DNA of 64,000 nt from Sphingomonas sp. (lineage in GTDB: Bacteria > Pseudomonadota > Alphaproteobacteria > Sphingomonadales > Sphingomonadaceae), in assembly GCA_965219285.1 (NCBI GenBank), contig CBDCNF010000008.1, positions 303,641 to 367,640 on the forward strand, read 5' to 3'. Shown piece after piece: positions 1 to 64,000 of this stretch (position 1 is its first letter; every line of letters starts with the position of its first letter). The position numbers were made by a program, and so were the translations under genes. Under the pieces are notes generated by a model, which saw only the letters and a program-made list of their open reading frames with translations, was not told where the DNA came from and did not search any database.

Positions 1-1735
1 CAACGTTCCGGCCCACACCGAGCAGGGCGATCTCGAACGAGCGATGCGTGATGCCGCGGCCACAATCGATGTGACCTACACTACGCCGAGTCAGAACTCG
101 GCTGCGATGGAGCCCCACGCTTCGATCGCGACCTGGGACGACGACGGCGCCCTCACATTATATGGCGCGTACCAGATGCCAACCTCGGATTCGCAGCAGC
201 TTGCCAAGGCGCTGGGGGTGTCCGCGAAAAAGGTGCGGATCGTCGCGCATTATATCGGCGGGGGGTTTGGTTCGAAACTCGGCATCGCGCCCGAAAGCGT
301 CGCCGCGGCGATCGCCGCAAAGCAGCTGGGTCGTCCGGTCAAAGCGGTGATGATGCGTCAGCAGGTCTTCGACGCGACCGTTCGCCGATCGAACACGTCG
401 CAGCGGATGCGGCTGGCGGCTACAGCGGAAGGCAAGATCACCGGCATCGGCCACGAGACGACCGCGTCGAACCTCGAGACCGAGGATTTCTTCGAGCCCG
501 CCGGGATATCGACGCATTTCCTTTATTCGGGCGAAAACCGGCTCATCACGCACGATCTGGTGCGGCTGAATTGGCTGCTATCTGGATCGATGCGCGCGCC
601 CGGAGAGGCGGTCGGACTGCTAGGCCTCGAAGGCGCAATGGACGAACTCGCCGAAAAACTGGGCATCGACCCGATCGAGTTGCGACGGATCAACGAGCCG
701 GATCGTGATCCGCAGAAAGACATCGCCTTCTCGTCGCGCTCGCTGATCCGGGCACTCGACGAGGGTGCCGGAAGATTTGGCTGGACTGGGCGCAATCCGA
801 AACCCGCGAGCAATCGCGAAGGTGAGTGGCTGATCGGAATGGGCGTTGCCGCCGCTGCCCGGTCGAACCTGCTGATGGAAACCTCTGCCAAAGTTGCGAT
901 CCGGCCGGACGGGAGCGCCGCCGTGTCCTCGGCAATGACAGACATTGGCACCGGCAGCTATACGATCTTGACCCAGATCGCGTCGGAGCTTCTCGGGATC
1001 CCGATGGACCGGATCACGATGATGTTGGGTGATACCAATGACGTGCCCGCCGCGGGCTCGGGAGGATCGTGGGGCGCGTGTTCGTCCGGGTCGGCGATTT
1101 ATATCGCGTGCGAGGCGCTACGCGGAAAGCTCGCCAAGGCCATGGACGTGGCGGAGGACGCGCTGACGCTGAAGGACGGCATGGCGATCGGGGACAATCG
1201 CTTCACGCCGATCGCCGAACTGGTCGGCGAAGGGATCGAGGCGATCGGTACGATCAAACCGGGCAAGCAGGAGAAAAAGTTCACGCAGGCTTCGTATGGC
1301 GCGCATTTCGCGGAGGTCGCAGTCAACGCGGTGACCGGCGAAACCAGAGTAAGGCGGATGCTTGGGGTTTTCGCTGCCGGTCGCATCTTGAACGAAAAGA
1401 CGGCGCGATCGCAGTGTCTTGGTGGCATGACCTTTGGCATCGGCGGGGCGCTGACCGAAGATTTGATCCACGACAAGCGTACCGGAAAGATCGTCAACCG
1501 CGATCTCGCCGAATATCACGTCCCCGTAAATGCCGACGTACCGCAACTGGAGGTCGTGTTCCTGCCCGAACGCGACATCCACGCAAACCCGATCCATGCC
1601 AAGGGGATCGGCGAACTCGGCATCTGCGGCGCGGGGGCCGCCATCGCCAACGCCGTCTACAATGCGACGGGGATTCGGGTGCGCGATTTCCCGATCACCC
1701 TCGACAAGCTGCTCGGCGGTTTGCCAGACCTTTAA
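1..1735 (+). CDS. xanthine dehydrogenase/aldehyde oxidase family molybdopterin-binding subunit (5' end outside window)
   Basis: ORF 44..1735 stays open back to nt 2 in the same frame. The translation carries large-subunit signatures: YIGGGFGSK, AAGSGGSWGA, HAKGIGELG. Confidence 0.85.
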   Translation, partial: NVPAHTEQGDLERAMRDAAATIDVTYTTPSQNSAAMEPHASIATWDDDGALTLYGAYQMPTSDSQQLAKALGVSAKKVRIVAHYIGGGFGSKLGIAPESVAAAIAAKQLGRPVKAVMMRQQVFDATVRRSNTSQRMRLAATAEGKITGIGHETTASNLETEDFFEPAGISTHFLYSGENRLITHDLVRLNWLLSGSMRAPGEAVGLLGLEGAMDELAEKLGIDPIELRRINEPDRDPQKDIAFSSRSLIRALDEGAGRFGWTGRNPKPASNREGEWLIGMGVAAAARSNLLMETSAKVAIRPDGSAAVSSAMTDIGTGSYTILTQIASELLGIPMDRITMMLGDTNDVPAAGSGGSWGACSSGSAIYIACEALRGKLAKAMDVAEDALTLKDGMAIGDNRFTPIAELVGEGIEAIGTIKPGKQEKKFTQASYGAHFAEVAVNAVTGETRVRRMLGVFAAGRILNEKTARSQCLGGMTFGIGGALTEDLIHDKRTGKIVNRDLAEYHVPVNADVPQLEVVFLPERDIHANPIHAKGIGELGICGAGAAIANAVYNATGIRVRDFPITLDKLLGGLPDL

Positions 1736-1837
1736 CGCTGGGCAGCGATGGTTACTACGCGATGCATACGGAACCATGCCGGATTTCTGCCGCCAACATG
1801 ATAGGAAAATAAATCTGGTGCGGCGGCGGGAATTGAC

Positions 1838-4162
1838 ATGAGCGACAGCGAAACGGATCAACTGCCGCATTCCGCAGGCGCAGCCGGTGGTTGGGGATCG
1901 CTGAAAAGTATCGCCCGGATCTTCGGCGAAAGTTGGCCGACTCCGGCAGCAATCGCTTCGCTGCAGAGCCAGAACAAGCCGAAAGGAGTCATGTGCGTAT
2001 CATGCGCGTGGCCCAAACCGGCCAATTATTCGGCGTTCGAATTCTGCGAAAACGGCGCCAAAGCAACGCTGTGGGAGTTGACGAGCGCACGTTGCGGACC
2101 CGAATTCTGGGCCGATCCCGAACACAGCGTCACGGCTTTGCGCGACTGGAAAGACCACGACCTGGAAATGACCGGGCGGCTGACCCATCCGCTTCGCTAC
2201 GACGCTGCAACCGACCGCTATGTCGAGGTAGATTGGGACGAGGCGTTTGCCGGGATCGCCGCCGCGCTGGAGCCGATCGAGCCAAACGCTGCGGTGTTTT
2301 ACGCCTCCGGACACGCTGGCCTCGAAGCGTCGTATCTCTACGCTTTGCTCGCTCGCTGCTTTGGAACCAACAATCTGCCGCAAAGCTCGAATATGTGCCA
2401 TGAAACCACCTCGGTTGGTCTGACCAAGGTAATCGGATCGCCGGTCGGTACGATCGTGTGGGACGATCTGGCAAAGACCGACGCCTTTTTCTTCTTCGGG
2501 CAGAACCCGGGCACCAACAGCCCGCGCTTTCTGCGGCCTCTGAAGGAAGCCAAGGATCGCGGCGCACGAATCGTGACCTTCAACCCGATCATCGAACAGG
2601 GGCTGGTATCGTTCGTCGATCCGCAGAGTCCGGCTGGGATGTTGACGGGCAGGGAGACGAAGATCTCCGACCAATATCATCAGCTCAAGGCGGGCGGCGA
2701 CGTCGCCGCGATCCTCGGCATTTGCAAGTGCGTCGTCGAGGCGGATGATATGGCGAGGTCAGCCGGCACGGCCGAGATCATCGACCACGCGTTTATCCAG
2801 CAGCACACAATCGGCTTTGACGATTTCATCGCCTGCTGCCGCGCCAGCGACTGGGCCAAGATCGAGCTGGAAAGCGGACTCACCGAAGCCGCGCTGCGCG
2901 ATGCGGCGCAGGTCTACATCGAGGCCGAAACGGCGATCGGCGTCTACGGTATGGGTCTCACCCAGCACACGCACGGCGCGCTTAACATCGCGATGTTGGT
3001 GAACCTGCTACTGCTGCGCGGCAACATCGGCAAGGCAGGTGCGGGCTGTTGCCCGGTACGTGGACACAGCAATATTCAGGGTCAACGCACCGTCGGGATA
3101 GCGGAGAAAGCGCATCTGGTCCCGCTCGACAAAATCGACGCGCTATTCGGCATCACGTCGCCGCGCGATGACGGGATGCCGATCGTCGATGCGGTCGAGG
3201 CGTTGATCGTCGGCAGAGTCGAAGCGTTCATTTCGCTCGGCGGCAATCTCCTTCGCGCGGTCCCGGATCAGAAGCGGATGGAGCAGGCTTGGGCGGCGCA
3301 GGCGCTGACAGTAATGGTATCGACTAAGCTCAACCGCAGCCACCTGTTTCCCGGCAGGCATGCCTATATCCTGCCGTGCCTCGGCCGTTTCGAGGCCGAC
3401 GAACAGGCGAGCGGCAATCAGACGGTCACCACCGAGGACAGCTTTTCGATGATCAGCGGCTCGATAGGAGACCGCAAGCCGGTGTCGGCTCTTGTCAAAA
3501 GCGAACTCGCGATCGTCACCGGCATCGCCAAGGCAATCGTCGCGCCCAACCCGCTGCTGAAATGGGACGAATGGACCGCCGATTACGGCTTGGTCCGAGA
3601 TCTGATTGAGGAGACTTATCCAGACGACTTTCGCGACTTCAACAAGCGGATGTACGATGCCGGCGGGTTTTACCGCGGTAATGGCGCGCACGAGCGTGTT
3701 TGGGAAACGGAGTCGGGAAAAGCGGTATTCACGACGCCGGGCCAGCTGAATTCCCTCGGGTTCCAAGATGCGCCGGGGCGGTACCGACTTACAACGATGC
3801 GCTCGAATGATCAGTTCAACACGACGATCTACGGTCTGTCGGATCGGTTTCGCGGCATTGAGGGGACTCGCGACGTGCTTCTGATGAATCCGGAAGATAT
3901 TGCGGAGGAAGGGTTGAGCGACGGGCAGATCGTAAGGATGACCACCGACATCGACGATGGCGTGGATCGCCATCTCGGCGGCTTGACGCTTACGGCCTAT
4001 CGCATTCCGAGCGGCACGGTTGCGTCTTACTATCCCGAATGCAACGTGCTCGTACCGATCGGTCATCACGATACATTGTCGAAGACGCCGGCATCCAAAT
4101 CGATACCTGTCCGGATCGCCGCCGATGACCAAGACACGGATTTCGTCGTGGAGGTTAAGTGA
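1838..4162 (+). CDS. FdhF/YdeP-family molybdopterin (bis-MGD) oxidoreductase
   Basis: 774 aa. The N-terminus (GGWGSLKS...CVSCAWPKP) and overall length are typical of YdeP-like formate-dehydrogenase-related enzymes. Its stop overlaps the fdhD start (GTGA at 4159-4162). Confidence 0.85.
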   Translation: MSDSETDQLPHSAGAAGGWGSLKSIARIFGESWPTPAAIASLQSQNKPKGVMCVSCAWPKPANYSAFEFCENGAKATLWELTSARCGPEFWADPEHSVTALRDWKDHDLEMTGRLTHPLRYDAATDRYVEVDWDEAFAGIAAALEPIEPNAAVFYASGHAGLEASYLYALLARCFGTNNLPQSSNMCHETTSVGLTKVIGSPVGTIVWDDLAKTDAFFFFGQNPGTNSPRFLRPLKEAKDRGARIVTFNPIIEQGLVSFVDPQSPAGMLTGRETKISDQYHQLKAGGDVAAILGICKCVVEADDMARSAGTAEIIDHAFIQQHTIGFDDFIACCRASDWAKIELESGLTEAALRDAAQVYIEAETAIGVYGMGLTQHTHGALNIAMLVNLLLLRGNIGKAGAGCCPVRGHSNIQGQRTVGIAEKAHLVPLDKIDALFGITSPRDDGMPIVDAVEALIVGRVEAFISLGGNLLRAVPDQKRMEQAWAAQALTVMVSTKLNRSHLFPGRHAYILPCLGRFEADEQASGNQTVTTEDSFSMISGSIGDRKPVSALVKSELAIVTGIAKAIVAPNPLLKWDEWTADYGLVRDLIEETYPDDFRDFNKRMYDAGGFYRGNGAHERVWETESGKAVFTTPGQLNSLGFQDAPGRYRLTTMRSNDQFNTTIYGLSDRFRGIEGTRDVLLMNPEDIAEEGLSDGQIVRMTTDIDDGVDRHLGGLTLTAYRIPSGTVASYYPECNVLVPIGHHDTLSKTPASKSIPVRIAADDQDTDFVVEVK

Positions 4163-4837
4163 GCGGGTCGACCGCACAAGCCTTCGAACGGATATTGCCG
4201 GACGGGAGACGCCTGCCGATCGAGCGCGCCGTCCCGATCGAGCGCCCAATCGCGATCGAGTTCAACGGGCTTGGCTATGCGGTAATGATGGCGACCCCGT
4301 GCGACATCGAAGATTTCGTTATCGGGTTCGCCCTTGGTGAGCGATTGATCGCCGGTTTGGACGACATCGTGGCGATCGATCGTCATCTAGCGGACCAAGG
4401 CAACATCGTGCGGGTCACGCTGGCCGGAGAGCGAGCCGCTGCGCTCCACGACCGGGTGAGACACCGCACATCGGATTCGTCGTGTGGACTGTGTGGCATC
4501 GAGAACCTGGAGCAGGCCTTGCGACCGCTGCCCCGGGTTAGCGCGGGAGCGCCGGTCGATCCCGGTGCGATCTTTCGCGCGATCGCGGTGTTAAAAGACT
4601 ATCAGCAGCTCAACCGGGAAACCGGCGCGGTTCACGCCGCGGCGCGTTGCTCGGCGGCGGGAGAAATCCTCGACGTTCGCGAGGACGTCGGACGGCACAA
4701 CGCGTTCGACAAGCTGATCGGGGCCATGCTTCGGAGGCCCAGCGAATGGCGCGACGGCTTCGCCTTGTTAAGCTCGCGATGTTCTTATGAACCGCCCCGG
4801 GTTTGTCGGAGGCTCCAACTCCTGAGAAGGTGGAGCC

Positions 4838-5167
4838 ATGACGAGCAAGACGACGAACAAGTTTGCGCCCGAGGTCCGCGAGCGAGCGGTGCGGATGGTT
4901 TTCGATCACGAGCGGGATCACCCGTCCAGGTGGGCGACCGTGGTATCGATTGCCGAGAAGATCGGCTGCGTTCCGCAGACGCTGCATGAGTGGGTGAAGA
5001 AGGCCGAGATCGACAGCGGCAAGCGCGGCGGTGTCCCGACCGAGGTGGCCGACAAGGTGAAGGCGCTGGAGCGCGAGGTCCGTGAGCTGCGACAGGCCAA
5101 CGAGATACTGCGCAAGGCATCGGCATATTTCGCGCAGGCGGAGCTCGACCGCCCGTTCCGGCGATGA
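4838..5167 (+). CDS. IS3-family transposase OrfA (HTH/leucine-zipper part)
   Basis: 109 aa with ...[13 protein letters not shown]...[22 protein letters not shown], a typical IS3 OrfA. Confidence 0.9.
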
Positions 5168-6069
5168 TCGCTTTCATTGACGATTACCGCAATGCCTATG
5201 GGGTCGAGCCGATCTGCCGTGTCCTGCCGATCGCCCCATCCACCTACTACGAGCACGTCGCGCAGCGACAGGATCCATCGCGTCTGTCGGCACGGGCGCG
5301 TGAGGATATGATCCTCAAGCCCGAGATCGCTCGCGTGTTCGCCGAGAACTTCGCGGTTTACGGCGTGCGCAAGGTATGGCGGCAGATGATGCGGGAGGGC
5401 TTTGTGATCGCCCGTTGCACCGTCGAACGGCTGATGCATGAGATGGGCTTGGCAGGGGTAATTCGCGGCAAGCCGGTGCGCACGACCATCAGCGACAAAG
5501 CGGCGCCGTGCCCGCGCGATCACGTCAACCGGCAGTTCTACGCCCCGGCGCCGAACATGCTGTGGGTGTCGGACTTCACCTACGTCGCGACCTGGGCGGG
5601 GTTCGTCTACGTTGCCTTCGTCATCGATACCTACGCCAGGCGGATCGTAGGCTGGCGCGCCAGCAGGACGGCGCACGCCAGCTTCGTCTTGGATGCGCTC
5701 GAACAGGCGCTTCACGATCGCCGTCCGACCCATCGGGGTGGCCTGATCCATCATAGCGACCGTGGGTCGCAATACGTGTCTATCAAGTACACCGACCGCC
5801 TTGCCGAGGCCGGCATCGAGCCATCGGTCGGCAGTGTCGGCGACAGCTACGACAACGCCTTGGCCGAGACCATCAACGGTCTCTATAAAGCCGAGGTGAT
5901 CCACAGGCGTGGGCCATGGCGCAGCTTCGAGGCTGTCGAATATGCTACGCTCGAATGGGTCGACTGGTTCAACCATCGGCGGCTGCTCGAGCCCATCGGC
6001 AACATCCCGCCTGCCGAAGCCGAAGATCAATATTATGCTGCCGCAGACAACATCAATATGGCAGCATGA
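5164..6069 (+). CDS. IS3-family transposase OrfB (DDE integrase core)
   Basis: 301 aa with [17 protein letters not shown] and [11 protein letters not shown] motifs. It lies in the -1 frame relative to orfA. The orfB frame is also open upstream of its ATG. Confidence 0.9.
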
Positions 6070-6282
6070 CTCACTACCCAAGGCCTCCGGCAAAACCGGA
6101 GCGGTTCATTACGAACTGGTCGAAAAAGCCGTGCTTTCAGGTTGCTCCACACTTGTCACCATCTCCGCCGCGACCGACCTGGCGATCGAGCGGGCGCGGT
6201 CCTGCGGGCTGACGCTGATGCCGCTCTCCCGGCCGGACGCGATCCTGCGCGTCGCGACAACGTAAGAACGGATGGGGCAATC

Positions 6283-7074
6283 CTAGGCGCCGCAGACAGA
6301 AGGCAGGCTTGCAGCACTCTGATGAGCCCGTTGTTCGGGAAGGGAGACCTTTGGAAGGGTGCGGAAGCCGGGGCGGGCGAGCAAATACCCCTGCATATAG
6401 CGAACACCAATCGAGCGAAGCGCGTCGTACTCTTCTACGGTTTCGATACCCTCTGCGATCACTTTCATTTTCATCCGGCCAAACATGTTGACCAGACCTT
6501 CGACGATCATGCGGCGAGGCAGACTGACGTCGAGATCTCGGATCAGGTCCATGTCGAGTTTGACGATATCGGTCTGAAACCGTGACAGGAGGGCGATGCC
6601 CGCATGTCCGGCACCGAAATCGTCGATCGCCGTGTAGAAACCCATGCGGCGATAGGTGTCCACGATGTTGGCGACATGGCCCGAATCGACCATCTCCTCA
6701 TTCTCTGTGAACTCGAAGATCAAGCGATCGGAAGGAAACCCGACCGCCGACGCGGTCTTGAGAGTAAGCTGGATACAGGCGACCGGCGAATACACTGCGT
6801 TAGGCAGGAAGTTGATCGACAGGCGTGCACCGGTATCGAGAATGCCCGCGCAAACCGCCTGTTCGATGGCGGCCACGCGGCACTGCTGGTCGAACGCGTA
6901 ACGGTTCTCCATCGTGACTGCGGCCAACACGGTCGCCGCACCCCCGCCGTCTGGCCCGCGCACGAGCGCCTCGTATGCCCACACTTCGCCGGTCTCGACA
7001 TCGACGATTGGCTGGAACGCCATTGCGAGATCGAATCGATTAGCCGCCGTTCGACACCCTTCACACCCGCTCAT
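6283..7074 (-). CDS. stand-alone EAL-domain protein (putative c-di-GMP phosphodiesterase)
   Basis: 263 aa with AYEALVRG, NFLPN, EFTENE, DDFGAGHAG, VKLD, AEGIET and QGY motifs all present. Confidence 0.85.
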   Translation of the reverse strand: MSGCEGCRTAANRFDLAMAFQPIVDVETGEVWAYEALVRGPDGGGAATVLAAVTMENRYAFDQQCRVAAIEQAVCAGILDTGARLSINFLPNAVYSPVACIQLTLKTASAVGFPSDRLIFEFTENEEMVDSGHVANIVDTYRRMGFYTAIDDFGAGHAGIALLSRFQTDIVKLDMDLIRDLDVSLPRRMIVEGLVNMFGRMKMKVIAEGIETVEEYDALRSIGVRYMQGYLLARPGFRTLPKVSLPEQRAHQSAASLPSVCGA

Positions 7075-7099
7075 AAATATCTCCTCCGGCGAGATATTT
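7075..7099 (-). promoter_or_regulatory. AT-rich 9-bp perfect hairpin abutting the EAL start codon, with the SD in its loop and 3' arm
   Basis: mRNA sense reads AAAUAUCUC-GCCGGAG-GAGAUAUUU-AUG. GGAGGA spans the junction of the loop and the 3' arm. Confidence 0.35.
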
Positions 7100-7370
7100 A
7101 CAGGAATCCTCTAATTTTTTGTGCCTACTCCGCATCGGTGTTCAACATCTGAAATGGCCTCGCAATCTGAGGGGTGTGTCGTCAACGCACTTTCGGGTGG
7201 ATGATCTCGCCAGGCATCTGATGCTGGCGCTCGCTAGGGCCGACATAATCGGTACGGCAACGGACCGTTCGGTTTTAGGTCTGGCGTTGGTTCGATTCAA
7301 TTGAGAATGGAAGCGCCACAATAAGTCAGCGCGCTCGACCATCGATCCGCCGTGCGGCGGACTGAAATTC

Positions 7371-7665
7371 GTGATGGCAACGGCTTTAGGACTCAATCAC
7401 CGAATCGCTTTAACGGACGACAACGGCAAGCGTCACGTTGTGGCGACCCGAAGCCTTCTACGTCGTCGAAGGGGAGCAGTGCTTAAAAACGCCCTCCGAC
7501 AAGCGCAAGATCAAAGCTGGCGGCACCTATATTGTGCAGAGCGGCGTTCATCTGCAGACGGCTCCGCATGGTCGCCGGAACCTGGTGCTCATTATCGCTC
7601 CGAAAAGTGCGCCCTTCGTGATCCCGGGTGGAGGCGAGTGGGTGCCCACAGATTTCTGCAACTGA
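7371..7665 (+). pseudogene. possible small cupin-fold gene, either frameshifted or starting at TTG 7438
   Basis: ORF 7438..7665 reads ...PEAFYVVEGE...AGGTYIVQSGVHLQ..., like cupin motifs. A plausible N-terminus (LNHRIALTDDNGKRHV) sits in another frame in ORF 7371... The local GC is low. Confidence 0.3.
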
Positions 7666-7739
7666 GCGCCATTGCGTTGCTCCGGCGACTTTAGGCTAAG
7701 ACAGGAACAAATTGCTATTAACGTCGCTGGATTTATCGT

Positions 7740-8966
7740 TTGAGCTGTATCGAGTGCCCTGGCTGCGGGACGATTCACGATGTGCTGCCAGTTCCCCGCG
7801 GCGCGCGGGCGAACTGCGTGGTTTGCGGCACAACGCTCGAGCGGGTGCACGGCACGAGCATCGCGGCGGCGGGAGCGCTCGCCTTGACGACGACGCTGCT
7901 GCTGATCCCGGCGATCGCGTTGCCGCTTTACCGGGTCGAACTGCTCGCCGGATCGCGCGGCAGCCGGGTGGTGTCGGGCGCCGACCTGTTCTGGGTGCAG
8001 GGTTGGCCGCTGCCGGCGGTCGCGATGCTGCTGTTCGTCGCGATCCTGCCGTTGCTGCGCTTCGGTCTGTTGTCGGCCGTCTTTGTGTCGCTACGGTTGG
8101 GTCGGCGATGGCGCGGCATGGGCGCGGCCTTTCGGGTCGCACAGACACTCGCCGTATGGGCGATGCCGGAGGTGATGCTGCTCGGCATCGTCGTTGCGTA
8201 CGGACGACTGGCGGCGATGTTCGACCTGAAGACCGGTGGTGGCGCCTATTTCATGGCGGCGGCCACGCTCGGCGCGCTGCTGTGCCGTGCGCTGATCAAC
8301 GAACGCGCGGTGTGGCGCGCGATCATGCCGGAAAATGCGCGGCCGGTCGGCGCGGCATTATCGTGCCAGTCCTGCGCTTTGGTGCTTCCCGCGACCCGCG
8401 ATGGATCGGATTGCCCGCGCTGCAACGCGCGACTTGAGCCGCGAACCGCCAACAGCCTGATGGTGACGACCGCGCTCGTGATCGGCGGGATGATCTTCTA
8501 CCTTCCAGCCAATCTGCTGCCGATGGCGCAGACCATCCAGTTGACCGATGCCGGTGCCTATACGGTCCTCGGCGGGGTGATCGAGTTCGTTCAGGCCAAT
8601 CTGATCGGGCTGGCGTTGTTGGTGTTCGTCGCCAGCTTCGCGATTCCCCTGCTCAAGCTGGCGGGAATGGCCTGGCTGCTCTGGTCGGTGCATAGCGGGT
8701 CCACGAAAGCGCTCAAGCTCAAGACCAAGCTCCATCATATCATCCATGAGGTCGGCCGCTGGTCGATGGTCGATGTGTTGGCGATCGGCACCTTCGTGCC
8801 GCTGATGCAGTTCGATCAATTGGCCAACGCGAAGGCGATGCCGGGCATGGCGGCGTTTTTGGGGGTAGTGATTTTGACGATGTTCTCGACGCACAATTTC
8901 GACACGCGCCTGCTGTGGGATGCGAAAAAGCGCATCGACCGCAGCGAACGGGCGGTCGCGGCATGA
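7740..8966 (+). CDS. pqiA: paraquat-inducible protein A (two PqiA repeats)
   Basis: 408 aa. It has two Cys-pair modules (CPGCG...CVVCG and CQSC...CPRC), each followed by hydrophobic helices. It apparently uses a TTG start. Confidence 0.85.
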   Translation: MSCIECPGCGTIHDVLPVPRGARANCVVCGTTLERVHGTSIAAAGALALTTTLLLIPAIALPLYRVELLAGSRGSRVVSGADLFWVQGWPLPAVAMLLFVAILPLLRFGLLSAVFVSLRLGRRWRGMGAAFRVAQTLAVWAMPEVMLLGIVVAYGRLAAMFDLKTGGGAYFMAAATLGALLCRALINERAVWRAIMPENARPVGAALSCQSCALVLPATRDGSDCPRCNARLEPRTANSLMVTTALVIGGMIFYLPANLLPMAQTIQLTDAGAYTVLGGVIEFVQANLIGLALLVFVASFAIPLLKLAGMAWLLWSVHSGSTKALKLKTKLHHIIHEVGRWSMVDVLAIGTFVPLMQFDQLANAKAMPGMAAFLGVVILTMFSTHNFDTRLLWDAKKRIDRSERAVAA

Positions 8967-10633
8967 ACGACGACGTCATCACCACCGACGAAGAGTATCC
9001 CGAGCGCACCGAGGCGATCGTCCATCGCGGGCGCTGGCCAGGGCTGATCTGGGCGCTTCCGATCGCGGCGCTGCTGATCGCCGCCTGGCTGTTGCTGCGC
9101 GCACTCACCCATCCCGGGATCAACGTGACCCTCGACACGCCGACCGCGCAGGGTGTTCGCACCGGCGACACGCATGTCACTTATAACGGCCTTGAAATCG
9201 GCAGCGTCTCGAAGATCGCGCTTGCGCCCGACGGCCGCCATATCCGGCTGACGCTGAACGTTGAGGGATCGAAAAAGGGCCTGTTCCGCGACGGGACGCA
9301 GATCTGGATCGTGGGCGCGAATCCCAGCTTCACCAACATCGCCTCGCTGCGCGCCGCCGTCGCCGGGCCGAATATCGGCGTGGCGCCGGGCGCCGGTAAA
9401 CCGAAACGCCATTTCGCCGCCATCCCGGACGCGCCGCTGGTCGCCCAGGAAACCCCCGGCAAGCATTTCACCCTGATAGCGCGCGACCTGATTTCGATCA
9501 CACCGGGGACGTCGATCTATACGCACGGCGTGAAGGCGGGCGTCATCGCGGCGATCACACCGATCGGCCAAGATGGCTTCAAGGTCGATGCCTTCGTCGA
9601 GAATCCCTACGCCAAGCTGGTGACGCCGGCGACGCATTTCTGGGATGCGAGCGCATTCCAGCTGACCCGAGGCGCAGGTGGTCTGCAAGCGCGGCTAACC
9701 TCGCCTTCGATCGCCGCGCTTGGTGGCGTGGTGTTCGAAACCCCCAAACAGATCACCGATCTGACCCCGGCCAAGGCGGGCGCCAAATTCACGCTCTTCG
9801 CCGATGCCGGTTCCGCCTCAGCCGCACCGGTCGGGCCGGAGACGCGGTATCAGGTCGCGCTATCGGGCGATGTCGGCGGGCTGTTGCCCGGCGCGCCGGT
9901 GCAACTTCGCGGCTATACGGTCGGCCGGGTAATCGACACGCATTTCGAATTCGATTCGGCCGCCGGGGTGATCCGCACGCCGACGACGATCGCCCTCGAC
10001 GGCACAAGACTGGATGTCGCCGCCACGCGGGATGCGGTCGATGATTTCATTTCGGCGCTCGCGCGGCATGGTCTGCGCGCCGAACTGACTCAGTCGCCGC
10101 CCTTCGTCGGATCGTATCTGGTGACGCTCGATCCCAAGGCGGGCGGACCCGCCCGGCTGCGGCCCGGTTCTCCCTATCCGTGGATTCCGAACGCGGACGG
10201 CGGGGGCAGCCTGCTCACCAAGGCCGACAGCATCATGAGCAAGGTCGACGCGCTGCCGCTCGCGCAGATCGGCAACAATCTGCGCGCGGTGACCGGCAAT
10301 CTGGCGTCGCTGACCGGCTCGCCCGAATTGCGCGACAGTCTGCGGCACCTCGATTCGGCGTTGAAGACGCTCGACAGGACGACGCAGCAGGCCGCCCCCG
10401 AGATCGCGCCGATGATCAAGGCGCTGCGACGGACCGCCGACTCAGCGCAAAAGGCGGCTGAGGCTGCGGGCCAGACGCTTGGCGGGCCGGGCGGTGGCGG
10501 CGGAGGGCAAGACGCCAATCTGCCGGCGGCAATCCGGCAATTGACCGAAGCGGCGCGATCGATCCGATCGCTCACCGATTATCTCAGCCGCCATCCCGAA
10601 GCGTTGCTGCGCGGCAAGAAGGAAGACAAATGA
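8963..10633 (+). CDS. pqiB: PqiB-type MCE-domain intermembrane transport protein
   Basis: The start is taken at ATG 8963 (ATGA overlap with the pqiA stop) rather than the track's 8915. An N-terminal TM helix (GLIWALPIAALLIAAWLLL) is followed by repeated MCE-like segments and a long C-terminal helical region. Confidence 0.85.
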   Translation: MNDDVITTDEEYPERTEAIVHRGRWPGLIWALPIAALLIAAWLLLRALTHPGINVTLDTPTAQGVRTGDTHVTYNGLEIGSVSKIALAPDGRHIRLTLNVEGSKKGLFRDGTQIWIVGANPSFTNIASLRAAVAGPNIGVAPGAGKPKRHFAAIPDAPLVAQETPGKHFTLIARDLISITPGTSIYTHGVKAGVIAAITPIGQDGFKVDAFVENPYAKLVTPATHFWDASAFQLTRGAGGLQARLTSPSIAALGGVVFETPKQITDLTPAKAGAKFTLFADAGSASAAPVGPETRYQVALSGDVGGLLPGAPVQLRGYTVGRVIDTHFEFDSAAGVIRTPTTIALDGTRLDVAATRDAVDDFISALARHGLRAELTQSPPFVGSYLVTLDPKAGGPARLRPGSPYPWIPNADGGGSLLTKADSIMSKVDALPLAQIGNNLRAVTGNLASLTGSPELRDSLRHLDSALKTLDRTTQQAAPEIAPMIKALRRTADSAQKAAEAAGQTLGGPGGGGGGQDANLPAAIRQLTEAARSIRSLTDYLSRHPEALLRGKKEDK

Positions 10634-11211
10634 AGCGACTAGCTCCCCTCGCCGCCTTGCTGGGGCTCGCCGGGTGCGCGGGCAGTACGCCGACGCGCTT
10701 CTGGACGATCGAGCCGGTGACGGCGACGGCCAGGGCTCTCGCGATCGGCCCGGTGTGCGTCGATGCGGTCCATGTGCCGCTGGTGATCGACCGGCTCGAA
10801 ATCGTCCAGCACGATCTCGAAAACCGGGTGACGGTGCATGATTTCGATCGCTGGAGCGCGCCGCCCGGCGACCTGATTCAGCGCACGCTGACGCAGGATT
10901 TGCAATCGCGGCTGCCCGACGGCAGCGTGGTGTTCCCCGCCAGCCCCAAGCCCGATGGGACGATCGGGATCGTCGTCGACATCCTGGATATCCGCCAGAC
11001 CGGCACCGGCTATGCGATGCAGGTGAGCTGGAGCGCCACCCGAGGGAGCACCCCCAACGCACTGCACCGCCAGCTCGATCTGCAAGTCGCAGGCAGCGCC
11101 GATGTCGCCGGGCAGACCGAGGCGTTGGGCCGTCTCGTGGGGCAATTGGCCGATTCGATCGCGCAGGCGTTATCGGCGTCGCCACCCCTGAGCCGTCGTC
11201 CGTTGCCCTGA
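10630..11211 (+). CDS. pqiC: PqiC/YmbA-family lipoprotein (ABC-type transport auxiliary component)
   Basis: 193 aa with a lipobox (LLGLAGC). ATGA overlap with the pqiB stop. Confidence 0.8.
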   Translation: MKRLAPLAALLGLAGCAGSTPTRFWTIEPVTATARALAIGPVCVDAVHVPLVIDRLEIVQHDLENRVTVHDFDRWSAPPGDLIQRTLTQDLQSRLPDGSVVFPASPKPDGTIGIVVDILDIRQTGTGYAMQVSWSATRGSTPNALHRQLDLQVAGSADVAGQTEALGRLVGQLADSIAQALSASPPLSRRPLP

Positions 11212-11230
11212 AAGACGAAGAGACCCACCC

Positions 11231-12391
11231 TTGTCCGATCCGGCCACGCCTTTGTTTCAGCCGATCGGCGACTATGACTGGCCGAAACTGCCCGCGCAGG
11301 AGAATTTTCGTCTCGTCGTCGGCCGCCTGTATCGGATGTTTCGCAAGCGATCCGACGCCCCGTTCATCGCCGACGACAAGCTCCAGCAGGCGACGTTGGA
11401 GATGCTCGACGATGTCGTCGCGCCGCCCGCCTGCGGGCCGCTGATCGAGGAACTCGAGGCCAGCGTCGCCGACTGGATCGCGAAGCCCAACCCGACCCCG
11501 CTCAACAAACTCATCATCCTGCCGCCGGGCGACGAAAACGGGGTCGTCGAAAGCTGGGCGCGCCAGCACGGTCACCAATCGCTCGATCCACCAGACCGCA
11601 CATCGCTCGTCTCACCAGTCACCACCGTGCTTCCCGATCTTGGCGGCGAGGGCGTGTTGGTGATCCCGCAACTCGAGCGCTGGTTCCTGCGGCACCGAAA
11701 CGGTCTGGACACGCTTCGTGCGCTGCTCGCCGCGATCGGCGAGAGTGACCGACACTGCCTGATCGGATGCAATAGCTGGGCTTGGGCGTATCTGGCGAAA
11801 GTGGTCGGCGCCGACCTGATGCTGCCGACGGGCCTGATGTTTCAGGCGTTCGACGGCGATCGTCTCTACCGGTGGTTTTCGGAACTCGCCGTTGCCGAAA
11901 CCACGGCGGGCGTCGCTTTTCGTTTTTCGCAGAGCGGCGCCGACGTTTTCGCCGCTGACGACGATGACAAACCAAGCGACGACTATTTCGCCAAGCTCGC
12001 CGCCCATAGTCTCGGCATTCCGTGGGTCGCCTGGCATATGTGGCGTCGCAGCCTGCGCTCGAACCGCGAAGAGGCGGATGAGAACGCCGACGACGTTCCG
12101 GCACCCGACGACCAGACCTTGTGGATCGCGGCGCTTGACGAACTCACCTTGCCCAACCAGCATCAGGATACCGCCTTGTTCGTATTGCAGGCGCTGCTGA
12201 TGCACGGCCAATTGAGCGCACAGGAACTGCGGTTGGTTCTTCCCGTGGTCGGCGAATCGACGATCGTGCCGGCGCTGATCGGCGCGGGCTTCGTCGCGCG
12301 GCAGGGCGATCAGCTGACGTGCCGACCTGCCGCCTATCCGATGGTCCGTCTCGGGCTATCGGCCGCGGGCTTCTCGATGGATACATTGTGA
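11231..12391 (+). CDS. hypothetical protein with no family recognised
   Basis: 386-aa ORF with genome-typical codon usage. It starts 19 nt after pqiC, and its stop overlaps the MscS ATG (TGATG). The start codon (TTG 11231) is uncertain. Confidence 0.6.
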   Translation: MSDPATPLFQPIGDYDWPKLPAQENFRLVVGRLYRMFRKRSDAPFIADDKLQQATLEMLDDVVAPPACGPLIEELEASVADWIAKPNPTPLNKLIILPPGDENGVVESWARQHGHQSLDPPDRTSLVSPVTTVLPDLGGEGVLVIPQLERWFLRHRNGLDTLRALLAAIGESDRHCLIGCNSWAWAYLAKVVGADLMLPTGLMFQAFDGDRLYRWFSELAVAETTAGVAFRFSQSGADVFAADDDDKPSDDYFAKLAAHSLGIPWVAWHMWRRSLRSNREEADENADDVPAPDDQTLWIAALDELTLPNQHQDTALFVLQALLMHGQLSAQELRLVLPVVGESTIVPALIGAGFVARQGDQLTCRPAAYPMVRLGLSAAGFSMDTL

Positions 12392-13233
12392 TGGGTGGGG
12401 CCACTGCCGAACAGGGCAAACAGGCCGCCGCACAACTGGTCAATAACATACAGGATATCAGCTTCGCCAAGATCGGCGCGATCGTCTTCGGAACGTGGCT
12501 GGCGATCTTTTTAGCGCGTAAGATTCTCCCCTATCTCGCCGAGTGTGGTCCCAGTCAGGCGCGGCTCTATCTGCTTGGCGCGGTGCCCATCATCCGGCTG
12601 CTGCTGCTGCTGTTCGCCATCCTGTGGGTGGTGCCGATCATCTTCAACATCACGGTGCAGAACTTCCTGGTGATCGCAGGGGCGGCCAGCGTCGCGATCG
12701 GATTCGCGTTCAAGGATTATGTCAGCAGCCTGATCGCCGGGATCGTCGCGATCGTCGAGCGCCCCTATCGCCCCGGCGACTGGGTCGAGATCGACGGCGA
12801 TTACGGCGAGGTCCGCGCGGTTGGGCTACGCTCTATCCGGCTTCAGACGGCGGCCGACAACGCGATAACCGTTCCGCACGACCGGATCTGGACCGAGAAT
12901 ATCTCGAACTCAAATGACGGAACGCGGACGTTGATGTGCATTGCCGATTTCTATCTCGCACCCGGCCACGATGCCGCGCGGATGCGCTCGGCGCTGCGCG
13001 ATGTCGGGTTGACGAGCGCCTATATGAGCTACGCCAAGCCGGTGACCGTGATGCTCAACGAAACCCCCTGGGGTACGCATTACAAGCTCAAAGCCTATCC
13101 ATTCGACCTGCGCGACCAATTCAACTTCGTCAGCGACATGACGGTGCGCGGCAAGGAGGCGATCGCCGAAGCCGGCGGCGTCGAGGTCAGCGTGCCCGCC
13201 TACGCCACCGAATCCGGCAAGATGCCAAGCTAG
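12391..13233 (+). CDS. small-conductance mechanosensitive channel (MscS family)
   Basis: The start is taken at ATG 12391, in frame with track ORF 12319... TM helices are followed by ...VERPYRPGDWVEIDGDYGEVRAVGLRSIRLQT..., the MscS beta-domain signature. Confidence 0.85.
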   Translation: MGGATAEQGKQAAAQLVNNIQDISFAKIGAIVFGTWLAIFLARKILPYLAECGPSQARLYLLGAVPIIRLLLLLFAILWVVPIIFNITVQNFLVIAGAASVAIGFAFKDYVSSLIAGIVAIVERPYRPGDWVEIDGDYGEVRAVGLRSIRLQTAADNAITVPHDRIWTENISNSNDGTRTLMCIADFYLAPGHDAARMRSALRDVGLTSAYMSYAKPVTVMLNETPWGTHYKLKAYPFDLRDQFNFVSDMTVRGKEAIAEAGGVEVSVPAYATESGKMPS

Positions 13234-13310
13234 CGCCCGTCTTTCACCAGCGACTCCGGGGAATGTAGCTCGATGTCGAATGGCAGTTTTTTGCACGCGC
13301 AGCGACGACC

Positions 13311-14153
13311 GGGCGCTGTCAAAGGGATGTGGCAGGGTAGCGGCGAGGCTGGTATCGGGCGCGAATGAGCCGCAAAACCGGAGCGAAGCCAGACAGTCCA
13401 ATTCGATATTTCCATTCCGCCCCAAAGCTGATCTGCGAGGTGGTGATGCTGTACGTTCGGTTTCCGCTGTCGCTGAGGAACGTCGAGGACCTGCTGTTCG
13501 AGCGCGGCTATGACCTGTGCCATGAGACGGTGAAGCTGTGGTAGAACCGGTTCGGTCCGATGTTCGCAGGCGAGATCCGTCGCAAACGGGTCAGCCACAT
13601 GCGGGGGTTCCGGCACTGGCGTTGGCATCTTGATGAAATGTAGGTCAAGCTGAACGGCGAGATGGTGTACCTCTGGCGCGCGGTCGATCACGAGGGCGAG
13701 ATCCTCGAAAACTACATCACCAGAACACGCGATAAAGACGCTGCGCTTACCTTCATGAAGAAGGCGCTGAAGCGCCACGGCTCACCTGCAACGATCGTCA
13801 CCAACGGCCTCAAATCCTACCGTGCTGCGATGAACGACTTGCGCAATACCGAAAAGCAGGAAGTCGGCCGGCACGACAACAACCGGGCCGAAAACTCCCA
13901 TCTGCCATTCCGAAGACGAGCGCGGGCAATGCTCAGATCCCGGCGAATGAAGACGCTTCAAAAGTTTGCCAGCGTCCATGCGAATGTCCACAATCACTTT
14001 AACCTTGAGCGCCATATCGTCGATCGCGAAACCTTCAAGGAACGCCGCTGGGCTGCCCTGGCGGAGTGGCGGGCACTCGCCTCGTAGACCTCGCGTTCAA
14101 AGACCGAACTCCATCCGGTGGAGACGAGTTCGCATCCGACTGACAGCACCGCC
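13311..14153 (+). mobile_element. IS6-family insertion sequence (~843 bp) with an inactivated transposase
   Basis: The putative imperfect terminal repeats are GGGCGCTGTCAAAGGGATG (13311..) and the reverse complement of CATCCGACTGACAGCACCGCC (..14153). The size fits the IS6 family. Confidence 0.6.
13365..14087 (+). pseudogene. IS6-family transposase with two in-frame TAG codons (13542-13544, 13641-13643)
   Basis: A single frame reads MSRKTGAKP...VVMLYVRFPLSLRNVEDLLFERGYDLCHETVKLW*NRFGP...WHLDEM*VKLNGEMVYLWRAVDHEGE...NNRAENSHLPFRRR.... This is colinear with IS26/IS6100-type transposases. Confidence 0.85.
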
Positions 14154-14307
14154 ACGCAGTCTTAAGTAATCGAGACTGCATGATAAAACGGCCTGATCTG
14201 GCGTAAAACTGCGGCTCCTCAGTTGATTTCGGTAGCGTAGAGCATCTCGTTTCGCGCAAATTCGGAGATTTTTCGCCCAGATTCTCTGGCGCTAGAGCGG
14301 TTTCCTA

Positions 14308-15254
14308 TCAGTCTGCATCGTAGCCGGCGTTGGCGAAGTAGTTCGCGCATTCCTGCGGAGGGTAGAGGTCGAGGATGCGACCGATGGCGTTCCAGAGACC
14401 GTGGATGGTGCGTTCGGCGGCTTTGCGCAGGTGAGCCTTCAGCTTGGAGAAGGCCTGTTCGATCGGGTTGAAGTCGGGGCTGTAGGGCGGGAGGAAGAGC
14501 AGGCTCGCGCCAGCCGCCTCGATGGCTTCGCGCGCGGCGGGTGCCTTGTGGCTCGACAGGTTGTCCATGATAACGATGTCGCCCGGCGAGAGGTCGGGCA
14601 CGAGTACCTGGCGGACATAGGCGACGAACGCATCGCGGTTGATCGGTCCGTCGAGCACCATCGGGGCGACCATGCCGGTGCGGCGCAGCCCGGCGACGAG
14701 GGTGGTGGTCTTCCAGTGTCCATGTGGCACGCCCGAGCGTAGGCGCTCGCCGCGCCGGCAACGACCATGGCGCCGCGCCATGTTGGTGGATGCCCATGTC
14801 TCGTCGATGAACACCAGCCGGTCGGGATCGAGGTCGAGTTGGCCGTCGAACCACTCCTCCCGGCGCTTCAGGACGTCCGGACGGTCCTGCTCGGTGGCAT
14901 GCGCCGTCTTTTTTTGCGCGTGATCCGGTGCCGGTCGAAGAACCGCCACAGCGTGCCGATCCCGACCGGCGTGCCACGTTCGGCAAGCAGCGCCTGCAAC
15001 TCGACCAGCGTAATGTCGTCCTTCGCCTCGATGACGCCCAGGATAAAGGTTGCGTGCGCGTCGATTCTGCCTGCACGGCGGTCGCCACCCTGCGGCTTGG
15101 CAGCCGGCGTGCCGTTCTGAACAACCAGCCGTCGCCAGCGGATCGCGCTCGCCGCGCTCACCCCGAACCGCGCTGCTGCGGCCCGGCAGGACATTCCGCC
15201 ATCAACGGCGGCGACCACCCGCTCCCAAAGGTCCTGTGACAGCACTCGCGGCAT
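14308..15254 (-). CDS. IS630-family transposase, two frames joined at an A7 run (programmed -1 frameshift or transcriptional slippage)
   Basis: ORF 14868..15254 (HTH part, ...FFDRHRITRKK) and ORF 14308..14949 (...KKTAHATEQDRPDV...FIDETW...IMDNLSSHK...YSPDFNPIEQ) overlap at CGCAAAAAAAGACG. Confidence 0.85.
14909..14915 (-). promoter_or_regulatory. A7 slippery run joining the two IS630 transposase frames
   Basis: The plus strand reads T7 at 14909-14915. A shift of -1 converts ...ITRKK into ...KKTAHATEQDRP. Confidence 0.6.
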
Positions 15255-15805
15255 CCATGCCGGCCTCCTCGACCCGGCACGAAGCCTGAATCAGAAAACA
15301 CCGTCCGTGTGAATCCTGAATGATTCAAAAGGCGCGGAAATCGCTCTAATCCGGGCAGTACGGAATGGATTTTGGCCGCTTTGACGGGGCTATCTAACTG
15401 CAATCGGGCCTCGATGGCGGCGAACAGTCGGGCTGACGCGCGCCCGTTTCGCTGCAACCGGTCGATTCCAATGATTATTTCTGCCGGCGCGTCGGGACAG
15501 TCTGGAGTTCGAGCACGCCTTGGGGACCCACGTCGGGCGATCTCAGGGTGTCGCGCAATCGACATCGGGCAAGTTCGCAGAATCACATCACCCGTTTTTC
15601 CCTGCCAAACCCAATTTGGCAGCGAACTTCCCCGTTTTATGGAAAAACAGAGCGAACCGCGCTCAGCTTTATCACGCTATCGCAACCGATTAGGGTGCGA
15701 TTTCCCTGTTGCTTCCGGCAGGGAAGCGGCAGGGAATGCGCAGAACGCGTAGCCTCTAGTCGCAGTTGTGTAATAAGCAAACAGAGGTATATCCTCTGGA
15801 CTGTT

Positions 15806-16775
15806 GGGGACTGTCAGTAATTTTGTGCGGGAGGCTGGTTATCGTCATCAGATGACGAACCGTTCGCCGAAGATCACGGCGAACTGGGTCTTTGCCTCGG
15901 ACCACTCGCGCGGTGGCCGTTTCCATTCCTGGGCCGCGTTGTTGAGAACGAGGTATAGCAGCTTCATCGCGGCATCGTCACCCGGGAAGTGGCCACGGGT
16001 CCGAACCGCCCGCCGCAGCTTCGAGTTCAGCGCCTCGATCGCGTTGGTCGTATAGATGATCCGGCGGACGCCCTCGGGGAAGGCGAAGAACGGGATGACC
16101 TGGTCCCAGTGGCGTCGCCAGCTCAGGGCGATCGCCGGATGCCGCTTGCCCCAATGGCCCGCCTCGAACGCATCGAGCGCCGCCAGGCCGGCCTGTGCGG
16201 TCTCGGCGCGGTACACGCTGCGCAGTGCCTGCGCGATTGGCTTGCGGTCCTTCCAAGATGCGAAGCTCATCGAGTTGCGCAGCAGGTGGACGATGCAGGT
16301 CTGGACGATCGTTTCCGGGAACGCGGCATTGATCGCCTCGGGGAAGCCCTTCAGGCCGTCAACGACCGCGATCAGGATATCGGCGACGCCGCGATTCTTG
16401 AGCTCATTCATCACTCGCAGCCAGAACTTCGCACCCTCGGTCTGCTCGATCCAGATGCCGAGGATCTCCTTGGCGCCGTCGGGCAGGATGCCGAGCGCAA
16501 TGTACACCGCCTTGTTCCGGACGAACCCTTCGTCGCGGATTTTGACGCGGATCGCGTCGAAGAAGACCAGCGGATAGCAGGCGTCGAGCGGCCGTCCCTG
16601 CCACTCGGCAACGGTCTCCAGAACCGCATCGGTGATCGTCGAGATCAGGTCGGGAGAGACATCGATCCCGTAAATCTCCTCGAGGTGCCCGCGGATCTCG
16701 CGCACCGTCATCCCGCGCGCGTACATCGACACGATCTTGTCGTCGAAGTCCGGGAACCGCCGCTGGTCAAGTCCA
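15806..16775 (-). mobile_element. IS256-family element fragment lacking its 5' part
   Basis: The transposase reading frame breaks off at about 16775 next to unrelated sequence. A plausible terminal repeat region GGGGACTGTCAGTAATTTTGTGCGG lies at 15806... Confidence 0.6.
15848..16775 (-). pseudogene. IS256-family transposase, N-terminally truncated (about 100 aa missing)
   Basis: The translation reads ...DQRRFPDFDDKIVSMYARGMTVREIRGHLEEIYG...VFFDAIRVKIRDEG...VVDGLKGFPEAI...QTCIVHLLRN.... No upstream continuation exists. Confidence 0.85.
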
Positions 16776-17640
16776 CATACAGCTCGTTCCGGCCGTTTAA
16801 ACCAGAGAGCGTAAAAAAAGAATCCGTATAAAGTCTGTTTATTCCACTACCGCCGTGGAGATTTTGCAATTCAGCATTCACGAAGCCGGCGCCACCGGAA
16901 AACGTTCCAGTCTGGCCCGAGACATGCAACGCGATATCGTCGGTCGTGTCGATAAAATACTCAACGAATGTCTTGTGAAAACCGCCGCCATCCGCGGAAC
17001 TTGTGATGTTCGAGAACACCGCGGTCGCATTTGTATCTCGCCGCGATACGTGTTTTCACCTTCGCCAAATAAAATACGGTATGACGAAAAATGACGAAAC
17101 GATCCGGCTTCGCCGACGATTGATCCGTCCGGCCCCATGGCGAGCGATATGCCATCGATCGCTTTCGTATCGATCTGAATATACGCGTTCCGCGTGTCGC
17201 CGGCATCGAGACTGAGCGTCGTATCAGCGCCCCGTGGCGCCACGGTAACTGCAATGCTCGTGTAATTCGACCGGCCCCCATTCGTGCTCAGGAACTGGAT
17301 CTCTTCGATTCCCTTGAACGTGATATCCGAAGCGGTGGTGGAGCCGCGCTGCCGGGGTTCCTGACGGCGCGAAACTCGTCACCGTAGCCGGTCACGGAAT
17401 CGTACGTGATCGACGCGATAACCGCGGCATTCAGCGCCGAATGATCCACGAAAAGACTGTCATGGCCGCCACGTCCGTCAACGGTATCGGTCCCCGTTTC
17501 CGGATAAAATTAATCGTCGCCACGCGTTCCTACGAGAACGTTGTCTCTTTTCGAGCCAATATAGATTTCTGCCTCGTGAGGGCTGCCGATGACCGGGGCA
17601 TACGGATCTTCCCAATACCAGCGATACCGGCCACCCATCT
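16776..17640 (-). pseudogene. decayed gene for a Ca-binding (RTX-like) repeat protein, with frameshifts, stops and a 3' truncation by IS256
   Basis: Pieces lie in three frames: MGGRYRWYWEDPYAPVIGSPHEAEIYIGSKRDNVLVGTRGDD*, ...TGTDTVDGRGGHDSLFV..., ...ITFKGIEEIQFLSTNGGRSNYTSIAVTVAP... and ...GGAGFVNAELQNLHGGSGINRLY.... GC is lower than the surroundings. Confidence 0.35.
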
Positions 17641-17754
17641 TCGAACTCCTCCCCCCAGCGCGGACGACGTATACCAAGGCACCGCCGATGGCCATTCGAC
17701 GACGCTTATGCCCCGGTGAAAGTTATCCGGATTTTGACCGGGTCCCGTTCGATT

Positions 17755-19593
17755 TCAAGCCGCGATCTTCGCTCGGCTTGCGCGCTTGCGCTCGTGCGGA
17801 TCGAGATACCGCTTGCGCAGCCGGATCGATTTCGGCGTCACCTCGACCATCTCGTCGTCGTCGATATACGCGATCGCCTGTTCCAGCGTCAGCTTCTTCG
17901 GCGGAGTCAGCCGGATCGCATCGTCCTTGCCCCCGCTCGCGCGGAAGTTGGTGAGCTGTTTCGCCTTCATCGGATTGACTTCGAGATCGTCGGGCTTGGC
18001 ATTCTCGCCGATGATCATACCCTCGTAGAGCGGCTCCTGCGGCGCGACCATCAGGATGCCGCGCTCCTCGAGGAAGCCGAGCGCGTAGGCGTTCGATTCG
18101 CCGCTGCCGTTCGAGATCAGTACGCCGTTCTTGCGGCCCTCGATCTTGCCCTTGTGCGCCCCGTATTTCTCGAACAGCCGGTTCATGATGCCGGTACCGC
18201 GGGTGTCCGACAGGAACTCGCCGTGATACCCGATCATCCCACGCGACGGTGCGCTGAACGTGATCCGCGTCTTGCCGCCGCCCGAGGGGCGCATATCGGT
18301 CATCTCAGCCTTGCGGATCGCCATCTTCTCGACGACCGTGCCCGAATATTCGTCGTCGACGTCGATGATGACCGTCTCGTACGGCTCGGTCCTGATACCG
18401 GTCTCGTCCTCGCCGAACAGCACGCGCGGGCGGCTGATGCCGAGTTCGAAACCCTCGCGGCGCATCGTCTCGATCAGCACTCCAAGCTGCAATTCGCCGC
18501 GGCCCGCGACTTCGTAGCTGTCGCGGTCGGCGGCTTCGGTGACCTTGATCGCGACGTTCGATTCCGCCTCGCGGAACAGGCGGTCGCGGATCATCCGCGA
18601 CGTCACCTTGGTGCCCTCGCGCCCTGCCATCGGCGAATCGTTGACCGCGAAACGCATCGACAAGGTCGGCGGATCGATCGGCTGCGCATGGAGCGGCTCG
18701 GTGACGCTGGGGTCGCAGATCGTGTTCGACACGGTCGTGTGGGTCAGCCCCGCGATCGAGATGATGTCGCCGGCGTTCGCCTCGTCGGTCGGCACGCGCT
18801 CCAGGCCGCGGAACGTCATAATCTTCGACGCGCGGCCCGTCTCGACGATGTTCCCATCGTTATCGAGTGCATGGATCGGCATGTTGGTCTTGACCGAACC
18901 CGAGAACACCAGGCCGGTCAGGATGCGCCCAAGGAAATTGTCGCGGTCGAGCAGGGTCACGAGGAACTTGAACGGCCCGTCGGGATCGGCCGATGGCGCC
19001 GGCACATGATCGACGATCTTCTCGAACAGCGGCGCCAGCGTGCCTTCGCGAACCTCGGCATTGTCGCCCGCGTAACCGTTGCGCCCGCTGGCGAAGAGCA
19101 CCGGGAAATCCAACTGTTCGTCTGTCGCATCGAGTGTCACGAACAGGTCGAACACCTCGTCGAGCACTTCTTGCGCGCGCGCGTCGCTGCGGTCGATCTT
19201 GTTGACGACGACGATCGGCCGCAGCCCCAGCGCGAGCGCCTTGCCCGTCACGAATTTGGTCTGCGGCATCGCGCCTTCGGCGGCATCGACCAGCAGGATC
19301 ACGCCATCGACCATCGACAGGATCCGTTCGACCTCCCCGCCGAAATCGGCGTGGCCCGGCGTATCGACGATGTTGATGCGCGTCTTATGTCCCTTGTGAT
19401 CGTCCCATTCGACGCTGGTGCACTTCGCCAGAATCGTGATTCCGCGCTCTTTTTCGAGGTCGTTCGAATCCATCGCGCGCTCTTCGATGCGCTGGTTGTC
19501 GCGAAAGGTGCCGGACTGGCGAAACAACTGGTCGACCAGCGTCGTCTTGCCGTGATCGACGTGCGCGATGATCGCCACGTTGCGGAGGCTCAT
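17755..19593 (-). CDS. typA: translational GTPase TypA/BipA
   Basis: 612 aa with AIIAHVDHGKTTLVD, DTPGHADF and NKID motifs and an EF-G-like domain order. Confidence 0.97.
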   Translation of the reverse strand: MSLRNVAIIAHVDHGKTTLVDQLFRQSGTFRDNQRIEERAMDSNDLEKERGITILAKCTSVEWDDHKGHKTRINIVDTPGHADFGGEVERILSMVDGVILLVDAAEGAMPQTKFVTGKALALGLRPIVVVNKIDRSDARAQEVLDEVFDLFVTLDATDEQLDFPVLFASGRNGYAGDNAEVREGTLAPLFEKIVDHVPAPSADPDGPFKFLVTLLDRDNFLGRILTGLVFSGSVKTNMPIHALDNDGNIVETGRASKIMTFRGLERVPTDEANAGDIISIAGLTHTTVSNTICDPSVTEPLHAQPIDPPTLSMRFAVNDSPMAGREGTKVTSRMIRDRLFREAESNVAIKVTEAADRDSYEVAGRGELQLGVLIETMRREGFELGISRPRVLFGEDETGIRTEPYETVIIDVDDEYSGTVVEKMAIRKAEMTDMRPSGGGKTRITFSAPSRGMIGYHGEFLSDTRGTGIMNRLFEKYGAHKGKIEGRKNGVLISNGSGESNAYALGFLEERGILMVAPQEPLYEGMIIGENAKPDDLEVNPMKAKQLTNFRASGGKDDAIRLTPPKKLTLEQAIAYIDDDEMVEVTPKSIRLRKRYLDPHERKRASRAKIAA

Positions 19594-19638
19594 TGAATTT
19601 TCCCGAATTTCACTGGAGTGCGTCTTTAGCGAGGTACC

Positions 19639-20613
19639 TTAGCGCATTTGTTGCGTTGCGGGAAGAGTTGCCGCGCGATAGCGGCCCTTGGCGAGGATCG
19701 CCTGCTCGTCGGTCCACGTCAGCACGTCTTCAAGCGCCTGATGCTTGTCCGGCGCCGCATCGACATAGCGCTGCCAGATTCGCATGCCGAGCCAATAGCC
19801 CATCTCGGACGGCCAGCCGGCGGGCGCATTCTGGTAATTCGCGATCCAGCGATGCATCGCGGCGAGACCCGGCGAGTCCTTTTTCGCGCTTTCCCAATCG
19901 AAGCCATTGGTCGCCACCAGATCGGCTTCGAATTGCCGCCACAATTCGGCTTCGCGCGGCGCTGCCCAGTCGGCGCGTTCGGCGTTCGGCGGCGCCCCGG
20001 TAACGAGCCCGGCGACGTAATCCGCGCCGCCCTCGATCAGGATCGCGGACAAAAGCGGTTGGGCGCCCTTGTTATCGACGTCGGTTTGCAGCGTGTGGAC
20101 GGTCTCGTGCGCGAAAAACTGGCGGAGCGTCGCACGGAGCGCGGCGGTATCGGGGCTGATCTTGCACAGCACCTCAAGCCCCAGCACCTGCGCGCCCGGC
20201 CCCGCCGTGCCGCCCGAATTGCCCGCGCCGAACACGACGTAGATTTGCGGCAACTGGCGCGTCGGAAAGAGCCCGTGGAGCGCAAGATAGATCGCGCGCA
20301 ACTCTGCATTGGCGTCTCTGACGACGGGCAGGCAGCGATCGATCGCTTCGCGGTATGCGGCGGGATCCTTGGCGATCGCCGCTGCCAGATGGGCCGCATT
20401 CTCCAGCCGATGCGGCGTGAACACCGAGACGCCGTAGCTCGCGGGATCGAGATAGTCGCGCTGAAGCTGTTCGGCGGTCGGCTTGCCGTCGGTCGCGTCG
20501 AACAGTTTGGCGAACCGGTCGGCGTCCTCGGTGTGGATGGTGACGGTCAGCGTGTCGACGGCCGGTGGCACGACCGCGGTTGCAGCGGCGAGCGCGAGAA
20601 GGGCGGCGAACAT
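19639..20613 (-). CDS. secreted HExxH protein (putative Zn-metalloprotease-like; the DUF2268 resemblance is uncertain)
   Basis: 324 aa with a signal-like N-terminus (MFAALLALAAATAVVPPA), then FFAHETVHTLQ and EGGADYVAG. Confidence 0.55.
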   Translation of the reverse strand: MFAALLALAAATAVVPPAVDTLTVTIHTEDADRFAKLFDATDGKPTAEQLQRDYLDPASYGVSVFTPHRLENAAHLAAAIAKDPAAYREAIDRCLPVVRDANAELRAIYLALHGLFPTRQLPQIYVVFGAGNSGGTAGPGAQVLGLEVLCKISPDTAALRATLRQFFAHETVHTLQTDVDNKGAQPLLSAILIEGGADYVAGLVTGAPPNAERADWAAPREAELWRQFEADLVATNGFDWESAKKDSPGLAAMHRWIANYQNAPAGWPSEMGYWLGMRIWQRYVDAAPDKHQALEDVLTWTDEQAILAKGRYRAATLPATQQMR

Positions 20614-20691
20614 CCCGTCCTTATTCCCGCGCTCTGCCTACGACGCAATCGCGATCCTGAAGCGGATCGACATTCAGCCGAATCGCTTAAT

Positions 20692-20789
20692 CGTCGTTCC
20701 CGCGAAGGCGGGAATCCCTATTGGCTGGCCCCTTGCGAAGGTGTCGAGGCATCTAAGTTTATGGATTCCCGCCTTCACGGGAATGACGG
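20692..20789. repeat. pair of REP-like palindromic units in inverted orientation (BIME-like)
   Basis: CGTCGTTCCCGCGAAGGCGGGAATCCC (20692-20718) matches the reverse complement of GGATTCCCGCCTTCACGGGAATGACGG (20763-20789). Each unit is itself a hairpin. The pair is intergenic. Confidence 0.75.
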
Positions 20790-20830
20790 AGGACTTGTTG
20801 AGCTGACCGTCAATCGACTCTAGCCGCCTC

Positions 20831-21430
20831 TCAAACGAAGGCCGGTGCCCGCCGCAATTGCTGATACGCCGCGATCACCTTTCCCAGCATCGCCTCGTTC
20901 GCGCGGTCTCCGCCATTGTGATCGGGGTGATAGCGCCGCACCAATTCGGTATAGCGCCGCCTGAGCGCCGCCCGATCCGCCTCCGCCCCCAGCCCCAGCA
21001 CCTTCAGGCTCGAACGATCCTGCGGCGACAGCGGCCTGCCGTCCTTGCGCTCGGGCGCGGCCTCGCGGCGGAAGCGCATCCCGATCGCGTCGAGCGGATC
21101 GGAGAAATCGGACCAGCGCGGCCCGGCGTCGCCGCCGGCCCGCGCGAACGCGCGCGTCTCGCGCTCCCACCCCGCCAACGGCCGCTGCGAATCGTGGATT
21201 TCCTCGGCGGTCATGCCGTTGAAGAAATTATAGCGCGCGTTGAACGCGCGGACGTGATCGAGACAGAAGTACCGGAACCGCGGTGGGCCTTCTCCGCCGC
21301 CGGGCCCTTCGAGCGGCGGCGCGCGAAACTCGCCCGGCTCCATGCAGCACGGTTCCGAACACGGCTGGCCGGTGCCTTCCACGCGCCCGTGGAAACGCCC
21401 TCCGGGCCGTACCTTGTCGTCTCTCGCCAC
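20831..21430 (-). CDS. J-domain (DnaJ-like) protein
   Basis: The C-terminal J domain reads LKVLGLGAEADRAALRRRYTELVRRYHPDHNGGD (HPD motif). The start is trimmed to GTG 21430 (VARDDKVRPGGRFHGRVEG...) because the track's 296-aa form runs across the bolA promoter region. Confidence 0.7.
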   Translation of the reverse strand: MARDDKVRPGGRFHGRVEGTGQPCSEPCCMEPGEFRAPPLEGPGGGEGPPRFRYFCLDHVRAFNARYNFFNGMTAEEIHDSQRPLAGWERETRAFARAGGDAGPRWSDFSDPLDAIGMRFRREAAPERKDGRPLSPQDRSSLKVLGLGAEADRAALRRRYTELVRRYHPDHNGGDRANEAMLGKVIAAYQQLRRAPAFV

Positions 21431-21472
21431 CAAACTCCCCGCACGCCCGCAAAAGTGGCCTATATAGGGGCG

Positions 21473-21760
21473 ATGACCACGCCCGCCACCGCTCCGCTCG
21501 CGGACATTATCGCCGCCCGCCTCACCGAAGCGCTCGCCCCGACGCATCTCGACGTCGTCAACGAAAGCGCACTCCACGCGGGGCACATGGGCGACGACGG
21601 CAGCGGCGAAAGCCACTTCCGCGTCGAGATCGAATCGCCCGCCTTCGCCGGCGTGTCGCGCGTCGAGCGTCAGCGGCGCGTCAACCGCGCGCTGGCGGAG
21701 TTGCTGGCAACACGCATCCACGCGCTCGCGATCCGGGCGCGCGCACCGGGAGACAGCTGA
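21473..21760 (+). CDS. bolA: BolA-family protein
   Basis: 95 aa reading ...LDVVNESALHAGHMGDDGSGESHFRVEIESPAFAGVSRVERQRRVN..., a BolA signature. It is embedded in a longer shadow ORF of the track. Confidence 0.85.
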   Translation: MTTPATAPLADIIAARLTEALAPTHLDVVNESALHAGHMGDDGSGESHFRVEIESPAFAGVSRVERQRRVNRALAELLATRIHALAIRARAPGDS

Positions 21761-22467
21761 TGGCGTACAAACTCTGGTATTGGCCCGCGATCCAGGGTCG
21801 CGGCGAATTCATCCGGCTGGCGCTCGAGACCGCCGGGCTCGATTACGAGGATTGCGCGCGCGCGGTCGGCGAGGAGGGTCTGGTCGCCGACATGACGAGC
21901 CGGAAGGGGCGCGCGCCGTTCGCTCCGCCGTATCTCGACATCGACGGCATGGTCATCGCGCAGGTCGCCGACATCCTGCTCTATCTCGGCGACCGCCACG
22001 GCCTCGCGCCGTCGAACATCGCCGATCGTTATTGGATTCACGAACTGCAACTGACCATCGCGGACGTTGTCGCAGAGGTGCACAACGTCCACCACCCGGT
22101 CGAAATGACGGCCTATTACGATGACCAGAAGGCGGAGGCCGCGCGCGCCGCGAAACAGTTTCGCGAGAGCCGGATGCCAAAGTATCTCGGCTATTTCGAG
22201 CAGGCGATCGCCGCCAATCCCGGCGAATGGCTGATCGATCACCGCTGGACCTATGCCGATACGTCGCTGTTCCAGCTCGTCGAAGGGCTGCGTTACATGT
22301 TCCCCAGGCGCATGGCTGCGATCGAGCAAGACTATCCCGGCGTGACCCGCATTCGCGATCAGGTCGCCGAGCTTCCCGGGATCAAGGCGTATGTCGCAAG
22401 CGATCGGCGGCTTGCGTTCAACGCCGACGGCATCTTCCGGCATTATCCCGAGCTCGATTCCGAATGA
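21760..22467 (+). CDS. glutathione S-transferase family protein
   Basis: MAYKLWYWPAIQGRGEFIRLALE... is a GST N-terminal thioredoxin-like fold, followed by a helical C-domain. The ATG shares 1 nt with the bolA stop. Confidence 0.8.
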   Translation: MAYKLWYWPAIQGRGEFIRLALETAGLDYEDCARAVGEEGLVADMTSRKGRAPFAPPYLDIDGMVIAQVADILLYLGDRHGLAPSNIADRYWIHELQLTIADVVAEVHNVHHPVEMTAYYDDQKAEAARAAKQFRESRMPKYLGYFEQAIAANPGEWLIDHRWTYADTSLFQLVEGLRYMFPRRMAAIEQDYPGVTRIRDQVAELPGIKAYVASDRRLAFNADGIFRHYPELDSE

Positions 22468-22901
22468 GGGCCGCACGCCCCGCCGCCCGCATCCTCCTCG
22501 TCGATCGCACCGGCCGCGTCCTGCTGTTTCGCTTCGTCGCGGGCGACGATCGCGCGCCGTTCTGGTGCACCCCCGGCGGCGCGGTCGATCCGGGCGAAAG
22601 CTATGCCGCGGCGGCGCGACGCGAGCTGATCGAGGAAACCGGGATCGACGCCGATCCGGGCCGGGAAATCGCGCAACGCACCGTCGATTTCCTGACGATC
22701 GAACGCGTCGAAGTGACTGCCGACGAACGCTGGTTCCGTGTAAATGTCGATGCCGTGGAGATCGATGCGACCGGGCATACCGAACTTGAACGCCGCGTGA
22801 TGACGACGTGGCGCTGGTTCGCGCAGGACGAACTGGCAGGCTGGCCAGAGACGATCTATCCCGAAGACCTGCTGGCGATGCTGGAGGCGACCGATTCATG
22901 A
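22464..22901 (+). CDS. NUDIX hydrolase
   Basis: Nudix box GGAVDPGESYAAAARRELIEETGI. ATGA overlap with the GST stop. Confidence 0.85.
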   Translation: MRAARPAARILLVDRTGRVLLFRFVAGDDRAPFWCTPGGAVDPGESYAAAARRELIEETGIDADPGREIAQRTVDFLTIERVEVTADERWFRVNVDAVEIDATGHTELERRVMTTWRWFAQDELAGWPETIYPEDLLAMLEATDS

Positions 22902-23800
22902 CCCGCGATGACCTGTTTCTTCACACCATCCAGCCCGTCACCCACGATCTCGGCGGCTTCAAGGTCCACCGCACGCTTCCTGCCAAGGACCGGACGATGG
23001 TCGGCCCTTTCCTGTTCTTCGACCAGATGGGCCCGGCGCATCTGCCGAGCGGCGACGGCATTGACGTCCGCCCCCACCCGCACATCAACCTCGCCACCGT
23101 CACCTATCTGTTCGACGGCGCGATCGATCACCGCGACTCGCTCGGCACCTATGCGACGATCGCCCCCGGCGCGGTCAATCTGATGACCGCAGGCCACGGT
23201 ATCGTCCATTCCGAGCGCTCGCCGGGCACCGAACGCGCGCACGGCCCGGAGCTGTCGGGCATCCAGACCTGGCTCGCGCTCCCCGAAGCGAACGAGGAAA
23301 TGGACCCCGCGTTCGAACATGTCGCGGCAGACGCCCTGCCCGTGATCGACGCGCACGGGGCGAAGGCGCGCATCATCATGGGCGATCTCTGGGGCCGGCG
23401 CGCCCCGACCACCACCTATGCCGGGACAATCTACGCCGATATCGCGCTCGAAGCGGGCGCGGCGGTGCCGATCGACGCAGCGGCGGACGAACGCGCGCTC
23501 TACCTCGCGACCGGCGAGGCAACGCTGGAAGGCGTCTCCCTCGAACCGCAACGCCTCTACGTCCTCAAACCCGGCGTCGCCGCGACGTTGCGCTCGGCAA
23601 ACGGCGGTCGCGCAATGCTCTGCGGCGGCGACGCCTTCGCCACCCCGCGCCACGTCTGGTGGAATTTCGTCAGCTCCTCCCGCGACCGCATCGACGAAGC
23701 GAAACGCGCCTGGATGGCGGGGGAGTTTCCGCGGGTGCCGGGGGACGAGAAGGAATGGATTCCCATTCCCAGCGTCCCGAAGACGGTGAGTTATCCGTGA
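22898..23800 (+). CDS. pirin-family protein
   Basis: ...GFKVHRTLP...GPFLFFDQMGP...VRPHPHINLATVTYLF.G...HRDS.G... ATGA overlap with the NUDIX stop. Confidence 0.88.
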   Translation: MTRDDLFLHTIQPVTHDLGGFKVHRTLPAKDRTMVGPFLFFDQMGPAHLPSGDGIDVRPHPHINLATVTYLFDGAIDHRDSLGTYATIAPGAVNLMTAGHGIVHSERSPGTERAHGPELSGIQTWLALPEANEEMDPAFEHVAADALPVIDAHGAKARIIMGDLWGRRAPTTTYAGTIYADIALEAGAAVPIDAAADERALYLATGEATLEGVSLEPQRLYVLKPGVAATLRSANGGRAMLCGGDAFATPRHVWWNFVSSSRDRIDEAKRAWMAGEFPRVPGDEKEWIPIPSVPKTVSYP

Positions 23801-23878
23801 CTTTGGCGCTGGGGGTTGCGGTTGGCGACCCAATTGCAGTCAATTGCTGGACCTACAGGGACACCTGAAACCGGTCGT

Positions 23879-24469
23879 TCAGCCGTCCTCGCTATCCGTG
23901 CCGTTTCCGGCTTCCGCCATGCGTTGAATAATTGCGTTAGCCTTCGCCAAGCCTTTGCGAACGTCGCCTTCCACGATGATCTGAGCAAAAATCGCGGTCA
24001 TCAGCACGAATGCCTTTCGAATGTAATCAACATCGCCGTCGTAACTCGCGACCGCTTCATCCGTCAGCATGGAGAACACAGCTTCCCGTAACTCGCTGTC
24101 TGCAAATGTTAAAGGTCGTTGAGAATGGGCACATGCATTCCGCATCTCTTTAATAACTTCTATATGCGAGCGGGTAGTGCGATCGACGATTCCCATTGCC
24201 TGCGCATTTTTGATCTTCGCAGAAAAAGTGCCCATTGGACCACTGTGGTCGAATAGGTCCGACACCTCTTTCGAATTTAAATGCGCTACCTTCTTACGAA
24301 GAGCTTGGGTAAGTGTGTCTTCGATCATCGCCGCTGTGATGATGATGGCCCCTCTATCGCTTTCGGCTTCGATCGACTTGGCGTGTGCGTCGATGGTAGC
24401 GTCGGTAATCGGTGCGCGAGCATAGGCTTTTAGAGCGGCTATCATCTGCTTACGGCTTGGGCCTGTCAT
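23879..24469 (-). CDS. hypothetical protein, possibly MtlR-like/DUF4145-like helical domain; low-GC orphan
   Basis: 196-aa ORF in a visibly AT-richer patch (about 23.85-24.55 kb). The segment GPMGTFSAKIKNAQAMGIVDRTTRSHIEVIKEMRNACAH resembles the G(P)L.TFS.KI.LAYALGLI....DL..IR.IRN.FAH pattern of mannitol-repressor-like domains, recalled from memory. Confidence 0.55.
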   Translation of the reverse strand: MTGPSRKQMIAALKAYARAPITDATIDAHAKSIEAESDRGAIIITAAMIEDTLTQALRKKVAHLNSKEVSDLFDHSGPMGTFSAKIKNAQAMGIVDRTTRSHIEVIKEMRNACAHSQRPLTFADSELREAVFSMLTDEAVASYDGDVDYIRKAFVLMTAIFAQIIVEGDVRKGLAKANAIIQRMAEAGNGTDSEDG

Positions 24470-24604
24470 ATTCGACCTATACCGCCCACGCTCCTCCGTA
24501 CCTAGTCATCGCGTGTGCCTCGGATAACCTCCGCTTCCAAGGATTGATTCGCCGGAAGCGGGCCGACGGAAAACCATCAATAGCGGACGCCCCGCACGTT
24601 AAGC

Positions 24605-25702
24605 CTAAGGCCACACCTGCGCCGGCTCCGGCAGCGCGATCCGGTCGCGTTCCGCGTCGAGCGCGCCATAATTGATCCATGCCGCATGCGCATGCGACGC
24701 GCCCAGGACCAACGGCTCGGCGTGCCCCGGCCAGCTCATCACCCGCAGCACCTGATGCGCAACCGACCGGTCGGGCTCCATCATCACCCAGCCGAGCGGG
24801 CGTTCGGGGGTCGCGCGATCGCCCGCCGCCAGCATCGCCGCGCGGACGCGGGCCGCCACGTCCTTCGGCAGATATTGCCACACCACCGAATGCATCAGCA
24901 CGCTCGTCGTCCCCGCCTCTTGCGGTTCGGCGAGCCGCGCCTCGATCCAGTCGGCGGCGTCGGCGCGGTCGAGGCGGACGCCGTGGTCGCGCACCATTGC
25001 GATCGCGCTCTTCAGACGTGCCATCCGTTCGGGTTTCTCGGGCCAGACAAAAGCCGACAGGCGTGTCTCGACCGCGGGATCGGTCGCATCCATCGGCGCG
25101 ATATCGCTACCGCGCGCCGATACGATCTCGATCGGCGTCGCAGGCGGCGCTTCGCCGGTCCATTCGGGGACGATCGTGATCGGCGAATCCTCCGGGCCGA
25201 CCATCGTCCCGCCGAGATCGAAGCGATAGCGCCCGATCAGCAGATTGAGCCCCGCGCTCGATCCGATCTCGAGGATCTCGATCTTCGGCCCGTGCCGCCG
25301 CGCGACCTCGATCAGCCCGCACATCAGTGCCGCCGACCGACCCGGCTCGTTGGTCTGCGGCGGTCCGTCGAGCCACGGCAGCAGCTCGGCCTCGTGGCGC
25401 GCCAGCACGCCTTCGACCACCCCGATGATCTCGTCATCCGCGACATGGCCCGCGAACAATTCTGCCAGCTCCGCATCGCGCCCCGCCAGCACCAGCGCAT
25501 GCAGCCCGCCGATGAACCGCAGCGGCATCGCATCGCGGGTCGGCTCGCCGGGCCAGTCGAGCAGCCGCGCGCCCACAATCGTGTCGCGCGTAAGGTCTTT
25601 CGCCACCGCCGCGGCGATGCTGGCATAGATCGGCGCGTCCATCGTCCGGCAATAATGTTCCTGGATCAGGAATGCGTTCCGGTTGCCTGCCTCATCCGCC
25701 AT
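24605..25702 (-). CDS. DUF2332-family protein
   Basis: The start is trimmed to MADEAGNRNAFLIQEHYCRTMDAPIYASI.... The family assignment is from memory of the N-terminal pattern. Confidence 0.6.
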   Translation of the reverse strand: MADEAGNRNAFLIQEHYCRTMDAPIYASIAAAVAKDLTRDTIVGARLLDWPGEPTRDAMPLRFIGGLHALVLAGRDAELAELFAGHVADDEIIGVVEGVLARHEAELLPWLDGPPQTNEPGRSAALMCGLIEVARRHGPKIEILEIGSSAGLNLLIGRYRFDLGGTMVGPEDSPITIVPEWTGEAPPATPIEIVSARGSDIAPMDATDPAVETRLSAFVWPEKPERMARLKSAIAMVRDHGVRLDRADAADWIEARLAEPQEAGTTSVLMHSVVWQYLPKDVAARVRAAMLAAGDRATPERPLGWVMMEPDRSVAHQVLRVMSWPGHAEPLVLGASHAHAAWINYGALDAERDRIALPEPAQVWP

Positions 25703-25764
25703 TATGCGCCTCCTGACGGTCGCCGCATTGCGCCTTCGCAGGTGCACAAGTAAAGCCCGGCTCC

Positions 25765-26427
25765 GTGGCTACTCCGATCGTCATCGCCTTACCGAAAGGC
25801 CGCATCCTAGCCGAGGCGTTGCCGGTGCTCGCCGCCGCCGGAATCGTCCCCGAAGCGGCCTTCTCCGATGAGGACAGTCGCGCGCTCCGCTTCGCGACCG
25901 AAGACCCCGGCATCGAACTGATCCGCGTTCGCGCGTTCGACGTCGCGACCTTCGTCGCGCATGGTGCGGCGCAACTCGGCATCGTCGGGTCGGACGTGCT
26001 CGCCGAATTCGCCTATTCCGAACTCTACGCCCCGGTCGATCTCGGCATAGGCCATTGCCGCCTGTCGGTCGCCGAGCCCGCTGGAACGGCCGAGACCGGT
26101 GATCCGCGCGGGCAGAGCCACGTCCGCGTCGCGACCAAATACCCGCACGTCACGGCGGCGCATTTCGCGAAGCGCGGTGTGCAGGCCGAATGCGTCAAAT
26201 TGAACGGCGCGATGGAACTCGCCCCGACGCTCGGCCTTGCGCCGCGCATCGTCGATCTGGTGTCGTCGGGCCGGACGCTCAAGGAAAACGGCCTCGTCGA
26301 GGTCGAACGGATCATGCATGTCAGCGCGCGCCTGGTGGTGAACCGCGCCGCGATGAAGACCCGCGTCGAAGTCGTCCCGCTCGTCGAGGCGTTCCGGCGC
26401 GCGGTCGGTGCCAGCCAAGCCGCGTGA
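25765..26427 (+). CDS. hisG: ATP phosphoribosyltransferase, short form
   Basis: 220 aa reading ...[16 protein letters not shown]...GIVGSDVL...[14 protein letters not shown].... GTG start. Confidence 0.92.
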
Positions 26428-27719
26428 TCCGCCTCGCCACCACCGACGCGAATTTCGCCTCCGCCTTCGCCGCAATCGTCGATGCCCGCCGCGAGGCCGA
26501 CGCCGACGTCGCGCGCGACGTGGCCACGATTCTGCGTAGCGTCCGCGACGAAGGCGACGCAGCGCTCCGCGCCTTCACCCAGAAGTTCGATGACCACGAT
26601 CTCGACGAAACCGGCTGGTCGATCGACGCCGCGACCTGCAGCGACGCCTTCGCCGCGCTGGAACCCGAACTCCGCCTAGCGCTCGAACTCGCCGCCTCGC
26701 GCATCCGCGCCTTTCACGAAAAGCAGCGCCCTACCGACAGCGACTTCACCGATGCCGCAGGCGTCCGTCTCGGTGCCCGCTGGCGCCCGGTCGATGCCGC
26801 AGGAATTTACGTCCCCGGCGGCCGCGCGGCCTATCCTTCCACGCTGCTGATGAACGCGATCCCCGCCAAGGTCGCGGGTGTCGAGCGCCTCGTCGTCGTC
26901 ACCCCGACACCGATCGGCGAGATCAACCCGCTCGTCCTTGCCGCCGCGCACCTTGCCGGTGCCGACGACATCTGGCGCGTCGGCGGCGCGCAGGCCATCG
27001 CCGCGCTCGCCTACGGCACGCGCCGGATCGCGCGCGTCGATGTCGTCACCGGCCCTGGCAATGCCTGGGTCGCCGAGGCCAAACGCCAGGTCTACGGCGT
27101 CGTCGGCATCGACATGGTCGCCGGGCCGAGCGAGATCGTCGTCGTAGCCGACGGCACCAACGACCCAGACTGGATCGCCGCCGACCTGCTCAGCCAGGCC
27201 GAACACGATTTGACGACGCAATCGATCCTGTTCACCGACGATGCGGAGTTCGCGGATGCGGTCGCGGCGGCGGTGGAGCGCCAGCTTACCGATCTCCCGA
27301 CGCACGAAACCGCCCGCATTGCCTGGGAGCGCAACGGCGCGGTCATCATCACCGAAACGCTCGCCGAGGCGATCCCGCTCGTCGATGCACTAGCCCCCGA
27401 ACACGTCGAATTCGCCTGCGACGACCCGCAATCCTTGTTCGACCAGCTACGCCATGCCGGCAGCGCCTTCCTCGGCCGCCATACGCCCGAGGCGATCGGC
27501 GATTACATCGCCGGCCCCAACCACGTCCTCCCGACCGGTCGCCGCGCCCGCTTCGCCTCGGGGCTTTCGGTCACCGATTTCATGAAGCGCACCAGCTTCC
27601 TCCAACTCGACGAAACCGCGCTTGCAGACCTCGGCCCCGCGACGATCGCGCTGGCGGAGGCGGAGGGGCTGCCCGCGCACGCGAAGTCGGTGGCGTTGCG
27701 GCTGCGGACGAGCCGCTAA
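26424..27719 (+). CDS. hisD: histidinol dehydrogenase
   Basis: The start is taken at GTG 26424 (GTGA overlap with the hisG stop). The translation reads ...[27 protein letters not shown]...SQAEHD...[13 protein letters not shown].... Confidence 0.92.
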
Positions 27720-27749
27720 GAAAAACCCCGCCCGGATCGCTCCGGACGG
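27718..27749 (-). terminator. rho-independent terminator downstream of hppA
   Basis: The minus strand reads CCGUCCGGA-GCGA-UCCGGGCGG followed by GGUUUUUCUU. It lies about 30 nt after the hppA stop. Confidence 0.6.
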
Positions 27750-27778
27750 CACCTTTCCTAACCCAAAAACGTCCGCCC

Positions 27779-29944
<2,166 letters not shown>

Positions 29945-30020
29945 CGAAGTCCCCTTAACGTACGGACGCGCGGAATACCCCGGTCGCGCGGTTTTGCGGC
30001 TCGGTATAGACGCGTTCGGC

Positions 30021-30935
30021 CTAGCGCAAGCGTCCGATGGTCTCGTGCTCCCAGCCCAGCGTTGCCGGAAGGGGGACGGATTCGCCGCCATCGACCAGCG
30101 TCAATCCGGCACCGGCTGCAAATGTACCGACCGCAGTCGCGGGCGCAGGCGGGACGACGGCGGCGGGGGCGGCGAATAACAATTGATAGTCGTCTCCCGC
30201 GGTGACCGCGGCGATCCGCGCCTCGCGGTTTTCACCGGCATGCGCGCGATACGCCCGCGATAAAGGGACGAGCGCCAAGTCGATCGAAACCGCCAAACCG
30301 CTCGCGGCCGCCATCCTTGCGGCATCGATCAGCAAGCCGTCGGACACATCCATCATCGCATGGACGACAGGCGCGAGCAGCCGTCCTTCGGCCAGCCGGG
30401 GCTGTGGGCGGCGATACGCGGCGAGCGCCTCGGTCGGACCTTGTTCGCCCTTCGCGATCGCCAGCCCCGCCCCCGCGTCGCCGATCGTCCCCGTCACCCA
30501 GAGCGCGTCGCCAGCGACCGCGCCGGATCGCGGCGGCGCCGTGGCGTCGTCGCCGAACGCGGTGAGCGTCAGCACCCGCGGCGCGCCCGCTGGCAGCGTT
30601 ACCGTGTCCCCACCGAGCAAAGCGCAATCCACCGCCGCCAGCGCCGCGCCAAGGCCGAAGACGAACGCGCAATCCCAATCGTCGTCGCCGACCGGGTAGT
30701 TGAGCAACACCCCCACCGGCCGCGCGCCCTTGGCGGCAAGATCGGACATGTTCGTCGCCACCAGTTTCCACGCGATATCGCCGGGCGCGTCGCTGCTGAG
30801 GAAATGCACGCCCTCGACCAAGGTGTCGGTGGTGACGACATGTCCACCGATCACCGCAGCGTCGTCGGCCAGCCCGCGCGCACCCGGATGTAGCGGCAGT
30901 CGGCGCAGCGCGGCGATGAGCTCGGATTCGATCAC
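30021..30935 (-). CDS. thiL: thiamine-monophosphate kinase
   Basis: ...[13 protein letters not shown]...[17 protein letters not shown]...DVSDGL.... The start is placed at GTG 30935 ([13 protein letters not shown]). The track's upstream extension is R-rich and unlikely to be real. Confidence 0.8.
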
Positions 30936-30996
30936 GCGGCGCAGCGTAGTCGGGAATGGCGACGCTGTCTGCCCGGCGCCGGCCTTGGCTTCAGCC

Positions 30997-31173
30997 TCAA
31001 TCCTCGCGCTTCGCCCCGTCGAGCAGATGGTCGCGGCGGTCCGCCTCCGCCTCCGCCGCATCCTTCTCCACCTTTGTCCGGCCGTGCGCTACGCTGTTCG
31101 CCGCGGCCTGCGCCTTGTCCTCGGCCCGGCGCTTCGCCTTGCGCGCCTTGTTCAGGTTGACGATGTCAGCCAT
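30997..31173 (-). CDS. DUF4169-like small basic protein (58 aa), not in the ORF track
   Basis: My own translation gives MADIVNLNKARKAKRRAEDKAQAAANSVAHGRTKVEKDAAEAEADRRDHLLDGAKRED*. Its ATG overlaps the nusB stop (ATGA at 31172-31175 in plus-strand coordinates). The pattern (.DIVNL..ARKAK.R.....A..N....GRTK.E) matches DUF4169 as I recall it. Confidence 0.65.
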   Translation of the reverse strand: MADIVNLNKARKAKRRAEDKAQAAANSVAHGRTKVEKDAAEAEADRRDHLLDGAKRED

Positions 31174-31628
31174 CAGCGCCGCGCCTCCTTCGCGATCGCG
31201 TCGAGCAGACCGTTGACGAACCCCGTCTCGCGCTTTTCGTAAAAGGCATGCGCGACATCGACATATTCGGTGATCACCGCCCCCGTCGGCACATCGGCGC
31301 GCGCCAGCAACTCATATGTCCCCGCGCGCAGGATCGCTTTCATCGGCTTGTCGAGCCGTGCGAGCGACCAGCCGCTCGCCAGCTTCGCCGCGATCGCCGC
31401 GTCGATCTCGTCCGCACGCGCCAGCGCGCCACTCACGACATCGTCGAAGAAATCAACGTCGGCGTCGGCATAATCCGCATCCTCGATGGTCGCGCCCAGC
31501 CGGTGTTGGTGGAACTCGTGGAGCAACGCTGCGACCGCGGTCGCCTCCATCTCATGCTGGTAGAGCGCCTGGACAGCGGCGAGCCGCGCGGCGGCGCGGG
31601 CTTTCGATCGGGCGGCGGTGCGGGACAT
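31173..31628 (-). CDS. nusB: transcription antitermination factor NusB
   Basis: 151 aa reading ...ARLAAVQALYQ...LDRLDKPMKAILRAGTYEL.... Confidence 0.92.
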   Translation of the reverse strand: MSRTAARSKARAAARLAAVQALYQHEMEATAVAALLHEFHQHRLGATIEDADYADADVDFFDDVVSGALARADEIDAAIAAKLASGWSLARLDKPMKAILRAGTYELLARADVPTGAVITEYVDVAHAFYEKRETGFVNGLLDAIAKEARR

Positions 31629-31843
31629 CGCCGCGCGCTCTAGCCGCTCCGCGCCGGGACGTCACCTGTCACGAAGTGTGTGGCGAAAGGGCAACGACTC
31701 TGTCGCAGCGTTGCAATCGAGCACCACTCACGCGGCTATCGTATCGCGCTCGCAATGATCGCTTGATGTTTCGTCCGTGTTACAGTTTTCTTGCAGCATA
31801 GGGAGACCATGTCGCGACGGCCTCGAACCAAGGGAACACTCGC

Positions 31844-34726
31844 ATGCGCACCAGCCTCTTCACACGATCCGTCCTGAGCAGTGGAATCGCCGCCGCAGCC
31901 CTCGCAGTTGCGCTCGTCGCCGTGCCTGCGACCGCACAAGAGGCGGTGAACCCGCCCGCCGACGACACCGCCGCGCCGGGCGAGGACATCGTCGTCACCG
32001 GCTCGCGGATCCGCCGCGATCCGCTCGACCAGCCGTTGCCGGTAGTGACCGTCGACGAGACCTCGATCGCCAAGACCGGCCTGTCGTCGGTCGCCGACGT
32101 GCTCCAGCGCCTGCCGAGCGCGGCGGGTGGGCTCAACACCAAATTCAACAATTCGGGCAACCTCGGCAATCCGCCCGACGGCGGCGGCGTCGGCGCGGGC
32201 TCGGCGGCGATCGACCTGCGCTATCTCGGCGCCAAGCGGACGCTCGTGCTCGTCAATGGCCTCCGCTTCGTCAACGGCGCCAGCGCCAGCGGCATCCCGG
32301 CCACCGTCGATCTGAACTCGATCCCCGACAACATGATCGAGCGGATCGAGGTGCTCCAGTCGGCGGCTTCGTCGATCTACGGGTCGGACGCGATCGGTGG
32401 CGTCGTCAACATCATCACCAAATCCGAGCAGCGGGGGCTGAAGGCGTCGGCGCAATACGGCACCTTCCGTCAGGGCGACGGCGACACGCAGAACTATCAG
32501 ATCAGCTACGGCATCGGCAGCGACCGCGTCCACATCGTCGCGGGCGCCGATTACATCAAGCAGGATCCGGTCCGCGCCCGCGACCGCGCGATCTCGCAAT
32601 TCCCCAATCCGGGACAGACGAGCTGCGCCGACCCAATCGGCGGCTGCTCCTCGGCGGCGGTCAACGGCCGCATCATCGTCGGCGATTTCGACGTCACCCC
32701 GCGCAACCCGCCGCTTACCGGGCGCGGCACGTTTGATCCGACGCTCGCCGGCGGCGATTTCCGCGCCTTCGGCACGGGGGACCGGTTCAACTTCGCGCCG
32801 TTCAATTACTTCCTGACTCCCAGCGAACGCTACGGCGCCTTCTTCAATACGAAGGTCGAGTTCAGCGAAGCGCTCAACCTGAAAGTCAACGCGGTCTATA
32901 ACCGCCGCAATTCGCAGAACCAGGCGGCGTTCCTGCCGCTGTTCGTCGGCCCCGACGCGGGCAACGGCAATCTGCTCGACACGATCTCGATCGACGCGAC
33001 CAACCCGTTCAACCCGTTCGGCTTCACGCTGAATTCGGGCACCAACGGCCAGCCCGCGACCTACAGCTTCATCGCCCGCCGCCTGGTCGAGGCGGGGCAG
33101 CGGACGTACAATCAGAAGGTCGACACGATGTCGATCACCGGTACGATCGACGGCAAGTTCCAGGCGTTCGGGCACAATTGGTATTACGACGTCAATGCGG
33201 TTGCCGGGTTCAACGAGGCGAAGCAGCTCTTCACCGGCAACGTAAACGCCGCCAACCTCGCGCAGGCGCTCGGTCCGGTTGCGGACTGCACCGGCGCGTG
33301 CGTACCGTTCAACATCTTCGGCGGGCTCGGTTCGGTGACGCCCGCGATGCTCGCCTTCGTCGGATTCGACGAACGCGACAAGAGCGACCAGCGGCTCAAC
33401 GATTACACCGCCAATCTTTCGGGCGAGCTGTTCGACCTTCCCGGTGGCCCGGTCGGCATCGCGCTTGGTTACGAGCATCGCTACCAGTTCGGCAGCTTCA
33501 CGCCGGATCCGATCATCCAGGCCGGGCTCGGCTCGGACATCCCGGCGCAGGCCGCGCGCGGCAGCTTCAACGTCGATGAAATCTACGGCGAGCTGCGCGT
33601 CCCGATCATCAAGGACGTGCCGCTCTTCCAGTCGCTCGAACTGAACGGCGCGGCGCGGCACTCGAACTATTCGACCTTCGGCGGCAATACGACTTTGTCC
33701 GGCGGGGCCTTGTGGAAACCGGTCAGCGACCTGCTGCTCCGCGGGTCCTATGCCGAGAGCCTTCGCGCGCCGTCGATCGGCGAATTGTTCGGCGCGCGCT
33801 CGCGCTTCGACGCCGCGCTCGACGATCCGTGCACCAGCGCGGCGGGCGGGCTGTTCCAGACCAACGCGACCGTCCGGCAGAATTGCATCGCCAACGGCGT
33901 CCCCGCCGACGGCAGCTTCGACGAGCCGCAGGGCGGCCAGCTTCCGGTCCTGACCGGCGGCAACCGTGCGCTCCAGCCCGAAACCGCGCGCACGTTGCTG
34001 TTCGGTGCGGTCTACAGCCCGGCGTGGGCGCAGGGCGGCTTCGCCAGGGCGCTGAGCCTCGAGGTGAATTATTTCGACATCAAGGTGAACGACGCGATCA
34101 ATTCGATTCCCGCCGACGTGCTGGTCAACCGCTGCGTGCAGTCGGGCGATGCGCTCAGTTGCGCGGCGGTGCAGCGCACCCCCAACGGCTTCATCTCGGC
34201 GATCAACGGGCAGCTCCTTAACATCGGCGGCATTCGCACCAAGGGCATCGACGCGACGCTGACCTTCCGTTCGTCGGAGACGGGCTTCGGCGCTTTCGGC
34301 CTCAACCTCAACGCCAACTACCTCCTGCGTTACAGCGAGATCGTTCCAGCGACGACCGGTTCGACCCGCACCGATTACGAAGGCACCGAGCGCGGCAGCC
34401 CCGACCAGGCGTATCCCAAGTTCAAGGCGATCGGCGTCGTCGACTGGACGCTGGGCCCGGTCACCGCGAGCTTCACCGGCCGCTATATCGACAGCGTCGA
34501 CGAGATCGCCCAGGTGAACACGCTGAACGACCGCCTCTACGGTGACGTCCAGCTCCAGTTCCGCCCGCGTTGGCTCGACGAGCGGATGGCGTTGACGGTC
34601 GGCGTCAACAACGTCTTCAACAGCGACCCGCCGTCGTGCTTCACCTGCAGCCTGAACAATTACGACCCGACCACATATGACGTCCCGGGGCAGTTCGGAT
34701 ATGTGCGGCTGAGCTTCGGCCTGTAA
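31844..34726 (+). CDS. TonB-dependent outer-membrane receptor
   Basis: 960 aa. It has a signal peptide ending ...PATAQE, a TonB-box-like DIVVTGSRI, a plug motif [29 protein letters not shown], and a long beta-barrel ending YVRLSFGL. Confidence 0.93.
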
Positions 34727-34756
34727 CGGACCGGGATCGAGGCTTAACCCGGTCCG
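34727..34756. terminator. perfect 9-bp hairpin between convergent genes (no U-tract)
   Basis: CGGACCGGG-12 nt-CCCGGTCCG. It lies between the receptor stop (34726) and the radical SAM gene, and covers that gene's stop codon (34744-34746). Confidence 0.3.
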
Positions 34757-35715
34757 GAACAGCGCGCACCGCCCAGCACGCAGAAGCGCGCGCAATGCGG
34801 GTGGTTGAGCGCGATCGGGCGGCTCCCCTCGGCCAGCGTCGCGCCGAGATCGAAGCCGGGATCGTCGGGGATCAGGGTGCAGGCGACCACGCCTGCGTGG
34901 TCCTCGCTGCGGCGATGAACAATCATTCGGCTTGTTGCGCACATCACGTCGCCGGGAGAGACGTCGAGGATGCCCCAGCAAGCGGTGGTGATCTCCGCGA
35001 CGTCGGCGGTCGCGTCCATTTCGGGGAATAGTACCAGGCGCGCCGGATCGCGCGCGTCGATCGCGATGCCGTGTGCGGCGAACAAGGCGGCGTAGCCGGC
35101 GCGGGCTTCGTCATCGGCTTCGGTGGCGAGATGTCGTCCGGCAACCGCGATCGAAAAGCCGTTGGCACAAAGCCATTTCAGCCCGTCCAGCGCGGGCTGC
35201 CAGCTCAGCGCGCCGCGTTCAACCTCATGCACCGCCGGCGTGTGATGATCGAGGCTGACGCGCAGAGTAAGGCGATCGCCGCGCCGTTCGCGTAGCGCGA
35301 GCAAGGCCGTGTCGTGCCGCCGCATCGGCTTCATCGCGTTGGTCAGCACCAGCACGTCGTGCCCGCGGGCGAGCGCCAGATCGAGCATCGCCATGATCTC
35401 GGGATTCATGAACGGCTCACCGCCGGTGAAGCCGATCTCGCGCGTTGCGAAGGCGCCCTCGGCGATCTCGTCGAGGAAGCGCCGGGCTTCTTCCACCGTC
35501 AGGTAGATCAGCGCATCGTTGGTCGGCGAGCTTTCGATATAGCAGGTCGCACAGGCGAGATTGCACAATGTACCGGTGTTGAGCCAGAGCGTTTCCAGCG
35601 CGATCAGCGGAACCTGCGCGCGCGGTTCGCCGACGGCGGTGATTTCGGGATCGGCGAATTTCGCGCGCGGCAGCGGCGGCGCTTCGACGCGGAACGGCGA
35701 CGGACCGGTCGGCAT
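34744..35715 (-). CDS. radical SAM protein with a Cys-rich C-terminal tail (ArsS/TIGR04167-like architecture)
   Basis: The start is trimmed to MPTGPSPF... (14 nt after the upstream stop). It has the CNLACATC CX3CX2C cluster motif, GGEPFMNPE, and the tail ...HPHCARFCVLGGARCSGPG*. Confidence 0.8.
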   Translation of the reverse strand: MPTGPSPFRVEAPPLPRAKFADPEITAVGEPRAQVPLIALETLWLNTGTLCNLACATCYIESSPTNDALIYLTVEEARRFLDEIAEGAFATREIGFTGGEPFMNPEIMAMLDLALARGHDVLVLTNAMKPMRRHDTALLALRERRGDRLTLRVSLDHHTPAVHEVERGALSWQPALDGLKWLCANGFSIAVAGRHLATEADDEARAGYAALFAAHGIAIDARDPARLVLFPEMDATADVAEITTACWGILDVSPGDVMCATSRMIVHRRSEDHAGVVACTLIPDDPGFDLGATLAEGSRPIALNHPHCARFCVLGGARCSGPG

Positions 35716-35729
35716 CGTCCGGGCTCTGG

Positions 35730-37145
35730 TCACGCAAGCCACCGCCGCGTCCTTGCGATCGTCGCCGCCCAGCGTTTGGGCCATGCGCCGAACACCGTTG
35801 GGGATAGCGCCGCGAACGCCGCCGCCTTGGCGATTTCGGATCGTGTCGGATAGGCGACGATCGCCGAACCCAAAGCGAAGGCGGAGGCCTTGCCGGTGAT
35901 GATCTGCGCCCAGGGCAGCACCAATTCGCCCGCGCGCGCGCCGACGATGGTGACGCCGACGACCCTGCCCTTGTGGCGGACGAGCTTGAGGAACCCCCGC
36001 GTGTCGCCTTCGGTGACGGCGCGGTCGTTATGGCTGAAATCCTCTTTCGTCACTTCGACCTTGCCGTATTGCTCGCGCGCCTCGGCTTCGGTCAGCCCGA
36101 TTTGCGCGAGTTCGGGGTCGCTGTAGGTGACGTGCGGCAACGCGCGCCAATCGACCTTACCGGGCCAGCCGAGCGCGACGTCGATGCCGACCAGCGAGCC
36201 TTCATAGCCCGCGACATGCGTGAAGCGCGGGCCGGCGCGGCAATCGCCGATCGCATGGATGCGGCGATTGCTGGTGCGGCGCCGCGCGTCGACGACGATG
36301 CCGTCCTTGCCGACTTTCACACCGGCGGCCTCCAGATCGAGATCGTCGATATTCGCGCGGCGTCCCGTGGCGACAAGCAGATGGCTCCCGGTCACCGATC
36401 GGCCATCGTCGAGCGTTACCGCGATAGTCGCCCCACTCGCCTCGATTTGCGCGACATCGCGCCCGCATTCGATCGTCACGCCCTCCTCGCGCATTTGCGT
36501 CGTAACGAGATCGGCGGCGTCGCGATCGTCGCGCATGAGCATCGCATGCCGCGCGATCACCGTCACTTTGGAGCCGAGCCGGCGAAAGGCCTGCGCCATC
36601 TCCACCGCGATCGCGCCGCCGCCGATGATGACGAGATGATCGGGCAGCACATCCAGCGCGAACAGCGTTTCGTTGGTGAGAAAGGGCGCGTCGATCAGCC
36701 CGTCGATCGGCGGGATCGCCGGTCTGGAGCCGGTCGCGATCACGATGCGCGGCGCCGTCAACGTGCGGTTTCCGGCGCGCACCGTCTTCGCGTCCAGGAA
36801 GTGCGCGCGCGCTCGGATCACGTCGATGCCCATCTTTTCGAACCGGCCTTGCGAATCGTGCGGCGCGATCGCCGCGATCGCGCCATCGACATGCGCGCGG
36901 ACGCCGCGCCAGTCGATTTTCGGTGTCGCAGTGATCCCGAGCCGTGCGCCGTCGCGCGCGCCATGCGCCGCTTTCGCCGCCGCCAGCAGCGCCTTCGAGG
37001 GCACGCAGCCGGTGTTGAGGCATTCGCCCCCCATCTCGCCGGCCTCGATCAACGCGACCTTCAGCCCGAACATCGCCACCCCGCCGGCAGCGGTCAACCC
37101 GGCCGATCCCGCGCCGATCACGATCAGGTCGAATGTATCGGTCAT
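35730..37145 (-). CDS. FAD-dependent pyridine nucleotide-disulfide oxidoreductase (dihydrolipoyl dehydrogenase/mercuric reductase-like)
   Basis: The start is trimmed to MTDTFDLIVIGAGSAGLTAAG. It has a redox disulfide (GGECLNTGCVPSK), a second dinucleotide fold (LVIIGGGAIAVEMAQ) and a C-terminal dimerisation domain. Confidence 0.88.
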   Translation of the reverse strand: MTDTFDLIVIGAGSAGLTAAGGVAMFGLKVALIEAGEMGGECLNTGCVPSKALLAAAKAAHGARDGARLGITATPKIDWRGVRAHVDGAIAAIAPHDSQGRFEKMGIDVIRARAHFLDAKTVRAGNRTLTAPRIVIATGSRPAIPPIDGLIDAPFLTNETLFALDVLPDHLVIIGGGAIAVEMAQAFRRLGSKVTVIARHAMLMRDDRDAADLVTTQMREEGVTIECGRDVAQIEASGATIAVTLDDGRSVTGSHLLVATGRRANIDDLDLEAAGVKVGKDGIVVDARRRTSNRRIHAIGDCRAGPRFTHVAGYEGSLVGIDVALGWPGKVDWRALPHVTYSDPELAQIGLTEAEAREQYGKVEVTKEDFSHNDRAVTEGDTRGFLKLVRHKGRVVGVTIVGARAGELVLPWAQIITGKASAFALGSAIVAYPTRSEIAKAAAFAALSPTVFGAWPKRWAATIARTRRWLA

Positions 37146-37195
37146 GCCGGGGATACGTTTGCACGACCGCAGCGGTTGCACCATGCTCGCATGGC

Positions 37196-38227
37196 ATGAC
37201 GCGTTTACGTATTCTCATCACCGGCGCGGGCGGGCTGATCGGTGGCGAGATTGCGGCACGGCTGGCGGCGCGCGGTCACCGGGTCAGCGCGCTGGTCCAC
37301 CGCAATCCCGAAGTCCGTGGCAATGACGGGCAGACGCCGGCGCTTCATGCGACGTTCCACGGCGATGTGACGCAGCCCGGCTTCGCGATCGATGCCGCAA
37401 CAGCACGCGACCTCGATCTACTGATCCACTGCGCGGCGACGACGCGGTTCGATCTCAAGGACGAGGATTATCGCGCGGTCAATGTCGCCGGAACCGCGCA
37501 CGCGATCGAGCTTGCCCGCAGCTGCGGCATGGCGCTGCTCCATGTCAGCACCGCCTATGTCTGCGGCAGACGCGATGGAGCGATCGCCGAGGACGATCCG
37601 TTGCCGCGAGACGGCTTCGCCAACGGCTATGAGGCGAGCAAGGCGGAGGGCGAGGCGCTCGTCGCGGCGAGCGGCCTGCGATTTGCGATCGCGCGGCCGA
37701 GCGTGGTGGTGGGCGATTCGACCAGCGGCGCGATCCGAACGTTCGACACGATCTATGCCGCGTTCAAACTGATCGCCGAGGGCAGGGTGCGTCATATGGC
37801 GGCGCACGGCGACGCGACGATCGATTTCGTCCCGATTGATCACGTCGCCGCCGGCATCGTCGCGCTGGCCGAGAATATGCGCGTGGCGGATGGCGGGCGC
37901 TACCATCTCGTCTCGGCGCAACCAGCGCCGGTGGCGATGTTCGCTGCTGCGATCGGTGCCTTTCCGCAGTTCAGCGCGCCGACGCTGGTGCCACCCGAAT
38001 CGTTCGACATAGCCGCGCTGCCGCCGCTGGAACGCCGTCTGTATTCGCGCGTCGCCGGGCTCTACAGCAGCTATTTCCAGCGCGATCCACGCTTCGACGA
38101 CAGCGTTTTCCGAAGCGTCACCGGCCTCGTCTGCCCGCCGACCGGCGCGGCGTATCTCAAGCGGCTGATCGGTTATTGTATTGCGGTCGGCTTCCTGTCG
38201 GGCGACGCCCAGGCATCGCGTTCGTGA
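37196..38227 (+). CDS. SDR-fold NAD-binding protein of the thioester-reductase / NAD_binding_4 type
   Basis: The start is trimmed to MTRLRILITGAGGLIGGEIA. The translation has ...LLIHCAATTRF...LLHVSTAYVCG...YEASKAEGE.... Confidence 0.75.
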   Translation: MTRLRILITGAGGLIGGEIAARLAARGHRVSALVHRNPEVRGNDGQTPALHATFHGDVTQPGFAIDAATARDLDLLIHCAATTRFDLKDEDYRAVNVAGTAHAIELARSCGMALLHVSTAYVCGRRDGAIAEDDPLPRDGFANGYEASKAEGEALVAASGLRFAIARPSVVVGDSTSGAIRTFDTIYAAFKLIAEGRVRHMAAHGDATIDFVPIDHVAAGIVALAENMRVADGGRYHLVSAQPAPVAMFAAAIGAFPQFSAPTLVPPESFDIAALPPLERRLYSRVAGLYSSYFQRDPRFDDSVFRSVTGLVCPPTGAAYLKRLIGYCIAVGFLSGDAQASRS

Positions 38228-39018
38228 CCGAACGGCATAACGAGCGACGCGGCGATACCGGTCTCGCCCGGATCGCGGTACGCAGGAACGCCGATCGTGA
38301 TATCGGATTGCGCCACATCGAGCCGGAAGGTGCCGTGGAGATGGTCCCACAAGGCCAGCCCGCTCGACCAGTTCGAATCGGTCTCGTCCTCGACCGCGCT
38401 GTGGTGGATGCCGTGCATCCTGGGAGTCGTGACGAGGTACGCGAGCAGGCGTTCGAGGCGCTCGGGCAAGGCAAGATTGCTGTGGTGGAACAGGATCGAG
38501 ACGAAGAACCAGCCCTGCCAGATTTTCAGCGCGCGCGGGGAAACGCCGATCAGCGCGACCTGTGCTGCGCGGTACTGCGCGGAGATCGCCATGTCGGCGG
38601 CGTGGAAACGCAACGCCGTCGTCGTGTCGAGATCGAGATCGATGTGATGGACGAGATGGAAGCGCCAGAGGAACGGTACCCGGTGGGTCGCGACATGCCA
38701 GAGATAGATGGCGTAATCCATCAAAAGCGCTGCCGCCGCATCGCGCGCCCATGCCGGAATCGGCAAATGCTGGACGAGCCCGCTGCGCCTGCGTTCGGCG
38801 CGTTCGGAGAGCGGGTTGGTGAGCGGTGCCTCGACCAGCGCGACGGTCGCCATGCTCAGCGCACCGAGCACCAGATTGGAGAGGCTCCGTCCCGGCTCCG
38901 CCTGCGTCGCCTTGCGCAACGGTCGCTTCCTTTCGCCGGCGAACAACGCCATCGCGGCGAGGCCGAGCGCGGCAGCGCCGGCGATCGTCACCATCCTGTC
39001 GTGACGGGCCGTGTCCAT
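38173..39018 (-). CDS. fatty acid hydroxylase / sterol desaturase superfamily membrane protein
   Basis: The start is trimmed to MDTARHDRMV.... His boxes are HVATH, HLVHH, FHHSN and MHGIHH. The 3' end overlaps the convergent SDR gene by 55 nt. Confidence 0.8.
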   Translation of the reverse strand: MDTARHDRMVTIAGAAALGLAAMALFAGERKRPLRKATQAEPGRSLSNLVLGALSMATVALVEAPLTNPLSERAERRRSGLVQHLPIPAWARDAAAALLMDYAIYLWHVATHRVPFLWRFHLVHHIDLDLDTTTALRFHAADMAISAQYRAAQVALIGVSPRALKIWQGWFFVSILFHHSNLALPERLERLLAYLVTTPRMHGIHHSAVEDETDSNWSSGLALWDHLHGTFRLDVAQSDITIGVPAYRDPGETGIAASLVMPFGHERDAWASPDRKPTAIQ

Positions 39019-39086
39019 GCGTCGAAAACCCGCGCCGCGCCGAGGAGTTGCGTGCGCGGCGGCGGCGCCTGCGCTATCGCTGGCCG

Positions 39087-39668
39087 ATGAACCCACGCGT
39101 CGTCCTGTTCACGCGCTATCCCGAAGCGGGCAAGGCCAAGACCCGGCTGATCCCGGCATTGGGCGCGGACGGCGCCGCCGCGCTCCACCGCACGCTCACC
39201 GAGCGGACGGTGCGCGCGGTGCAGGAGGGTGGGCTGGCGCTGGAGGTAAGGACCACCGGCGCGCCGGTCGCGGTGTTCGAGGCATGGCTTAGCAAGATTA
39301 CGATCGTCGATCAGGGGGGCGGCGATCTTGGCGAGCGGCTGGCGCGCGCGGCACCGCCTTACCCGACGATCTTCATCGGCTCGGACGCGCCCGATGTGAC
39401 GGCCGATCTGCTGCGAAATGCCGCCGACGCGCTGGCGCATGCCGACGCGGTGATCGGGCCTGCCGAGGACGGCGGATATTGGCTGCTCGGGCTTGCGCGA
39501 GAGGTTCGCGGCGTGTTCGAGCGGATCGATTGGGGAACTGGCGCGGTCCTCACGCAGACTGTGACGCGTCTCGCGGATGCCGGGATCGATCCGGTGCGCG
39601 TGCCCGAACTCGCCGATTGCGACCGGCCCGAGGATCTTGCACGCTGGCCGCATTTGATCTCGGGGTGA
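39087..39668 (+). CDS. DUF2064 (CofC-like) protein, resembling rSAM/selenodomain-associated transferase 1 (TIGR04282)
   Basis: MNPRVVLFTRYPEAGKAKTRLIPALG...IGSDAPD...IGPAEDGGYWLLGL...IDWGT.... This is the DUF2064 pattern as I recall it. Confidence 0.75.
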   Translation: MNPRVVLFTRYPEAGKAKTRLIPALGADGAAALHRTLTERTVRAVQEGGLALEVRTTGAPVAVFEAWLSKITIVDQGGGDLGERLARAAPPYPTIFIGSDAPDVTADLLRNAADALAHADAVIGPAEDGGYWLLGLAREVRGVFERIDWGTGAVLTQTVTRLADAGIDPVRVPELADCDRPEDLARWPHLISG

Positions 39669-40396
39669 GCGAGGCGGTCGCCATCGTCATCCCCACGCTC
39701 GACGAGGCGACGACCTTGCCGCGCCTCGCGCGTCTGCTTGCCGCGCTCGATCCACCGCCCGACGAAATTTTGGTGGTCGATGGCGGCAGCACGGACGGTA
39801 CGGCGAAAATCGCGCGCGACCTCGGCTTGGCGGTTATCGAACATCACGAACAGGGTCGGTCGCGCCAGATCAATCGCGGCGTCGATGCGGTGTCCGGCCC
39901 GATCGTCTGCGTGCTCCACGCCGATACCGAGCCGCCCGACGACATGATCGCGGTGATCCGCCGGACGATGGCCGATCCGAAGATCGCGCTCGCCGGGTTT
40001 ACGCCGTTGCTAAGCGGACCCGACAAGGTGCGCTGGGTCACCTCATTCCATAACTGGATCAAGACCTGGTACGCGCCGCTGCTGCTCCGTCCGCATCTGT
40101 TCGTGAAGGGCGTCCGCCTGCTGTTCGGCGATCACGCGATGTTCTTTCGCCGCGCCGATTTCCTCGCCGTGGGCGGCTGCGATCCAGGCATGAGCGTGAT
40201 GGAGGAGGCCGATCTTTGCGTGAAGATGGCGCGTTTCGGCCGCGTCCGGCTGGTCAATCGCGTGATCCTCACCTCCGACCGGCGCGTCGCGGCCTGGGGC
40301 GAGTGGAAGGCGAACTGGATTTACTTCACCGTCGGCATCCGCTGGGCGATGGGCCTGCACAAGCGGCTCGGCGAGCGCTATCCGCATATTCGCTGA
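39665..40396 (+). CDS. family-2 glycosyltransferase, resembling rSAM/selenodomain-associated transferase 2 (TIGR04283, MftF-like)
   Basis: GTG 39665 start (GTGA overlap with the upstream stop). The translation reads VAIVIPTLDEA...VVDGGSTDGT...GRSRQIN.G...LHADT...FGDHAMFFRR..F...GG. Confidence 0.75.
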   Translation: MSEAVAIVIPTLDEATTLPRLARLLAALDPPPDEILVVDGGSTDGTAKIARDLGLAVIEHHEQGRSRQINRGVDAVSGPIVCVLHADTEPPDDMIAVIRRTMADPKIALAGFTPLLSGPDKVRWVTSFHNWIKTWYAPLLLRPHLFVKGVRLLFGDHAMFFRRADFLAVGGCDPGMSVMEEADLCVKMARFGRVRLVNRVILTSDRRVAAWGEWKANWIYFTVGIRWAMGLHKRLGERYPHIR

Positions 40397-40397
40397 G

Positions 40398-40712
40398 CTA
40401 TTTTCGGGATTTCCCGCGCACGCCCCGGATGGTCGAGAAGGCGCCGTAACCGATCAACAGCGCGAGCGCCGCCCAGACCCAGACCGGAATATCGTGGCCG
40501 ACGATCGCCAAATAGAGATAGGCCGACACGAAGAAGAAGCCCGCACACAGAACGGGCAGCACGATCGACTGGCCGGCGCGCAACCGTCGGACCAGCCAGG
40601 CGATCGACAGCAGGAAAAACGGGATCGCGCCGACGTAGATCGCGCCGAACACGATCGGATCGACGCCGTACCGCGCGCCCAGCCCGAAGAACCAGTCGTG
40701 AAGCGCGTTCAT
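40398..40712 (-). CDS. small integral membrane protein (104 aa, about 3 TM helices)
   Basis: MNALHDWFFGLGARYGVDPIVFGAIYVGAIPFFLLSIAWLV...VLPVLCAGFFFVSAYLYLAIV...VWVWAALALLIGYGAF.... ATGA overlap with the upstream radical SAM stop. Its stop lies 1 nt from the convergent GT2 stop. Confidence 0.65.
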   Translation of the reverse strand: MNALHDWFFGLGARYGVDPIVFGAIYVGAIPFFLLSIAWLVRRLRAGQSIVLPVLCAGFFFVSAYLYLAIVGHDIPVWVWAALALLIGYGAFSTIRGVRGKSRK

Positions 40713-41755
40713 GCCGCCGCAAGCCGTGCCGCGCGCCGGTCGCGCAGAACGTCGCCTAGCGTCTCGCGGAAATAGGCGTCGCAGCCGAGACACGGATTGG
40801 CGACCGTCTGCCCCTTGGGATCGACGCGAACCGATGTTTCGCGGAACGCCTCCCGGCTCAGCCCCTCCTGTTCGCCCATCCCCTCGGGATCGCCGCGATT
40901 GAGCGCCAGGATCGCTGGCTCGGTACGCAGATCGTCGAGAATGTCGGTCAGCCGCTCCTCCGCAAGACTCCCGAGCGGCGCCTGCGTCTTGAGGCAGCAG
41001 GGGTAGAGCGATCCGTCGGGCTCGATCGCGACCTCCGATCCGGACTGGCCGTAATCGAGAAAGCTCTTCGCGCCCGACCAGCGCGCGCAGAAATTCGTCT
41101 CGTAATCCGCCTGCACCAGCCCGTTGGTCCACGCGCGCCCGCGCGGCCAGAGTTCGCCGATCCACAGATCGGGTTGCGCGCCGAAGAACAGGAAGCTCGG
41201 GCCGGTCTCGGCGCGCGCGGGTTTGGGTTCCTTTAGCCGTTGGTCCTTGGCGATCCCCAGACTCACTTCGCGCACGCCCAATCCGGCCATCATCGCGCGA
41301 ATGCGATCCATCAGGCGGAACTTGCCGTCGCCGGCGTGGCCGACATGATAATCGTCGATGCTAGCGACCGCGATGGTCGAGACGCCGCGCGCGATCATGT
41401 CGCGGACATGATTCTCGGTCATGATGTCGCCGGTGGTCTGCACGCCGATGCGCGGGCCATCGTCGCCCCAGCGTTCGCGGATGCCCGCCAGCACCGGCCA
41501 GAACAACTCCTCGCGCACGCCGTCGATCAGCAATTCGCCACCCGCTAGGATCAATGTGGTCGGCTGCTCGCGTCCCTTGGTGTCGATCCAGCGCATGCGA
41601 TCGGGCAGATTGGCGAGGATGCGCGGCCAGGCGGCCTGCCCTTCGCCCACCACGCCTTTCAGCGCATCGCGGACATAGGGCCGAAAGCGATCGTCGTAAC
41701 AATGCGGGCATTTGCGGTGGCACGCCCAGCTCAGCACCCAATAGATCGATTGCAT
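40709..41755 (-). CDS. radical SAM protein with additional C-terminal Cys motifs (family not recognised)
   Basis: The start is trimmed to MQSIYWVLSWACHRKCPHCYD (CX3CX2C at residues 12-19). Later motifs are LYPCCLK and NPCLGCD. ATGA overlap with the Rieske gene stop. Confidence 0.75.
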   Translation of the reverse strand: MQSIYWVLSWACHRKCPHCYDDRFRPYVRDALKGVVGEGQAAWPRILANLPDRMRWIDTKGREQPTTLILAGGELLIDGVREELFWPVLAGIRERWGDDGPRIGVQTTGDIMTENHVRDMIARGVSTIAVASIDDYHVGHAGDGKFRLMDRIRAMMAGLGVREVSLGIAKDQRLKEPKPARAETGPSFLFFGAQPDLWIGELWPRGRAWTNGLVQADYETNFCARWSGAKSFLDYGQSGSEVAIEPDGSLYPCCLKTQAPLGSLAEERLTDILDDLRTEPAILALNRGDPEGMGEQEGLSREAFRETSVRVDPKGQTVANPCLGCDAYFRETLGDVLRDRRAARLAAA

Positions 41756-42546
41756 CAGCCGCCCCATCGCGCGACGACGCGCCCATCGGTAACGGTGATA
41801 TTGGGCGGCGTGGCGAGCCTCAACGCGGGGTGCGCGGGGCATTTCCCATCGGCCACGTTGAAGACGTAGCCGTGCCACGGGCATCGTATCGCGCGATCCA
41901 CGACCGGTGCTTCATCGAGCGGGCCGAGCCAGTGTGGACAAACGGTCGAATGCGCGATCAGTGCGCCATCGACATCGATCAGCCGAAACGGCGCGCCGCC
42001 GAACTCGAACGTCAGCGGCAAAGCGGCGCGCACCGCCCGCTCCTCGCCGAGATCGAGCGGCGGCGCGGTGAGATCCGGCGTGGTCCGTCGCGCCAGCACG
42101 CGCTCGCGCGCCTGCATCATCGCTTCGTCCTCGTCCCACAGCTTGGCGTAAGCCACCGTATAGGCCTCTCCGAGCGCGGCAAGCCGCTCCGGTCGCTCCT
42201 CGGGGCAATGGAATTCGACCGTGACATCGACGACGTCGGTGTCGATCGGATCAAGCGCGACGCGGATTTCGGTGCCCTTTCCGCTGCCCCCGACCGTGGT
42301 CGATGTGTAGCGACCGGCGGCACGATCGGCGCGCATCTCGATCCGCTGCGGCGTCGCGCCTTTGGGAGTCAGATCTACCTGCCAGCCCCACGCGCCGCGA
42401 TCGATCAGCGTGCAATCGGCGAAGCTGCCGTCATGGAGGTGCGCGAGATGTTCCCAGTCGAACACATTCTCCCAGATCCGCGCTGGCGATGCGTTCACAC
42501 GCCGCCGGTAGGTCCCGGCCAGATGCAGCGCCGGCGCCACGCTCAT
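41755..42546 (-). CDS. two-domain protein: N-terminal SRPBCC-like domain plus C-terminal Rieske [2Fe-2S] domain
   Basis: Rieske ligands are CPHWLGPL...CPWHGYVF. The N-terminal ~150 aa (..RRVNASPARIWENVFDWEHLAHLHD..) looks like a START/SRPBCC lipid-binding fold. The start at ATG 42546 overlaps the DUF2147 stop (ATGA). Confidence 0.75.
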   Translation of the reverse strand: MSVAPALHLAGTYRRRVNASPARIWENVFDWEHLAHLHDGSFADCTLIDRGAWGWQVDLTPKGATPQRIEMRADRAAGRYTSTTVGGSGKGTEIRVALDPIDTDVVDVTVEFHCPEERPERLAALGEAYTVAYAKLWDEDEAMMQARERVLARRTTPDLTAPPLDLGEERAVRAALPLTFEFGGAPFRLIDVDGALIAHSTVCPHWLGPLDEAPVVDRAIRCPWHGYVFNVADGKCPAHPALRLATPPNITVTDGRVVARWGG

Positions 42547-42947
42547 TTTGCCGGTTTCCAATGCTGCGTCTTACAGAAGAACAGGATGCACCCCTGCGCC
42601 TTCAGCCCGCCGGTCTCGCGCGAGACGATCGATTTGTACCATTTGCCGGCTTCGGGATCGTAGATATGGCCGCGCCAATCGTCTCCCTGATCGGTAAAGC
42701 CGCGCAGCACTTCAAGTCCCTGAATAGGCCGATGGCGTAATTTCGGATCGGGGTTGCGTTCGTCGATCGGCGGACCCTTTGGGGTCGGCGCGAGGATCTT
42801 GGTAATATGGCCGCAGACGACCTTGCCGCATTTCGCAATCGTGACGAGCGCCTTGCCGTCGTCGGTGATCCAGCGCCCGGTGATCGGCTCGGCGGCTTGC
42901 GCTGCTCCGGCGAACGCGAGGAGGGAAAGGAAAATCATCGATCGCAT
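42543..42947 (-). CDS. secreted DUF2147-domain protein
   Basis: The start is trimmed to MRSMIFLSLLAFAGAAQA|AEPITGRW.T.DGKA.V.I..CG...CG.I....... The translation then continues ...W.G.IYDP..GK.Y, the DUF2147 pattern. Confidence 0.75.
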   Translation of the reverse strand: MRSMIFLSLLAFAGAAQAAEPITGRWITDDGKALVTIAKCGKVVCGHITKILAPTPKGPPIDERNPDPKLRHRPIQGLEVLRGFTDQGDDWRGHIYDPEAGKWYKSIVSRETGGLKAQGCILFFCKTQHWKPAK

Positions 42948-42993
42948 GGTGCGGCTGTTCCAATCGTGAGAAAGAGGGTGCTGGAGGACGAGA

Positions 42994-43863
42994 ATGAACG
43001 CTGAGTGGACCATCGGGATCATCGGGGGCTCTGGTCTATACGCCATAGACGCGCTGGAGGATGCAGAATGGCGTGACGTCGCGACTCCTTGGGGCACACC
43101 GTCGGATCAGATCCTGCACGGTCGGATCGGCGACGTCGCCTTACGATTCCTGCCGCGGCACGGCCGCGGCCACCCGATTCCGCCGCACGCGGTGAATGCG
43201 CGCGCCAATATCGATGCGCTCAAACGTTGCGGCTGTACCGACCTGCTGGCGATTTCCTCGATCGGCTCGTTGCGCGAGGAACTGGCGCCGGGCCGCTTCG
43301 TCGTCGTCGATCAGTTCATCGATCGCACCGTCGGGCGCCCGCCGAGCTTCTTCGGCACTGGCATGGTCGCGCATGTCTCGATGGCCGAACCGGTCTGTCC
43401 GCGGCTTTCCGCTCTGGCCGCCGCTTCGGTCACGGCGGCGGGGGGCCGCGTTGCCGAAGGCGCGACCTATCTGGCGATGGAGGGGCCGCAATTCTCGACG
43501 CGCGCGGAAAGCCTGCTCTACCGGCAATGGGGTGCCGACGTGATCGGCATGACCGCGATGCCCGAGGCGCGCCTCGCGCGCGAAGCGGAGCTGCCCTATG
43601 CGCTGGTCGGCATGGTCACCGATTACGATTGCTGGCGAGACGAAGCCGCGTTCGTCGAAGTTTCCCAGGTCATCGAACAAATGACCGCGAACGGCGCGAT
43701 CGCGCGCGCGATGGTCGAGCGGTTCGTCGCGGCGTTGCCGACGGAGCGCGCGGCGTCCCCGATCGACACGACGCTGGACCACGCGTTGATCACCGCGCCC
43801 GATGCGCGAGATCCGGCGATGCTCGCACGGCTGGACGCCGTTGCCGGACGGGTGCTGGGTTAG
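42994..43863 (+). CDS. mtnP: S-methyl-5'-thioadenosine phosphorylase
   Basis: 289 aa reading IGIIGGSGLY...FLPRHGRGH...NI.ALK..G......SS.GSL.....PG..V..DQFIDRT...GMT..PEA.LARE. Confidence 0.88.
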   Translation: MNAEWTIGIIGGSGLYAIDALEDAEWRDVATPWGTPSDQILHGRIGDVALRFLPRHGRGHPIPPHAVNARANIDALKRCGCTDLLAISSIGSLREELAPGRFVVVDQFIDRTVGRPPSFFGTGMVAHVSMAEPVCPRLSALAAASVTAAGGRVAEGATYLAMEGPQFSTRAESLLYRQWGADVIGMTAMPEARLAREAELPYALVGMVTDYDCWRDEAAFVEVSQVIEQMTANGAIARAMVERFVAALPTERAASPIDTTLDHALITAPDARDPAMLARLDAVAGRVLG

Positions 43864-45125
43864 ATCTCTCGCCCCCGCAGCCAATAGACCGGCACCGCCG
43901 CGAGCATCAGTACGATGCTCAGCCCGCTCGCTTGCCAGCCCGCACCCCAGAAAGCGAACAGCGTGAACGGCACGCCGATCAGCGCCGCCGCGACCGCGAT
44001 CCGACGCATCAGCGCCGACACGCAGATCGCGAGATACAGCCACAGCGACGCGCACGTGGTGAGCAGCGCGGCGAATTCGAACACGCCCGCAAGGCTCTTG
44101 CTGGCGTTGAACAGCACCAGCAGGCTCGCCGCGCTCGACGAGATCGCAAGGACGCGCACCGGCACGTCGCGCGCGGAAACCTTGGCGAACCAGCGCGGCA
44201 GCAACCCGGCGCGCGCCATGCCGAGCGGCACCTCGCCCTGGATCAGCACCCAGCCGTTGAGCGCGCCGATCGCCGCGATCGCCGCGAACGCCGCCACCGC
44301 GAGGCTCGCGCCGCGCCCGACGAAGCGATCGACGAACAACTGGAACGGCGCACCCGAGGCGGCGATGTCGGCAGCGGGGAGCAGCAGGACGATCGCCGAG
44401 CAGACGACGATGTAAAGCACGCCGACCAGCAAAGTCCCCGCCATCGTCGCGCGCATCACGTTGCGCGCGGGATCGCGCACGCGCTCTGCGGCGACGCCTG
44501 CCGCCTCGAAGCCGAGCAGCGGGAACAGCGTCAGCGTGACGGCGGCGGCGAGCCCGGCGAAGGCGGTGCTCGCGGGGGGCAGCGGCGGCGCGCTCGCCTG
44601 CCCGGTGCCGCCGAGCCACATCGCGATCGCGACGACCGCGATCAACGGCAGCAGCTTGAGGATTGTCGTGACCACTTGGAAACGCCCGGCGAGCCTCGCG
44701 CCGCCGAGGTTGAGCAAGGTCAGCAGCCAGATCAGCGCGACTGACACCAGCGCCCCGGTGAGCGGGGTCGCGTCGAGCGCGGGCACGAACACGCTGAGAT
44801 AGCTCGTCGCGGCGATCGAGATCGCGGCATTGGCCGACCACACCGACACCCAATAGCTCGCGCCGACCATCACGCCGGGGAGCGCGCCGAGCACCGCCCC
44901 GGTGATCGCGACCGCGCCGGTCTCTTCGGGCATCGCCCGCGCCAGCCTTGCGATGCACAAAGCGATGGCGAGCGCTCCGGCAATGCTGACGACCCAGGCG
45001 ATCGTGCCGGTCCAGCCGAACGGTGCGAGGGCGATCGGCATCAGGAAAATGCCCGATCCGATCATCCCCCCGACGATCAGCGCGGTCGCGGTCCAGAAGC
45101 CGAATGGCCGTTGGTCTGTGGTCAT
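43860..45125 (-). CDS. APC-superfamily amino acid permease
   Basis: The start is trimmed to MTTDQRPFGFWTATALIVGGMIGSGIFLMP. It has about 12 TM helices. Its stop overlaps the mtnP stop (TTAG, 43860-43863). Confidence 0.85.
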   Translation of the reverse strand: MTTDQRPFGFWTATALIVGGMIGSGIFLMPIALAPFGWTGTIAWVVSIAGALAIALCIARLARAMPEETGAVAITGAVLGALPGVMVGASYWVSVWSANAAISIAATSYLSVFVPALDATPLTGALVSVALIWLLTLLNLGGARLAGRFQVVTTILKLLPLIAVVAIAMWLGGTGQASAPPLPPASTAFAGLAAAVTLTLFPLLGFEAAGVAAERVRDPARNVMRATMAGTLLVGVLYIVVCSAIVLLLPAADIAASGAPFQLFVDRFVGRGASLAVAAFAAIAAIGALNGWVLIQGEVPLGMARAGLLPRWFAKVSARDVPVRVLAISSSAASLLVLFNASKSLAGVFEFAALLTTCASLWLYLAICVSALMRRIAVAAALIGVPFTLFAFWGAGWQASGLSIVLMLAAVPVYWLRGREI

Positions 45126-45181
45126 GTACCCCCTGCACCATAAGCGAACCACGAAACCGGGGAGCCGTCTAGGGCGCGACC

Positions 45182-46777
45182 GTGCGGCTTGACGCTTTGC
45201 GCGTACGCGTGGTTTCTCGCGAGATGGCCAGCCGCTATCCTCCACAACTCGTCGATGCCGCGCTGGCGCTTCACGACAACCGGCTCGGTGAGGCGGAGCC
45301 GGTGTTGCGCGCGTACCTGAAGCGCGATCCGTTCGATGCGCGCGCGATCCGGATGCTTGCCGAACTCGCCGGGCGGATCGGGCGGTACAAGGATGCCGAG
45401 ACTTTGTTGCGCCGCGCGATCGAGATCGCGCCGGGCTTCACCGCGGCACGCGCCAATATGGCGATTGTGCTCCACCGCCAAGGGCGGTCGGCGGACGCGC
45501 TTGCCGAACTCGACGCGGTGTTGGCCGACGAACCCGACAATCCCGGCCACAGCAATCTGAAGGCGGCTGCGCTCGGCAGGATCGGCGGGTTCGAAGAGGC
45601 GATCACGCTGTATGAGCAGGTGCTGGCAAACGCGCCGCACCAGCCCAAGGTGTGGATGAGCTATGGCCATATGCTCAAGACGATCGGGCGGCAGGCCGAT
45701 GGTGTGGCCGCCTATCGCCGTGCGATCGCGCTGCGCCCGGCACTGGGCGAGGCGTGGTGGAGCCTCGCCAATCTGAAGACGGTGAAGTTCGACGATGCCG
45801 ATATCGCGGCGATGCGGGCGGCGCTCGCCGGTCCCGCGATTTCCGACGAGGATCGTTTCCACCTCGATTTCGCGGTCGGCAAAGCGCTCTGGGACGTGGG
45901 CGACGATGCCGCGAGCTTCGCGCATTATGCCGATGGAAACGCGCTTCGCCGGACGGCGATCGTCTACGACGCCGACGCGACTGAGGCCTTCGTCGATCGC
46001 TCGATCATGCTGTTCGACGCGGACTTCTTCGCTGCGCGCGTCGGGCAAGGCTGCCCCGGTTCCGATCCGATCTTCGTGCTCGGCATGCCGCGCGCGGGAT
46101 CGACGCTGGTCGAACAGATTCTCGCCAGCCACAGCCAGATCGAGGGCACCACCGAACTGCCCGACATTCCCGCGCTCGTCCGCGGAATCGAAGACTATCC
46201 GGCAGGACTGGCGACGCTGCCGCCCGAGCGGCTCCGCGAGATGGGCGAAGAATATTTGCGCCGCGCCAGCGTTCAGCGTCGCACCGACAGACCCTATTTC
46301 ATCGACAAGCTGCCCAACAACTGGGCGCATGTCGCGTTGATCCGCTTGATCCTGCCCAATGCGACGATCGTCGACGCGCGGCGCGATGCGATGGATTGCT
46401 GCGTGTCGAACTTCCGCCAGCATTATGCGCGCGGGCAAGGGTTCAGCTACGCGCTCGCGGACATGGGGCGCTATTATCGCGATTACGTCCGGTTCATGGA
46501 ACATATCGATACGGTCCAACCGGGCGCCATCCACCGCGTCGTTCACGAGGATTTGGTCGCGGATACCGAAACGCAAGTTTGGAATTTGCTCGCGGCGTGC
46601 GGTGTGGCGTTCGAGCCCGCCTGTCTCGCGTTTCACGAAACCGAACGCGCGGTGCGGACCGCCAGTTCTGAGCAGGTCCGCCAGCCGATTTCGGCGGGCG
46701 CGATCGGCGGCTGGCGACGGTTCGATCCGTGGCTCGCGCTACTCAAGGACGCGCTTGGCCCGGAATTGTTACGATAG
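45182..46777 (+). CDS. TPR-repeat protein fused to a sulfotransferase domain
   Basis: N-terminal TPR-like repeats are followed by GMPRAGSTLVEQIL (5'-PSB loop) and ...RRD..D...S.F.... The start is uncertain: GTG 45182 or ATG 45224. Confidence 0.8.
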   Translation: MRLDALRVRVVSREMASRYPPQLVDAALALHDNRLGEAEPVLRAYLKRDPFDARAIRMLAELAGRIGRYKDAETLLRRAIEIAPGFTAARANMAIVLHRQGRSADALAELDAVLADEPDNPGHSNLKAAALGRIGGFEEAITLYEQVLANAPHQPKVWMSYGHMLKTIGRQADGVAAYRRAIALRPALGEAWWSLANLKTVKFDDADIAAMRAALAGPAISDEDRFHLDFAVGKALWDVGDDAASFAHYADGNALRRTAIVYDADATEAFVDRSIMLFDADFFAARVGQGCPGSDPIFVLGMPRAGSTLVEQILASHSQIEGTTELPDIPALVRGIEDYPAGLATLPPERLREMGEEYLRRASVQRRTDRPYFIDKLPNNWAHVALIRLILPNATIVDARRDAMDCCVSNFRQHYARGQGFSYALADMGRYYRDYVRFMEHIDTVQPGAIHRVVHEDLVADTETQVWNLLAACGVAFEPACLAFHETERAVRTASSEQVRQPISAGAIGGWRRFDPWLALLKDALGPELLR

Positions 46778-46888
46778 CGTTGCAGAATCGTCACGCTCGG
46801 CAATGAAGTGTCGCGACACGCGGCGCGCGATTGACCTTTGTTGCGTTGCACCACAGTCTCGCGAACGGATTGATCGGGGGGATTTGCG

Positions 46889-49438
46889 ATGCATGGTGTT
46901 CATTCGCGGCTGGCGCTCGCGACCCTGCTGGGTACGACGATGCTCGCAGCGTCGCCCGTGTTCGCGCAGACCGAACCGAAGACGACCGATACCGCCGCCA
47001 GCGAGGTGCAGGACGACATCATCGTCACCGCGCAGAAGCGCGACGAGAATATCCAGGACGTGCCGATCAGCATTCAGGCGATCGGGACCAAGAAACTCGA
47101 TCAGCTCAACATCTCGAATTTCAACGAATATACCCAGCTTCTCCCCTCGGTCGCCTTCCAGACGCTGCAACCCGGCGCCACCACGGTCTATATGCGCGGC
47201 GTCGCATCGGGCGGCGACGGCAACCATTCTGGCTCGCTGCCGTCGGTCGGGACCTATCTCGACGAGCAGCCGGTGACGACGATCGGCGGGACGCTCGACG
47301 TCCATATCTACGATATCGCGCGGATCGAGAGCCTCGCCGGGCCGCAGGGTACGCTCTACGGTGCGTCGTCGGAGGCGGGGACGATCCGGATCATCACCAA
47401 CAAGCCCGACACCTCGGGCTTCTACGGCCGCGTCGACGGCGAGGTTAACACCGTCCATTCGGGCGGCGTCGGCGGCAAGATCGAAGGCTTTATCAACGCG
47501 CCGATCAGCCAGGACGTCGCGCTGCGCGTCGTCGGCTTCTATCAGAAGGACGCGGGCTTCATCGACAACGTGCCGGGCACGCGCACCTTCTGCGGCACGC
47601 CGACCTTCGACGGCGACGGCAACATCAACGGTTGCAACCCCGACGGGATTTCGGTCGACAACAGCCAGTTCGTCAAAAAGGACTATAACACCAACGAGAC
47701 CTATGGCGGCCGCGCCGCGCTGAAGATCGATCTCGACGACAGCTGGACCGTCACGCCGGCGGTGATCTACCAGGAGCAGCGCTCGAAGGGTAGCTTCGGC
47801 TACGATCCGCAGGTCGGCGACCTGCAGCTCCAGCATTTCTACCCCGAATATCGCCGCGAGCGGTTCGTCCAGGCGGCGCTGACGATCGAGGGCAAGATCG
47901 GTGACTGGGACGTGACCTACGCGGGTGCCTATCTCGACCGCACGACCGCGGCGTCGACCGATTATACCGATTATTCCGAAGCGTACGATTCGCTTTATGC
48001 GTCGGTCGGTGGCCTCGCCAATTATTTCTATTATCAGGACAATGCCGGCGCAACGATCGATCCGCGGCAGAACGTCCTGTCGACCGACCATTTCAAGAAG
48101 ACCAGCCAGGAAGTCCGCGTCGCCAGCCCGCAGAGCGAGCGCTTCCGCGTCGTTGCAGGTGCCTTCTACCAGCGCCAGTCGAACCTGATCCATCAGGATT
48201 ACGCCATCCCCAATCTTGGGTCTGACGTCTCGGTCAATGGCCTGCCGGGGACATTGTGGCTGACGCAGCAACACCGCGTCGACAAGGATTATGCGGTGTT
48301 CGGCGAGGCGAGCTTCGACATCCTGCCGAAACTGACCTTCACCGCGGGTGTGCGGGGATACATTTACGACAATTCGCTGATCGGGTTCTTCGGTTTCGGG
48401 CGCAATCCCAACGCCGATCCAGATGACGGGCGGCCCTTTACCGCTTTTCCGCGCAACGCCGCCGGCAGTTCGGGGACCGGCGTCGCGGGCTGCTACCTCG
48501 TCAACGGACAGACTCTCGGTGCGGTCGTGAACGATCCCGACGGCGGTCCCGTCCCGGCGCTCCTCCCGCCCGCGGTCAAGGGCGGGCCGTGCGTCAACCT
48601 CGGCGATTACGCCAATGGTGCGGTTGCCCCGCGCGACGCGCAGGGACAGGGCGCCACCTATCGTTTCAACCTGACGTGGAAACCGATCGACGACATCCTG
48701 TTCTACGGCACCTTCTCGCGCGGCTTCCGCCCCGGCGGCATCAACCGGCGCGGCGATGTCGCCGCCTACGCTGCCGATTTCCTGACCAATTACGAGATCG
48801 GCGCGAAGACGACGCTGCTGGATGGGAAGCTGCGGCTCAACGGCGCGGTCTACCAGCAGAATTGGGACGCGTTCCAATTCTCGTTCCTCGGCCAGAATAG
48901 CTTCACGATCATCCAGAACGGGCCCGACGCGCGCATTCGCGGGGTGGAGGCGGATGCCAATCTCGGTCTTGGTCCGCTGATTCTGACTGCGGCGGGCGCA
49001 TACACCGATGCGGTGACGCGCGACGATTTGTGTACGACGGTCGTCTGCAGCGGCGATCCCGCCGATGTCCTCGCGCCCAGCGGAACCCGCCTCCCGATCA
49101 CGCCGCGGTTCAAGGTGAGCGGCACCGCGCGCTACACCGTGCCGATCGGCAATGCGAACGCATACATCCAAGGGCTGGTCGCGCATCAGAGTTCCGCGTC
49201 TTCGGACGTGCGCGTCGCCAAGGCGGCCGCGCTCGGACAGTTGAAGCAATATACCACCGCCAACCTCGCGATCGGCGCCGACCTAGGCAATTACAAAGTC
49301 GAGGTGTTTGCGCAGAATCTGTGGGACGAACGCGCGCAACTGACCCGGTATCAGGAATGCGGTTCGTGCGACCAGCGGCCGTATATCGTGCCGTCGACGC
49401 CGCGCACGATCGGGATCAGGGCGGGGGTGAAGTTCTAG
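46889..49438 (+). CDS. TonB-dependent outer-membrane receptor
   Basis: 849 aa with a signal peptide, DIIVTAQKRDENIQDVPISI, IARIESLAGPQGTLYGASSEAGTIRIITNKP and the C-terminus ...IGIRAGVKF. Confidence 0.93.
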   Translation: MHGVHSRLALATLLGTTMLAASPVFAQTEPKTTDTAASEVQDDIIVTAQKRDENIQDVPISIQAIGTKKLDQLNISNFNEYTQLLPSVAFQTLQPGATTVYMRGVASGGDGNHSGSLPSVGTYLDEQPVTTIGGTLDVHIYDIARIESLAGPQGTLYGASSEAGTIRIITNKPDTSGFYGRVDGEVNTVHSGGVGGKIEGFINAPISQDVALRVVGFYQKDAGFIDNVPGTRTFCGTPTFDGDGNINGCNPDGISVDNSQFVKKDYNTNETYGGRAALKIDLDDSWTVTPAVIYQEQRSKGSFGYDPQVGDLQLQHFYPEYRRERFVQAALTIEGKIGDWDVTYAGAYLDRTTAASTDYTDYSEAYDSLYASVGGLANYFYYQDNAGATIDPRQNVLSTDHFKKTSQEVRVASPQSERFRVVAGAFYQRQSNLIHQDYAIPNLGSDVSVNGLPGTLWLTQQHRVDKDYAVFGEASFDILPKLTFTAGVRGYIYDNSLIGFFGFGRNPNADPDDGRPFTAFPRNAAGSSGTGVAGCYLVNGQTLGAVVNDPDGGPVPALLPPAVKGGPCVNLGDYANGAVAPRDAQGQGATYRFNLTWKPIDDILFYGTFSRGFRPGGINRRGDVAAYAADFLTNYEIGAKTTLLDGKLRLNGAVYQQNWDAFQFSFLGQNSFTIIQNGPDARIRGVEADANLGLGPLILTAAGAYTDAVTRDDLCTTVVCSGDPADVLAPSGTRLPITPRFKVSGTARYTVPIGNANAYIQGLVAHQSSASSDVRVAKAAALGQLKQYTTANLAIGADLGNYKVEVFAQNLWDERAQLTRYQECGSCDQRPYIVPSTPRTIGIRAGVKF

Positions 49439-49444
49439 CGCGCG

Positions 49445-50206
49445 CTACAGCGACTGCCCGTCGTCGATGTCGATCACCGCGCCGGTCATGTTCGCCGACG
49501 CATCCGATGCCAGATGCAGCAGCATCGCATCGAGCGCGCCCGCGTCCATCAGGCGGCGGCGATGCCAGCCCGCGATCTGCGCCTTGCCGCCTTCGGTCTC
49601 GAACCAGTCGCCAGAGATTTCGGTCTGGATATAGCCCGGCTGGATGACGTTGACGTTGATCCCCTGACGCACCCATTCGCGCGCGAAATTGCGCCCGAGA
49701 TGCGCGACCGCCGCCTTCGACGCGGCATAGGCGCTGTCGCCCTGCGCCGTCATGTGCGCGGTGATCGATCCGATGATGACAACGCGGCCATGCCCGCGAT
49801 CGCGCGCACCCGCCGCGATCAGCCGCTTCGCGCCTTCGCGAACTGTGAGGAACACGCCGGTGAAATTGGTGTCGATGGTCGATCGCGCCGCCGCCGCCGC
49901 GATCTCGGTCGATCGGCCACCGTTGCTCGCGCCGGCATTGGCGACGATCGTATCGACCGTCCCGAACACCGCCTCCGCACGATCGTAAGCATCGATGATC
50001 GAGGCTTCGTCGGCTACGTCGAGCGGCACCGGCAAGGCGCTATCGCCGATCCGGTTCGCAAGCTCGCGGACGCGATCGACCCGGCGCGCGCCGAGCACGA
50101 CGCGCGCGCCTGCCGCCGCCATCACGGTCGCGAAATGCGCGCCGAGGCCCGAGGAAGCGCCGGTGATCAGCGCGACGCGGCCCTCTAGCGACGGGTTCGT
50201 GGGCAT
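49445..50206 (-). CDS. SDR-family oxidoreductase
   Basis: The start is trimmed to [22 protein letters not shown], with YAASKAAV. ATGA overlap with the upstream stop. Confidence 0.85.
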   Translation of the reverse strand: MPTNPSLEGRVALITGASSGLGAHFATVMAAAGARVVLGARRVDRVRELANRIGDSALPVPLDVADEASIIDAYDRAEAVFGTVDTIVANAGASNGGRSTEIAAAAARSTIDTNFTGVFLTVREGAKRLIAAGARDRGHGRVVIIGSITAHMTAQGDSAYAASKAAVAHLGRNFAREWVRQGINVNVIQPGYIQTEISGDWFETEGGKAQIAGWHRRRLMDAGALDAMLLHLASDASANMTGAVIDIDDGQSL

Positions 50207-51429
50207 CAGAGCATTTCCTTGAGATCGACGGTGATGTCGGCCAGTCGGTCCGCGTCGGGCGCTGTGCCTTCGACGACGAGCTTGCGGCCCTGGACGTAAT
50301 CGCGGACGCGGTTGACGCAATCGAGCGCGATCACCCGCCCGGCCTTCAGATAGACGATCGAGAAACTGCGGTTCGCCGGATCGCCGCGCACGACGGTCGC
50401 GTCGTAACCGATCGACAGGCCGACGGTCTGGAGATTCAGATCGTATTGGTTGGACCAGAACCACGGTACCGCGACGAAATGCGATTCCTGATCGAGCAGG
50501 GTTCGCGCCACGGCCATCGCCTGGTCGTTGGCATTCTGGACCGATTCGACGCGGATCTGTGCATCGCCCGCAAAGCGATTGGCGTGGAGCGCGCAATCGC
50601 CGATCGCGAAGACATCGGGCAGGCTGGTGCGGCATTGCGCATCGATCGCGACACCGTTGCCACCTTCCGCGCCGGCGGCGAGCAACGGCGCGACCGCGGG
50701 TATGATGCCGATGCCGACGATCACCATCTCGCACGCAAGGACGCTGCCGTCGGCGAGCCGTACGCCCGTCGCGCGCGCGTCGCCCTCGATACATTCGACC
50801 GTGACGCCCAGCCGCAGGTCGACGCCGTGGGCGCGGTGTTCGGCTTCGTAGAAGCGCGACAGTTCCTCGCCCGCGACGCGCGCCAGCACGCGGTCGAGCG
50901 CCTCGAGCACCACCACCTGCTTGCCCAGCTTGGTGAGGACCGCCGCCGCCTCCAGCCCGATATAGCCGCCGCCGACGACCACGGCGCGTTCGACGTCGGG
51001 CATTTCGGCGATCATCCGGTCGACGTCGGCGCGGGTCCGCACGGTGTGAACACCGACGAGGTCGTTGCCGGCGCAGCCGAGCCGGCGTGGTGCTCCACCG
51101 GTCGCCCAGATCATGTGGCGGTATCCGATCGTCTCACCGGCATCGGTCGTCACGATATGCGCATCGGGATCGACCGACTCCACGCGGCACCCGGTTCGCA
51201 TCGCGATCTCGCGGACAGTCCAGAAATTTTCCGGGCGGATCATGATTCGGTCGAAGGTCTTTTCGCCCGCCAGATAGTCCTTCGACAGCGGCGGTCGCTC
51301 GTAGGGAAATTCGGGTTCGTCGCCGACGATCGCGATCGAGCCCGCGAACTTCGATTGACGAAGCGCGATCGCGGCCTGAGCGCCGCCGTGCCCGGCCCCG
51401 ACGATCAGGACGTCGTACGTGTCGGTCAA
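50206..51429 (-). CDS. FAD/NAD(P)-dependent ferredoxin (rubredoxin/putidaredoxin-type) reductase
   Basis: 407 aa reading [15 protein letters not shown]...YERPPLSK...[13 protein letters not shown]...AIGDCA.... It apparently uses a TTG start, 12 nt after the hpnL stop. Confidence 0.85.
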
Positions 51430-51441
51430 AGCTGAATTCCC

Positions 51442-52458
51442 CTAGACGCGATCGGATGTCGCGCCTGTTGCCCGAAGACGGCGGCCCGCGTCCAGCCCGC
51501 GATACTCGCCCGCCTGCCAGGCGATGAGTGCGGGCACGCCGATCACGAGATCGCGTGCCCGCTTCAACAGCGACAGCGCCAGCGCGGTCGCAGGGGGCAC
51601 GCCGAACAGCGGGCCGATCAGCGCATAGGTCGCCTCCTGCACGCCGATCGCACCGGGGATCGCGAAGGCGACGCTGCGCAGCGTGAAGATCAGCGCCTCG
51701 AGCGCGATGACCGCAGGCAGCGTCGCGTCGGACCCCATGAAGCGTAGCGCGATCCACGCGCCCGCCGCGCTCGCAATCCAGGCGAGCAGGTTCCACAGAA
51801 AGGCCGCGATCACGCGGCGCGGTTCGCGATAGATGTCGTCGAGCCGTGTCCGCACCGCCGCCATCGCCGCGACCGATCCGGGAAGGACGCGCGCGCCGAG
51901 CTTGCCGGCGAGCCGAAGGATCGGCCGCTGCGCGAAGACAAACGCTGCCATGATCGCCACCATCCCGACGACCCCGGCGATCGCCAGCGGCACTACCCCC
52001 GCCTGCACCGGCAAATGCGTCAGCGCGAGCAGCAGCATCGCGACGCCGGCCAGCGTGAACAGCAATTGCGCCGCCATCTCGGTCGTCAGGTCGGCGATCA
52101 TCGAGGCGTAGACGGTCGGCTCGGCAACGCCCGCCGCAGTCAGCGTCCGCGCGCCGACGACCAAGCCGCCGAGTTGCGAGAACGGCAGGACATCGGTTGC
52201 GGCTTCGCGGGTCGTTCGCGCCCAGATGAACAGCCCGATACGGCCGACACCCTCGCCGGGCGCGACCGCGATCCAGGCCAGCCCGAGCAGCGTCAGCACG
52301 CCGATCGACCACAAGGTGAAGACCGCCATGCCGAGCCAGCCGATCGCGGCCATCGCTTCGAAAACCTGACGTGCGCCGACGATCCCGGTGGTGAACGCCG
52401 CGACCGCAAGGCCGATCAGGGTCAGGAGAAGGAAACCAGCGTGGGCGTATTTCTTCAT
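51442..52458 (-). CDS. hpnL: HpnL-like lysyl-PG-synthase-TM-region (flippase-like) membrane protein
   Basis: 338 aa and polytopic. Its position in the hpn cluster and its N-terminus (MKKYAHAGFLLLTLIGLAVAA...) fit hopanoid-associated HpnL. Confidence 0.7.
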   Translation of the reverse strand: MKKYAHAGFLLLTLIGLAVAAFTTGIVGARQVFEAMAAIGWLGMAVFTLWSIGVLTLLGLAWIAVAPGEGVGRIGLFIWARTTREAATDVLPFSQLGGLVVGARTLTAAGVAEPTVYASMIADLTTEMAAQLLFTLAGVAMLLLALTHLPVQAGVVPLAIAGVVGMVAIMAAFVFAQRPILRLAGKLGARVLPGSVAAMAAVRTRLDDIYREPRRVIAAFLWNLLAWIASAAGAWIALRFMGSDATLPAVIALEALIFTLRSVAFAIPGAIGVQEATYALIGPLFGVPPATALALSLLKRARDLVIGVPALIAWQAGEYRGLDAGRRLRATGATSDRV

Positions 52459-53393
52459 GCCGACGCCGGTTTACCACCGATCAAACGGAGCGCCAGCCGT
52501 ATCGCCCCCGGCACGAATTTCGGCCGCAGCAGGCGGGGGTCGTAAACCGCCAGGCGTCGGTCGTTTTCCGAAAGGCAGATCGCGGCGAGTTCGGAAAAGC
52601 TGACCTCGACGCCCAAGTCCTTCGATCCGTTCAGCGTGAAATTATTCTCCTGCGCCTTGGTGTTGCCGTTTCCCATCCCTTTGGCGATGCTGATCCGCTC
52701 GCCGATCAGGAACAGCCAGACGAGGATCACCTTTGCCTCGAACAGCGGCCGGCGCCACCACGGCATCGTCCGACGCCACCACGCCACCCAATTGACGAAG
52801 AACAGGATATGCCGTCCTTCCTCGCGCATCACCGGCTCGAACGTGTCGATCAGTTCAGCGGGGAAGAAGCCGGTGTCGCTGGCGAGCTTGAACAGGCCGA
52901 AGCCGAAGAAGCTATCGATACATTCGGAATAACCGGTGCGCAGAAAGGCAAATTCGGCGTCGCGTGGGCGGACATATCCGGGTTCGGGCTGAAGCGCGAT
53001 GCCGTACGCCGCGACCATGTCGGCGAGGACGACCTTGTGGCGGCGCTCCTCATACGCGTTCATCCCGATCGCTTCCTTGAGCAAGGGATCGTCGATCTGC
53101 TCGTTGAAGGTCTTCACGTTCATCGACGCGCGTCCCTCGGTCTGGACCGCAATGTCCCAGATCGGCAGGCTGACGATCCGGTCGCGCGTTTCGGCCGCGA
53201 GCGTCGGCCAGTGGATGAGCGCCGGATGGTAGGGATCGTGCGTGTCGAGCATCATTCGCGACAAGAGCCGGCGATGCGCGTCCGATCCCAGCGCTACCGG
53301 GCGTTCGGGGGGCGGGGGCGCTTCGAAGCTCGCGGCTGAGATCGCAAGCGGCGCAAGGTCAGGATGATGCCGCGTGGTGAGCGAAGTGGCCAT
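52455..53393 (-). CDS. ferritin-like di-iron-carboxylate protein with a hydrophobic C-terminal segment; function unknown
   Basis: 312 aa with two E...ExxH elements (NAYEERRHKV and VMREEGRHILF), then WVAWWRRTMPWWRRPLFEAKVILVWLFLIG. ATGA overlap with the hpnL start and a 35-nt overlap with the hpnK 3' end. Confidence 0.7.
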   Translation of the reverse strand: MATSLTTRHHPDLAPLAISAASFEAPPPPERPVALGSDAHRRLLSRMMLDTHDPYHPALIHWPTLAAETRDRIVSLPIWDIAVQTEGRASMNVKTFNEQIDDPLLKEAIGMNAYEERRHKVVLADMVAAYGIALQPEPGYVRPRDAEFAFLRTGYSECIDSFFGFGLFKLASDTGFFPAELIDTFEPVMREEGRHILFFVNWVAWWRRTMPWWRRPLFEAKVILVWLFLIGERISIAKGMGNGNTKAQENNFTLNGSKDLGVEVSFSELAAICLSENDRRLAVYDPRLLRPKFVPGAIRLALRLIGGKPASA

Positions 53394-54189
53394 TCGAGAT
53401 TCCTTCGCCCACGATCACTGTCTTCGCAATATCGTCGATCAACGCAGCAAGTTCATCGCGGTAGCGATAGCCCGTGGCGGCGCCGGGCCAGTCGTCGGCG
53501 GTGGCGGGGTGGGTATAGATTTCGGTGACCCCCGGCGGCAGCGCGGCCAGCGCGGCGCGCATCCGTGCGGTGTCGAAGGCGCCGGTCCAGGCGAGGCCGA
53601 CGACCTGATCGGGGACGAACAGCCCGGCGCGCCTGAGGCGACGCTGGAGCAGCCGCGCCCACAGCGCCTCGATCCCGCGATTGCCGCGCTCGATCGGCGC
53701 GCGGACGGCGCGCATGCCGTAGCGCCGCCCGACGAGCAGCACCGTCGCCGCGATCGTCGGATGGAGGTGGAAATGCTTGTGCGCATTGACGTGATCGAGC
53801 GGCAGCCCGGTCGCGGCGAAGGCGGCGAACTGCGCCTCGATTTCGCCGGCGAGTTGGCGGCGCGCGGACGGATCGAGGAAGATCCGGACCGCCATCCGCG
53901 CCATATCGGTGCGGAAACGACCATCGGTGCCGACGAGTGCGGGAATTTGCTCCGGCGGCAACGCCGGCACACCTTCGACGAGGACGAGATGGAGCCCAAC
54001 CCCCAGCATCGGCATCCGCCGCGCGCGCGCCACCGCATCGGCCACGGCGGGCGCGGCGACCATCAGGCTCGCGGCGGTAAGGATGCCGTCGCAATGCGCC
54101 TGTTCGACCGCTTCGTTGACCGCAAGGGCGGCGCCGAAATCGTCGGCGGTCACCACCAGGCGCCGCGTCGCTGGAGATTTATCCGCCAC
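53359..54189 (-). CDS. hpnK: HpnK (YdjC/ChbG-like deacetylase, hopanoid-associated)
   Basis: 276 aa reading LVVTADDFGAALAVNEAVEQAHCDGILTAASLMV...GLHLVL.... GTG start. Confidence 0.82.
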   Translation of the reverse strand: MADKSPATRRLVVTADDFGAALAVNEAVEQAHCDGILTAASLMVAAPAVADAVARARRMPMLGVGLHLVLVEGVPALPPEQIPALVGTDGRFRTDMARMAVRIFLDPSARRQLAGEIEAQFAAFAATGLPLDHVNAHKHFHLHPTIAATVLLVGRRYGMRAVRAPIERGNRGIEALWARLLQRRLRRAGLFVPDQVVGLAWTGAFDTARMRAALAALPPGVTEIYTHPATADDWPGAATGYRYRDELAALIDDIAKTVIVGEGISNGHFAHHAASS

Positions 54190-54312
54190 GCCGCCTGTCT
54201 AGCGCGGGAATCGCGGCAATTGCAGCGATCCTGTCTGAAACCTGATCGATCCGTTCATGAAACAATCAGCGCGCTCGCCCATTGTAGGGGCAGTATTGCG
54301 TAGGAGAAAAAA

Positions 54313-54627
54313 ATGAAGACGTTTTTCGCCGCGGCCCTGATGGTCGCCGTTGCCGCCCCCACCGTCGTTGCCGAGCCCGCGTTCGCGCGCGATGGCTATT
54401 GGCACACCTACAAGGGCCGGGATGGCCGGGTCCACCGCGTCTATCGCTGTAAGAAGAGCAGCGGCACGACCGGTGCGGTCGCGGGCGCGGTGGGCGGCGG
54501 CGTCGTCGGCAACGTACTCGGCGGCGGGACCGTCGGGACGATCGCAGGTGCGGTCGGTGGCGGCTTGCTCGGGCGGCACCTCGACAAGAAGCACGACGCC
54601 GCGCAGAATCGTCGCAACGGCTGTTAG
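54313..54627 (+). CDS. glycine-zipper (17-kDa-antigen-like) small secreted/outer-membrane protein
   Basis: 104 aa with a signal peptide, then GAVAGAVGGGVVGNVLGGGTVGTIAGAVGGGLLG. AGGAGA lies 6 nt upstream of the ATG. Confidence 0.8.
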   Translation: MKTFFAAALMVAVAAPTVVAEPAFARDGYWHTYKGRDGRVHRVYRCKKSSGTTGAVAGAVGGGVVGNVLGGGTVGTIAGAVGGGLLGRHLDKKHDAAQNRRNGC

Positions 54628-54683
54628 GGTTTTTCCGGACTTACCCGGCTCGCCGATTGGTTGGGCACCTGTAAAGTAAAAGT

Positions 54684-54716
54684 GGCCTCGCGCAGTTAGC
54701 GCGGGGCCGTTTTCTT
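54684..54716 (+). terminator. rho-independent terminator after the glycine-zipper gene
   Basis: GGCCTCGCGC-AGTTA-GCGCGGGGCC followed by GTTTTCTT. It abuts the hpnJ stop. Confidence 0.6.
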
Positions 54717-56142
54717 ACGCCTCGACCTGTTTGCGCCGCCGAAGGAAATCGAAAAACTCGACGCCTTCGCGCAGGCGGCGCTTCATCATGTTCCAGTCGC
54801 GCAGCATTTCCCAAACGATCGACCCGATCTTCGACGGGCGAAAATAGAAGCGTTTGTAGAATTCCTCGACCTTGTCGAAGATCACCGTCGACGACAGGTG
54901 CGGATAACTCAGTTGCGCGATCTGGTTGCCGCCATCGGTCAGCAGGTGATCGCTGCCGTCGAACCAGCCGTTTTCGGTCGCCTGTTTGTAGAGGAACGTG
55001 CCGGGATACGGCGCAGCGAGGCTGACCTGGATGGTGTGAGGGTTGATTTCCTTGGCATAATTGATCGTCTCCTCGATCGTCTCCTCGGTCTCGCCGGGAA
55101 GTCCGAGGATAAAGGTGCCGTGGATGACGATGCCAAGCGCGTGGCAATCCTTGGTGAATTGCCGCGCGATGTCGGTGCGCAGACCTTTCTTGATATTGTG
55201 CAGAATCTGTTGGTTGCCGCTTTCGTAGCCGACGAGAAGCAGGCGCAGGCCGCCCTCCTTCATTACCTTGAGCGTTTCGTAAGGGACATTGGCCTTGGCG
55301 TTGCAAGACCAGGTGACGCCGAGCTTGCCGAGTTCGCGCGCGAGTTCCTCGACGCGCGGGCGATTGTCGGTCAGCGTGTCGTCGTCGAAGAAGATTTCCT
55401 TCGTCTGCGGGATTTCGCGCTGGACGTATTTCACTTCCTCGATGACGTGCGCGATCGATCGGGTCCGGTAATTGTGCCCGCCGACGGTCTGCGGCCACAG
55501 ACAGAAGGTGCAGCGGCTCTTGCAGCCTCTGCCAGTGTAGAACGACACGTACGGGTGGAGCAGATACCCGCCGAAATACTTCTCGATCGTCAGGTCGCGC
55601 TTGTAGACCGGGGAAACGAATGGCAGCGAATCCATGTCCTCGATGACCGCGCGATCCTTGTTGTGGATGATCTCGCCAGCCGCGTTGCGCCACGAGATGC
55701 CATCCACCTCGGCAAGCGGCATGCCCTTGGCGATATCGAGGATCGTGAAATCGAATTCGTTGCGCGCGACGAAATCGATCGCGGGGGAGGCTTCCATCGA
55801 TTTCTGCGTCTCGACCGCGACCTTCGCGCCGATGAGGCCGATCATCGCGTTCGGGTTGCGCGCCTTGATGAGTTCGGCGGTGTGGACATCTTGGCGGAAA
55901 CTCGGGGTCGAGGTGTGGAGGACGACGAGTTCCTTGTCGTCGACCTCGTGCGCGATATCCTCCCAGCTCTGGTCGTGTGCGGGGGCGTCGATCAGGCGTG
56001 ACCCTTCGACCAGCGCAGCGGGCTGCGCGAGCCACGTCGGATACCAGAAAGATTTGACCTCGCGCTTCATCTGATAGCGCGCGCCGGCCCCGCCGTCGTA
56101 ACCGTCGAACGAGGGAGCCTGGAGGAACAGGGTCTTTTTCAC
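54715..56142 (-). CDS. hpnJ: HpnJ (B12-binding-domain radical SAM enzyme, hopanoid-associated)
   Basis: 475 aa with GRGCKSRCTFCLWP (CX3CX2C) and an N-terminal B12-like domain. GTG start overlapping the hpnI stop. Confidence 0.88.
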   Translation of the reverse strand: MKKTLFLQAPSFDGYDGGAGARYQMKREVKSFWYPTWLAQPAALVEGSRLIDAPAHDQSWEDIAHEVDDKELVVLHTSTPSFRQDVHTAELIKARNPNAMIGLIGAKVAVETQKSMEASPAIDFVARNEFDFTILDIAKGMPLAEVDGISWRNAAGEIIHNKDRAVIEDMDSLPFVSPVYKRDLTIEKYFGGYLLHPYVSFYTGRGCKSRCTFCLWPQTVGGHNYRTRSIAHVIEEVKYVQREIPQTKEIFFDDDTLTDNRPRVEELARELGKLGVTWSCNAKANVPYETLKVMKEGGLRLLLVGYESGNQQILHNIKKGLRTDIARQFTKDCHALGIVIHGTFILGLPGETEETIEETINYAKEINPHTIQVSLAAPYPGTFLYKQATENGWFDGSDHLLTDGGNQIAQLSYPHLSSTVIFDKVEEFYKRFYFRPSKIGSIVWEMLRDWNMMKRRLREGVEFFDFLRRRKQVEA

Positions 56143-57302
56143 GAAAGAGTCTCCGCAGCGGCAGAAATCCGGCCGCCATTGTCCATTCTAATCCTTGCGC
56201 CGCGCCAATCAACCGAACGGACGAAGAACGTCGCGACGAACACCGCGAGCGTCAAGCAATCGCGCAGCGGCAGCATCCAGAACGGCGCGGTTCGGGCGCC
56301 GGTCGTCGCGTCGACGCTGCGTCCCAGCAGCAGTCGCGCCACCAGCGCCGCCAGCGCGAGCAATGCGCCGGCCGCCGGCCAATATAGCGCGCCGAGCAGC
56401 GCGAGTGGAAACGGCAATCCGATGATCGATCCGGCATAGGCCGCGGGCACCAGATCGCGCACCGTCGCGCCCCAGCGCAACTCGTGGCGCCACAATTCGC
56501 CGAGCGTCCGCTCGCCCGACGCGTGCGTCACGATGATCGGCGGCACGGTGACGTCGAGCCCGAGTCGGTGGACCGCGGTGCCGATCGCGTAATCGTCGGC
56601 CAAATCATCGGCGAAGGCCGCGAAGCCGCCGATCCGGTCGAGCGTGTCCCGGCGTATCGCGATCGTCGAACCCATGCACGGCCGGGCCAGCCCGGTCGCG
56701 GCGCCGAAGATCGTACCCGGCAAGGTCTGATAGCTTAGTCCCGCCGCGCCGATCCGGGACCAGAAGCCGGTATCGCCGCGCCCGACATAGGCGCAGGTCA
56801 CGATACCCGCGCGCGGCGCCGACAGTGCCTCGAGGAGACGCGACAAATAATCGGGTGCGACCGCGATGTCGCTGTCGCTGAGGATCAGGATCGGGTGGGC
56901 GGCGTAGCCGAGCATGTTGGTGAGGTTCGATATCTTGCCGTTGGCGCCGTGCCGGGTCGCATCGACGACGAGATCGATCCTCGCATGGGGATAGTTGCGT
57001 CGCAGCGTCTCGACGATGGCGATCGCGGGATCGTCGGCACGTTGTACGCCGCAAAGGAGCTGGACCGGGCCGGCGTGATCCGGCCTCAGGAAGGTCGCGA
57101 GATTTTCGGCGAGGCGCGGTTCGGCGCCGTGCAGCGGCTTCAGGATCGTGACCGCCTCACGGCTCGCCGGAGCCGGAGGCCGTTTCGCGAGGAACCGCCG
57201 CAACACGATCGCCGAGGCGAATGTATAGGCCGCCCCGAGCGCCGCCAGCACCAACGGTGCGCGGCCGAGGATCGCGCCGATGAGGCCTGCCGCGTTCGCC
57301 AT
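56139..57302 (-). CDS. hpnI: HpnI (ceramide-glucosyltransferase-like GT, hopanoid-associated)
   Basis: The start is trimmed to MANAAGLIGAILG.... The translation reads VTILKPLHGAEP...ILSDSDI...ELRW.... Confidence 0.82.
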   Translation of the reverse strand: MANAAGLIGAILGRAPLVLAALGAAYTFASAIVLRRFLAKRPPAPASREAVTILKPLHGAEPRLAENLATFLRPDHAGPVQLLCGVQRADDPAIAIVETLRRNYPHARIDLVVDATRHGANGKISNLTNMLGYAAHPILILSDSDIAVAPDYLSRLLEALSAPRAGIVTCAYVGRGDTGFWSRIGAAGLSYQTLPGTIFGAATGLARPCMGSTIAIRRDTLDRIGGFAAFADDLADDYAIGTAVHRLGLDVTVPPIIVTHASGERTLGELWRHELRWGATVRDLVPAAYAGSIIGLPFPLALLGALYWPAAGALLALAALVARLLLGRSVDATTGARTAPFWMLPLRDCLTLAVFVATFFVRSVDWRGARIRMDNGGRISAAAETLS

Positions 57303-57395
57303 GCGGTCCCCTAACGCCGATCGCGCGATTTGCCAGCGCCTTCCGTCGCGCGTCTCGTGGTGTAGAGAGCGTTTCGGGTTCGACTTGGAGGACAT

Positions 57396-58397
57396 GTGGC
57401 GGCTGAAGGTGAGGCGGTGCTGGTAACCGGAGTTTCCGGTTTCGTCGGTTCGGCGGTCGCGCGGCGGCTCGCGGATACCGGACGGCAGGTCCATGGGCTC
57501 GTCCGCGCGTCGAGCCCGCGCACGAACCTGACCGACTTTCCCGGCACGCTGATCGAAGGCGATGCGCGCGACCCCGTGGCGATGGCGCGGGCGATGGCGG
57601 GGATGCGCAATGTGTTCCACGTCGCCGCCGACTACCGGATCTGGGCGCCCGATCCCGAGGAGATCGTCCGCAACAACCTGACAAGCACGCGCGCGGTGAT
57701 GAATGCCGCGCTGGCGGCGGGGGTCGAACGGGTGGTCTACACGAGCAGCGTCGCGACCTTGAAGCCCGATCCCGCCGGGCCCGCCGACGAGACGCGCCCC
57801 GCGACCCCTGAACAGGCGGTCGGCGCGTACAAGCGCAGCAAGGTCGTGGCGGAACGGCTGGTCGAGACGATGGTCGCCGAGCGCGGCCTGCCTGCGGTGA
57901 TCGTGCAGCCCTCGACCCCGATCGGCCCGCGCGACGTGCGGCCGACGCCTACCGGGCGGATCGTGATCGAGGCGGCGTCAGGACGGATGCCCGCGTTCGT
58001 CGAGAGCGGGCTGAACCTCGTCCACGTCGATGACGTTGCCGAGGGGCATCGGCTCGCGCTGGAGAAGGGCCGCGTCGGAGAACGCTATGTATTGGGCGGG
58101 CAGGACGTCAGCCTGCGCGCGATGCTGGCGACGATCGCGCGACTGACCGGGCGGAAGCCGCCGACGATCCAGATTCCGCGCGCACCGCTGTTCCCGCTCG
58201 CCTGGGTCAACGAGGCGCTGGCGCGGGTGACGCGCATGGAGCCGTTTTTGACGCGCGATGGGCTGCGTATGGCGGCGCACAATATGTACTTTTCGAGCGC
58301 CAAGGCGGAGCGCGAGTTCGGCTATCGGGCGCGGCCGTATGAAGAGGCGCTCGTCGATGCGATCGCGTGGTTTCGTCAGGCGGGGATGCTCGCGTGA
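57396..58397 (+). CDS. hpnA: HpnA (NAD-dependent sugar epimerase/dehydratase-like, hopanoid-associated)
   Basis: 333 aa with VLVTGVSGFVGSAV and YKRSK. It is divergent from hpnI. Confidence 0.85.
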   Translation: MAAEGEAVLVTGVSGFVGSAVARRLADTGRQVHGLVRASSPRTNLTDFPGTLIEGDARDPVAMARAMAGMRNVFHVAADYRIWAPDPEEIVRNNLTSTRAVMNAALAAGVERVVYTSSVATLKPDPAGPADETRPATPEQAVGAYKRSKVVAERLVETMVAERGLPAVIVQPSTPIGPRDVRPTPTGRIVIEAASGRMPAFVESGLNLVHVDDVAEGHRLALEKGRVGERYVLGGQDVSLRAMLATIARLTGRKPPTIQIPRAPLFPLAWVNEALARVTRMEPFLTRDGLRMAAHNMYFSSAKAEREFGYRARPYEEALVDAIAWFRQAGMLA

Positions 58398-59623
58398 TCG
58401 GGATTGCGGCGATCTCGCTGGCGATCTGGATCGGCATCCTGTTCGCGCGCGACTGCTTCTGGCTGGCGCGGGAGAGGGACGACGATGCTACCAGCAGTCG
58501 TCACCCCGGACTTGATCCGGGGGCCATTCGTCCACCTGCGCCGGAACCCGAGGCACAATGGACCCCGGATCAAGTCCGGGGTGACGGAGCGGGCAAGGTA
58601 ATCGCGTGGCCCATCGTCGTCGCGGTTGTCCCCGCTCGGAACGAAGCGGAGGTGATAGCCCGCTCGATCGCCAGCCTCGTCATGCAGGATTATCCCGGCG
58701 ACTTCCGGATCGTTCTGGTCAACGATTCGAGCAGCGACGGCACCGCGGGTATTGCGCGCGCGGCGGCGGCTGACTCGAATCGCCTGAGCGTGATTCAGGG
58801 TGCGCCGCTCCCCGCTGGCTGGACCGGGAAATTGTGGGCGGTCTTGCAGGGGATCGCCGCGGCAGGCGACGAACCCGACTATCTCCTGCTCACCGACGCC
58901 GACATCACTCATGCGCCAGACACGCTGCGCAGCCTCGTCTCCCGCGCGATTACCGACGATCGCGTGCTGGTGTCTCTGATGGCACGGTTGCGGTGCGAGA
59001 GTCTCGCCGAACGCGCGCTGATCCCGGCGTTCGTGTTCTTCTTCCAGTTGCTTTACCCGTTCGCCGCGGTGAACCGACGCGGCAAAGGTCGCGGCGCGGC
59101 GGCGGGCGGGGTGATGCTGGTCGAGCGCCATGCGCTGGACCGCGCCGGCGGCATCGGCCAAGTCCGCGGCGCGCTGATCGACGATTGCGCGTTCGGGGCG
59201 CTGATGAAGCGGCAGGGCGACATCTGGCTCGGCCTGACGGCCCGCGCGCGAAGCATCCGCCGCTACGACACCATCGGATCGGTCGCGGCGATGATCACGC
59301 GTTCGGCCTATGCGCAGCTCGGCTATTCGCCGCCGTTGTTGGCTGGGACGATCCTTGGTCTAGCGGTTACCTATCTCGCGCCGCCCTTGCTGACCGTGTT
59401 CGCGCGCGGGTATGCGCAGGGCATGGGCGCGACGGCATGGGTATTGATGGCGATCGCTTTGCAGCCAATGCTGCGATTCTATCGCCGCTCGCCGCTGTGG
59501 GGCGTCGCACTGCCGTTGATCGCCGCCTTTTATTCGGGCTGCACGCTGCTGTCGGCTTGGCAGCAGGGTCGCGGACGCGGCGGCATGTGGAAAGGCCGCG
59601 CGCAGGCCGGGGTCGGCGCATGA
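58394..59623 (+). CDS. hpnB: HpnB (family-2 glycosyltransferase, hopanoid-associated) carrying an in-frame palindromic-repeat insert
   Basis: GTG 58394 start (GTGA overlap with the hpnA stop). An N-terminal TM helix is followed by VVPARNEAEVIARSI..QDYPGDFRIVLVNDSSSDGT. Confidence 0.85.
   Translation: MIGIAAISLAIWIGILFARDCFWLARERDDDATSSRHPGLDPGAIRPPAPEPEAQWTPDQVRGDGAGKVIAWPIVVAVVPARNEAEVIARSIASLVMQDYPGDFRIVLVNDSSSDGTAGIARAAAADSNRLSVIQGAPLPAGWTGKLWAVLQGIAAAGDEPDYLLLTDADITHAPDTLRSLVSRAITDDRVLVSLMARLRCESLAERALIPAFVFFFQLLYPFAAVNRRGKGRGAAAGGVMLVERHALDRAGGIGQVRGALIDDCAFGALMKRQGDIWLGLTARARSIRRYDTIGSVAAMITRSAYAQLGYSPPLLAGTILGLAVTYLAPPLLTVFARGYAQGMGATAWVLMAIALQPMLRFYRRSPLWGVALPLIAAFYSGCTLLSAWQQGRGRGGMWKGRAQAGVGA
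58500..58585. repeat. inverted pair of 26-bp REP-like units inside the hpnB coding sequence
   Basis: GTCACCCCGGACTTGATCCGGGGGCC (58500-58525) matches the reverse complement of 58560-58585 (GTCACCCCGGACTTGATCCGGGGTCC) at 25/26 positions. Each unit is itself a hairpin (CCCCGGA...TCCGGGG). The spacer is 34 bp. Confidence 0.85.
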
Positions 59624-60462
59624 CCGCGACTTCCGCATCTTTCGCCTCGGGCAAGGACCACCGCCAAGAGAATTTCCCGGTCGCGTCGGTGCTGCTCAAG
59701 CGCGAACACCGTGCGCCGGTGATGGCCTTCTACCGTTTCGCGCGCGCCGCCGACGACGTCGCCGATAATGCGGTGGCGAGCGCGGCGGATCGGCTGGCGG
59801 TGCTCGCCGATATGCGGTCGTCGCTGGCGGGGGCGAGCGACACAAATGTGGAAGCGCGCGCGCTCCGCGACATGCTCGATGCGCACGGCCTCAGCCCGCG
59901 CCACGGTTTCGACCTGCTGACCGCGTTCGAGCGCGATTGCCGGCTGAACCGGTATGGGACGTGGGAAGATCTAATCGATTATTGCCGCTATTCGGCGATG
60001 CCCGTCGGGCGATACGTTCTCGACGTTCACGGTGAATCCAAGGAGACCTGGCCCGCGTCCGATGCTTTGTGCGCGGCTTTGCAGGTGATCAATCACCTCC
60101 AGGATTGCGCCAAGGATTACCGCGATCTCGACCGTGTCTATCTGCCGCTCGATACGCTGGCGACCCACGGCGCGGCGATCGAAGACCTCGCCGCGCCCGC
60201 TGCGACACCCGGGCTGCGCGCGGCGATCGTCGATCTGTCGAAGCGAACCGATGCATTGCTGGCGCAATCCGCCGGTTTCGCTGCGCAGATCCGCGACCGG
60301 CGGCTTTCGTTAGAGGTGGCGGTGATCCGCCGGCTCGCGACAAGCCTCAATGCGCGCCTCAAGCAACGTGACCCGCTGAGCGAACGCATCCACCACGGCA
60401 AAGCGGAAGCGCTCGGGCTGGCGGCGGTCGCGGCGCTGTCGCGCCTGGCGGGACGCGGATGA
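59620..60462 (+). CDS. hpnC: HpnC (squalene synthase family)
   Basis: MTATSASFASGKDHRQENFPVAS...FARAADDVADN...QDCAKD.... ATGA overlap with the hpnB stop. Confidence 0.88.
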   Translation: MTATSASFASGKDHRQENFPVASVLLKREHRAPVMAFYRFARAADDVADNAVASAADRLAVLADMRSSLAGASDTNVEARALRDMLDAHGLSPRHGFDLLTAFERDCRLNRYGTWEDLIDYCRYSAMPVGRYVLDVHGESKETWPASDALCAALQVINHLQDCAKDYRDLDRVYLPLDTLATHGAAIEDLAAPAATPGLRAAIVDLSKRTDALLAQSAGFAAQIRDRRLSLEVAVIRRLATSLNARLKQRDPLSERIHHGKAEALGLAAVAALSRLAGRG

Positions 60463-61298
60463 ACCCCGATACCACCCCCGCCGCGCTGCAATCTCAGGTC
60501 TCGGGCAGTTCCTTCTACGCCGGGATGCGCGTGCTGCCCAAGGCCGAGCGCGAGGCGATGTACGCGGTCTACGCCTTCTGCCGCGCGGTCGACGATATCG
60601 CCGACGACGAGGTCGGCGAGCGGGTCGCGCGGGCGGAGGCCCTCGAATCGTGGCGCGCTGATATCGAATCGCTTTACGCCGGAGGTGCCCCCGGCAAGGC
60701 GGCGCTGGTGGCGGAGGCGGTAACGCGCTTCCATCTCGACAAAGCCGATTTCCTCGCGGTGATCGACGGCATGGCGATGGACGTGGCGGAGGATATCCGC
60801 TGGCCGCCGTTCGCGACGCTCGATCTCTATTGCGACCGTGTCGCCTCCGCGGTCGGGCGGCTGTCGGTCAAGATTTTCGGGATGCCCGACGCCGATGGTG
60901 TATCGCTCGCCTATCATCTCGGCCGTGCGCTGCAATTCACCAACATCCTGCGCGACGTCGACGAGGATGCGGCGATCGGGCGAGTGTATCTGTCGGGCGA
61001 CCATATCGCCGCTGCAAGCATCGATTTCACCGATCCGGTGACCGTCGTGAATGATCCGCGGATCGACGCGGCGTGCCGGCAACTCGCGGCGCTGGCGCAC
61101 GAACATTATCGCGCCGCAGAGGCGATCCTGAAACGCCGCCCTCCCGGCCACCTCATCGCGCCGCGGCTGATGGCGGCGGTCTATGCCAAGATCCTGGGGC
61201 GGATGGAGGCAGTCGGCTGGGCGCCGCCGCGCACGCGGATCAAGGTCAACAAGCTCGCGTTGCTTTTCACCGTCGGGCGGCTGTGGCTGCTGCGGTGA
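60459..61298 (+). CDS. hpnD: HpnD (presqualene diphosphate synthase)
   Basis: 279 aa reading SSFYAGMRVLP...FCRAVDDIADD...NILRDVDEDA.... Confidence 0.9.
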   Translation: MNPDTTPAALQSQVSGSSFYAGMRVLPKAEREAMYAVYAFCRAVDDIADDEVGERVARAEALESWRADIESLYAGGAPGKAALVAEAVTRFHLDKADFLAVIDGMAMDVAEDIRWPPFATLDLYCDRVASAVGRLSVKIFGMPDADGVSLAYHLGRALQFTNILRDVDEDAAIGRVYLSGDHIAAASIDFTDPVTVVNDPRIDAACRQLAALAHEHYRAAEAILKRRPPGHLIAPRLMAAVYAKILGRMEAVGWAPPRTRIKVNKLALLFTVGRLWLLR

Positions 61299-62578
61299 CG
61301 CGCCGAGCGTGGGTGATCGGCGCGGGGATGGCGGGGCTGTCGGCGGCGGTCGAACTGGCGCGTGCCGGGTTTACGGTTGAGGTTGCCGAGGCGGCGGCGC
61401 AGGCGGGTGGGCGGTGCCGCAGCTATCACGATCCGCAACTCGGGCGGGTGATCGACAACGGCAACCATCTGGTGCTGTCGGGCAATCGCGCGGTCGCGTA
61501 TTATCTCGCGACGATCGGCGCGAGCGACCGGCTGACCGGCCCGGATCGTGCGGAATTCGCTTTCATCGACCTCACACCCGTACCCCCGCGTGCGCGGGGG
61601 TACGCGGAGTTCGAACGTTGGACATTCCGGCCCAATGACGGTCTGATACCTTGGTGGGTCTTTGCCAAGCACCGACGCGCACCCGGCACCCGCGCGACCG
61701 ACTATCTGGGTCTTGCCGGGTTGCTCAAGGGACACCCATCCGAAACGGTCGCGGATCGCATCGACACGCGCGGCGCGATCTGGGATCGGCTGCTCGAGCC
61801 GGTGCTCCTCGCCGCGCTCAACACCGCGCCAGCCGAAGGATCCGCCGCGCTTACCGCGAACGTCCTGCGCGAATCGATCGCGCGCGGCGGCCGTGCGATG
61901 CAGCCGCGGATCGCCGAACCGACGCTTGCCGCCGCCTTCGTCGATCCGGCGCTGGTGTGGTTGTTGCAGAACGGTGCGACGGTGACGCTCGGGCGGCGCC
62001 TCCGCACGCTACGGTTCGAGGGTCAGCGCATCGCCGCGCTCGATTTCGGCGAGGGCGAGGTGACGGTCGCGCCCGGCGAGCCGGTGGTCCTCGCGGTACC
62101 GCCCTGGGTCGCCGCATCGCTCGTTCCCGATCTGACCGTGCCCGACGATTTCCGCGCGATCGTCAACGCGCATTTCGCCTTCGCGCCGCCCGCCGGGACA
62201 CCCGCGATGATCGGGGTGATCGGCGGTACGGCACAGTGGATATTCGCGTTTGCAGACCGCCTGTCGGTGACGGTCAGCGCCGCCAACGCGATGATCGATA
62301 CCGACCGCGCCGAACTCGCCGCAACATTCTGGGCGGAAATCGCGGCGATCCACCGCCTGCCACCCGAACTGCCGCCGTGGCAGATCGTCAAGGAGAAGCG
62401 CGCAACCTTCGCCGCGACTCCGGTGCAGGACGCGAAACGCCCGCCCGCCGAAACGCGATGGGCAAACCTTTTCCTCGCTGGCGACTGGACGCAGACCGGC
62501 CTGCCCGCGACGATCGAGGGCGCGCTAAGATCGGGCGCCACCGCCGCGCGCTTGGCGAGCGCGGTTCCGACCGGCTAG
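61295..62578 (+). CDS. hpnE: HpnE (hydroxysqualene dehydroxylase, FAD amine-oxidase fold)
   Basis: GTG 61295 start (GTGA overlap with the hpnD stop). The translation has AWVIGAGMAGLSAAVELARAG and ends ...LFLAGDWTQTGLPATIEGALRSG. Confidence 0.85.
   Translation: MTRRAWVIGAGMAGLSAAVELARAGFTVEVAEAAAQAGGRCRSYHDPQLGRVIDNGNHLVLSGNRAVAYYLATIGASDRLTGPDRAEFAFIDLTPVPPRARGYAEFERWTFRPNDGLIPWWVFAKHRRAPGTRATDYLGLAGLLKGHPSETVADRIDTRGAIWDRLLEPVLLAALNTAPAEGSAALTANVLRESIARGGRAMQPRIAEPTLAAAFVDPALVWLLQNGATVTLGRRLRTLRFEGQRIAALDFGEGEVTVAPGEPVVLAVPPWVAASLVPDLTVPDDFRAIVNAHFAFAPPAGTPAMIGVIGGTAQWIFAFADRLSVTVSAANAMIDTDRAELAATFWAEIAAIHRLPPELPPWQIVKEKRATFAATPVQDAKRPPAETRWANLFLAGDWTQTGLPATIEGALRSGATAARLASAVPTG
61579..61604. 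repeat. perfect GC-rich hairpin (REP-like unit) inside the hpnE coding sequence
   Basis: CGTACCCCCGCG-TG-CGCGGGGGTACG forms a 12-bp stem. It is translated as ...TPVPPRARGYA.... Confidence 0.8.
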
Positions 62579-62587
62579 GCACACCAT

Positions 62588-64000
62588 ATGGCGACCCTGC
62601 TCGAATCGACCGATATCGTAAGCGCCGCCGACGCCTGTGCGACGCGTGCCGCCGCGGCGCTGGCGGCGTTGCAGCGCGACGACGGGCATTGGGTGTTCGA
62701 GCTCGAAGCCGATGCGACGATCCCCGCCGAATTCGTCCTGCTCAAACACTATCTCGGCGAACCGCGCGACGCCGCGCTCGAAGCCAAGATCGCGCGCTAC
62801 CTGCGCCGTATCCAGGCCGATCACCGTGGCTGGCCGCTGTTCCACGGCGGCGCGTTCGACGTCAGCGCGACGGTGAAGGCGTATTTCGCGCTCAAGATGA
62901 TCGGCGACGACGTCGATGCACCGCACATGGTGCGCGCTCGGGGCGCCATCCTTGCGGCGGGCGGGGCGGAGGCGGTCAACGTGTTCACCCGCATCCAGCT
63001 CGCACTGTTCGACGCCGGGCCTTGGCGCGCGGTGCCGACGCTTCCGGTCGAACTGATCCTGCTGCCGCGCTGGTTTCCGGTGCATCTGTCGAAGATGTCG
63101 TATTGGGCGCGCACGGTGATCGTGCCGCTATTGGTGCTCGCGGCGAAGAAGCCTCGCGCGCGCAACGCCTACGGGGTGCGGGTCGACGAACTCTATACCG
63201 GCCGACCCGTCCCGCCGAAGAGCAAGGCGGCGAACACCAAACGCGTATGGACAGCGCTCTTCAACGGCCTCGATGTCGTCCTCAAAGGCGCGGAGCCGCA
63301 TTGGCCCAAGCGCCTGCGTCAGCGCGCGATCGACGCCTGTGTCGCGTTCGTCACCGAGCGGCTGAACGGCGCGGACGGGCTCGGCGCGATCTATCCGGCA
63401 ATGGCGAACAGCGTGATGATGTTCGATTGCCTCGGGTATCCCGAGGATCACCCGCATCGCGCGATCGCTCGTGAGTCGGTCGAAAAGCTGCTCGTGATCG
63501 GCGAAGACGAGGCCTATTGCCAGCCCTGCGTATCCCCCGTGTGGGACACCGCGCTTGCCGCGCATGCGATGATGGAGGCGGGCGGCGCGAACAACTACGC
63601 CCGTGCCGACGCCGCGCTCGCCTGGCTGAAGCCATTGCAGGTGCTCGACGTGAAGGGCGACTGGGCGGGGGAACGCCCGGACGTGCGCCCGGGCGGCTGG
63701 GCGTTCCAGTACAACAACGCGCATTACCCCGATCTCGACGACACCGCTGTCGTGGTGATGGCGATGGATCGCGCCAAGGGTCGGACCGGCGGCGATTTCG
63801 ATCACGCGATCGAACGCGGGACGGAATGGACCGTCGGCTTGCAGAGCCGGGACGGTGGCTGGGGGGCATTCGATGCCGACAACAGCCATCATTACCTCAA
63901 CAATATCCCCTTCGCGGATCACGGCGCCCTTCTCGATCCGCCGACCAGCGACGTCAGCGCGCGCTGCGTGTCGATGCTGGCGCAACTCGGCGAGACTGAC
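62588..64000 (+). CDS. shc: squalene-hopene cyclase (3' end outside window); absent from the supplied ORF track
   Basis: My own translation from ATG 62588 is open to nt 64000. It reads MATLLESTDIVSAADACATRAAAALAALQRDDGHWVFELEADATIPAEFVLLKHYLGE...GWAFQYNNAHYPDLDDTAVVVMAMDRA..., with the DxDDTA catalytic motif at 63731-63748. Confidence 0.93.
   Translation, partial: MATLLESTDIVSAADACATRAAAALAALQRDDGHWVFELEADATIPAEFVLLKHYLGEPRDAALEAKIARYLRRIQADHRGWPLFHGGAFDVSATVKAYFALKMIGDDVDAPHMVRARGAILAAGGAEAVNVFTRIQLALFDAGPWRAVPTLPVELILLPRWFPVHLSKMSYWARTVIVPLLVLAAKKPRARNAYGVRVDELYTGRPVPPKSKAANTKRVWTALFNGLDVVLKGAEPHWPKRLRQRAIDACVAFVTERLNGADGLGAIYPAMANSVMMFDCLGYPEDHPHRAIARESVEKLLVIGEDEAYCQPCVSPVWDTALAAHAMMEAGGANNYARADAALAWLKPLQVLDVKGDWAGERPDVRPGGWAFQYNNAHYPDLDDTAVVVMAMDRAKGRTGGDFDHAIERGTEWTVGLQSRDGGWGAFDADNSHHYLNNIPFADHGALLDPPTSDVSARCVSMLAQLGETD

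Follow-up and report, generated by a model that had tools for sequence, protein, structure and literature searches.

We examined a 64,000-nt stretch of Sphingomonas sp. DNA (hereafter the window), in which a compact set of six genes between 34744 and 40396 was confirmed. These six genes belong to a larger, widely conserved block of 11 genes that runs from 34744 to about 43863:

34744..35733, minus strand: radical SAM protein (rSAM1), with CNLACATC and five or six conserved C-terminal Cys
35730..37145, minus strand: FAD/NAD(P)H pyridine-nucleotide disulfide oxidoreductase with a CxxxxC redox pair, a MerA-like core and no C-terminal Cys pair
37196..38227, plus strand: extended SDR of the NAD_binding_4/thioester-reductase type
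38173..39018, minus strand: membrane His-box di-iron oxygenase of the FA_hydroxylase family
39087..39668, plus strand: DUF2064/TIGR04282 protein with a nucleotide-diphospho-sugar-transferase fold (CofC-like)
39665..40396, plus strand: GT2 glycosyltransferase, TIGR04283-like
40398..40712, minus strand: small membrane protein (about 104 aa) with no family
40709..41755, minus strand: second radical SAM-like/SPASM protein (rSAM2), with CHRKCPHC
41755..42546, minus strand: permuted Rieske oxygenase-like protein
42543..42947, minus strand: secreted DUF2147 protein, first gene of the minus-strand operon
42994..43863, plus strand: S-methyl-5'-thioadenosine phosphorylase (MTAP), probable edge of the block

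The observation behind the original prediction, a packed cluster of six genes with recognizable motifs, holds in full. All six open reading frames are present, with a coding-type GC3 of 0.78-0.84. Their translations contain CNLACATC and the Cys-rich tail FCVLGGARCSGPG in rSAM1, GGECLNTGCVPSK in the flavoprotein, GAGGLIGG, STAYV and YEASK in the SDR, and HVATH, HLVHH and HGIHH in the hydroxylase. The stop codon of the FAD gene (35730-35732) and an rSAM1 ATG at 35715 are separated by the predicted 14 nt, although a GTG at 35733, which would instead create a GTGA overlap, fits the N-termini of the homologs better and is the more likely start. The FAD gene and the SDR diverge across 50 bp (37146-37195), whereas the SDR and the hydroxylase converge with an overlap of 55 nt (38173-38227) that is conserved in three related loci (L003, L004 and L083; L numbers designate individual loci in our comparison). 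The hydroxylase and DUF2064 genes diverge across 68 bp, and DUF2064 is translationally coupled to GT2 by a GTGA at 39665-39668. Beyond the predicted limit of 40396, the ATG of the small membrane protein overlaps the rSAM2 stop (ATGA), rSAM2 and the Rieske gene share a TGATG junction, the Rieske and DUF2147 genes overlap by ATGA, and MTAP diverges from the DUF2147 operon across 46 bp.

Profile searches support five of the six family assignments that had been proposed. The following models pass their cut-offs: PF04055 (60.4 bits; cut-off 29.5) for rSAM1, PF07992 (214.6; 26.1) for the flavoprotein, which also matches PF02852, PF07993 (132.5; 20.1) for the SDR, PF04116 (76; 31) for the hydroxylase, PF09837 (101.8; 25.8) and TIGR04282 (177.3; 134) for the DUF2064 protein, and PF00535 (78.5; 23.3) for the GT2. 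TIGR04283 scores 165.4 bits on the GT2, just below its cut-off of 182. The closest curated NCBIfam models for the flavoprotein are all below cut-off, as are TIGR01746 for the SDR (95.8 bits versus 213) and the OlsE model for the hydroxylase (68.7 versus 475). The DUF2064 protein resembles PDB 3CGX, a 'putative nucleotide-diphospho-sugar transferase' (E = 4.7e-24).

Among the added genes, the small membrane protein yields no Pfam or NCBIfam hit, but a homolog of 82% sits at the same position in L004. rSAM2 scores 26 bits for SPASM, only 14 bits for Radical_SAM, and matches no NCBIfam model. It has more than 1000 homologs, occupies the same position in L083, is absent from L003 and L004 and is found elsewhere in unrelated contexts; we regard it as a lineage-specific addition to the block. 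The Rieske-like protein carries an N-terminal SRPBCC/VanA_C-like domain with a D-x2-H-x4-H motif (DWEHLAHLH) and a C-terminal Rieske [2Fe-2S] domain (PF00355, 46 bits; weak VanA_C and Polyketide_cyc2 hits). It is present in 7 of 80 species-level loci, and additionally in L002 and L083. The DUF2147 protein (PF09917, 104.9 bits) lies next to the Rieske gene in L003, and downstream of rSAM1 in 5 of the 6 loci that carry it. MTAP passes TIGR01694 (281.2 bits; cut-off 274.85), remains next to the block in L083 although both outer flanks differ, and is adjacent to rSAM1 in other gene orders in L018, L019, L033, L034 and L064.

Is rSAM1 then an ArsS, as the proposed link to ArsS-type radical SAM/Cys-rich proteins would suggest? 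It is not: TIGR04167 scores 53 bits against a cut-off of 300, and the match covers only the N-terminal half. The best-scoring curated model, the Rv1681 family (NF049973), covers the radical SAM core (residues 42-220) with 101 bits against a cut-off of 380, so that rSAM1 is not a member of this family either; our literature search found no enzymology for that family, only use as a tuberculosis biomarker. rSAM1 instead belongs to a large family that lacks a curated model. This family is nevertheless a full-length, distant homolog of ArsS (hhalign 98.7%, E = 1.6e-16, 266 columns, with the C-terminal Cys pattern aligned), at about 22% identity.

Could the adjacency of these genes be peculiar to one strain? 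To address this, we compared 80 species-level loci centered on rSAM1. In 34 of these, DUF2064 or GT2 lies within the retrieved flank. DUF2064 is present in 32 loci, GT2 in 26 by tblastn (and in 35 loci by clustering), the FAD reductase directly upstream of rSAM1 in 25, the SDR in 18, the hydroxylase in 15, and all six genes in 7. Because these loci are the closest relatives of the query, the frequencies are not an unbiased census, and about half of the sampled rSAM1 genes are solitary, with unrelated housekeeping neighbors, such that the enzyme may have a role that does not need the cluster. L083 retains the block from MTAP to rSAM1. DUF2064-rSAM1 fusion proteins also exist (P0121 and P0233), one of which sits in a cluster with GT2, FA_hydroxylase and a CDP-alcohol phosphatidyltransferase. 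Thus, of the conditions named beforehand as capable of overturning the prediction, neither a general failure of the profiles nor a lack of co-conservation was observed, and no described pathway of this composition turned up in the searchable literature.

The absence of ars genes from the window had been taken to point away from arsenic. We likewise found none: tblastn with ArsM and the MIP channel was negative, and no ars family appeared in any of the open reading frames scanned (all but a few small ones). Orthologous clusters, however, contradict the inference. In 18 loci and in several gene orders, a methyltransferase lies directly beside the FAD reductase/rSAM1 pair, or beside rSAM1 alone. 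It is full-length ArsM, with conserved Cys motifs and E = 6.8e-106 to the Chlamydomonas ArsM structure 5EVJ. An aquaglyceroporin-type MIP is present in 2 loci. The window's rSAM1 nests inside the clade of arsM-linked rSAM1 genes, with L001 as its sister. In a reciprocal test starting from arsM in metagenomes, 11 of 20 long loci carry genes of the module, and the radical SAM gene next to arsM is either true ArsS (L138 at 446 bits, L156 at 452 bits), of the rSAM1 type (L091, L092, L112, L128, L131), or of a third, related subtype. The ArsS locus L138 also carries the VTT-fused FAD reductase and DUF547 that occur in rSAM1 clusters.

The interpretation offered originally is partly supported. The DUF2064/GT2 pair was rightly tied to arsenosugars (NCBIfam now names both families 'arsenosugar biosynthesis glycosyltransferase'), and the thioester-reductase character of the SDR holds. 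The assignment of rSAM1 to the ArsS type, the end of the cluster at 40396 and the reading of the missing ars genes as pointing away from arsenic do not hold. The suggested tailoring of a lipid or glycolipid head group remains plausible and gains some support from the CDP-alcohol phosphatidyltransferase beside the DUF2064-rSAM1 fusion, without being demonstrated by it.

We consider it most likely, though with no more than even confidence and on sequence evidence alone, that the block is the alphaproteobacterial form of an arsenosugar-type pathway for arsenic-containing sugars or lipids, in which rSAM1 substitutes for ArsS. What our analysis establishes is the conservation of the block across species, the distant full-length homology of rSAM1 to ArsS, and the fact that rSAM1 occupies the genomic place of ArsS beside arsM, the TIGR04282/TIGR04283 pair and a MerA-like flavoprotein; the chemistry and the product are inferred. 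In this view, rSAM1 would cleave SAM and attach the 5'-deoxyadenosyl group to a trivalent (methylated) arsenical, as ArsS, which adenosylates DMAs(III) to DDMAA (PMC13598754), does. MTAP would remove adenine by phosphorolysis to give a 5-substituted ribose-1-phosphate, the DUF2064 protein would activate this sugar phosphate as a nucleotide sugar, and the GT2 would transfer the ribosyl unit to glycerol or a membrane lipid. The FAD disulfide reductase would keep the arsenical trivalent or supply electrons, and the SDR, the His-box hydroxylase and the Rieske oxygenase would build or tailor the lipid aglycone. The adjacency of MTAP in at least 7 loci and four gene orders fits a 5'-substituted 5'-deoxyadenosine intermediate, but MTAP is also a housekeeping gene. 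The substrate of rSAM1 is inferred from context alone, the roles of DUF2064, GT2, the SDR, the hydroxylase and the Rieske protein from fold families only, and fusions of rSAM1 to Metallophos and HD_3/YfbR phosphoesterase domains are not explained by this model. In this genome, the arsM found inside the cluster in many relatives would have been lost or moved, and the methylated arsenical would come from an arsM elsewhere in the genome or from the environment.

Might the same enzymology operate here without arsenic? We regard this as possible but less likely. rSAM1 would then adenosylate a different acceptor, the MTAP/DUF2064/GT2 chain would turn the ribose of SAM into a novel envelope glycolipid or head group, and arsM would be an accessory recruited in some lineages only. 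Besides the lack of ars genes in the window and the many solitary rSAM1 genes, this reading draws on other cluster variants without arsM (L003, L004, L007, L011, L013, L031, L066, the Caulobacter type and L088), many of which carry lipid-type genes: FA_hydroxylase, thioester reductase, CDP-alcohol phosphatidyltransferase, a GT87-like protein and a VTT/DedA domain. In the rSAM1 tree, however, arsM-less clusters are nested among arsM-containing ones, which looks like repeated loss or relocation of arsM rather than a separate functional clade. Moreover, rSAM1 proteins from the window and from arsM-linked clusters are 64-74% identical, and the same accessory genes accompany true ArsS.

It is doubtful that the FAD reductase/rSAM1 pair is a detoxification unit for metal(loid)s or reactive species (mercury, selenium, tellurium or chlorine-type stress), unrelated to the adjacent glycosyltransferases. 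The flavoprotein's closest solved structures are mercuric reductases (E = 1.6e-78), it also hits the RclA and hypothiocyanite-reductase models, and ArsM enzymes can methylate other metalloids. Yet all of these models score below their cut-offs, the C-terminal Cys pair that MerA needs is absent, rSAM1 is physically fused to DUF2064 in some organisms, and rSAM1 clusters with DUF2064/GT2 even where the flavoprotein is missing (L019, L020, L025, L033, L066).

A role in tailoring hopanoid side chains, with rSAM1 and MTAP mimicking HpnH and HpnG, is very unlikely. A complete hpn cluster lies 8 kb away (hpnL, K, J, I, B, D, E and shc at 51.4-64 kb; the seven hpn genes scanned all exceed their NCBIfam cut-offs), and proteins of the block give weak, superfamily-level hits to HpnH, HpnA, HpnB and HpnG. 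However, only 1 of 85 loci (L068) has hpn genes near rSAM1, a lack of co-conservation that largely refutes this reading, and the arsM association has no place in hopanoid synthesis. Chance packing of unrelated genes, suggested by their mixed orientations (two divergent and two convergent junctions), is refuted by co-conservation in dozens of species and several gene orders, the fusion proteins, the conserved SDR/hydroxylase overlap and translational coupling at four junctions.

Among the closest described systems is the cyanobacterial arsenosugar pathway of ArsM and ArsS with the TIGR04282/TIGR04283 glycosyltransferases. It shares with our block a TIGR04282 member, a TIGR04283-like GT2, arsM in orthologous clusters and the Cys-rich tail of the radical SAM enzyme, and the MerA-like flavoprotein and DUF547 also occur beside true ArsS. 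The hosts of the present block are aerobic heterotrophic Alphaproteobacteria, and the block adds the thioester-reductase-type SDR, the His-box hydroxylase, the permuted Rieske protein, DUF2147 and, here, rSAM2. The HpnH/HpnG steps of bacteriohopanepolyol synthesis follow the same inferred logic, in which a radical SAM enzyme adds 5'-deoxyadenosyl and an MTAP/PNP-family enzyme releases adenine to leave a ribosyl unit, but the similarity is at superfamily level only (HpnH 31 bits versus 225; HpnG 21 versus 187).

The flavoprotein shares with MerA and class I pyridine-nucleotide disulfide oxidoreductases the fold, the FAD and NAD(P)H domains, the dimerization domain and the CxxxxC redox-active pair, yet scores below the MerA cut-off (362.6 versus 454.45 bits) and has no NmerA domain; in other lineages the orthologous partner is fused to a VTT/DedA membrane domain. 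The SDR shares the Rossmann GxxGxxG motif, the YxxxK catalytic motif and the NAD_binding_4 profile with terminal thioester reductase domains and fatty acyl reductases, its nearest solved structures being the R domains of MxaA (4U7W, E = 7e-17) and of a PKS. It is a stand-alone protein of 343 aa, however, and falls below the PRK07201 cut-off as well. ArsL of arsinothricin biosynthesis, the other radical SAM enzyme that forms a C-As bond, is likewise encoded next to arsM, but is a non-canonical enzyme that transfers the 3-amino-3-carboxypropyl group, and sugar-handling genes do not accompany it.

The six ORFs of the cluster exist at the positions given in the original prediction and have the third-position GC bias of real genes in this 66% GC genome, with GC3 of 0.78-0.84. 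Every motif on which that prediction rested is present in the translations, and the junctions are likewise as it described them, so its observation holds. A 14-nt spacer separates the flavoprotein stop (35730-35732) from the radical SAM ATG (35715), and a 50-bp divergent spacer separates the flavoprotein and SDR genes. The SDR and the His-box hydroxylase converge and overlap by 55 nt, a 68-bp divergent spacer separates the hydroxylase and DUF2064 genes, and DUF2064 and GT2 share a GTGA overlap at 39665-39668. One refinement concerns the radical SAM start. A GTG at 35733 overlaps the flavoprotein stop (GTGA) and matches the longer N-termini of homologues, and the two genes are probably translationally coupled. 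A scan for promoters and terminators yielded no promoter-like sites, and terminator-like sites at the shuffled expectation.

All six Pfam families proposed for these proteins match above their gathering scores, whereas the NCBIfam results are more mixed. The DUF2064 protein passes TIGR04282, an arsenosugar biosynthesis glycosyltransferase family, over its full length (177.3 bits against a cut-off of 134, model positions 1-189 of 189; PF09837 at 101.8 bits). The GT2 protein stays just below TIGR04283, the companion arsenosugar biosynthesis glycosyltransferase family (165.4 against 182 bits, near full length at model positions 2-214 of 221), although this is by far its best-scoring family and its gene is translationally coupled to the TIGR04282 gene. 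The radical SAM protein, here called rSAM1, clearly fails the ArsS model TIGR04167 (53 against 300 bits, with only residues 39-190 matched, in the N-terminal half), while true ArsS from two loci described below, L138 and L156, scores 446 and 452 bits in the same test. The best model for rSAM1, the uncharacterised Rv1681 family, also fails (101 against 380 bits). The flavoprotein resembles MerA, dihydrolipoamide dehydrogenase and glutathione reductase, but stays below every cut-off. Against the mercuric reductase model TIGR02053 it scores 362.6 bits (cut-off 454.45), and its C-terminus, ...AATIARTRRWLA, has no Cys and hence lacks the C-terminal Cys pair of MerA. The SDR passes NAD_binding_4 (PF07993; 132.5 against 20.1 bits) but scores 95.8 against 213.35 bits on the thioester reductase model TIGR01746; its nearest solved structures are thioester-reductase (R) domains. 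The hydroxylase is a generic member of the FA_hydroxylase superfamily (PF04116; 76 against 31 bits, with three His boxes read) and is not OlsE (NF052566; 68.7 against 475 bits).

The cluster is larger than originally predicted. Four translationally coupled genes run on the minus strand from 42947 to 40398, convergent with GT2 and joined by the junctions ATGA, TGATG and ATGA. Listed in the direction of transcription:

minus strand: DUF2147 gene.
41755-42546, minus strand: Rieske oxygenase-like protein with reversed domain order, in which a short SRPBCC/VanA_C-like catalytic domain with D-x2-H-x4-H comes first and the Rieske [2Fe-2S] domain comes last.
40709-41755, minus strand: second radical SAM-like/SPASM protein, here called rSAM2 (CHRKCPHC).
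minus strand: 104-aa membrane protein.

In the Rieske protein both the iron motif and the Rieske Cys/His motifs can be read. Its Rieske domain scores 46.1 against 20.3 bits, but the VanA_C hit is weak (22.1 against 23.5), the catalytic domain is short, and the order is the reverse of the Rieske-then-catalytic arrangement of Rieske non-haem iron oxygenases. The protein recurs with the cluster in Sphingomonadales and Caulobacter. An MTAP gene, above its curated cut-off (TIGR01694; 281.2 against 274.85 bits), lies divergently, 46 bp beyond the minus-strand genes. In L083, a relative's locus whose block proteins are 68-91% identical to those of the window, the same block from MTAP to rSAM1 sits between entirely different flanking genes. 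This sets the block boundaries at about 34744-43863.

Is rSAM2 then a general member of this system? We rejected this reading, as rSAM2 is in the block only in the window and L083, is absent from the related loci L003 and L004, and sits in unrelated contexts elsewhere. It belongs to a family of more than 1000 homologues; no NCBIfam model matches it and it barely registers on Pfam Radical_SAM. In locus L084 a homologue sits in an O-antigen/polysaccharide cluster, and in locus L085 it is solitary.

We next asked how widely the arrangement is conserved. rSAM1 belongs to a very large, strongly conserved family: all 8000 scored candidates had E ≤ 1e-5, 233 representative clusters had E ≤ 1e-30, and at least 588 matching stretches were found in the species-representative genome collection. 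The 80 best loci were retrieved and their flanks searched for module genes.

Module genes in the flanks of rSAM1 (number of loci out of the 80 best).
At least one module gene: 38
DUF2064 or GT2: 34
Flavoprotein: 25
SDR: 18
Hydroxylase: 15
Rieske protein: 7
DUF2147: 6
MTAP: 5
All six originally predicted genes: 7

The gene orders differ between Sphingomonadaceae, Erythrobacteraceae, Caulobacter, Acetobacteraceae, Reyranellaceae and others, which argues for selection on the association rather than inherited synteny. Fusion proteins point the same way, as DUF2064-rSAM1 fusions exist, together with Metallophos-rSAM1 and rSAM1-HD_3 fusions. In locus L086 (8001-9569), rSAM1 is fused to an HD_3/YfbR-like 5'-deoxynucleotidase domain, beside metK and trmB; in locus L087 (329-2185) it is fused to a calcineurin-like phosphoesterase. 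These last fusions hint at a nucleotide or sugar-phosphate step that the model proposed below does not explain. The remaining rSAM1 genes, about half, are solitary among housekeeping genes. The conserved neighbours of these solitary copies are ordinary genes shared through synteny (SDR, CoA-transferase, ABC ATPase, enoyl-CoA hydratase and an M20 hydrolase), identified by reading the sequences rather than by family search.

Could the system be linked to arsenic, even though neither arsM nor any recognisable ars gene was found within the 64-kb window? In 18 loci, a 350-aa methyltransferase lies directly beside the flavoprotein/rSAM1 pair, or beside rSAM1 itself. It is a full-length arsenite methyltransferase, matching the Chlamydomonas ArsM structure 5EVJ at E = 6.8e-106 and the Cyanidioschyzon and human enzymes at about 1e-80, with the Cys-containing motifs conserved in the alignment. 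Two loci also carry a MIP channel. In a neighbour-joining tree of rSAM1, the protein of the window (with L003 and L004) is sister to the sequence of the arsM-linked locus L001, inside a clade dominated by arsM-linked genes in which other arsM-less clusters are interspersed. arsM therefore appears to have been lost from, or moved out of, the cluster several times, and the rSAM1 of the window is an orthologue of the arsM-linked ones.

We also performed the reciprocal test, starting from this ArsM subfamily in metagenome contigs. Of 20 loci with long flanks, 11 carry module genes. The radical SAM gene next to arsM falls into three kinds: true ArsS (L138 at 446 bits and L156 at 452 bits); rSAM1-type (L091 and L092 at 62-64% identity; L112, L128 and L131 at 47-50%); and a third related subtype at about 35% identity to rSAM1. 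The latter lies directly next to arsM in three contigs (HTGTACNLACPFC...CFSCFKYGASCSE), is not ArsS, and again has the Rv1681 family, below cut-off, as its best model:

L106 2721-3497: radical SAM gene of the third subtype.
L111 7002-7991: radical SAM gene of the third subtype.
L130 3604-4668: radical SAM gene of the third subtype.

The ArsS locus L138 also contains a MerA-like flavoprotein fused to a VTT domain, and DUF547, both of which recur in rSAM1 clusters. In another branch of the system (L088 1-910; also L018, L034, L064, L079, L094, L100, L105 and L122) the flavoprotein is fused to a VTT (TVP38/DedA) membrane domain and travels with DUF547, DUF1499 and YdjM-DUF3047 genes, often next to arsM.

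Profile-profile comparison (hhalign) shows that rSAM1 and ArsS are homologous over almost their whole length (98.7%, E = 1.6e-16, 266 columns, about 22% identity). rSAM1 carries the CxxxCxxC radical SAM motif as CNLACATC, and the C-terminal cysteines align at the MC, C and HCxxC...SC positions. Taken together, rSAM1 occupies the genomic niche of ArsS. Structure was less informative: an AlphaFold2 model of rSAM1 (mean pLDDT 78.6), compared with the PDB by Foldseek, returned only generic twitch/SPASM-type radical SAM enzymes at TM about 0.5 (BlsE, SkfB, MoaA, SuiB and viperin), which says nothing about the substrate. Sequence searches of the PDB with rSAM1 and rSAM2 gave only marginal or chance hits.

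What might such a block make? ArsS adds the 5'-deoxyadenosyl radical of SAM to DMAs(III), giving 5'-deoxy-5'-dimethylarsinoyl-adenosine (PMC13598754). We propose that rSAM1 performs the same reaction, and that MTAP would then release adenine by phosphorolysis, its normal chemistry on 5'-substituted 5'-deoxyadenosines. The DUF2064 protein, which is CofC-like and has a nucleotide-diphospho-sugar-transferase fold with PDB 3CGX as a homologue, would convert the resulting ribose-1-phosphate derivative into a nucleotide sugar, and the coupled GT2 would transfer the sugar to glycerol or a lipid. The flavoprotein would keep the arsenical trivalent or feed electrons, while the thioester-reductase-type SDR, the His-box hydroxylase and the Rieske oxygenase would act on the lipid part. 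Our data establish the associations and homologies alone; each of these catalytic steps, including adenosylation of DMAs(III) by rSAM1, is inferred. A NupC-type nucleoside transporter gene that recurs just downstream of rSAM1 in several Erythrobacteraceae (L002 11792-13111; L007, L011 and L012) and in L088 would fit a nucleoside intermediate or adenine/adenosine salvage.

A lipid acceptor has some support from L088. There, a CDP-alcohol phosphatidyltransferase gene (7387-7998) ends 3 nt before a DUF2064-rSAM1 fusion gene, which is followed by GT2, a GT87-like membrane glycosyltransferase, DUF547, DUF1499 and FA_hydroxylase; the locus also encodes the VTT-fused flavoprotein. This is the strongest hint that the product is a phospholipid head group. 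Arsenosugar phospholipids are phosphatidylglycerol-like lipids carrying the arsenoriboside, and ether-linked forms in the surface ocean have been attributed tentatively to bacteria (bioRxiv 10.1101/2021.03.22.436501).

The interpretation offered in the original prediction is thus supported in part: attention to the cluster was justified, but the arsenic connection that it set aside is the best-supported lead. The absence of arsM from the window, the many solitary rSAM1 genes and the unexplained phosphoesterase fusions remain weak points of our model. The main rival, that the same enzymology handles a non-arsenic substrate in arsM-less clusters, we consider unlikely. A detoxification role for the flavoprotein/rSAM1 pair alone has little support. 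The same holds for a hopanoid role, which is suggested by a neighbouring hpn cluster: the genes are not co-conserved, and rSAM1 scores only 31.1 bits against the cut-off of 225 for the adenosyl-hopene transferase HpnH (TIGR03470). Chance adjacency, too, has little support.

A more far-reaching possibility, which we regard as tentative, is that rSAM1 defines a second, ArsS-independent family of C-As bond-forming adenosyltransferases, and that the block built around it makes membrane arsenolipids in aerobic heterotrophic Alphaproteobacteria. The products would be arsenosugar phospholipids, possibly the acyl/ether forms, given the fatty-acyl-reductase-like SDR and a CDP-alcohol phosphatidyltransferase in a relative. 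This would supply the 'overlooked bacterial source' proposed for ether-linked arsenosugar phospholipids in the surface ocean (bioRxiv 10.1101/2021.03.22.436501). Nor can we exclude an even more radical variant, in which, in arsM-less clusters like this one, the same machinery may put a non-arsenic 5-substituted ribose onto a lipid.

NCBIfam already catalogues the DUF2064/GT2 pair as arsenosugar-associated. In contrast, neither Pfam nor NCBIfam has a specific model for the rSAM1 family, which sources name only 'radical SAM protein'. Literature searches on DUF2064, TIGR04282/TIGR04283, ArsS, arsenolipid gene clusters and Rv1681 found no description of this block, although subscription journals were not covered and a prior description cannot be excluded. 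What sets the block apart from the arsenosugar-type clusters already catalogued is the apparent substitute for ArsS, together with extra redox and lipid-type genes. Arsenosugars and arsenolipids are major arsenic species in aquatic food webs, yet in the sources we consulted the only characterised enzymes are ArsM and ArsS, both from cyanobacteria. A distantly related radical SAM family that takes the place of ArsS would widen the set of likely organoarsenic producers to Sphingomonadales, Caulobacterales, Acetobacteraceae and other common soil and marine heterotrophs, and would give a testable function to thousands of proteins now labelled only 'radical SAM protein'. The block also offers candidate enzymes for the uncharacterised steps, namely adenine removal, sugar activation, glycosyl transfer, reduction and lipid tailoring, and would render testable the bacterial origin of ether-linked arsenosugar phospholipids that a field study proposed.

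Further features of the window lie outside the block:

51445-64000: hopanoid biosynthesis cluster, in which hpnL, hpnK, hpnJ, hpnI, hpnB, hpnD and hpnE all score above their NCBIfam cut-offs.
52458-53414, minus strand: 319-aa ORF between hpnL and hpnK.
45173-46777, plus strand: TPR-repeat protein fused to a Sulfotransfer_3 domain.
4826-6066 and 13644-16846: clustered insertion-sequence remnants.

In the hopanoid cluster, a squalene-hopene cyclase gene, recognised by reading only, runs off the end of the window, and hpnH and hpnG are not in the window. The 319-aa ORF has strong coding bias (GC3 0.80) but no Pfam or NCBIfam match, and may be an undescribed hopanoid-associated gene. The insertion-sequence remnants comprise an IS3-type rve integrase, a DDE_Tnp_IS240 fragment, a DDE_3 transposase and a Mutator-family transposase, and mark a plastic region about 18 kb upstream of the cluster. 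The TPR/Sulfotransfer_3 protein lies between the block and the hopanoid cluster, and one 33% homologue of it lies near the cluster in a further rSAM1 locus, L017.

Follow-up and report, generated by a model that had tools for sequence, protein, structure and literature searches.

What would four tightly overlapping minus-strand genes, encoding a DUF2147 protein, a Rieske protein, a radical SAM enzyme and a small membrane protein, do together in a Sphingomonas genome, and do they form a unit at all? We addressed this question in a stretch of 64,000 nucleotides (hereafter the window), in which reading frames and homology indicate that all four genes are real:

42947 to 42543, minus strand: DUF2147 gene, 134 aa with a signal peptide MRSMIFLSLLAFAGAAQA
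42546 to 41755, minus strand: Rieske protein gene, 263 aa
41755 to 40709, minus strand: rSAM-A (radical SAM enzyme) gene, 348 aa
40712 to 40398, minus strand: small membrane protein gene, 104 aa

The coordinates and overlapping junctions confirm that the genes are tightly coupled. The preliminary description of this locus reported three consecutive ATGA overlaps, and two of them hold, at 42546-42543 between the DUF2147 and Rieske genes and at 40712-40709 between the rSAM-A and membrane-protein genes. The middle junction is instead TGATG, where the Rieske stop TGA (41757-41755) and the rSAM-A start ATG (41755-41753) share 1 nt. An in-frame ATG at 41767 was rejected as the rSAM-A start, as the aligned homologues begin at M-Q/E-S/A-I/L-Y-W. 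A scan of long high-GC3 reading frames found about 19 ATGA, GTGA or TGATG junctions in the 64-kb window, so stop/start overlaps are routine in this genome. As described earlier, the operon ends 1 nt from a convergent GT2 gene (membrane-protein stop at 40398, GT2 stop at 40396), and the same gap is present in L091, L092 and L175 (L numbers denote the loci used for comparison). Scanning positions 40000-43400 for promoter-like or terminator-like sites revealed none exceeding shuffle expectation, and an Rfam search of 33000-47000 returned zero matches.

The operon had also been proposed to form one system with the adjoining region 34744-40396. Synteny agrees with this proposal and adds a further gene, MTAP, on the other side. 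The true system is about 9.1 kb long and spans 34744-43863 with 11 genes, the other seven being:

34744 to 35733, minus strand: rSAM2, a second radical SAM protein, ArsS/Rv1681-like (NF049973, 101 bits against a cut-off of 380)
35730 to 37145, minus strand: FAD pyridine-nucleotide-disulfide oxidoreductase, MerA/Lpd-like (PF07992, PF02852; NF004991 and MerA matched under their cut-offs)
37196 to 38227, plus strand: SDR, NAD_binding_4/thioester-reductase-like (PF07993, E 2.3e-38)
38173 to 39018, minus strand: membrane fatty-acid hydroxylase/sterol-desaturase-family di-iron enzyme (PF04116, E 5.8e-21; weak OlsE-like match)
39087 to 39668, plus strand: DUF2064/TIGR04282-family transferase (TIGR04282, 175.5 bits against a cut-off of 134; PF09837)
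39665 to 40396, plus strand: GT2 glycosyltransferase, TIGR04283-like (Pfam Glycos_transf_2; TIGR04283, 164.4 bits, narrowly under 182)
42994 to 43863, plus strand: MTAP, S-methyl-5'-thioadenosine phosphorylase (TIGR01694, 281 bits against a cut-off of 274.85)

Packing is tight here too: the GT2 start GTG at 39665 overlaps the TIGR04282 stop, the 3' ends of the SDR and hydroxylase genes overlap by 55 nt, and MTAP diverges from the operon over 46 nt. MTAP adjoins the cluster in L009, L013, L015, L021, L089-L092, L095, L098 and L175. The compact cluster is common to Sphingomonadaceae, Caulobacterales and Hyphomonadaceae, and its sole functional label, "arsenosugar glycosyltransferase", comes from a different radical SAM system.

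The Rieske protein was previously read as a START/SRPBCC ligand-binding domain fused to a Rieske domain. An N-terminal SRPBCC-fold domain of about 150 aa is indeed followed by a C-terminal Rieske [2Fe-2S] domain (Pfam PF00355, E 4.6e-12), but the ligand-binding reading is not supported: in the N-terminal domain there is an invariant motif, the one by which catalytic domains of Rieske oxygenases bind mononuclear iron. Across an alignment of 32 family sequences E26, N27, D30, H33, H38, D140, H205 and W224 are invariant, and at least 90 % of the sequences retain the Rieske ligands C203, C222 and H225. The NxxDxxHxxxxH motif and the distal Asp (D140), both invariant, lie ahead of the Rieske domain, and the iron motif is also found in the L059 protein at 33 % identity. 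The spacing of E-N-x2-D-x2-H-x4-H plus D140 is exactly that of known Rieske-oxygenase iron sites (DdmC, NDO). We suggest that a complete Rieske non-haem-iron oxygenase, with its domain order swapped and an iron site predicted from motif spacing, is the better reading of this protein.

The best PDB sequence matches are the phthalate-family Rieske oxygenases (VanA, DdmC, SxtT, NdmA), with which the window protein shares the Rieske CxH...CxxH ligands, the N-x2-D-x2-H-x4-H motif with its distal Asp and an SRPBCC-fold catalytic domain. It differs from them in that the usual order of oxygenase alpha subunits, Rieske first and catalytic last, is reversed, in the size of the catalytic domain (about 150 aa against the 193-position VanA_C model in Pfam) and in having no evident partner reductase for its Rieske cluster. 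The VanA_C model is matched by 26 of the 32 family members, at its first 29 positions only, and the window protein falls just under the cut-off (22.1 against 23.5). The swap is visible in the alignment to SxtT, where residues 7-47 pair with SxtT 138-178 and residues 200-247 with SxtT 52-98. This architecture currently carries only the annotation "Rieske (2Fe-2S) protein".

The view taken in the preliminary description was that the SRPBCC domain is only a lipid or ligand carrier and the Rieske domain only an electron carrier, serving rSAM-A or the di-iron hydroxylase. Foldseek with the predicted structure (AF2, pLDDT 92) is consistent with this view, the N-terminal domain matching only metal-free Bet v 1/START/cyclase proteins, as is the Rieske domain, which is equally close to dioxygenase ferredoxins and to oxygenase Rieske domains. 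The gene also lies directly upstream of the hydroxylase gene in L102, L104 and L105 and near it in L176 and L177. Against a pure carrier stand the invariant iron motif and the genomic surroundings of the family, in which rSAM-A and the hydroxylase are both missing for most members. Moreover, Rieske reduction potentials are too high for reducing a radical SAM cluster. Such a carrier role appears quite improbable to us.

For rSAM-A, the preliminary description noted a CX3CX2C motif at the extreme N-terminus and extra YPCC and CLGC cysteines, all of which prove conserved. The motif (CHRKCPHC; C12, C16, C19) is invariant in 40 sequences and retained in nine of ten distant relatives, G72, G73 and E74 (a GGE motif) are likewise invariant, and both motifs, together with the auxiliary cysteines C223, C253, C322 and C325, persist in homologues as distant as 28 % identity. 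Because the auxiliary cysteines number four, not seven, the enzyme is classed as twitch and not full SPASM. It scores 26 bits against SPASM (PF13186, cut-off 21.5) and only 14.3 bits against Radical_SAM (PF04055, cut-off 29.5), so that standard censuses miss the family. The AF2 model (pLDDT 85, pTM 0.87) places BtrN first in Foldseek (E 3.9e-6), followed by SuiB, SkfB and viperin-like enzymes, the top matches all being radical SAM enzymes. On this modelling rSAM-A is a twitch-type enzyme with a BtrN-like fold and one predicted four-cysteine auxiliary cluster.

BtrN, a 2-deoxy-scyllo-inosamine dehydrogenase, is the archetypal twitch-domain radical SAM enzyme and acts on a small sugar-like molecule. 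The two proteins share the extreme N-terminal position of CX3CX2C, an abridged barrel and an auxiliary cluster held through C...C...CxxC. They differ in that identity is 13 % and the TM-scores of the structural alignment are only 0.42 and 0.56, rSAM-A is about 100 residues longer, and aminoglycoside genes are absent from its vicinity. At most, rSAM-A is BtrN-like in action, and it lies outside the BtrN family.

The subfamily, which had gone unrecognised, is unclassified: rSAM-A fits none of the NCBIfam families, its profile finds zero matches in the PDB at E<=1, and its distant relatives match only generic SPASM/twitch families. In profile searches it fits no curated family and is placed in none of the well-characterised housekeeping subfamilies. 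Among 1.84 billion representatives the family stands apart as a compact group in sequence space, with only 353 clusters at 50 % identity.

The presence of the peptide maturases SuiB and SkfB among Foldseek matches two to four, together with the weak SPASM match, could point to maturation of a RiPP peptide encoded by a small neighbouring ORF. The motif begins at residue 12, leaving no space for an N-terminal peptide-recognition (RRE) domain; no conserved ORF of at least 50 aa lies beside rSAM-A across 83 loci; the adjacent 104-aa product, a conserved membrane protein, is also found without rSAM-A; and the four-cysteine auxiliary site contrasts with the seven-cysteine SPASM set. These observations bear out the earlier judgement on a RiPP role, which we hold to be barely plausible.

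Which of the four genes travel together? Their tight packing had suggested obligate co-expression, and synteny speaks partly against it, since each of several related loci misses members. L091 and L092 carry a cluster like that of the window without rSAM-A, keeping DUF2147, Rieske and membrane protein, and L089 lacks both rSAM-A and the membrane protein (L089 and L090 are further cluster variants). In the closest relative, L009, the membrane protein is missing and DUF2147 is broken, with Rieske and rSAM-A adjacent. L175 has the window arrangement minus DUF2147, while L176-L178 carry Rieske, rSAM-A and membrane protein in foreign contexts, again without DUF2147 and, in L176 and L177, followed by the hydroxylase. 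The full set is therefore not kept, but Rieske-rSAM-A adjacency and the Rieske-rSAM-A-membrane protein trio (window, L175, L176-L178) recur. The trio is the recurring module, either in the cluster or detached beside the fatty-acid hydroxylase; conservation does not extend to the set of four, and rSAM-A is optional within the cluster.

Other arrangements also connect rSAM-A with these genes. The order is reversed in L059 and L066, where rSAM-A precedes the 33 %-identical Rieske protein. In L013, L015 and L021 rSAM-A is followed by rSAM2 with a 4-nt overlap and then by MTAP, FAD reductase, GT2, DUF2064, DUF1499 and hydroxylase genes; L017, L022 and L029 show a third arrangement. On a Chondrinema plasmid, a relative with 30 % identity has a DUF2064 gene 7 kb away. 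Overall, of about 87 rSAM-A loci about 9 have a DUF2064 gene no more than 10 kb away, spread over at least three distinct arrangements, where by a rough estimate chance would give less than 1 %.

Most loci nevertheless carry one enzyme alone. About 70 of 83 rSAM-A loci have none of the cluster neighbours within 10 kb, and among 80 Rieske-family loci about 60 are without cluster genes and none contains rSAM-A; either protein can thus work alone. Neighbour clustering of the 83 rSAM-A loci gave no universal partner. The largest recurrent neighbourhood, of about 20 loci, belongs mainly to Hyphomonas and Hyphomonadaceae MAGs, a few of its loci being binned as Acidobacteria, and we read it as shared ancestry; the gene directly 3' of rSAM-A there is of the TetR family in L003. 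Around the Rieske gene, the 80 loci fall into several contexts unrelated to one another; among the neighbours are an MFS-like transporter and a ThDP-like enzyme, both assigned by visual inspection of their N-terminal sequences.

Such a distribution could mean that rSAM-A is an unrelated passenger that, in a single lineage of sphingomonads, landed by chance between the genes for the Rieske and membrane proteins. Its absence from the otherwise identical operon of L091 and L092 fits this idea, as does the majority of rSAM-A loci without any cluster gene. However, at least four architectures link rSAM-A to cluster genes (in Sphingomonadaceae, Caulobacteraceae, Hyphomonadaceae and a Bacteroidota plasmid), and a repeat search around the gene found no insertion scars, mobile-element scars or flanking repeats. 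We judge a passenger very unlikely.

The Rieske oxygenase and rSAM-A might alternatively be O2-dependent and O2-independent versions of one tailoring step, carriage following the oxygen regime; AcsF/BchE and HemF/HemN are known pairs of this kind. Clusters with a similar core do carry Rieske without rSAM-A (L089-L092, L095, L102, L104, L105, L109) or rSAM-A without a Rieske gene (L013, L015, L021). This apparent exclusivity is inflated because the loci were gathered with each protein as query. Furthermore, the two genes are adjacent in three independent arrangements (window/L009/L175; L176-L178; L059/L066), and the O2-dependent di-iron hydroxylase occurs in both cluster types. That the enzymes share one step seems to us rather doubtful.

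The two remaining proteins differ in constancy. DUF2147 (Pfam PF09917, E 4.8e-30, 104.9 bits against a gathering score of 27 bits; Sec signal peptide; no match in a PDB search) is a variable, optional operon member, found in L089, L091, L092, L097 and L098, missing from L175-L178 and broken in L009. The membrane protein is conserved (1307 homologues, 70-89 % identity), and hydropathy gives three hydrophobic segments, supporting the three helices proposed earlier and three predicted transmembrane segments. Its gene follows the Rieske gene in L091 and L092 and rSAM-A in L175-L178.

With about even odds, we propose that oxidative tailoring is what this region contributes to the 11-gene cluster, whose substrate and chemistry are inferred. 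The core would consist of rSAM2 (related to ArsS/Rv1681), MTAP, the TIGR04282 nucleotidyl-transferase-like protein and the GT2. We hypothesize that rSAM2 would attach a 5'-deoxyadenosyl unit to an acceptor, that MTAP would remove the adenine and that the two transferases would hand the resulting pentose to a glycoconjugate or lipid. The Rieske-rSAM-A-membrane protein module would then modify this membrane-associated product. O2 would be used by both the Rieske enzyme and the di-iron hydroxylase, whereas hydrogen-atom abstraction by rSAM-A at a sugar- or cyclitol-like carbon would lead to oxidation, epimerisation or dehydration, with BtrN or AprD4 as the models; the membrane protein would serve as an anchor for the enzymes or present the substrate to them. 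MTAP may instead simply clear 5'-deoxyadenosine. In a bolder version, the reversed-order minimal Rieske oxygenase and the unrecognised twitch radical SAM family would make up a mobile pair of enzymes, joined by a small membrane partner, that tailors the product of ArsS-like adenosylation, phosphorolysis and glycosyl transfer. This version strikes us as unlikely; if true, it would imply that Alphaproteobacteria make a new class of envelope lipid or glycoconjugate bearing 5-deoxypentose.

The adenosylation scheme is drawn by analogy only, from ArsS (arsenosugars) and HpnH/HpnG (hopanoid side chains). The ArsS-type 'radical SAM/selenodomain' neighbourhood comprises TIGR04167 with TIGR04282 and TIGR04283 and is named in NCBIfam for arsenosugar biosynthesis. 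The window likewise has a TIGR04282 member and a TIGR04283-like GT2 with a radical SAM protein beside them. It differs in that rSAM2 reaches only 52.7 bits against the ArsS cut-off of 300 (TIGR04167), over its N-terminal half only, in the lack of an arsenic methyltransferase among the cluster genes scanned, and in the addition of FAD reductase, SDR, hydroxylase, Rieske protein, rSAM-A and MTAP. The scores of rSAM2 under the ArsS and Rv1681 cut-offs, and of the GT2 narrowly under TIGR04283, count against the scheme. A literature search on ArsS/arsenosugars, the TIGR and DUF families and permuted Rieske oxygenases found nothing relevant.

Hopanoid side chains are built through adenosyl transfer by the radical SAM enzyme HpnH, the phosphorylase HpnG, the SDR HpnA, the GT2 proteins HpnB/HpnI and the radical SAM enzyme HpnJ. 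The enzyme classes match those of the window (two radical SAM proteins, a PNP-family phosphorylase, GT2 and SDR), whereas all the NCBIfam scores lie far under their cut-offs (HpnH 30.8/225, HpnG 21/187, HpnA 58/368, HpnB 21/379), and this comparison too is an analogy only. Cultured carriers include Sphingomonas aquatica LMG 28596, Hyphomonas johnsonii MHS-2 and Sphingomonas oligophenolica, which are usable for genetics and lipidomics.

The 40398-42947 interval of the window, whose G+C content is about 65 %, is filled by four ORFs on the minus strand:

42947..42543, minus strand, DUF2147 protein, 134 aa
42546..41755, minus strand, Rieske protein, 263 aa
41755..40709, minus strand, rSAM-A, a radical SAM enzyme, 348 aa
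40712..40398, minus strand, membrane protein, 104 aa

The preliminary description had these genes joined by three ATGA overlaps. Junctions 1 and 3 are indeed ATGA, whereas junction 2 is TGATG with a one-base overlap at 41755. An upstream ATG at 41767 was rejected as the rSAM-A start since the homologues all begin with M-Q/E-S/A-I/L-Y-W further downstream. The 1-nt gap reported between the stop codons of the membrane-protein gene and the convergent GT2 gene is confirmed and this spacing is kept in the homologous loci L091, L092 and L175. Overlapping junctions are nothing special in this window: a scan of the 64 kb found about 19 ATGA/GTGA/TGATG junctions between long frames of high GC3. Promoter-like or terminator-like sites above shuffle expectation were not found around the operon, nor were Rfam matches in 33000-47000 or repeats flanking the rSAM-A gene.

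The operon is part of a cluster of 11 genes spanning about 9.1 kb (34744-43863), the other seven being:

34744-35733, minus strand, rSAM2, a second radical SAM enzyme (Rv1681 family 101 bits, cut-off 380; ArsS 52.7 bits, cut-off 300)
35730-37145, minus strand, FAD disulfide reductase (Pyr_redox_2 and Pyr_redox_dim)
37196-38227, plus strand, SDR (NAD_binding_4)
38173-39018, minus strand, fatty-acid hydroxylase (PF04116)
39087-39668, plus strand, TIGR04282/DUF2064 protein (175.5 bits, cut-off 134)
39665-40396, plus strand, TIGR04283-like GT2 (164.4 bits, below the cut-off of 182)
42994-43863, plus strand, MTAP (TIGR01694, 281 bits, cut-off 274.85)

The start codons of MTAP and DUF2147 diverge across only 46 nt (42948-42993), with spacing and ribosome-binding-site-like blocks conserved in L089, L091, L092 and L009. 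Because this region is so short, the promoters must either be located within coding sequence or overlap one another. The 3' ends of the convergent SDR and hydroxylase genes share 55 nt (38173-38227), an arrangement seen again in L091, L092 and L175; in L089 a VKOR gene stands between the two.

rSAM-A was searched in one genome per species and the genes of the window were then compared with the resulting loci by tblastn. We found rSAM-A in 151 species, mostly Hyphomonadaceae, Caulobacterales, Micropepsaceae and Sphingomonadales. The full neighbourhood is present in only one of these loci, L009, an uncultured Aquisediminimonas MAG that is also the closest genome found (radical SAM protein 85 % identical); even there DUF2147 is broken and the membrane protein absent. 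A second architecture, shared by L013, L015 and L021, opens with DUF547 (minus strand), rSAM-A and then rSAM2 (the last two overlapping by 4 nt in L021) and continues with MTAP, FAD reductase and VTT/DedA (minus strand), then GT2, DUF2064, DUF1499 and the hydroxylase. In the third, found in L017, L022 and L029 (Sphingomonas aquatica), DUF2064 is followed by DUF547, DUF1499 and the hydroxylase, then by GT2, GT87 and rSAM-A. Three genes recur in the variants of the cluster from Hyphomonadaceae, Caulobacteraceae and Sphingomonas and are missing from the window: VTT/DedA, DUF547 and DUF1499 (in L021 at 14373-15110, 9081-9869 and 16509-17291; also in L029).

The Rieske family as query yielded 80 metagenomic loci, none of which carries rSAM-A; about 18 contain cluster genes and the remaining ones are in other contexts. 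L091 and L092 reproduce the cluster of the window gene for gene but without rSAM-A, and their operon consists of DUF2147, Rieske and membrane-protein genes linked by 4-nt overlaps. L089 lacks both rSAM-A and the membrane protein, L090 is a rearranged version, and L175 corresponds to the arrangement of the window minus DUF2147. The Rieske, rSAM-A and membrane-protein genes also occur detached, in L176 (8290-11375), L177 (1084-4169) and L178 (903-3280), with no other cluster gene except the hydroxylase, which comes after this module in L176 and L177.

DUF2147 and rSAM-A are thus each optional across loci, and the four-gene operon initially proposed is not upheld as a conserved unit. These comparisons show that the conserved units are first the 9.1-kb cluster and then an inner Rieske-(rSAM-A)-membrane-protein module. 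At least four independent architectures tie rSAM-A to the cluster and three tie it to the Rieske protein. Downstream of rSAM-A, L059 and L066 encode a reversed-order Rieske protein of 33 % identity, and neither locus has cluster genes close by. For about 70 rSAM-A loci, tblastn found none of the neighbour genes of the window. About 20 loci have a recurrent neighbourhood in common that includes the gene directly downstream (TetR-family in L003); most of these loci are from Hyphomonas and Hyphomonadaceae MAGs, and a few have been binned as Acidobacteria. A 30 %-identical relative is the last gene of an operon of DUF2064, TonB-dependent receptor, ABC transporter and radical SAM genes on Chondrinema litorale plasmid NZ_CP111049.1 (219949-228810, L179). 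The loci without shared neighbours would fit an unrelated passenger gene, but the several architectures speak against it, and we consider this reading of rSAM-A very unlikely.

The rSAM-A family is isolated in sequence space: at E<=1e-3, a set of 1.84 billion representatives yields only 353 clusters (50 % identity), mostly fragments. With Pfam, SPASM passes at 26 bits and Radical_SAM fails (14.3 vs a cut-off of 29.5); none of the NCBIfam models gets close to its cut-off and a PDB profile search returned nothing at E<=1. Distant relatives match generic SPASM/twitch families only, such as AhbD, NirJ, viperin and MoaA. Residues C12/C16/C19, GGE at 72-74, C223, C253(C254), C322 and C325 are kept down to 28 % identity, and the pattern C...C...CxxC formed by four cysteines fits a putative single twitch-type auxiliary cluster. 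The AF2 model (pLDDT 85, pTM 0.87) is closest to BtrN by Foldseek (E 3.9e-6), with SuiB, SkfB and viperin-like enzymes next. A role as RiPP maturase appears extremely improbable for this BtrN-like enzyme.

In the Rieske protein, Pfam places the Rieske domain at the C-terminus (E 4.6e-12), and the N-terminal domain has weak matches to Polyketide_cyc2 and to the beginning of VanA_C, which represents the vanillate demethylase oxygenase catalytic domain. In a PDB sequence search, residues 200-247 align with the Rieske domain of SxtT (52-98) and residues 7-47 with the start of its catalytic domain (138-178). As these segments align in opposite order, the domain order is swapped. Among 32 homologues, all have the Rieske match and 26 the VanA_C match (best E 5.6e-6). 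E26, N27, D30, H33, H38, D140 and H205 are invariant, and at least 90 % of the sequences keep the Rieske ligands C203, C222 and H225. The N-x2-D-x2-H-x4-H spacing corresponds to the way in which Rieske oxygenases such as DdmC and NDO place their bridging Asp and pair of His ligands; the 33 %-identical L059 homologue retains this motif (ENAYDWEHLPYVH). The AF2 model has high confidence (pLDDT 92), and Foldseek, which aligns sequentially, matches its N-terminal domain to Bet v 1/START/cyclase folds only. From these sequence features we interpret the protein as a compact Rieske oxygenase whose domains stand in reversed order, with a putative iron site. A carrier of electrons or ligand only, which would agree with the fold matches but not with the conserved motif, seems unlikely.

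Reasoning by analogy, the core of the cluster would comprise the ArsS/Rv1681-like radical SAM enzyme, MTAP, the nucleotidyl-transferase-like DUF2064 protein and GT2, and may perform adenosyl addition, adenine removal and glycosyl transfer. This logic resembles that of ArsS in arsenosugar biosynthesis and of HpnH/HpnG in hopanoid side-chain biosynthesis; because the ArsS and Hpn family scores are far below their cut-offs, the likeness is one of analogy and not of membership. Oxidative tailoring of a membrane-associated product could then be carried out by the Rieske oxygenase, the di-iron hydroxylase and the BtrN-like rSAM-A. It is improbable that the Rieske protein and rSAM-A catalyse the same step under aerobic and anaerobic conditions, respectively; loci with the Rieske gene only would fit this idea, and loci with both genes side by side speak against it.

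A literature search found no paper on the cluster, the rSAM-A family or reversed-order Rieske oxygenases. Both proteins are unfamiliar versions of well-known enzyme kinds within a recurrent cluster, and the finding is real and merits follow-up.

The two remaining operon products are a confident DUF2147 member (Pfam E 4.8e-30) with a signal peptide and the membrane protein with its three hydrophobic helices, a real protein under strong conservation, with 1307 homologues that are 70-89 % identical. This latter family is not exclusive to the cluster, since a 70 %-identical homologue in a Pontixanthobacter MAG (L093, 8512-9336) stands after a glutathione peroxidase gene and before dnaE, away from any genes of the cluster.

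The detached modules of L176-L178 are surrounded by TonB-receptor, levansucrase and ROK genes, or by KatG and Cus genes, and in L178 an IS66 transposase directly follows. In L092 the cluster may be the cargo of a conjugative element because it is flanked by relaxase/ParB/SSB genes (5707-6759) and VirB4/VirB3/TrbC genes (15654-17843); in L091, which comes from the same sample, this cluster adjoins cytochrome oxidase genes. The radical SAM gene of the Chondrinema operon is followed by a gene for a CxxC-containing protein of 127 aa. In the window, a TonB-dependent receptor gene (31844-34726) is convergent with rSAM2 across an 18-nt gap, which may be a coincidence in a sphingomonad and can be compared with the receptor gene of the Chondrinema operon.
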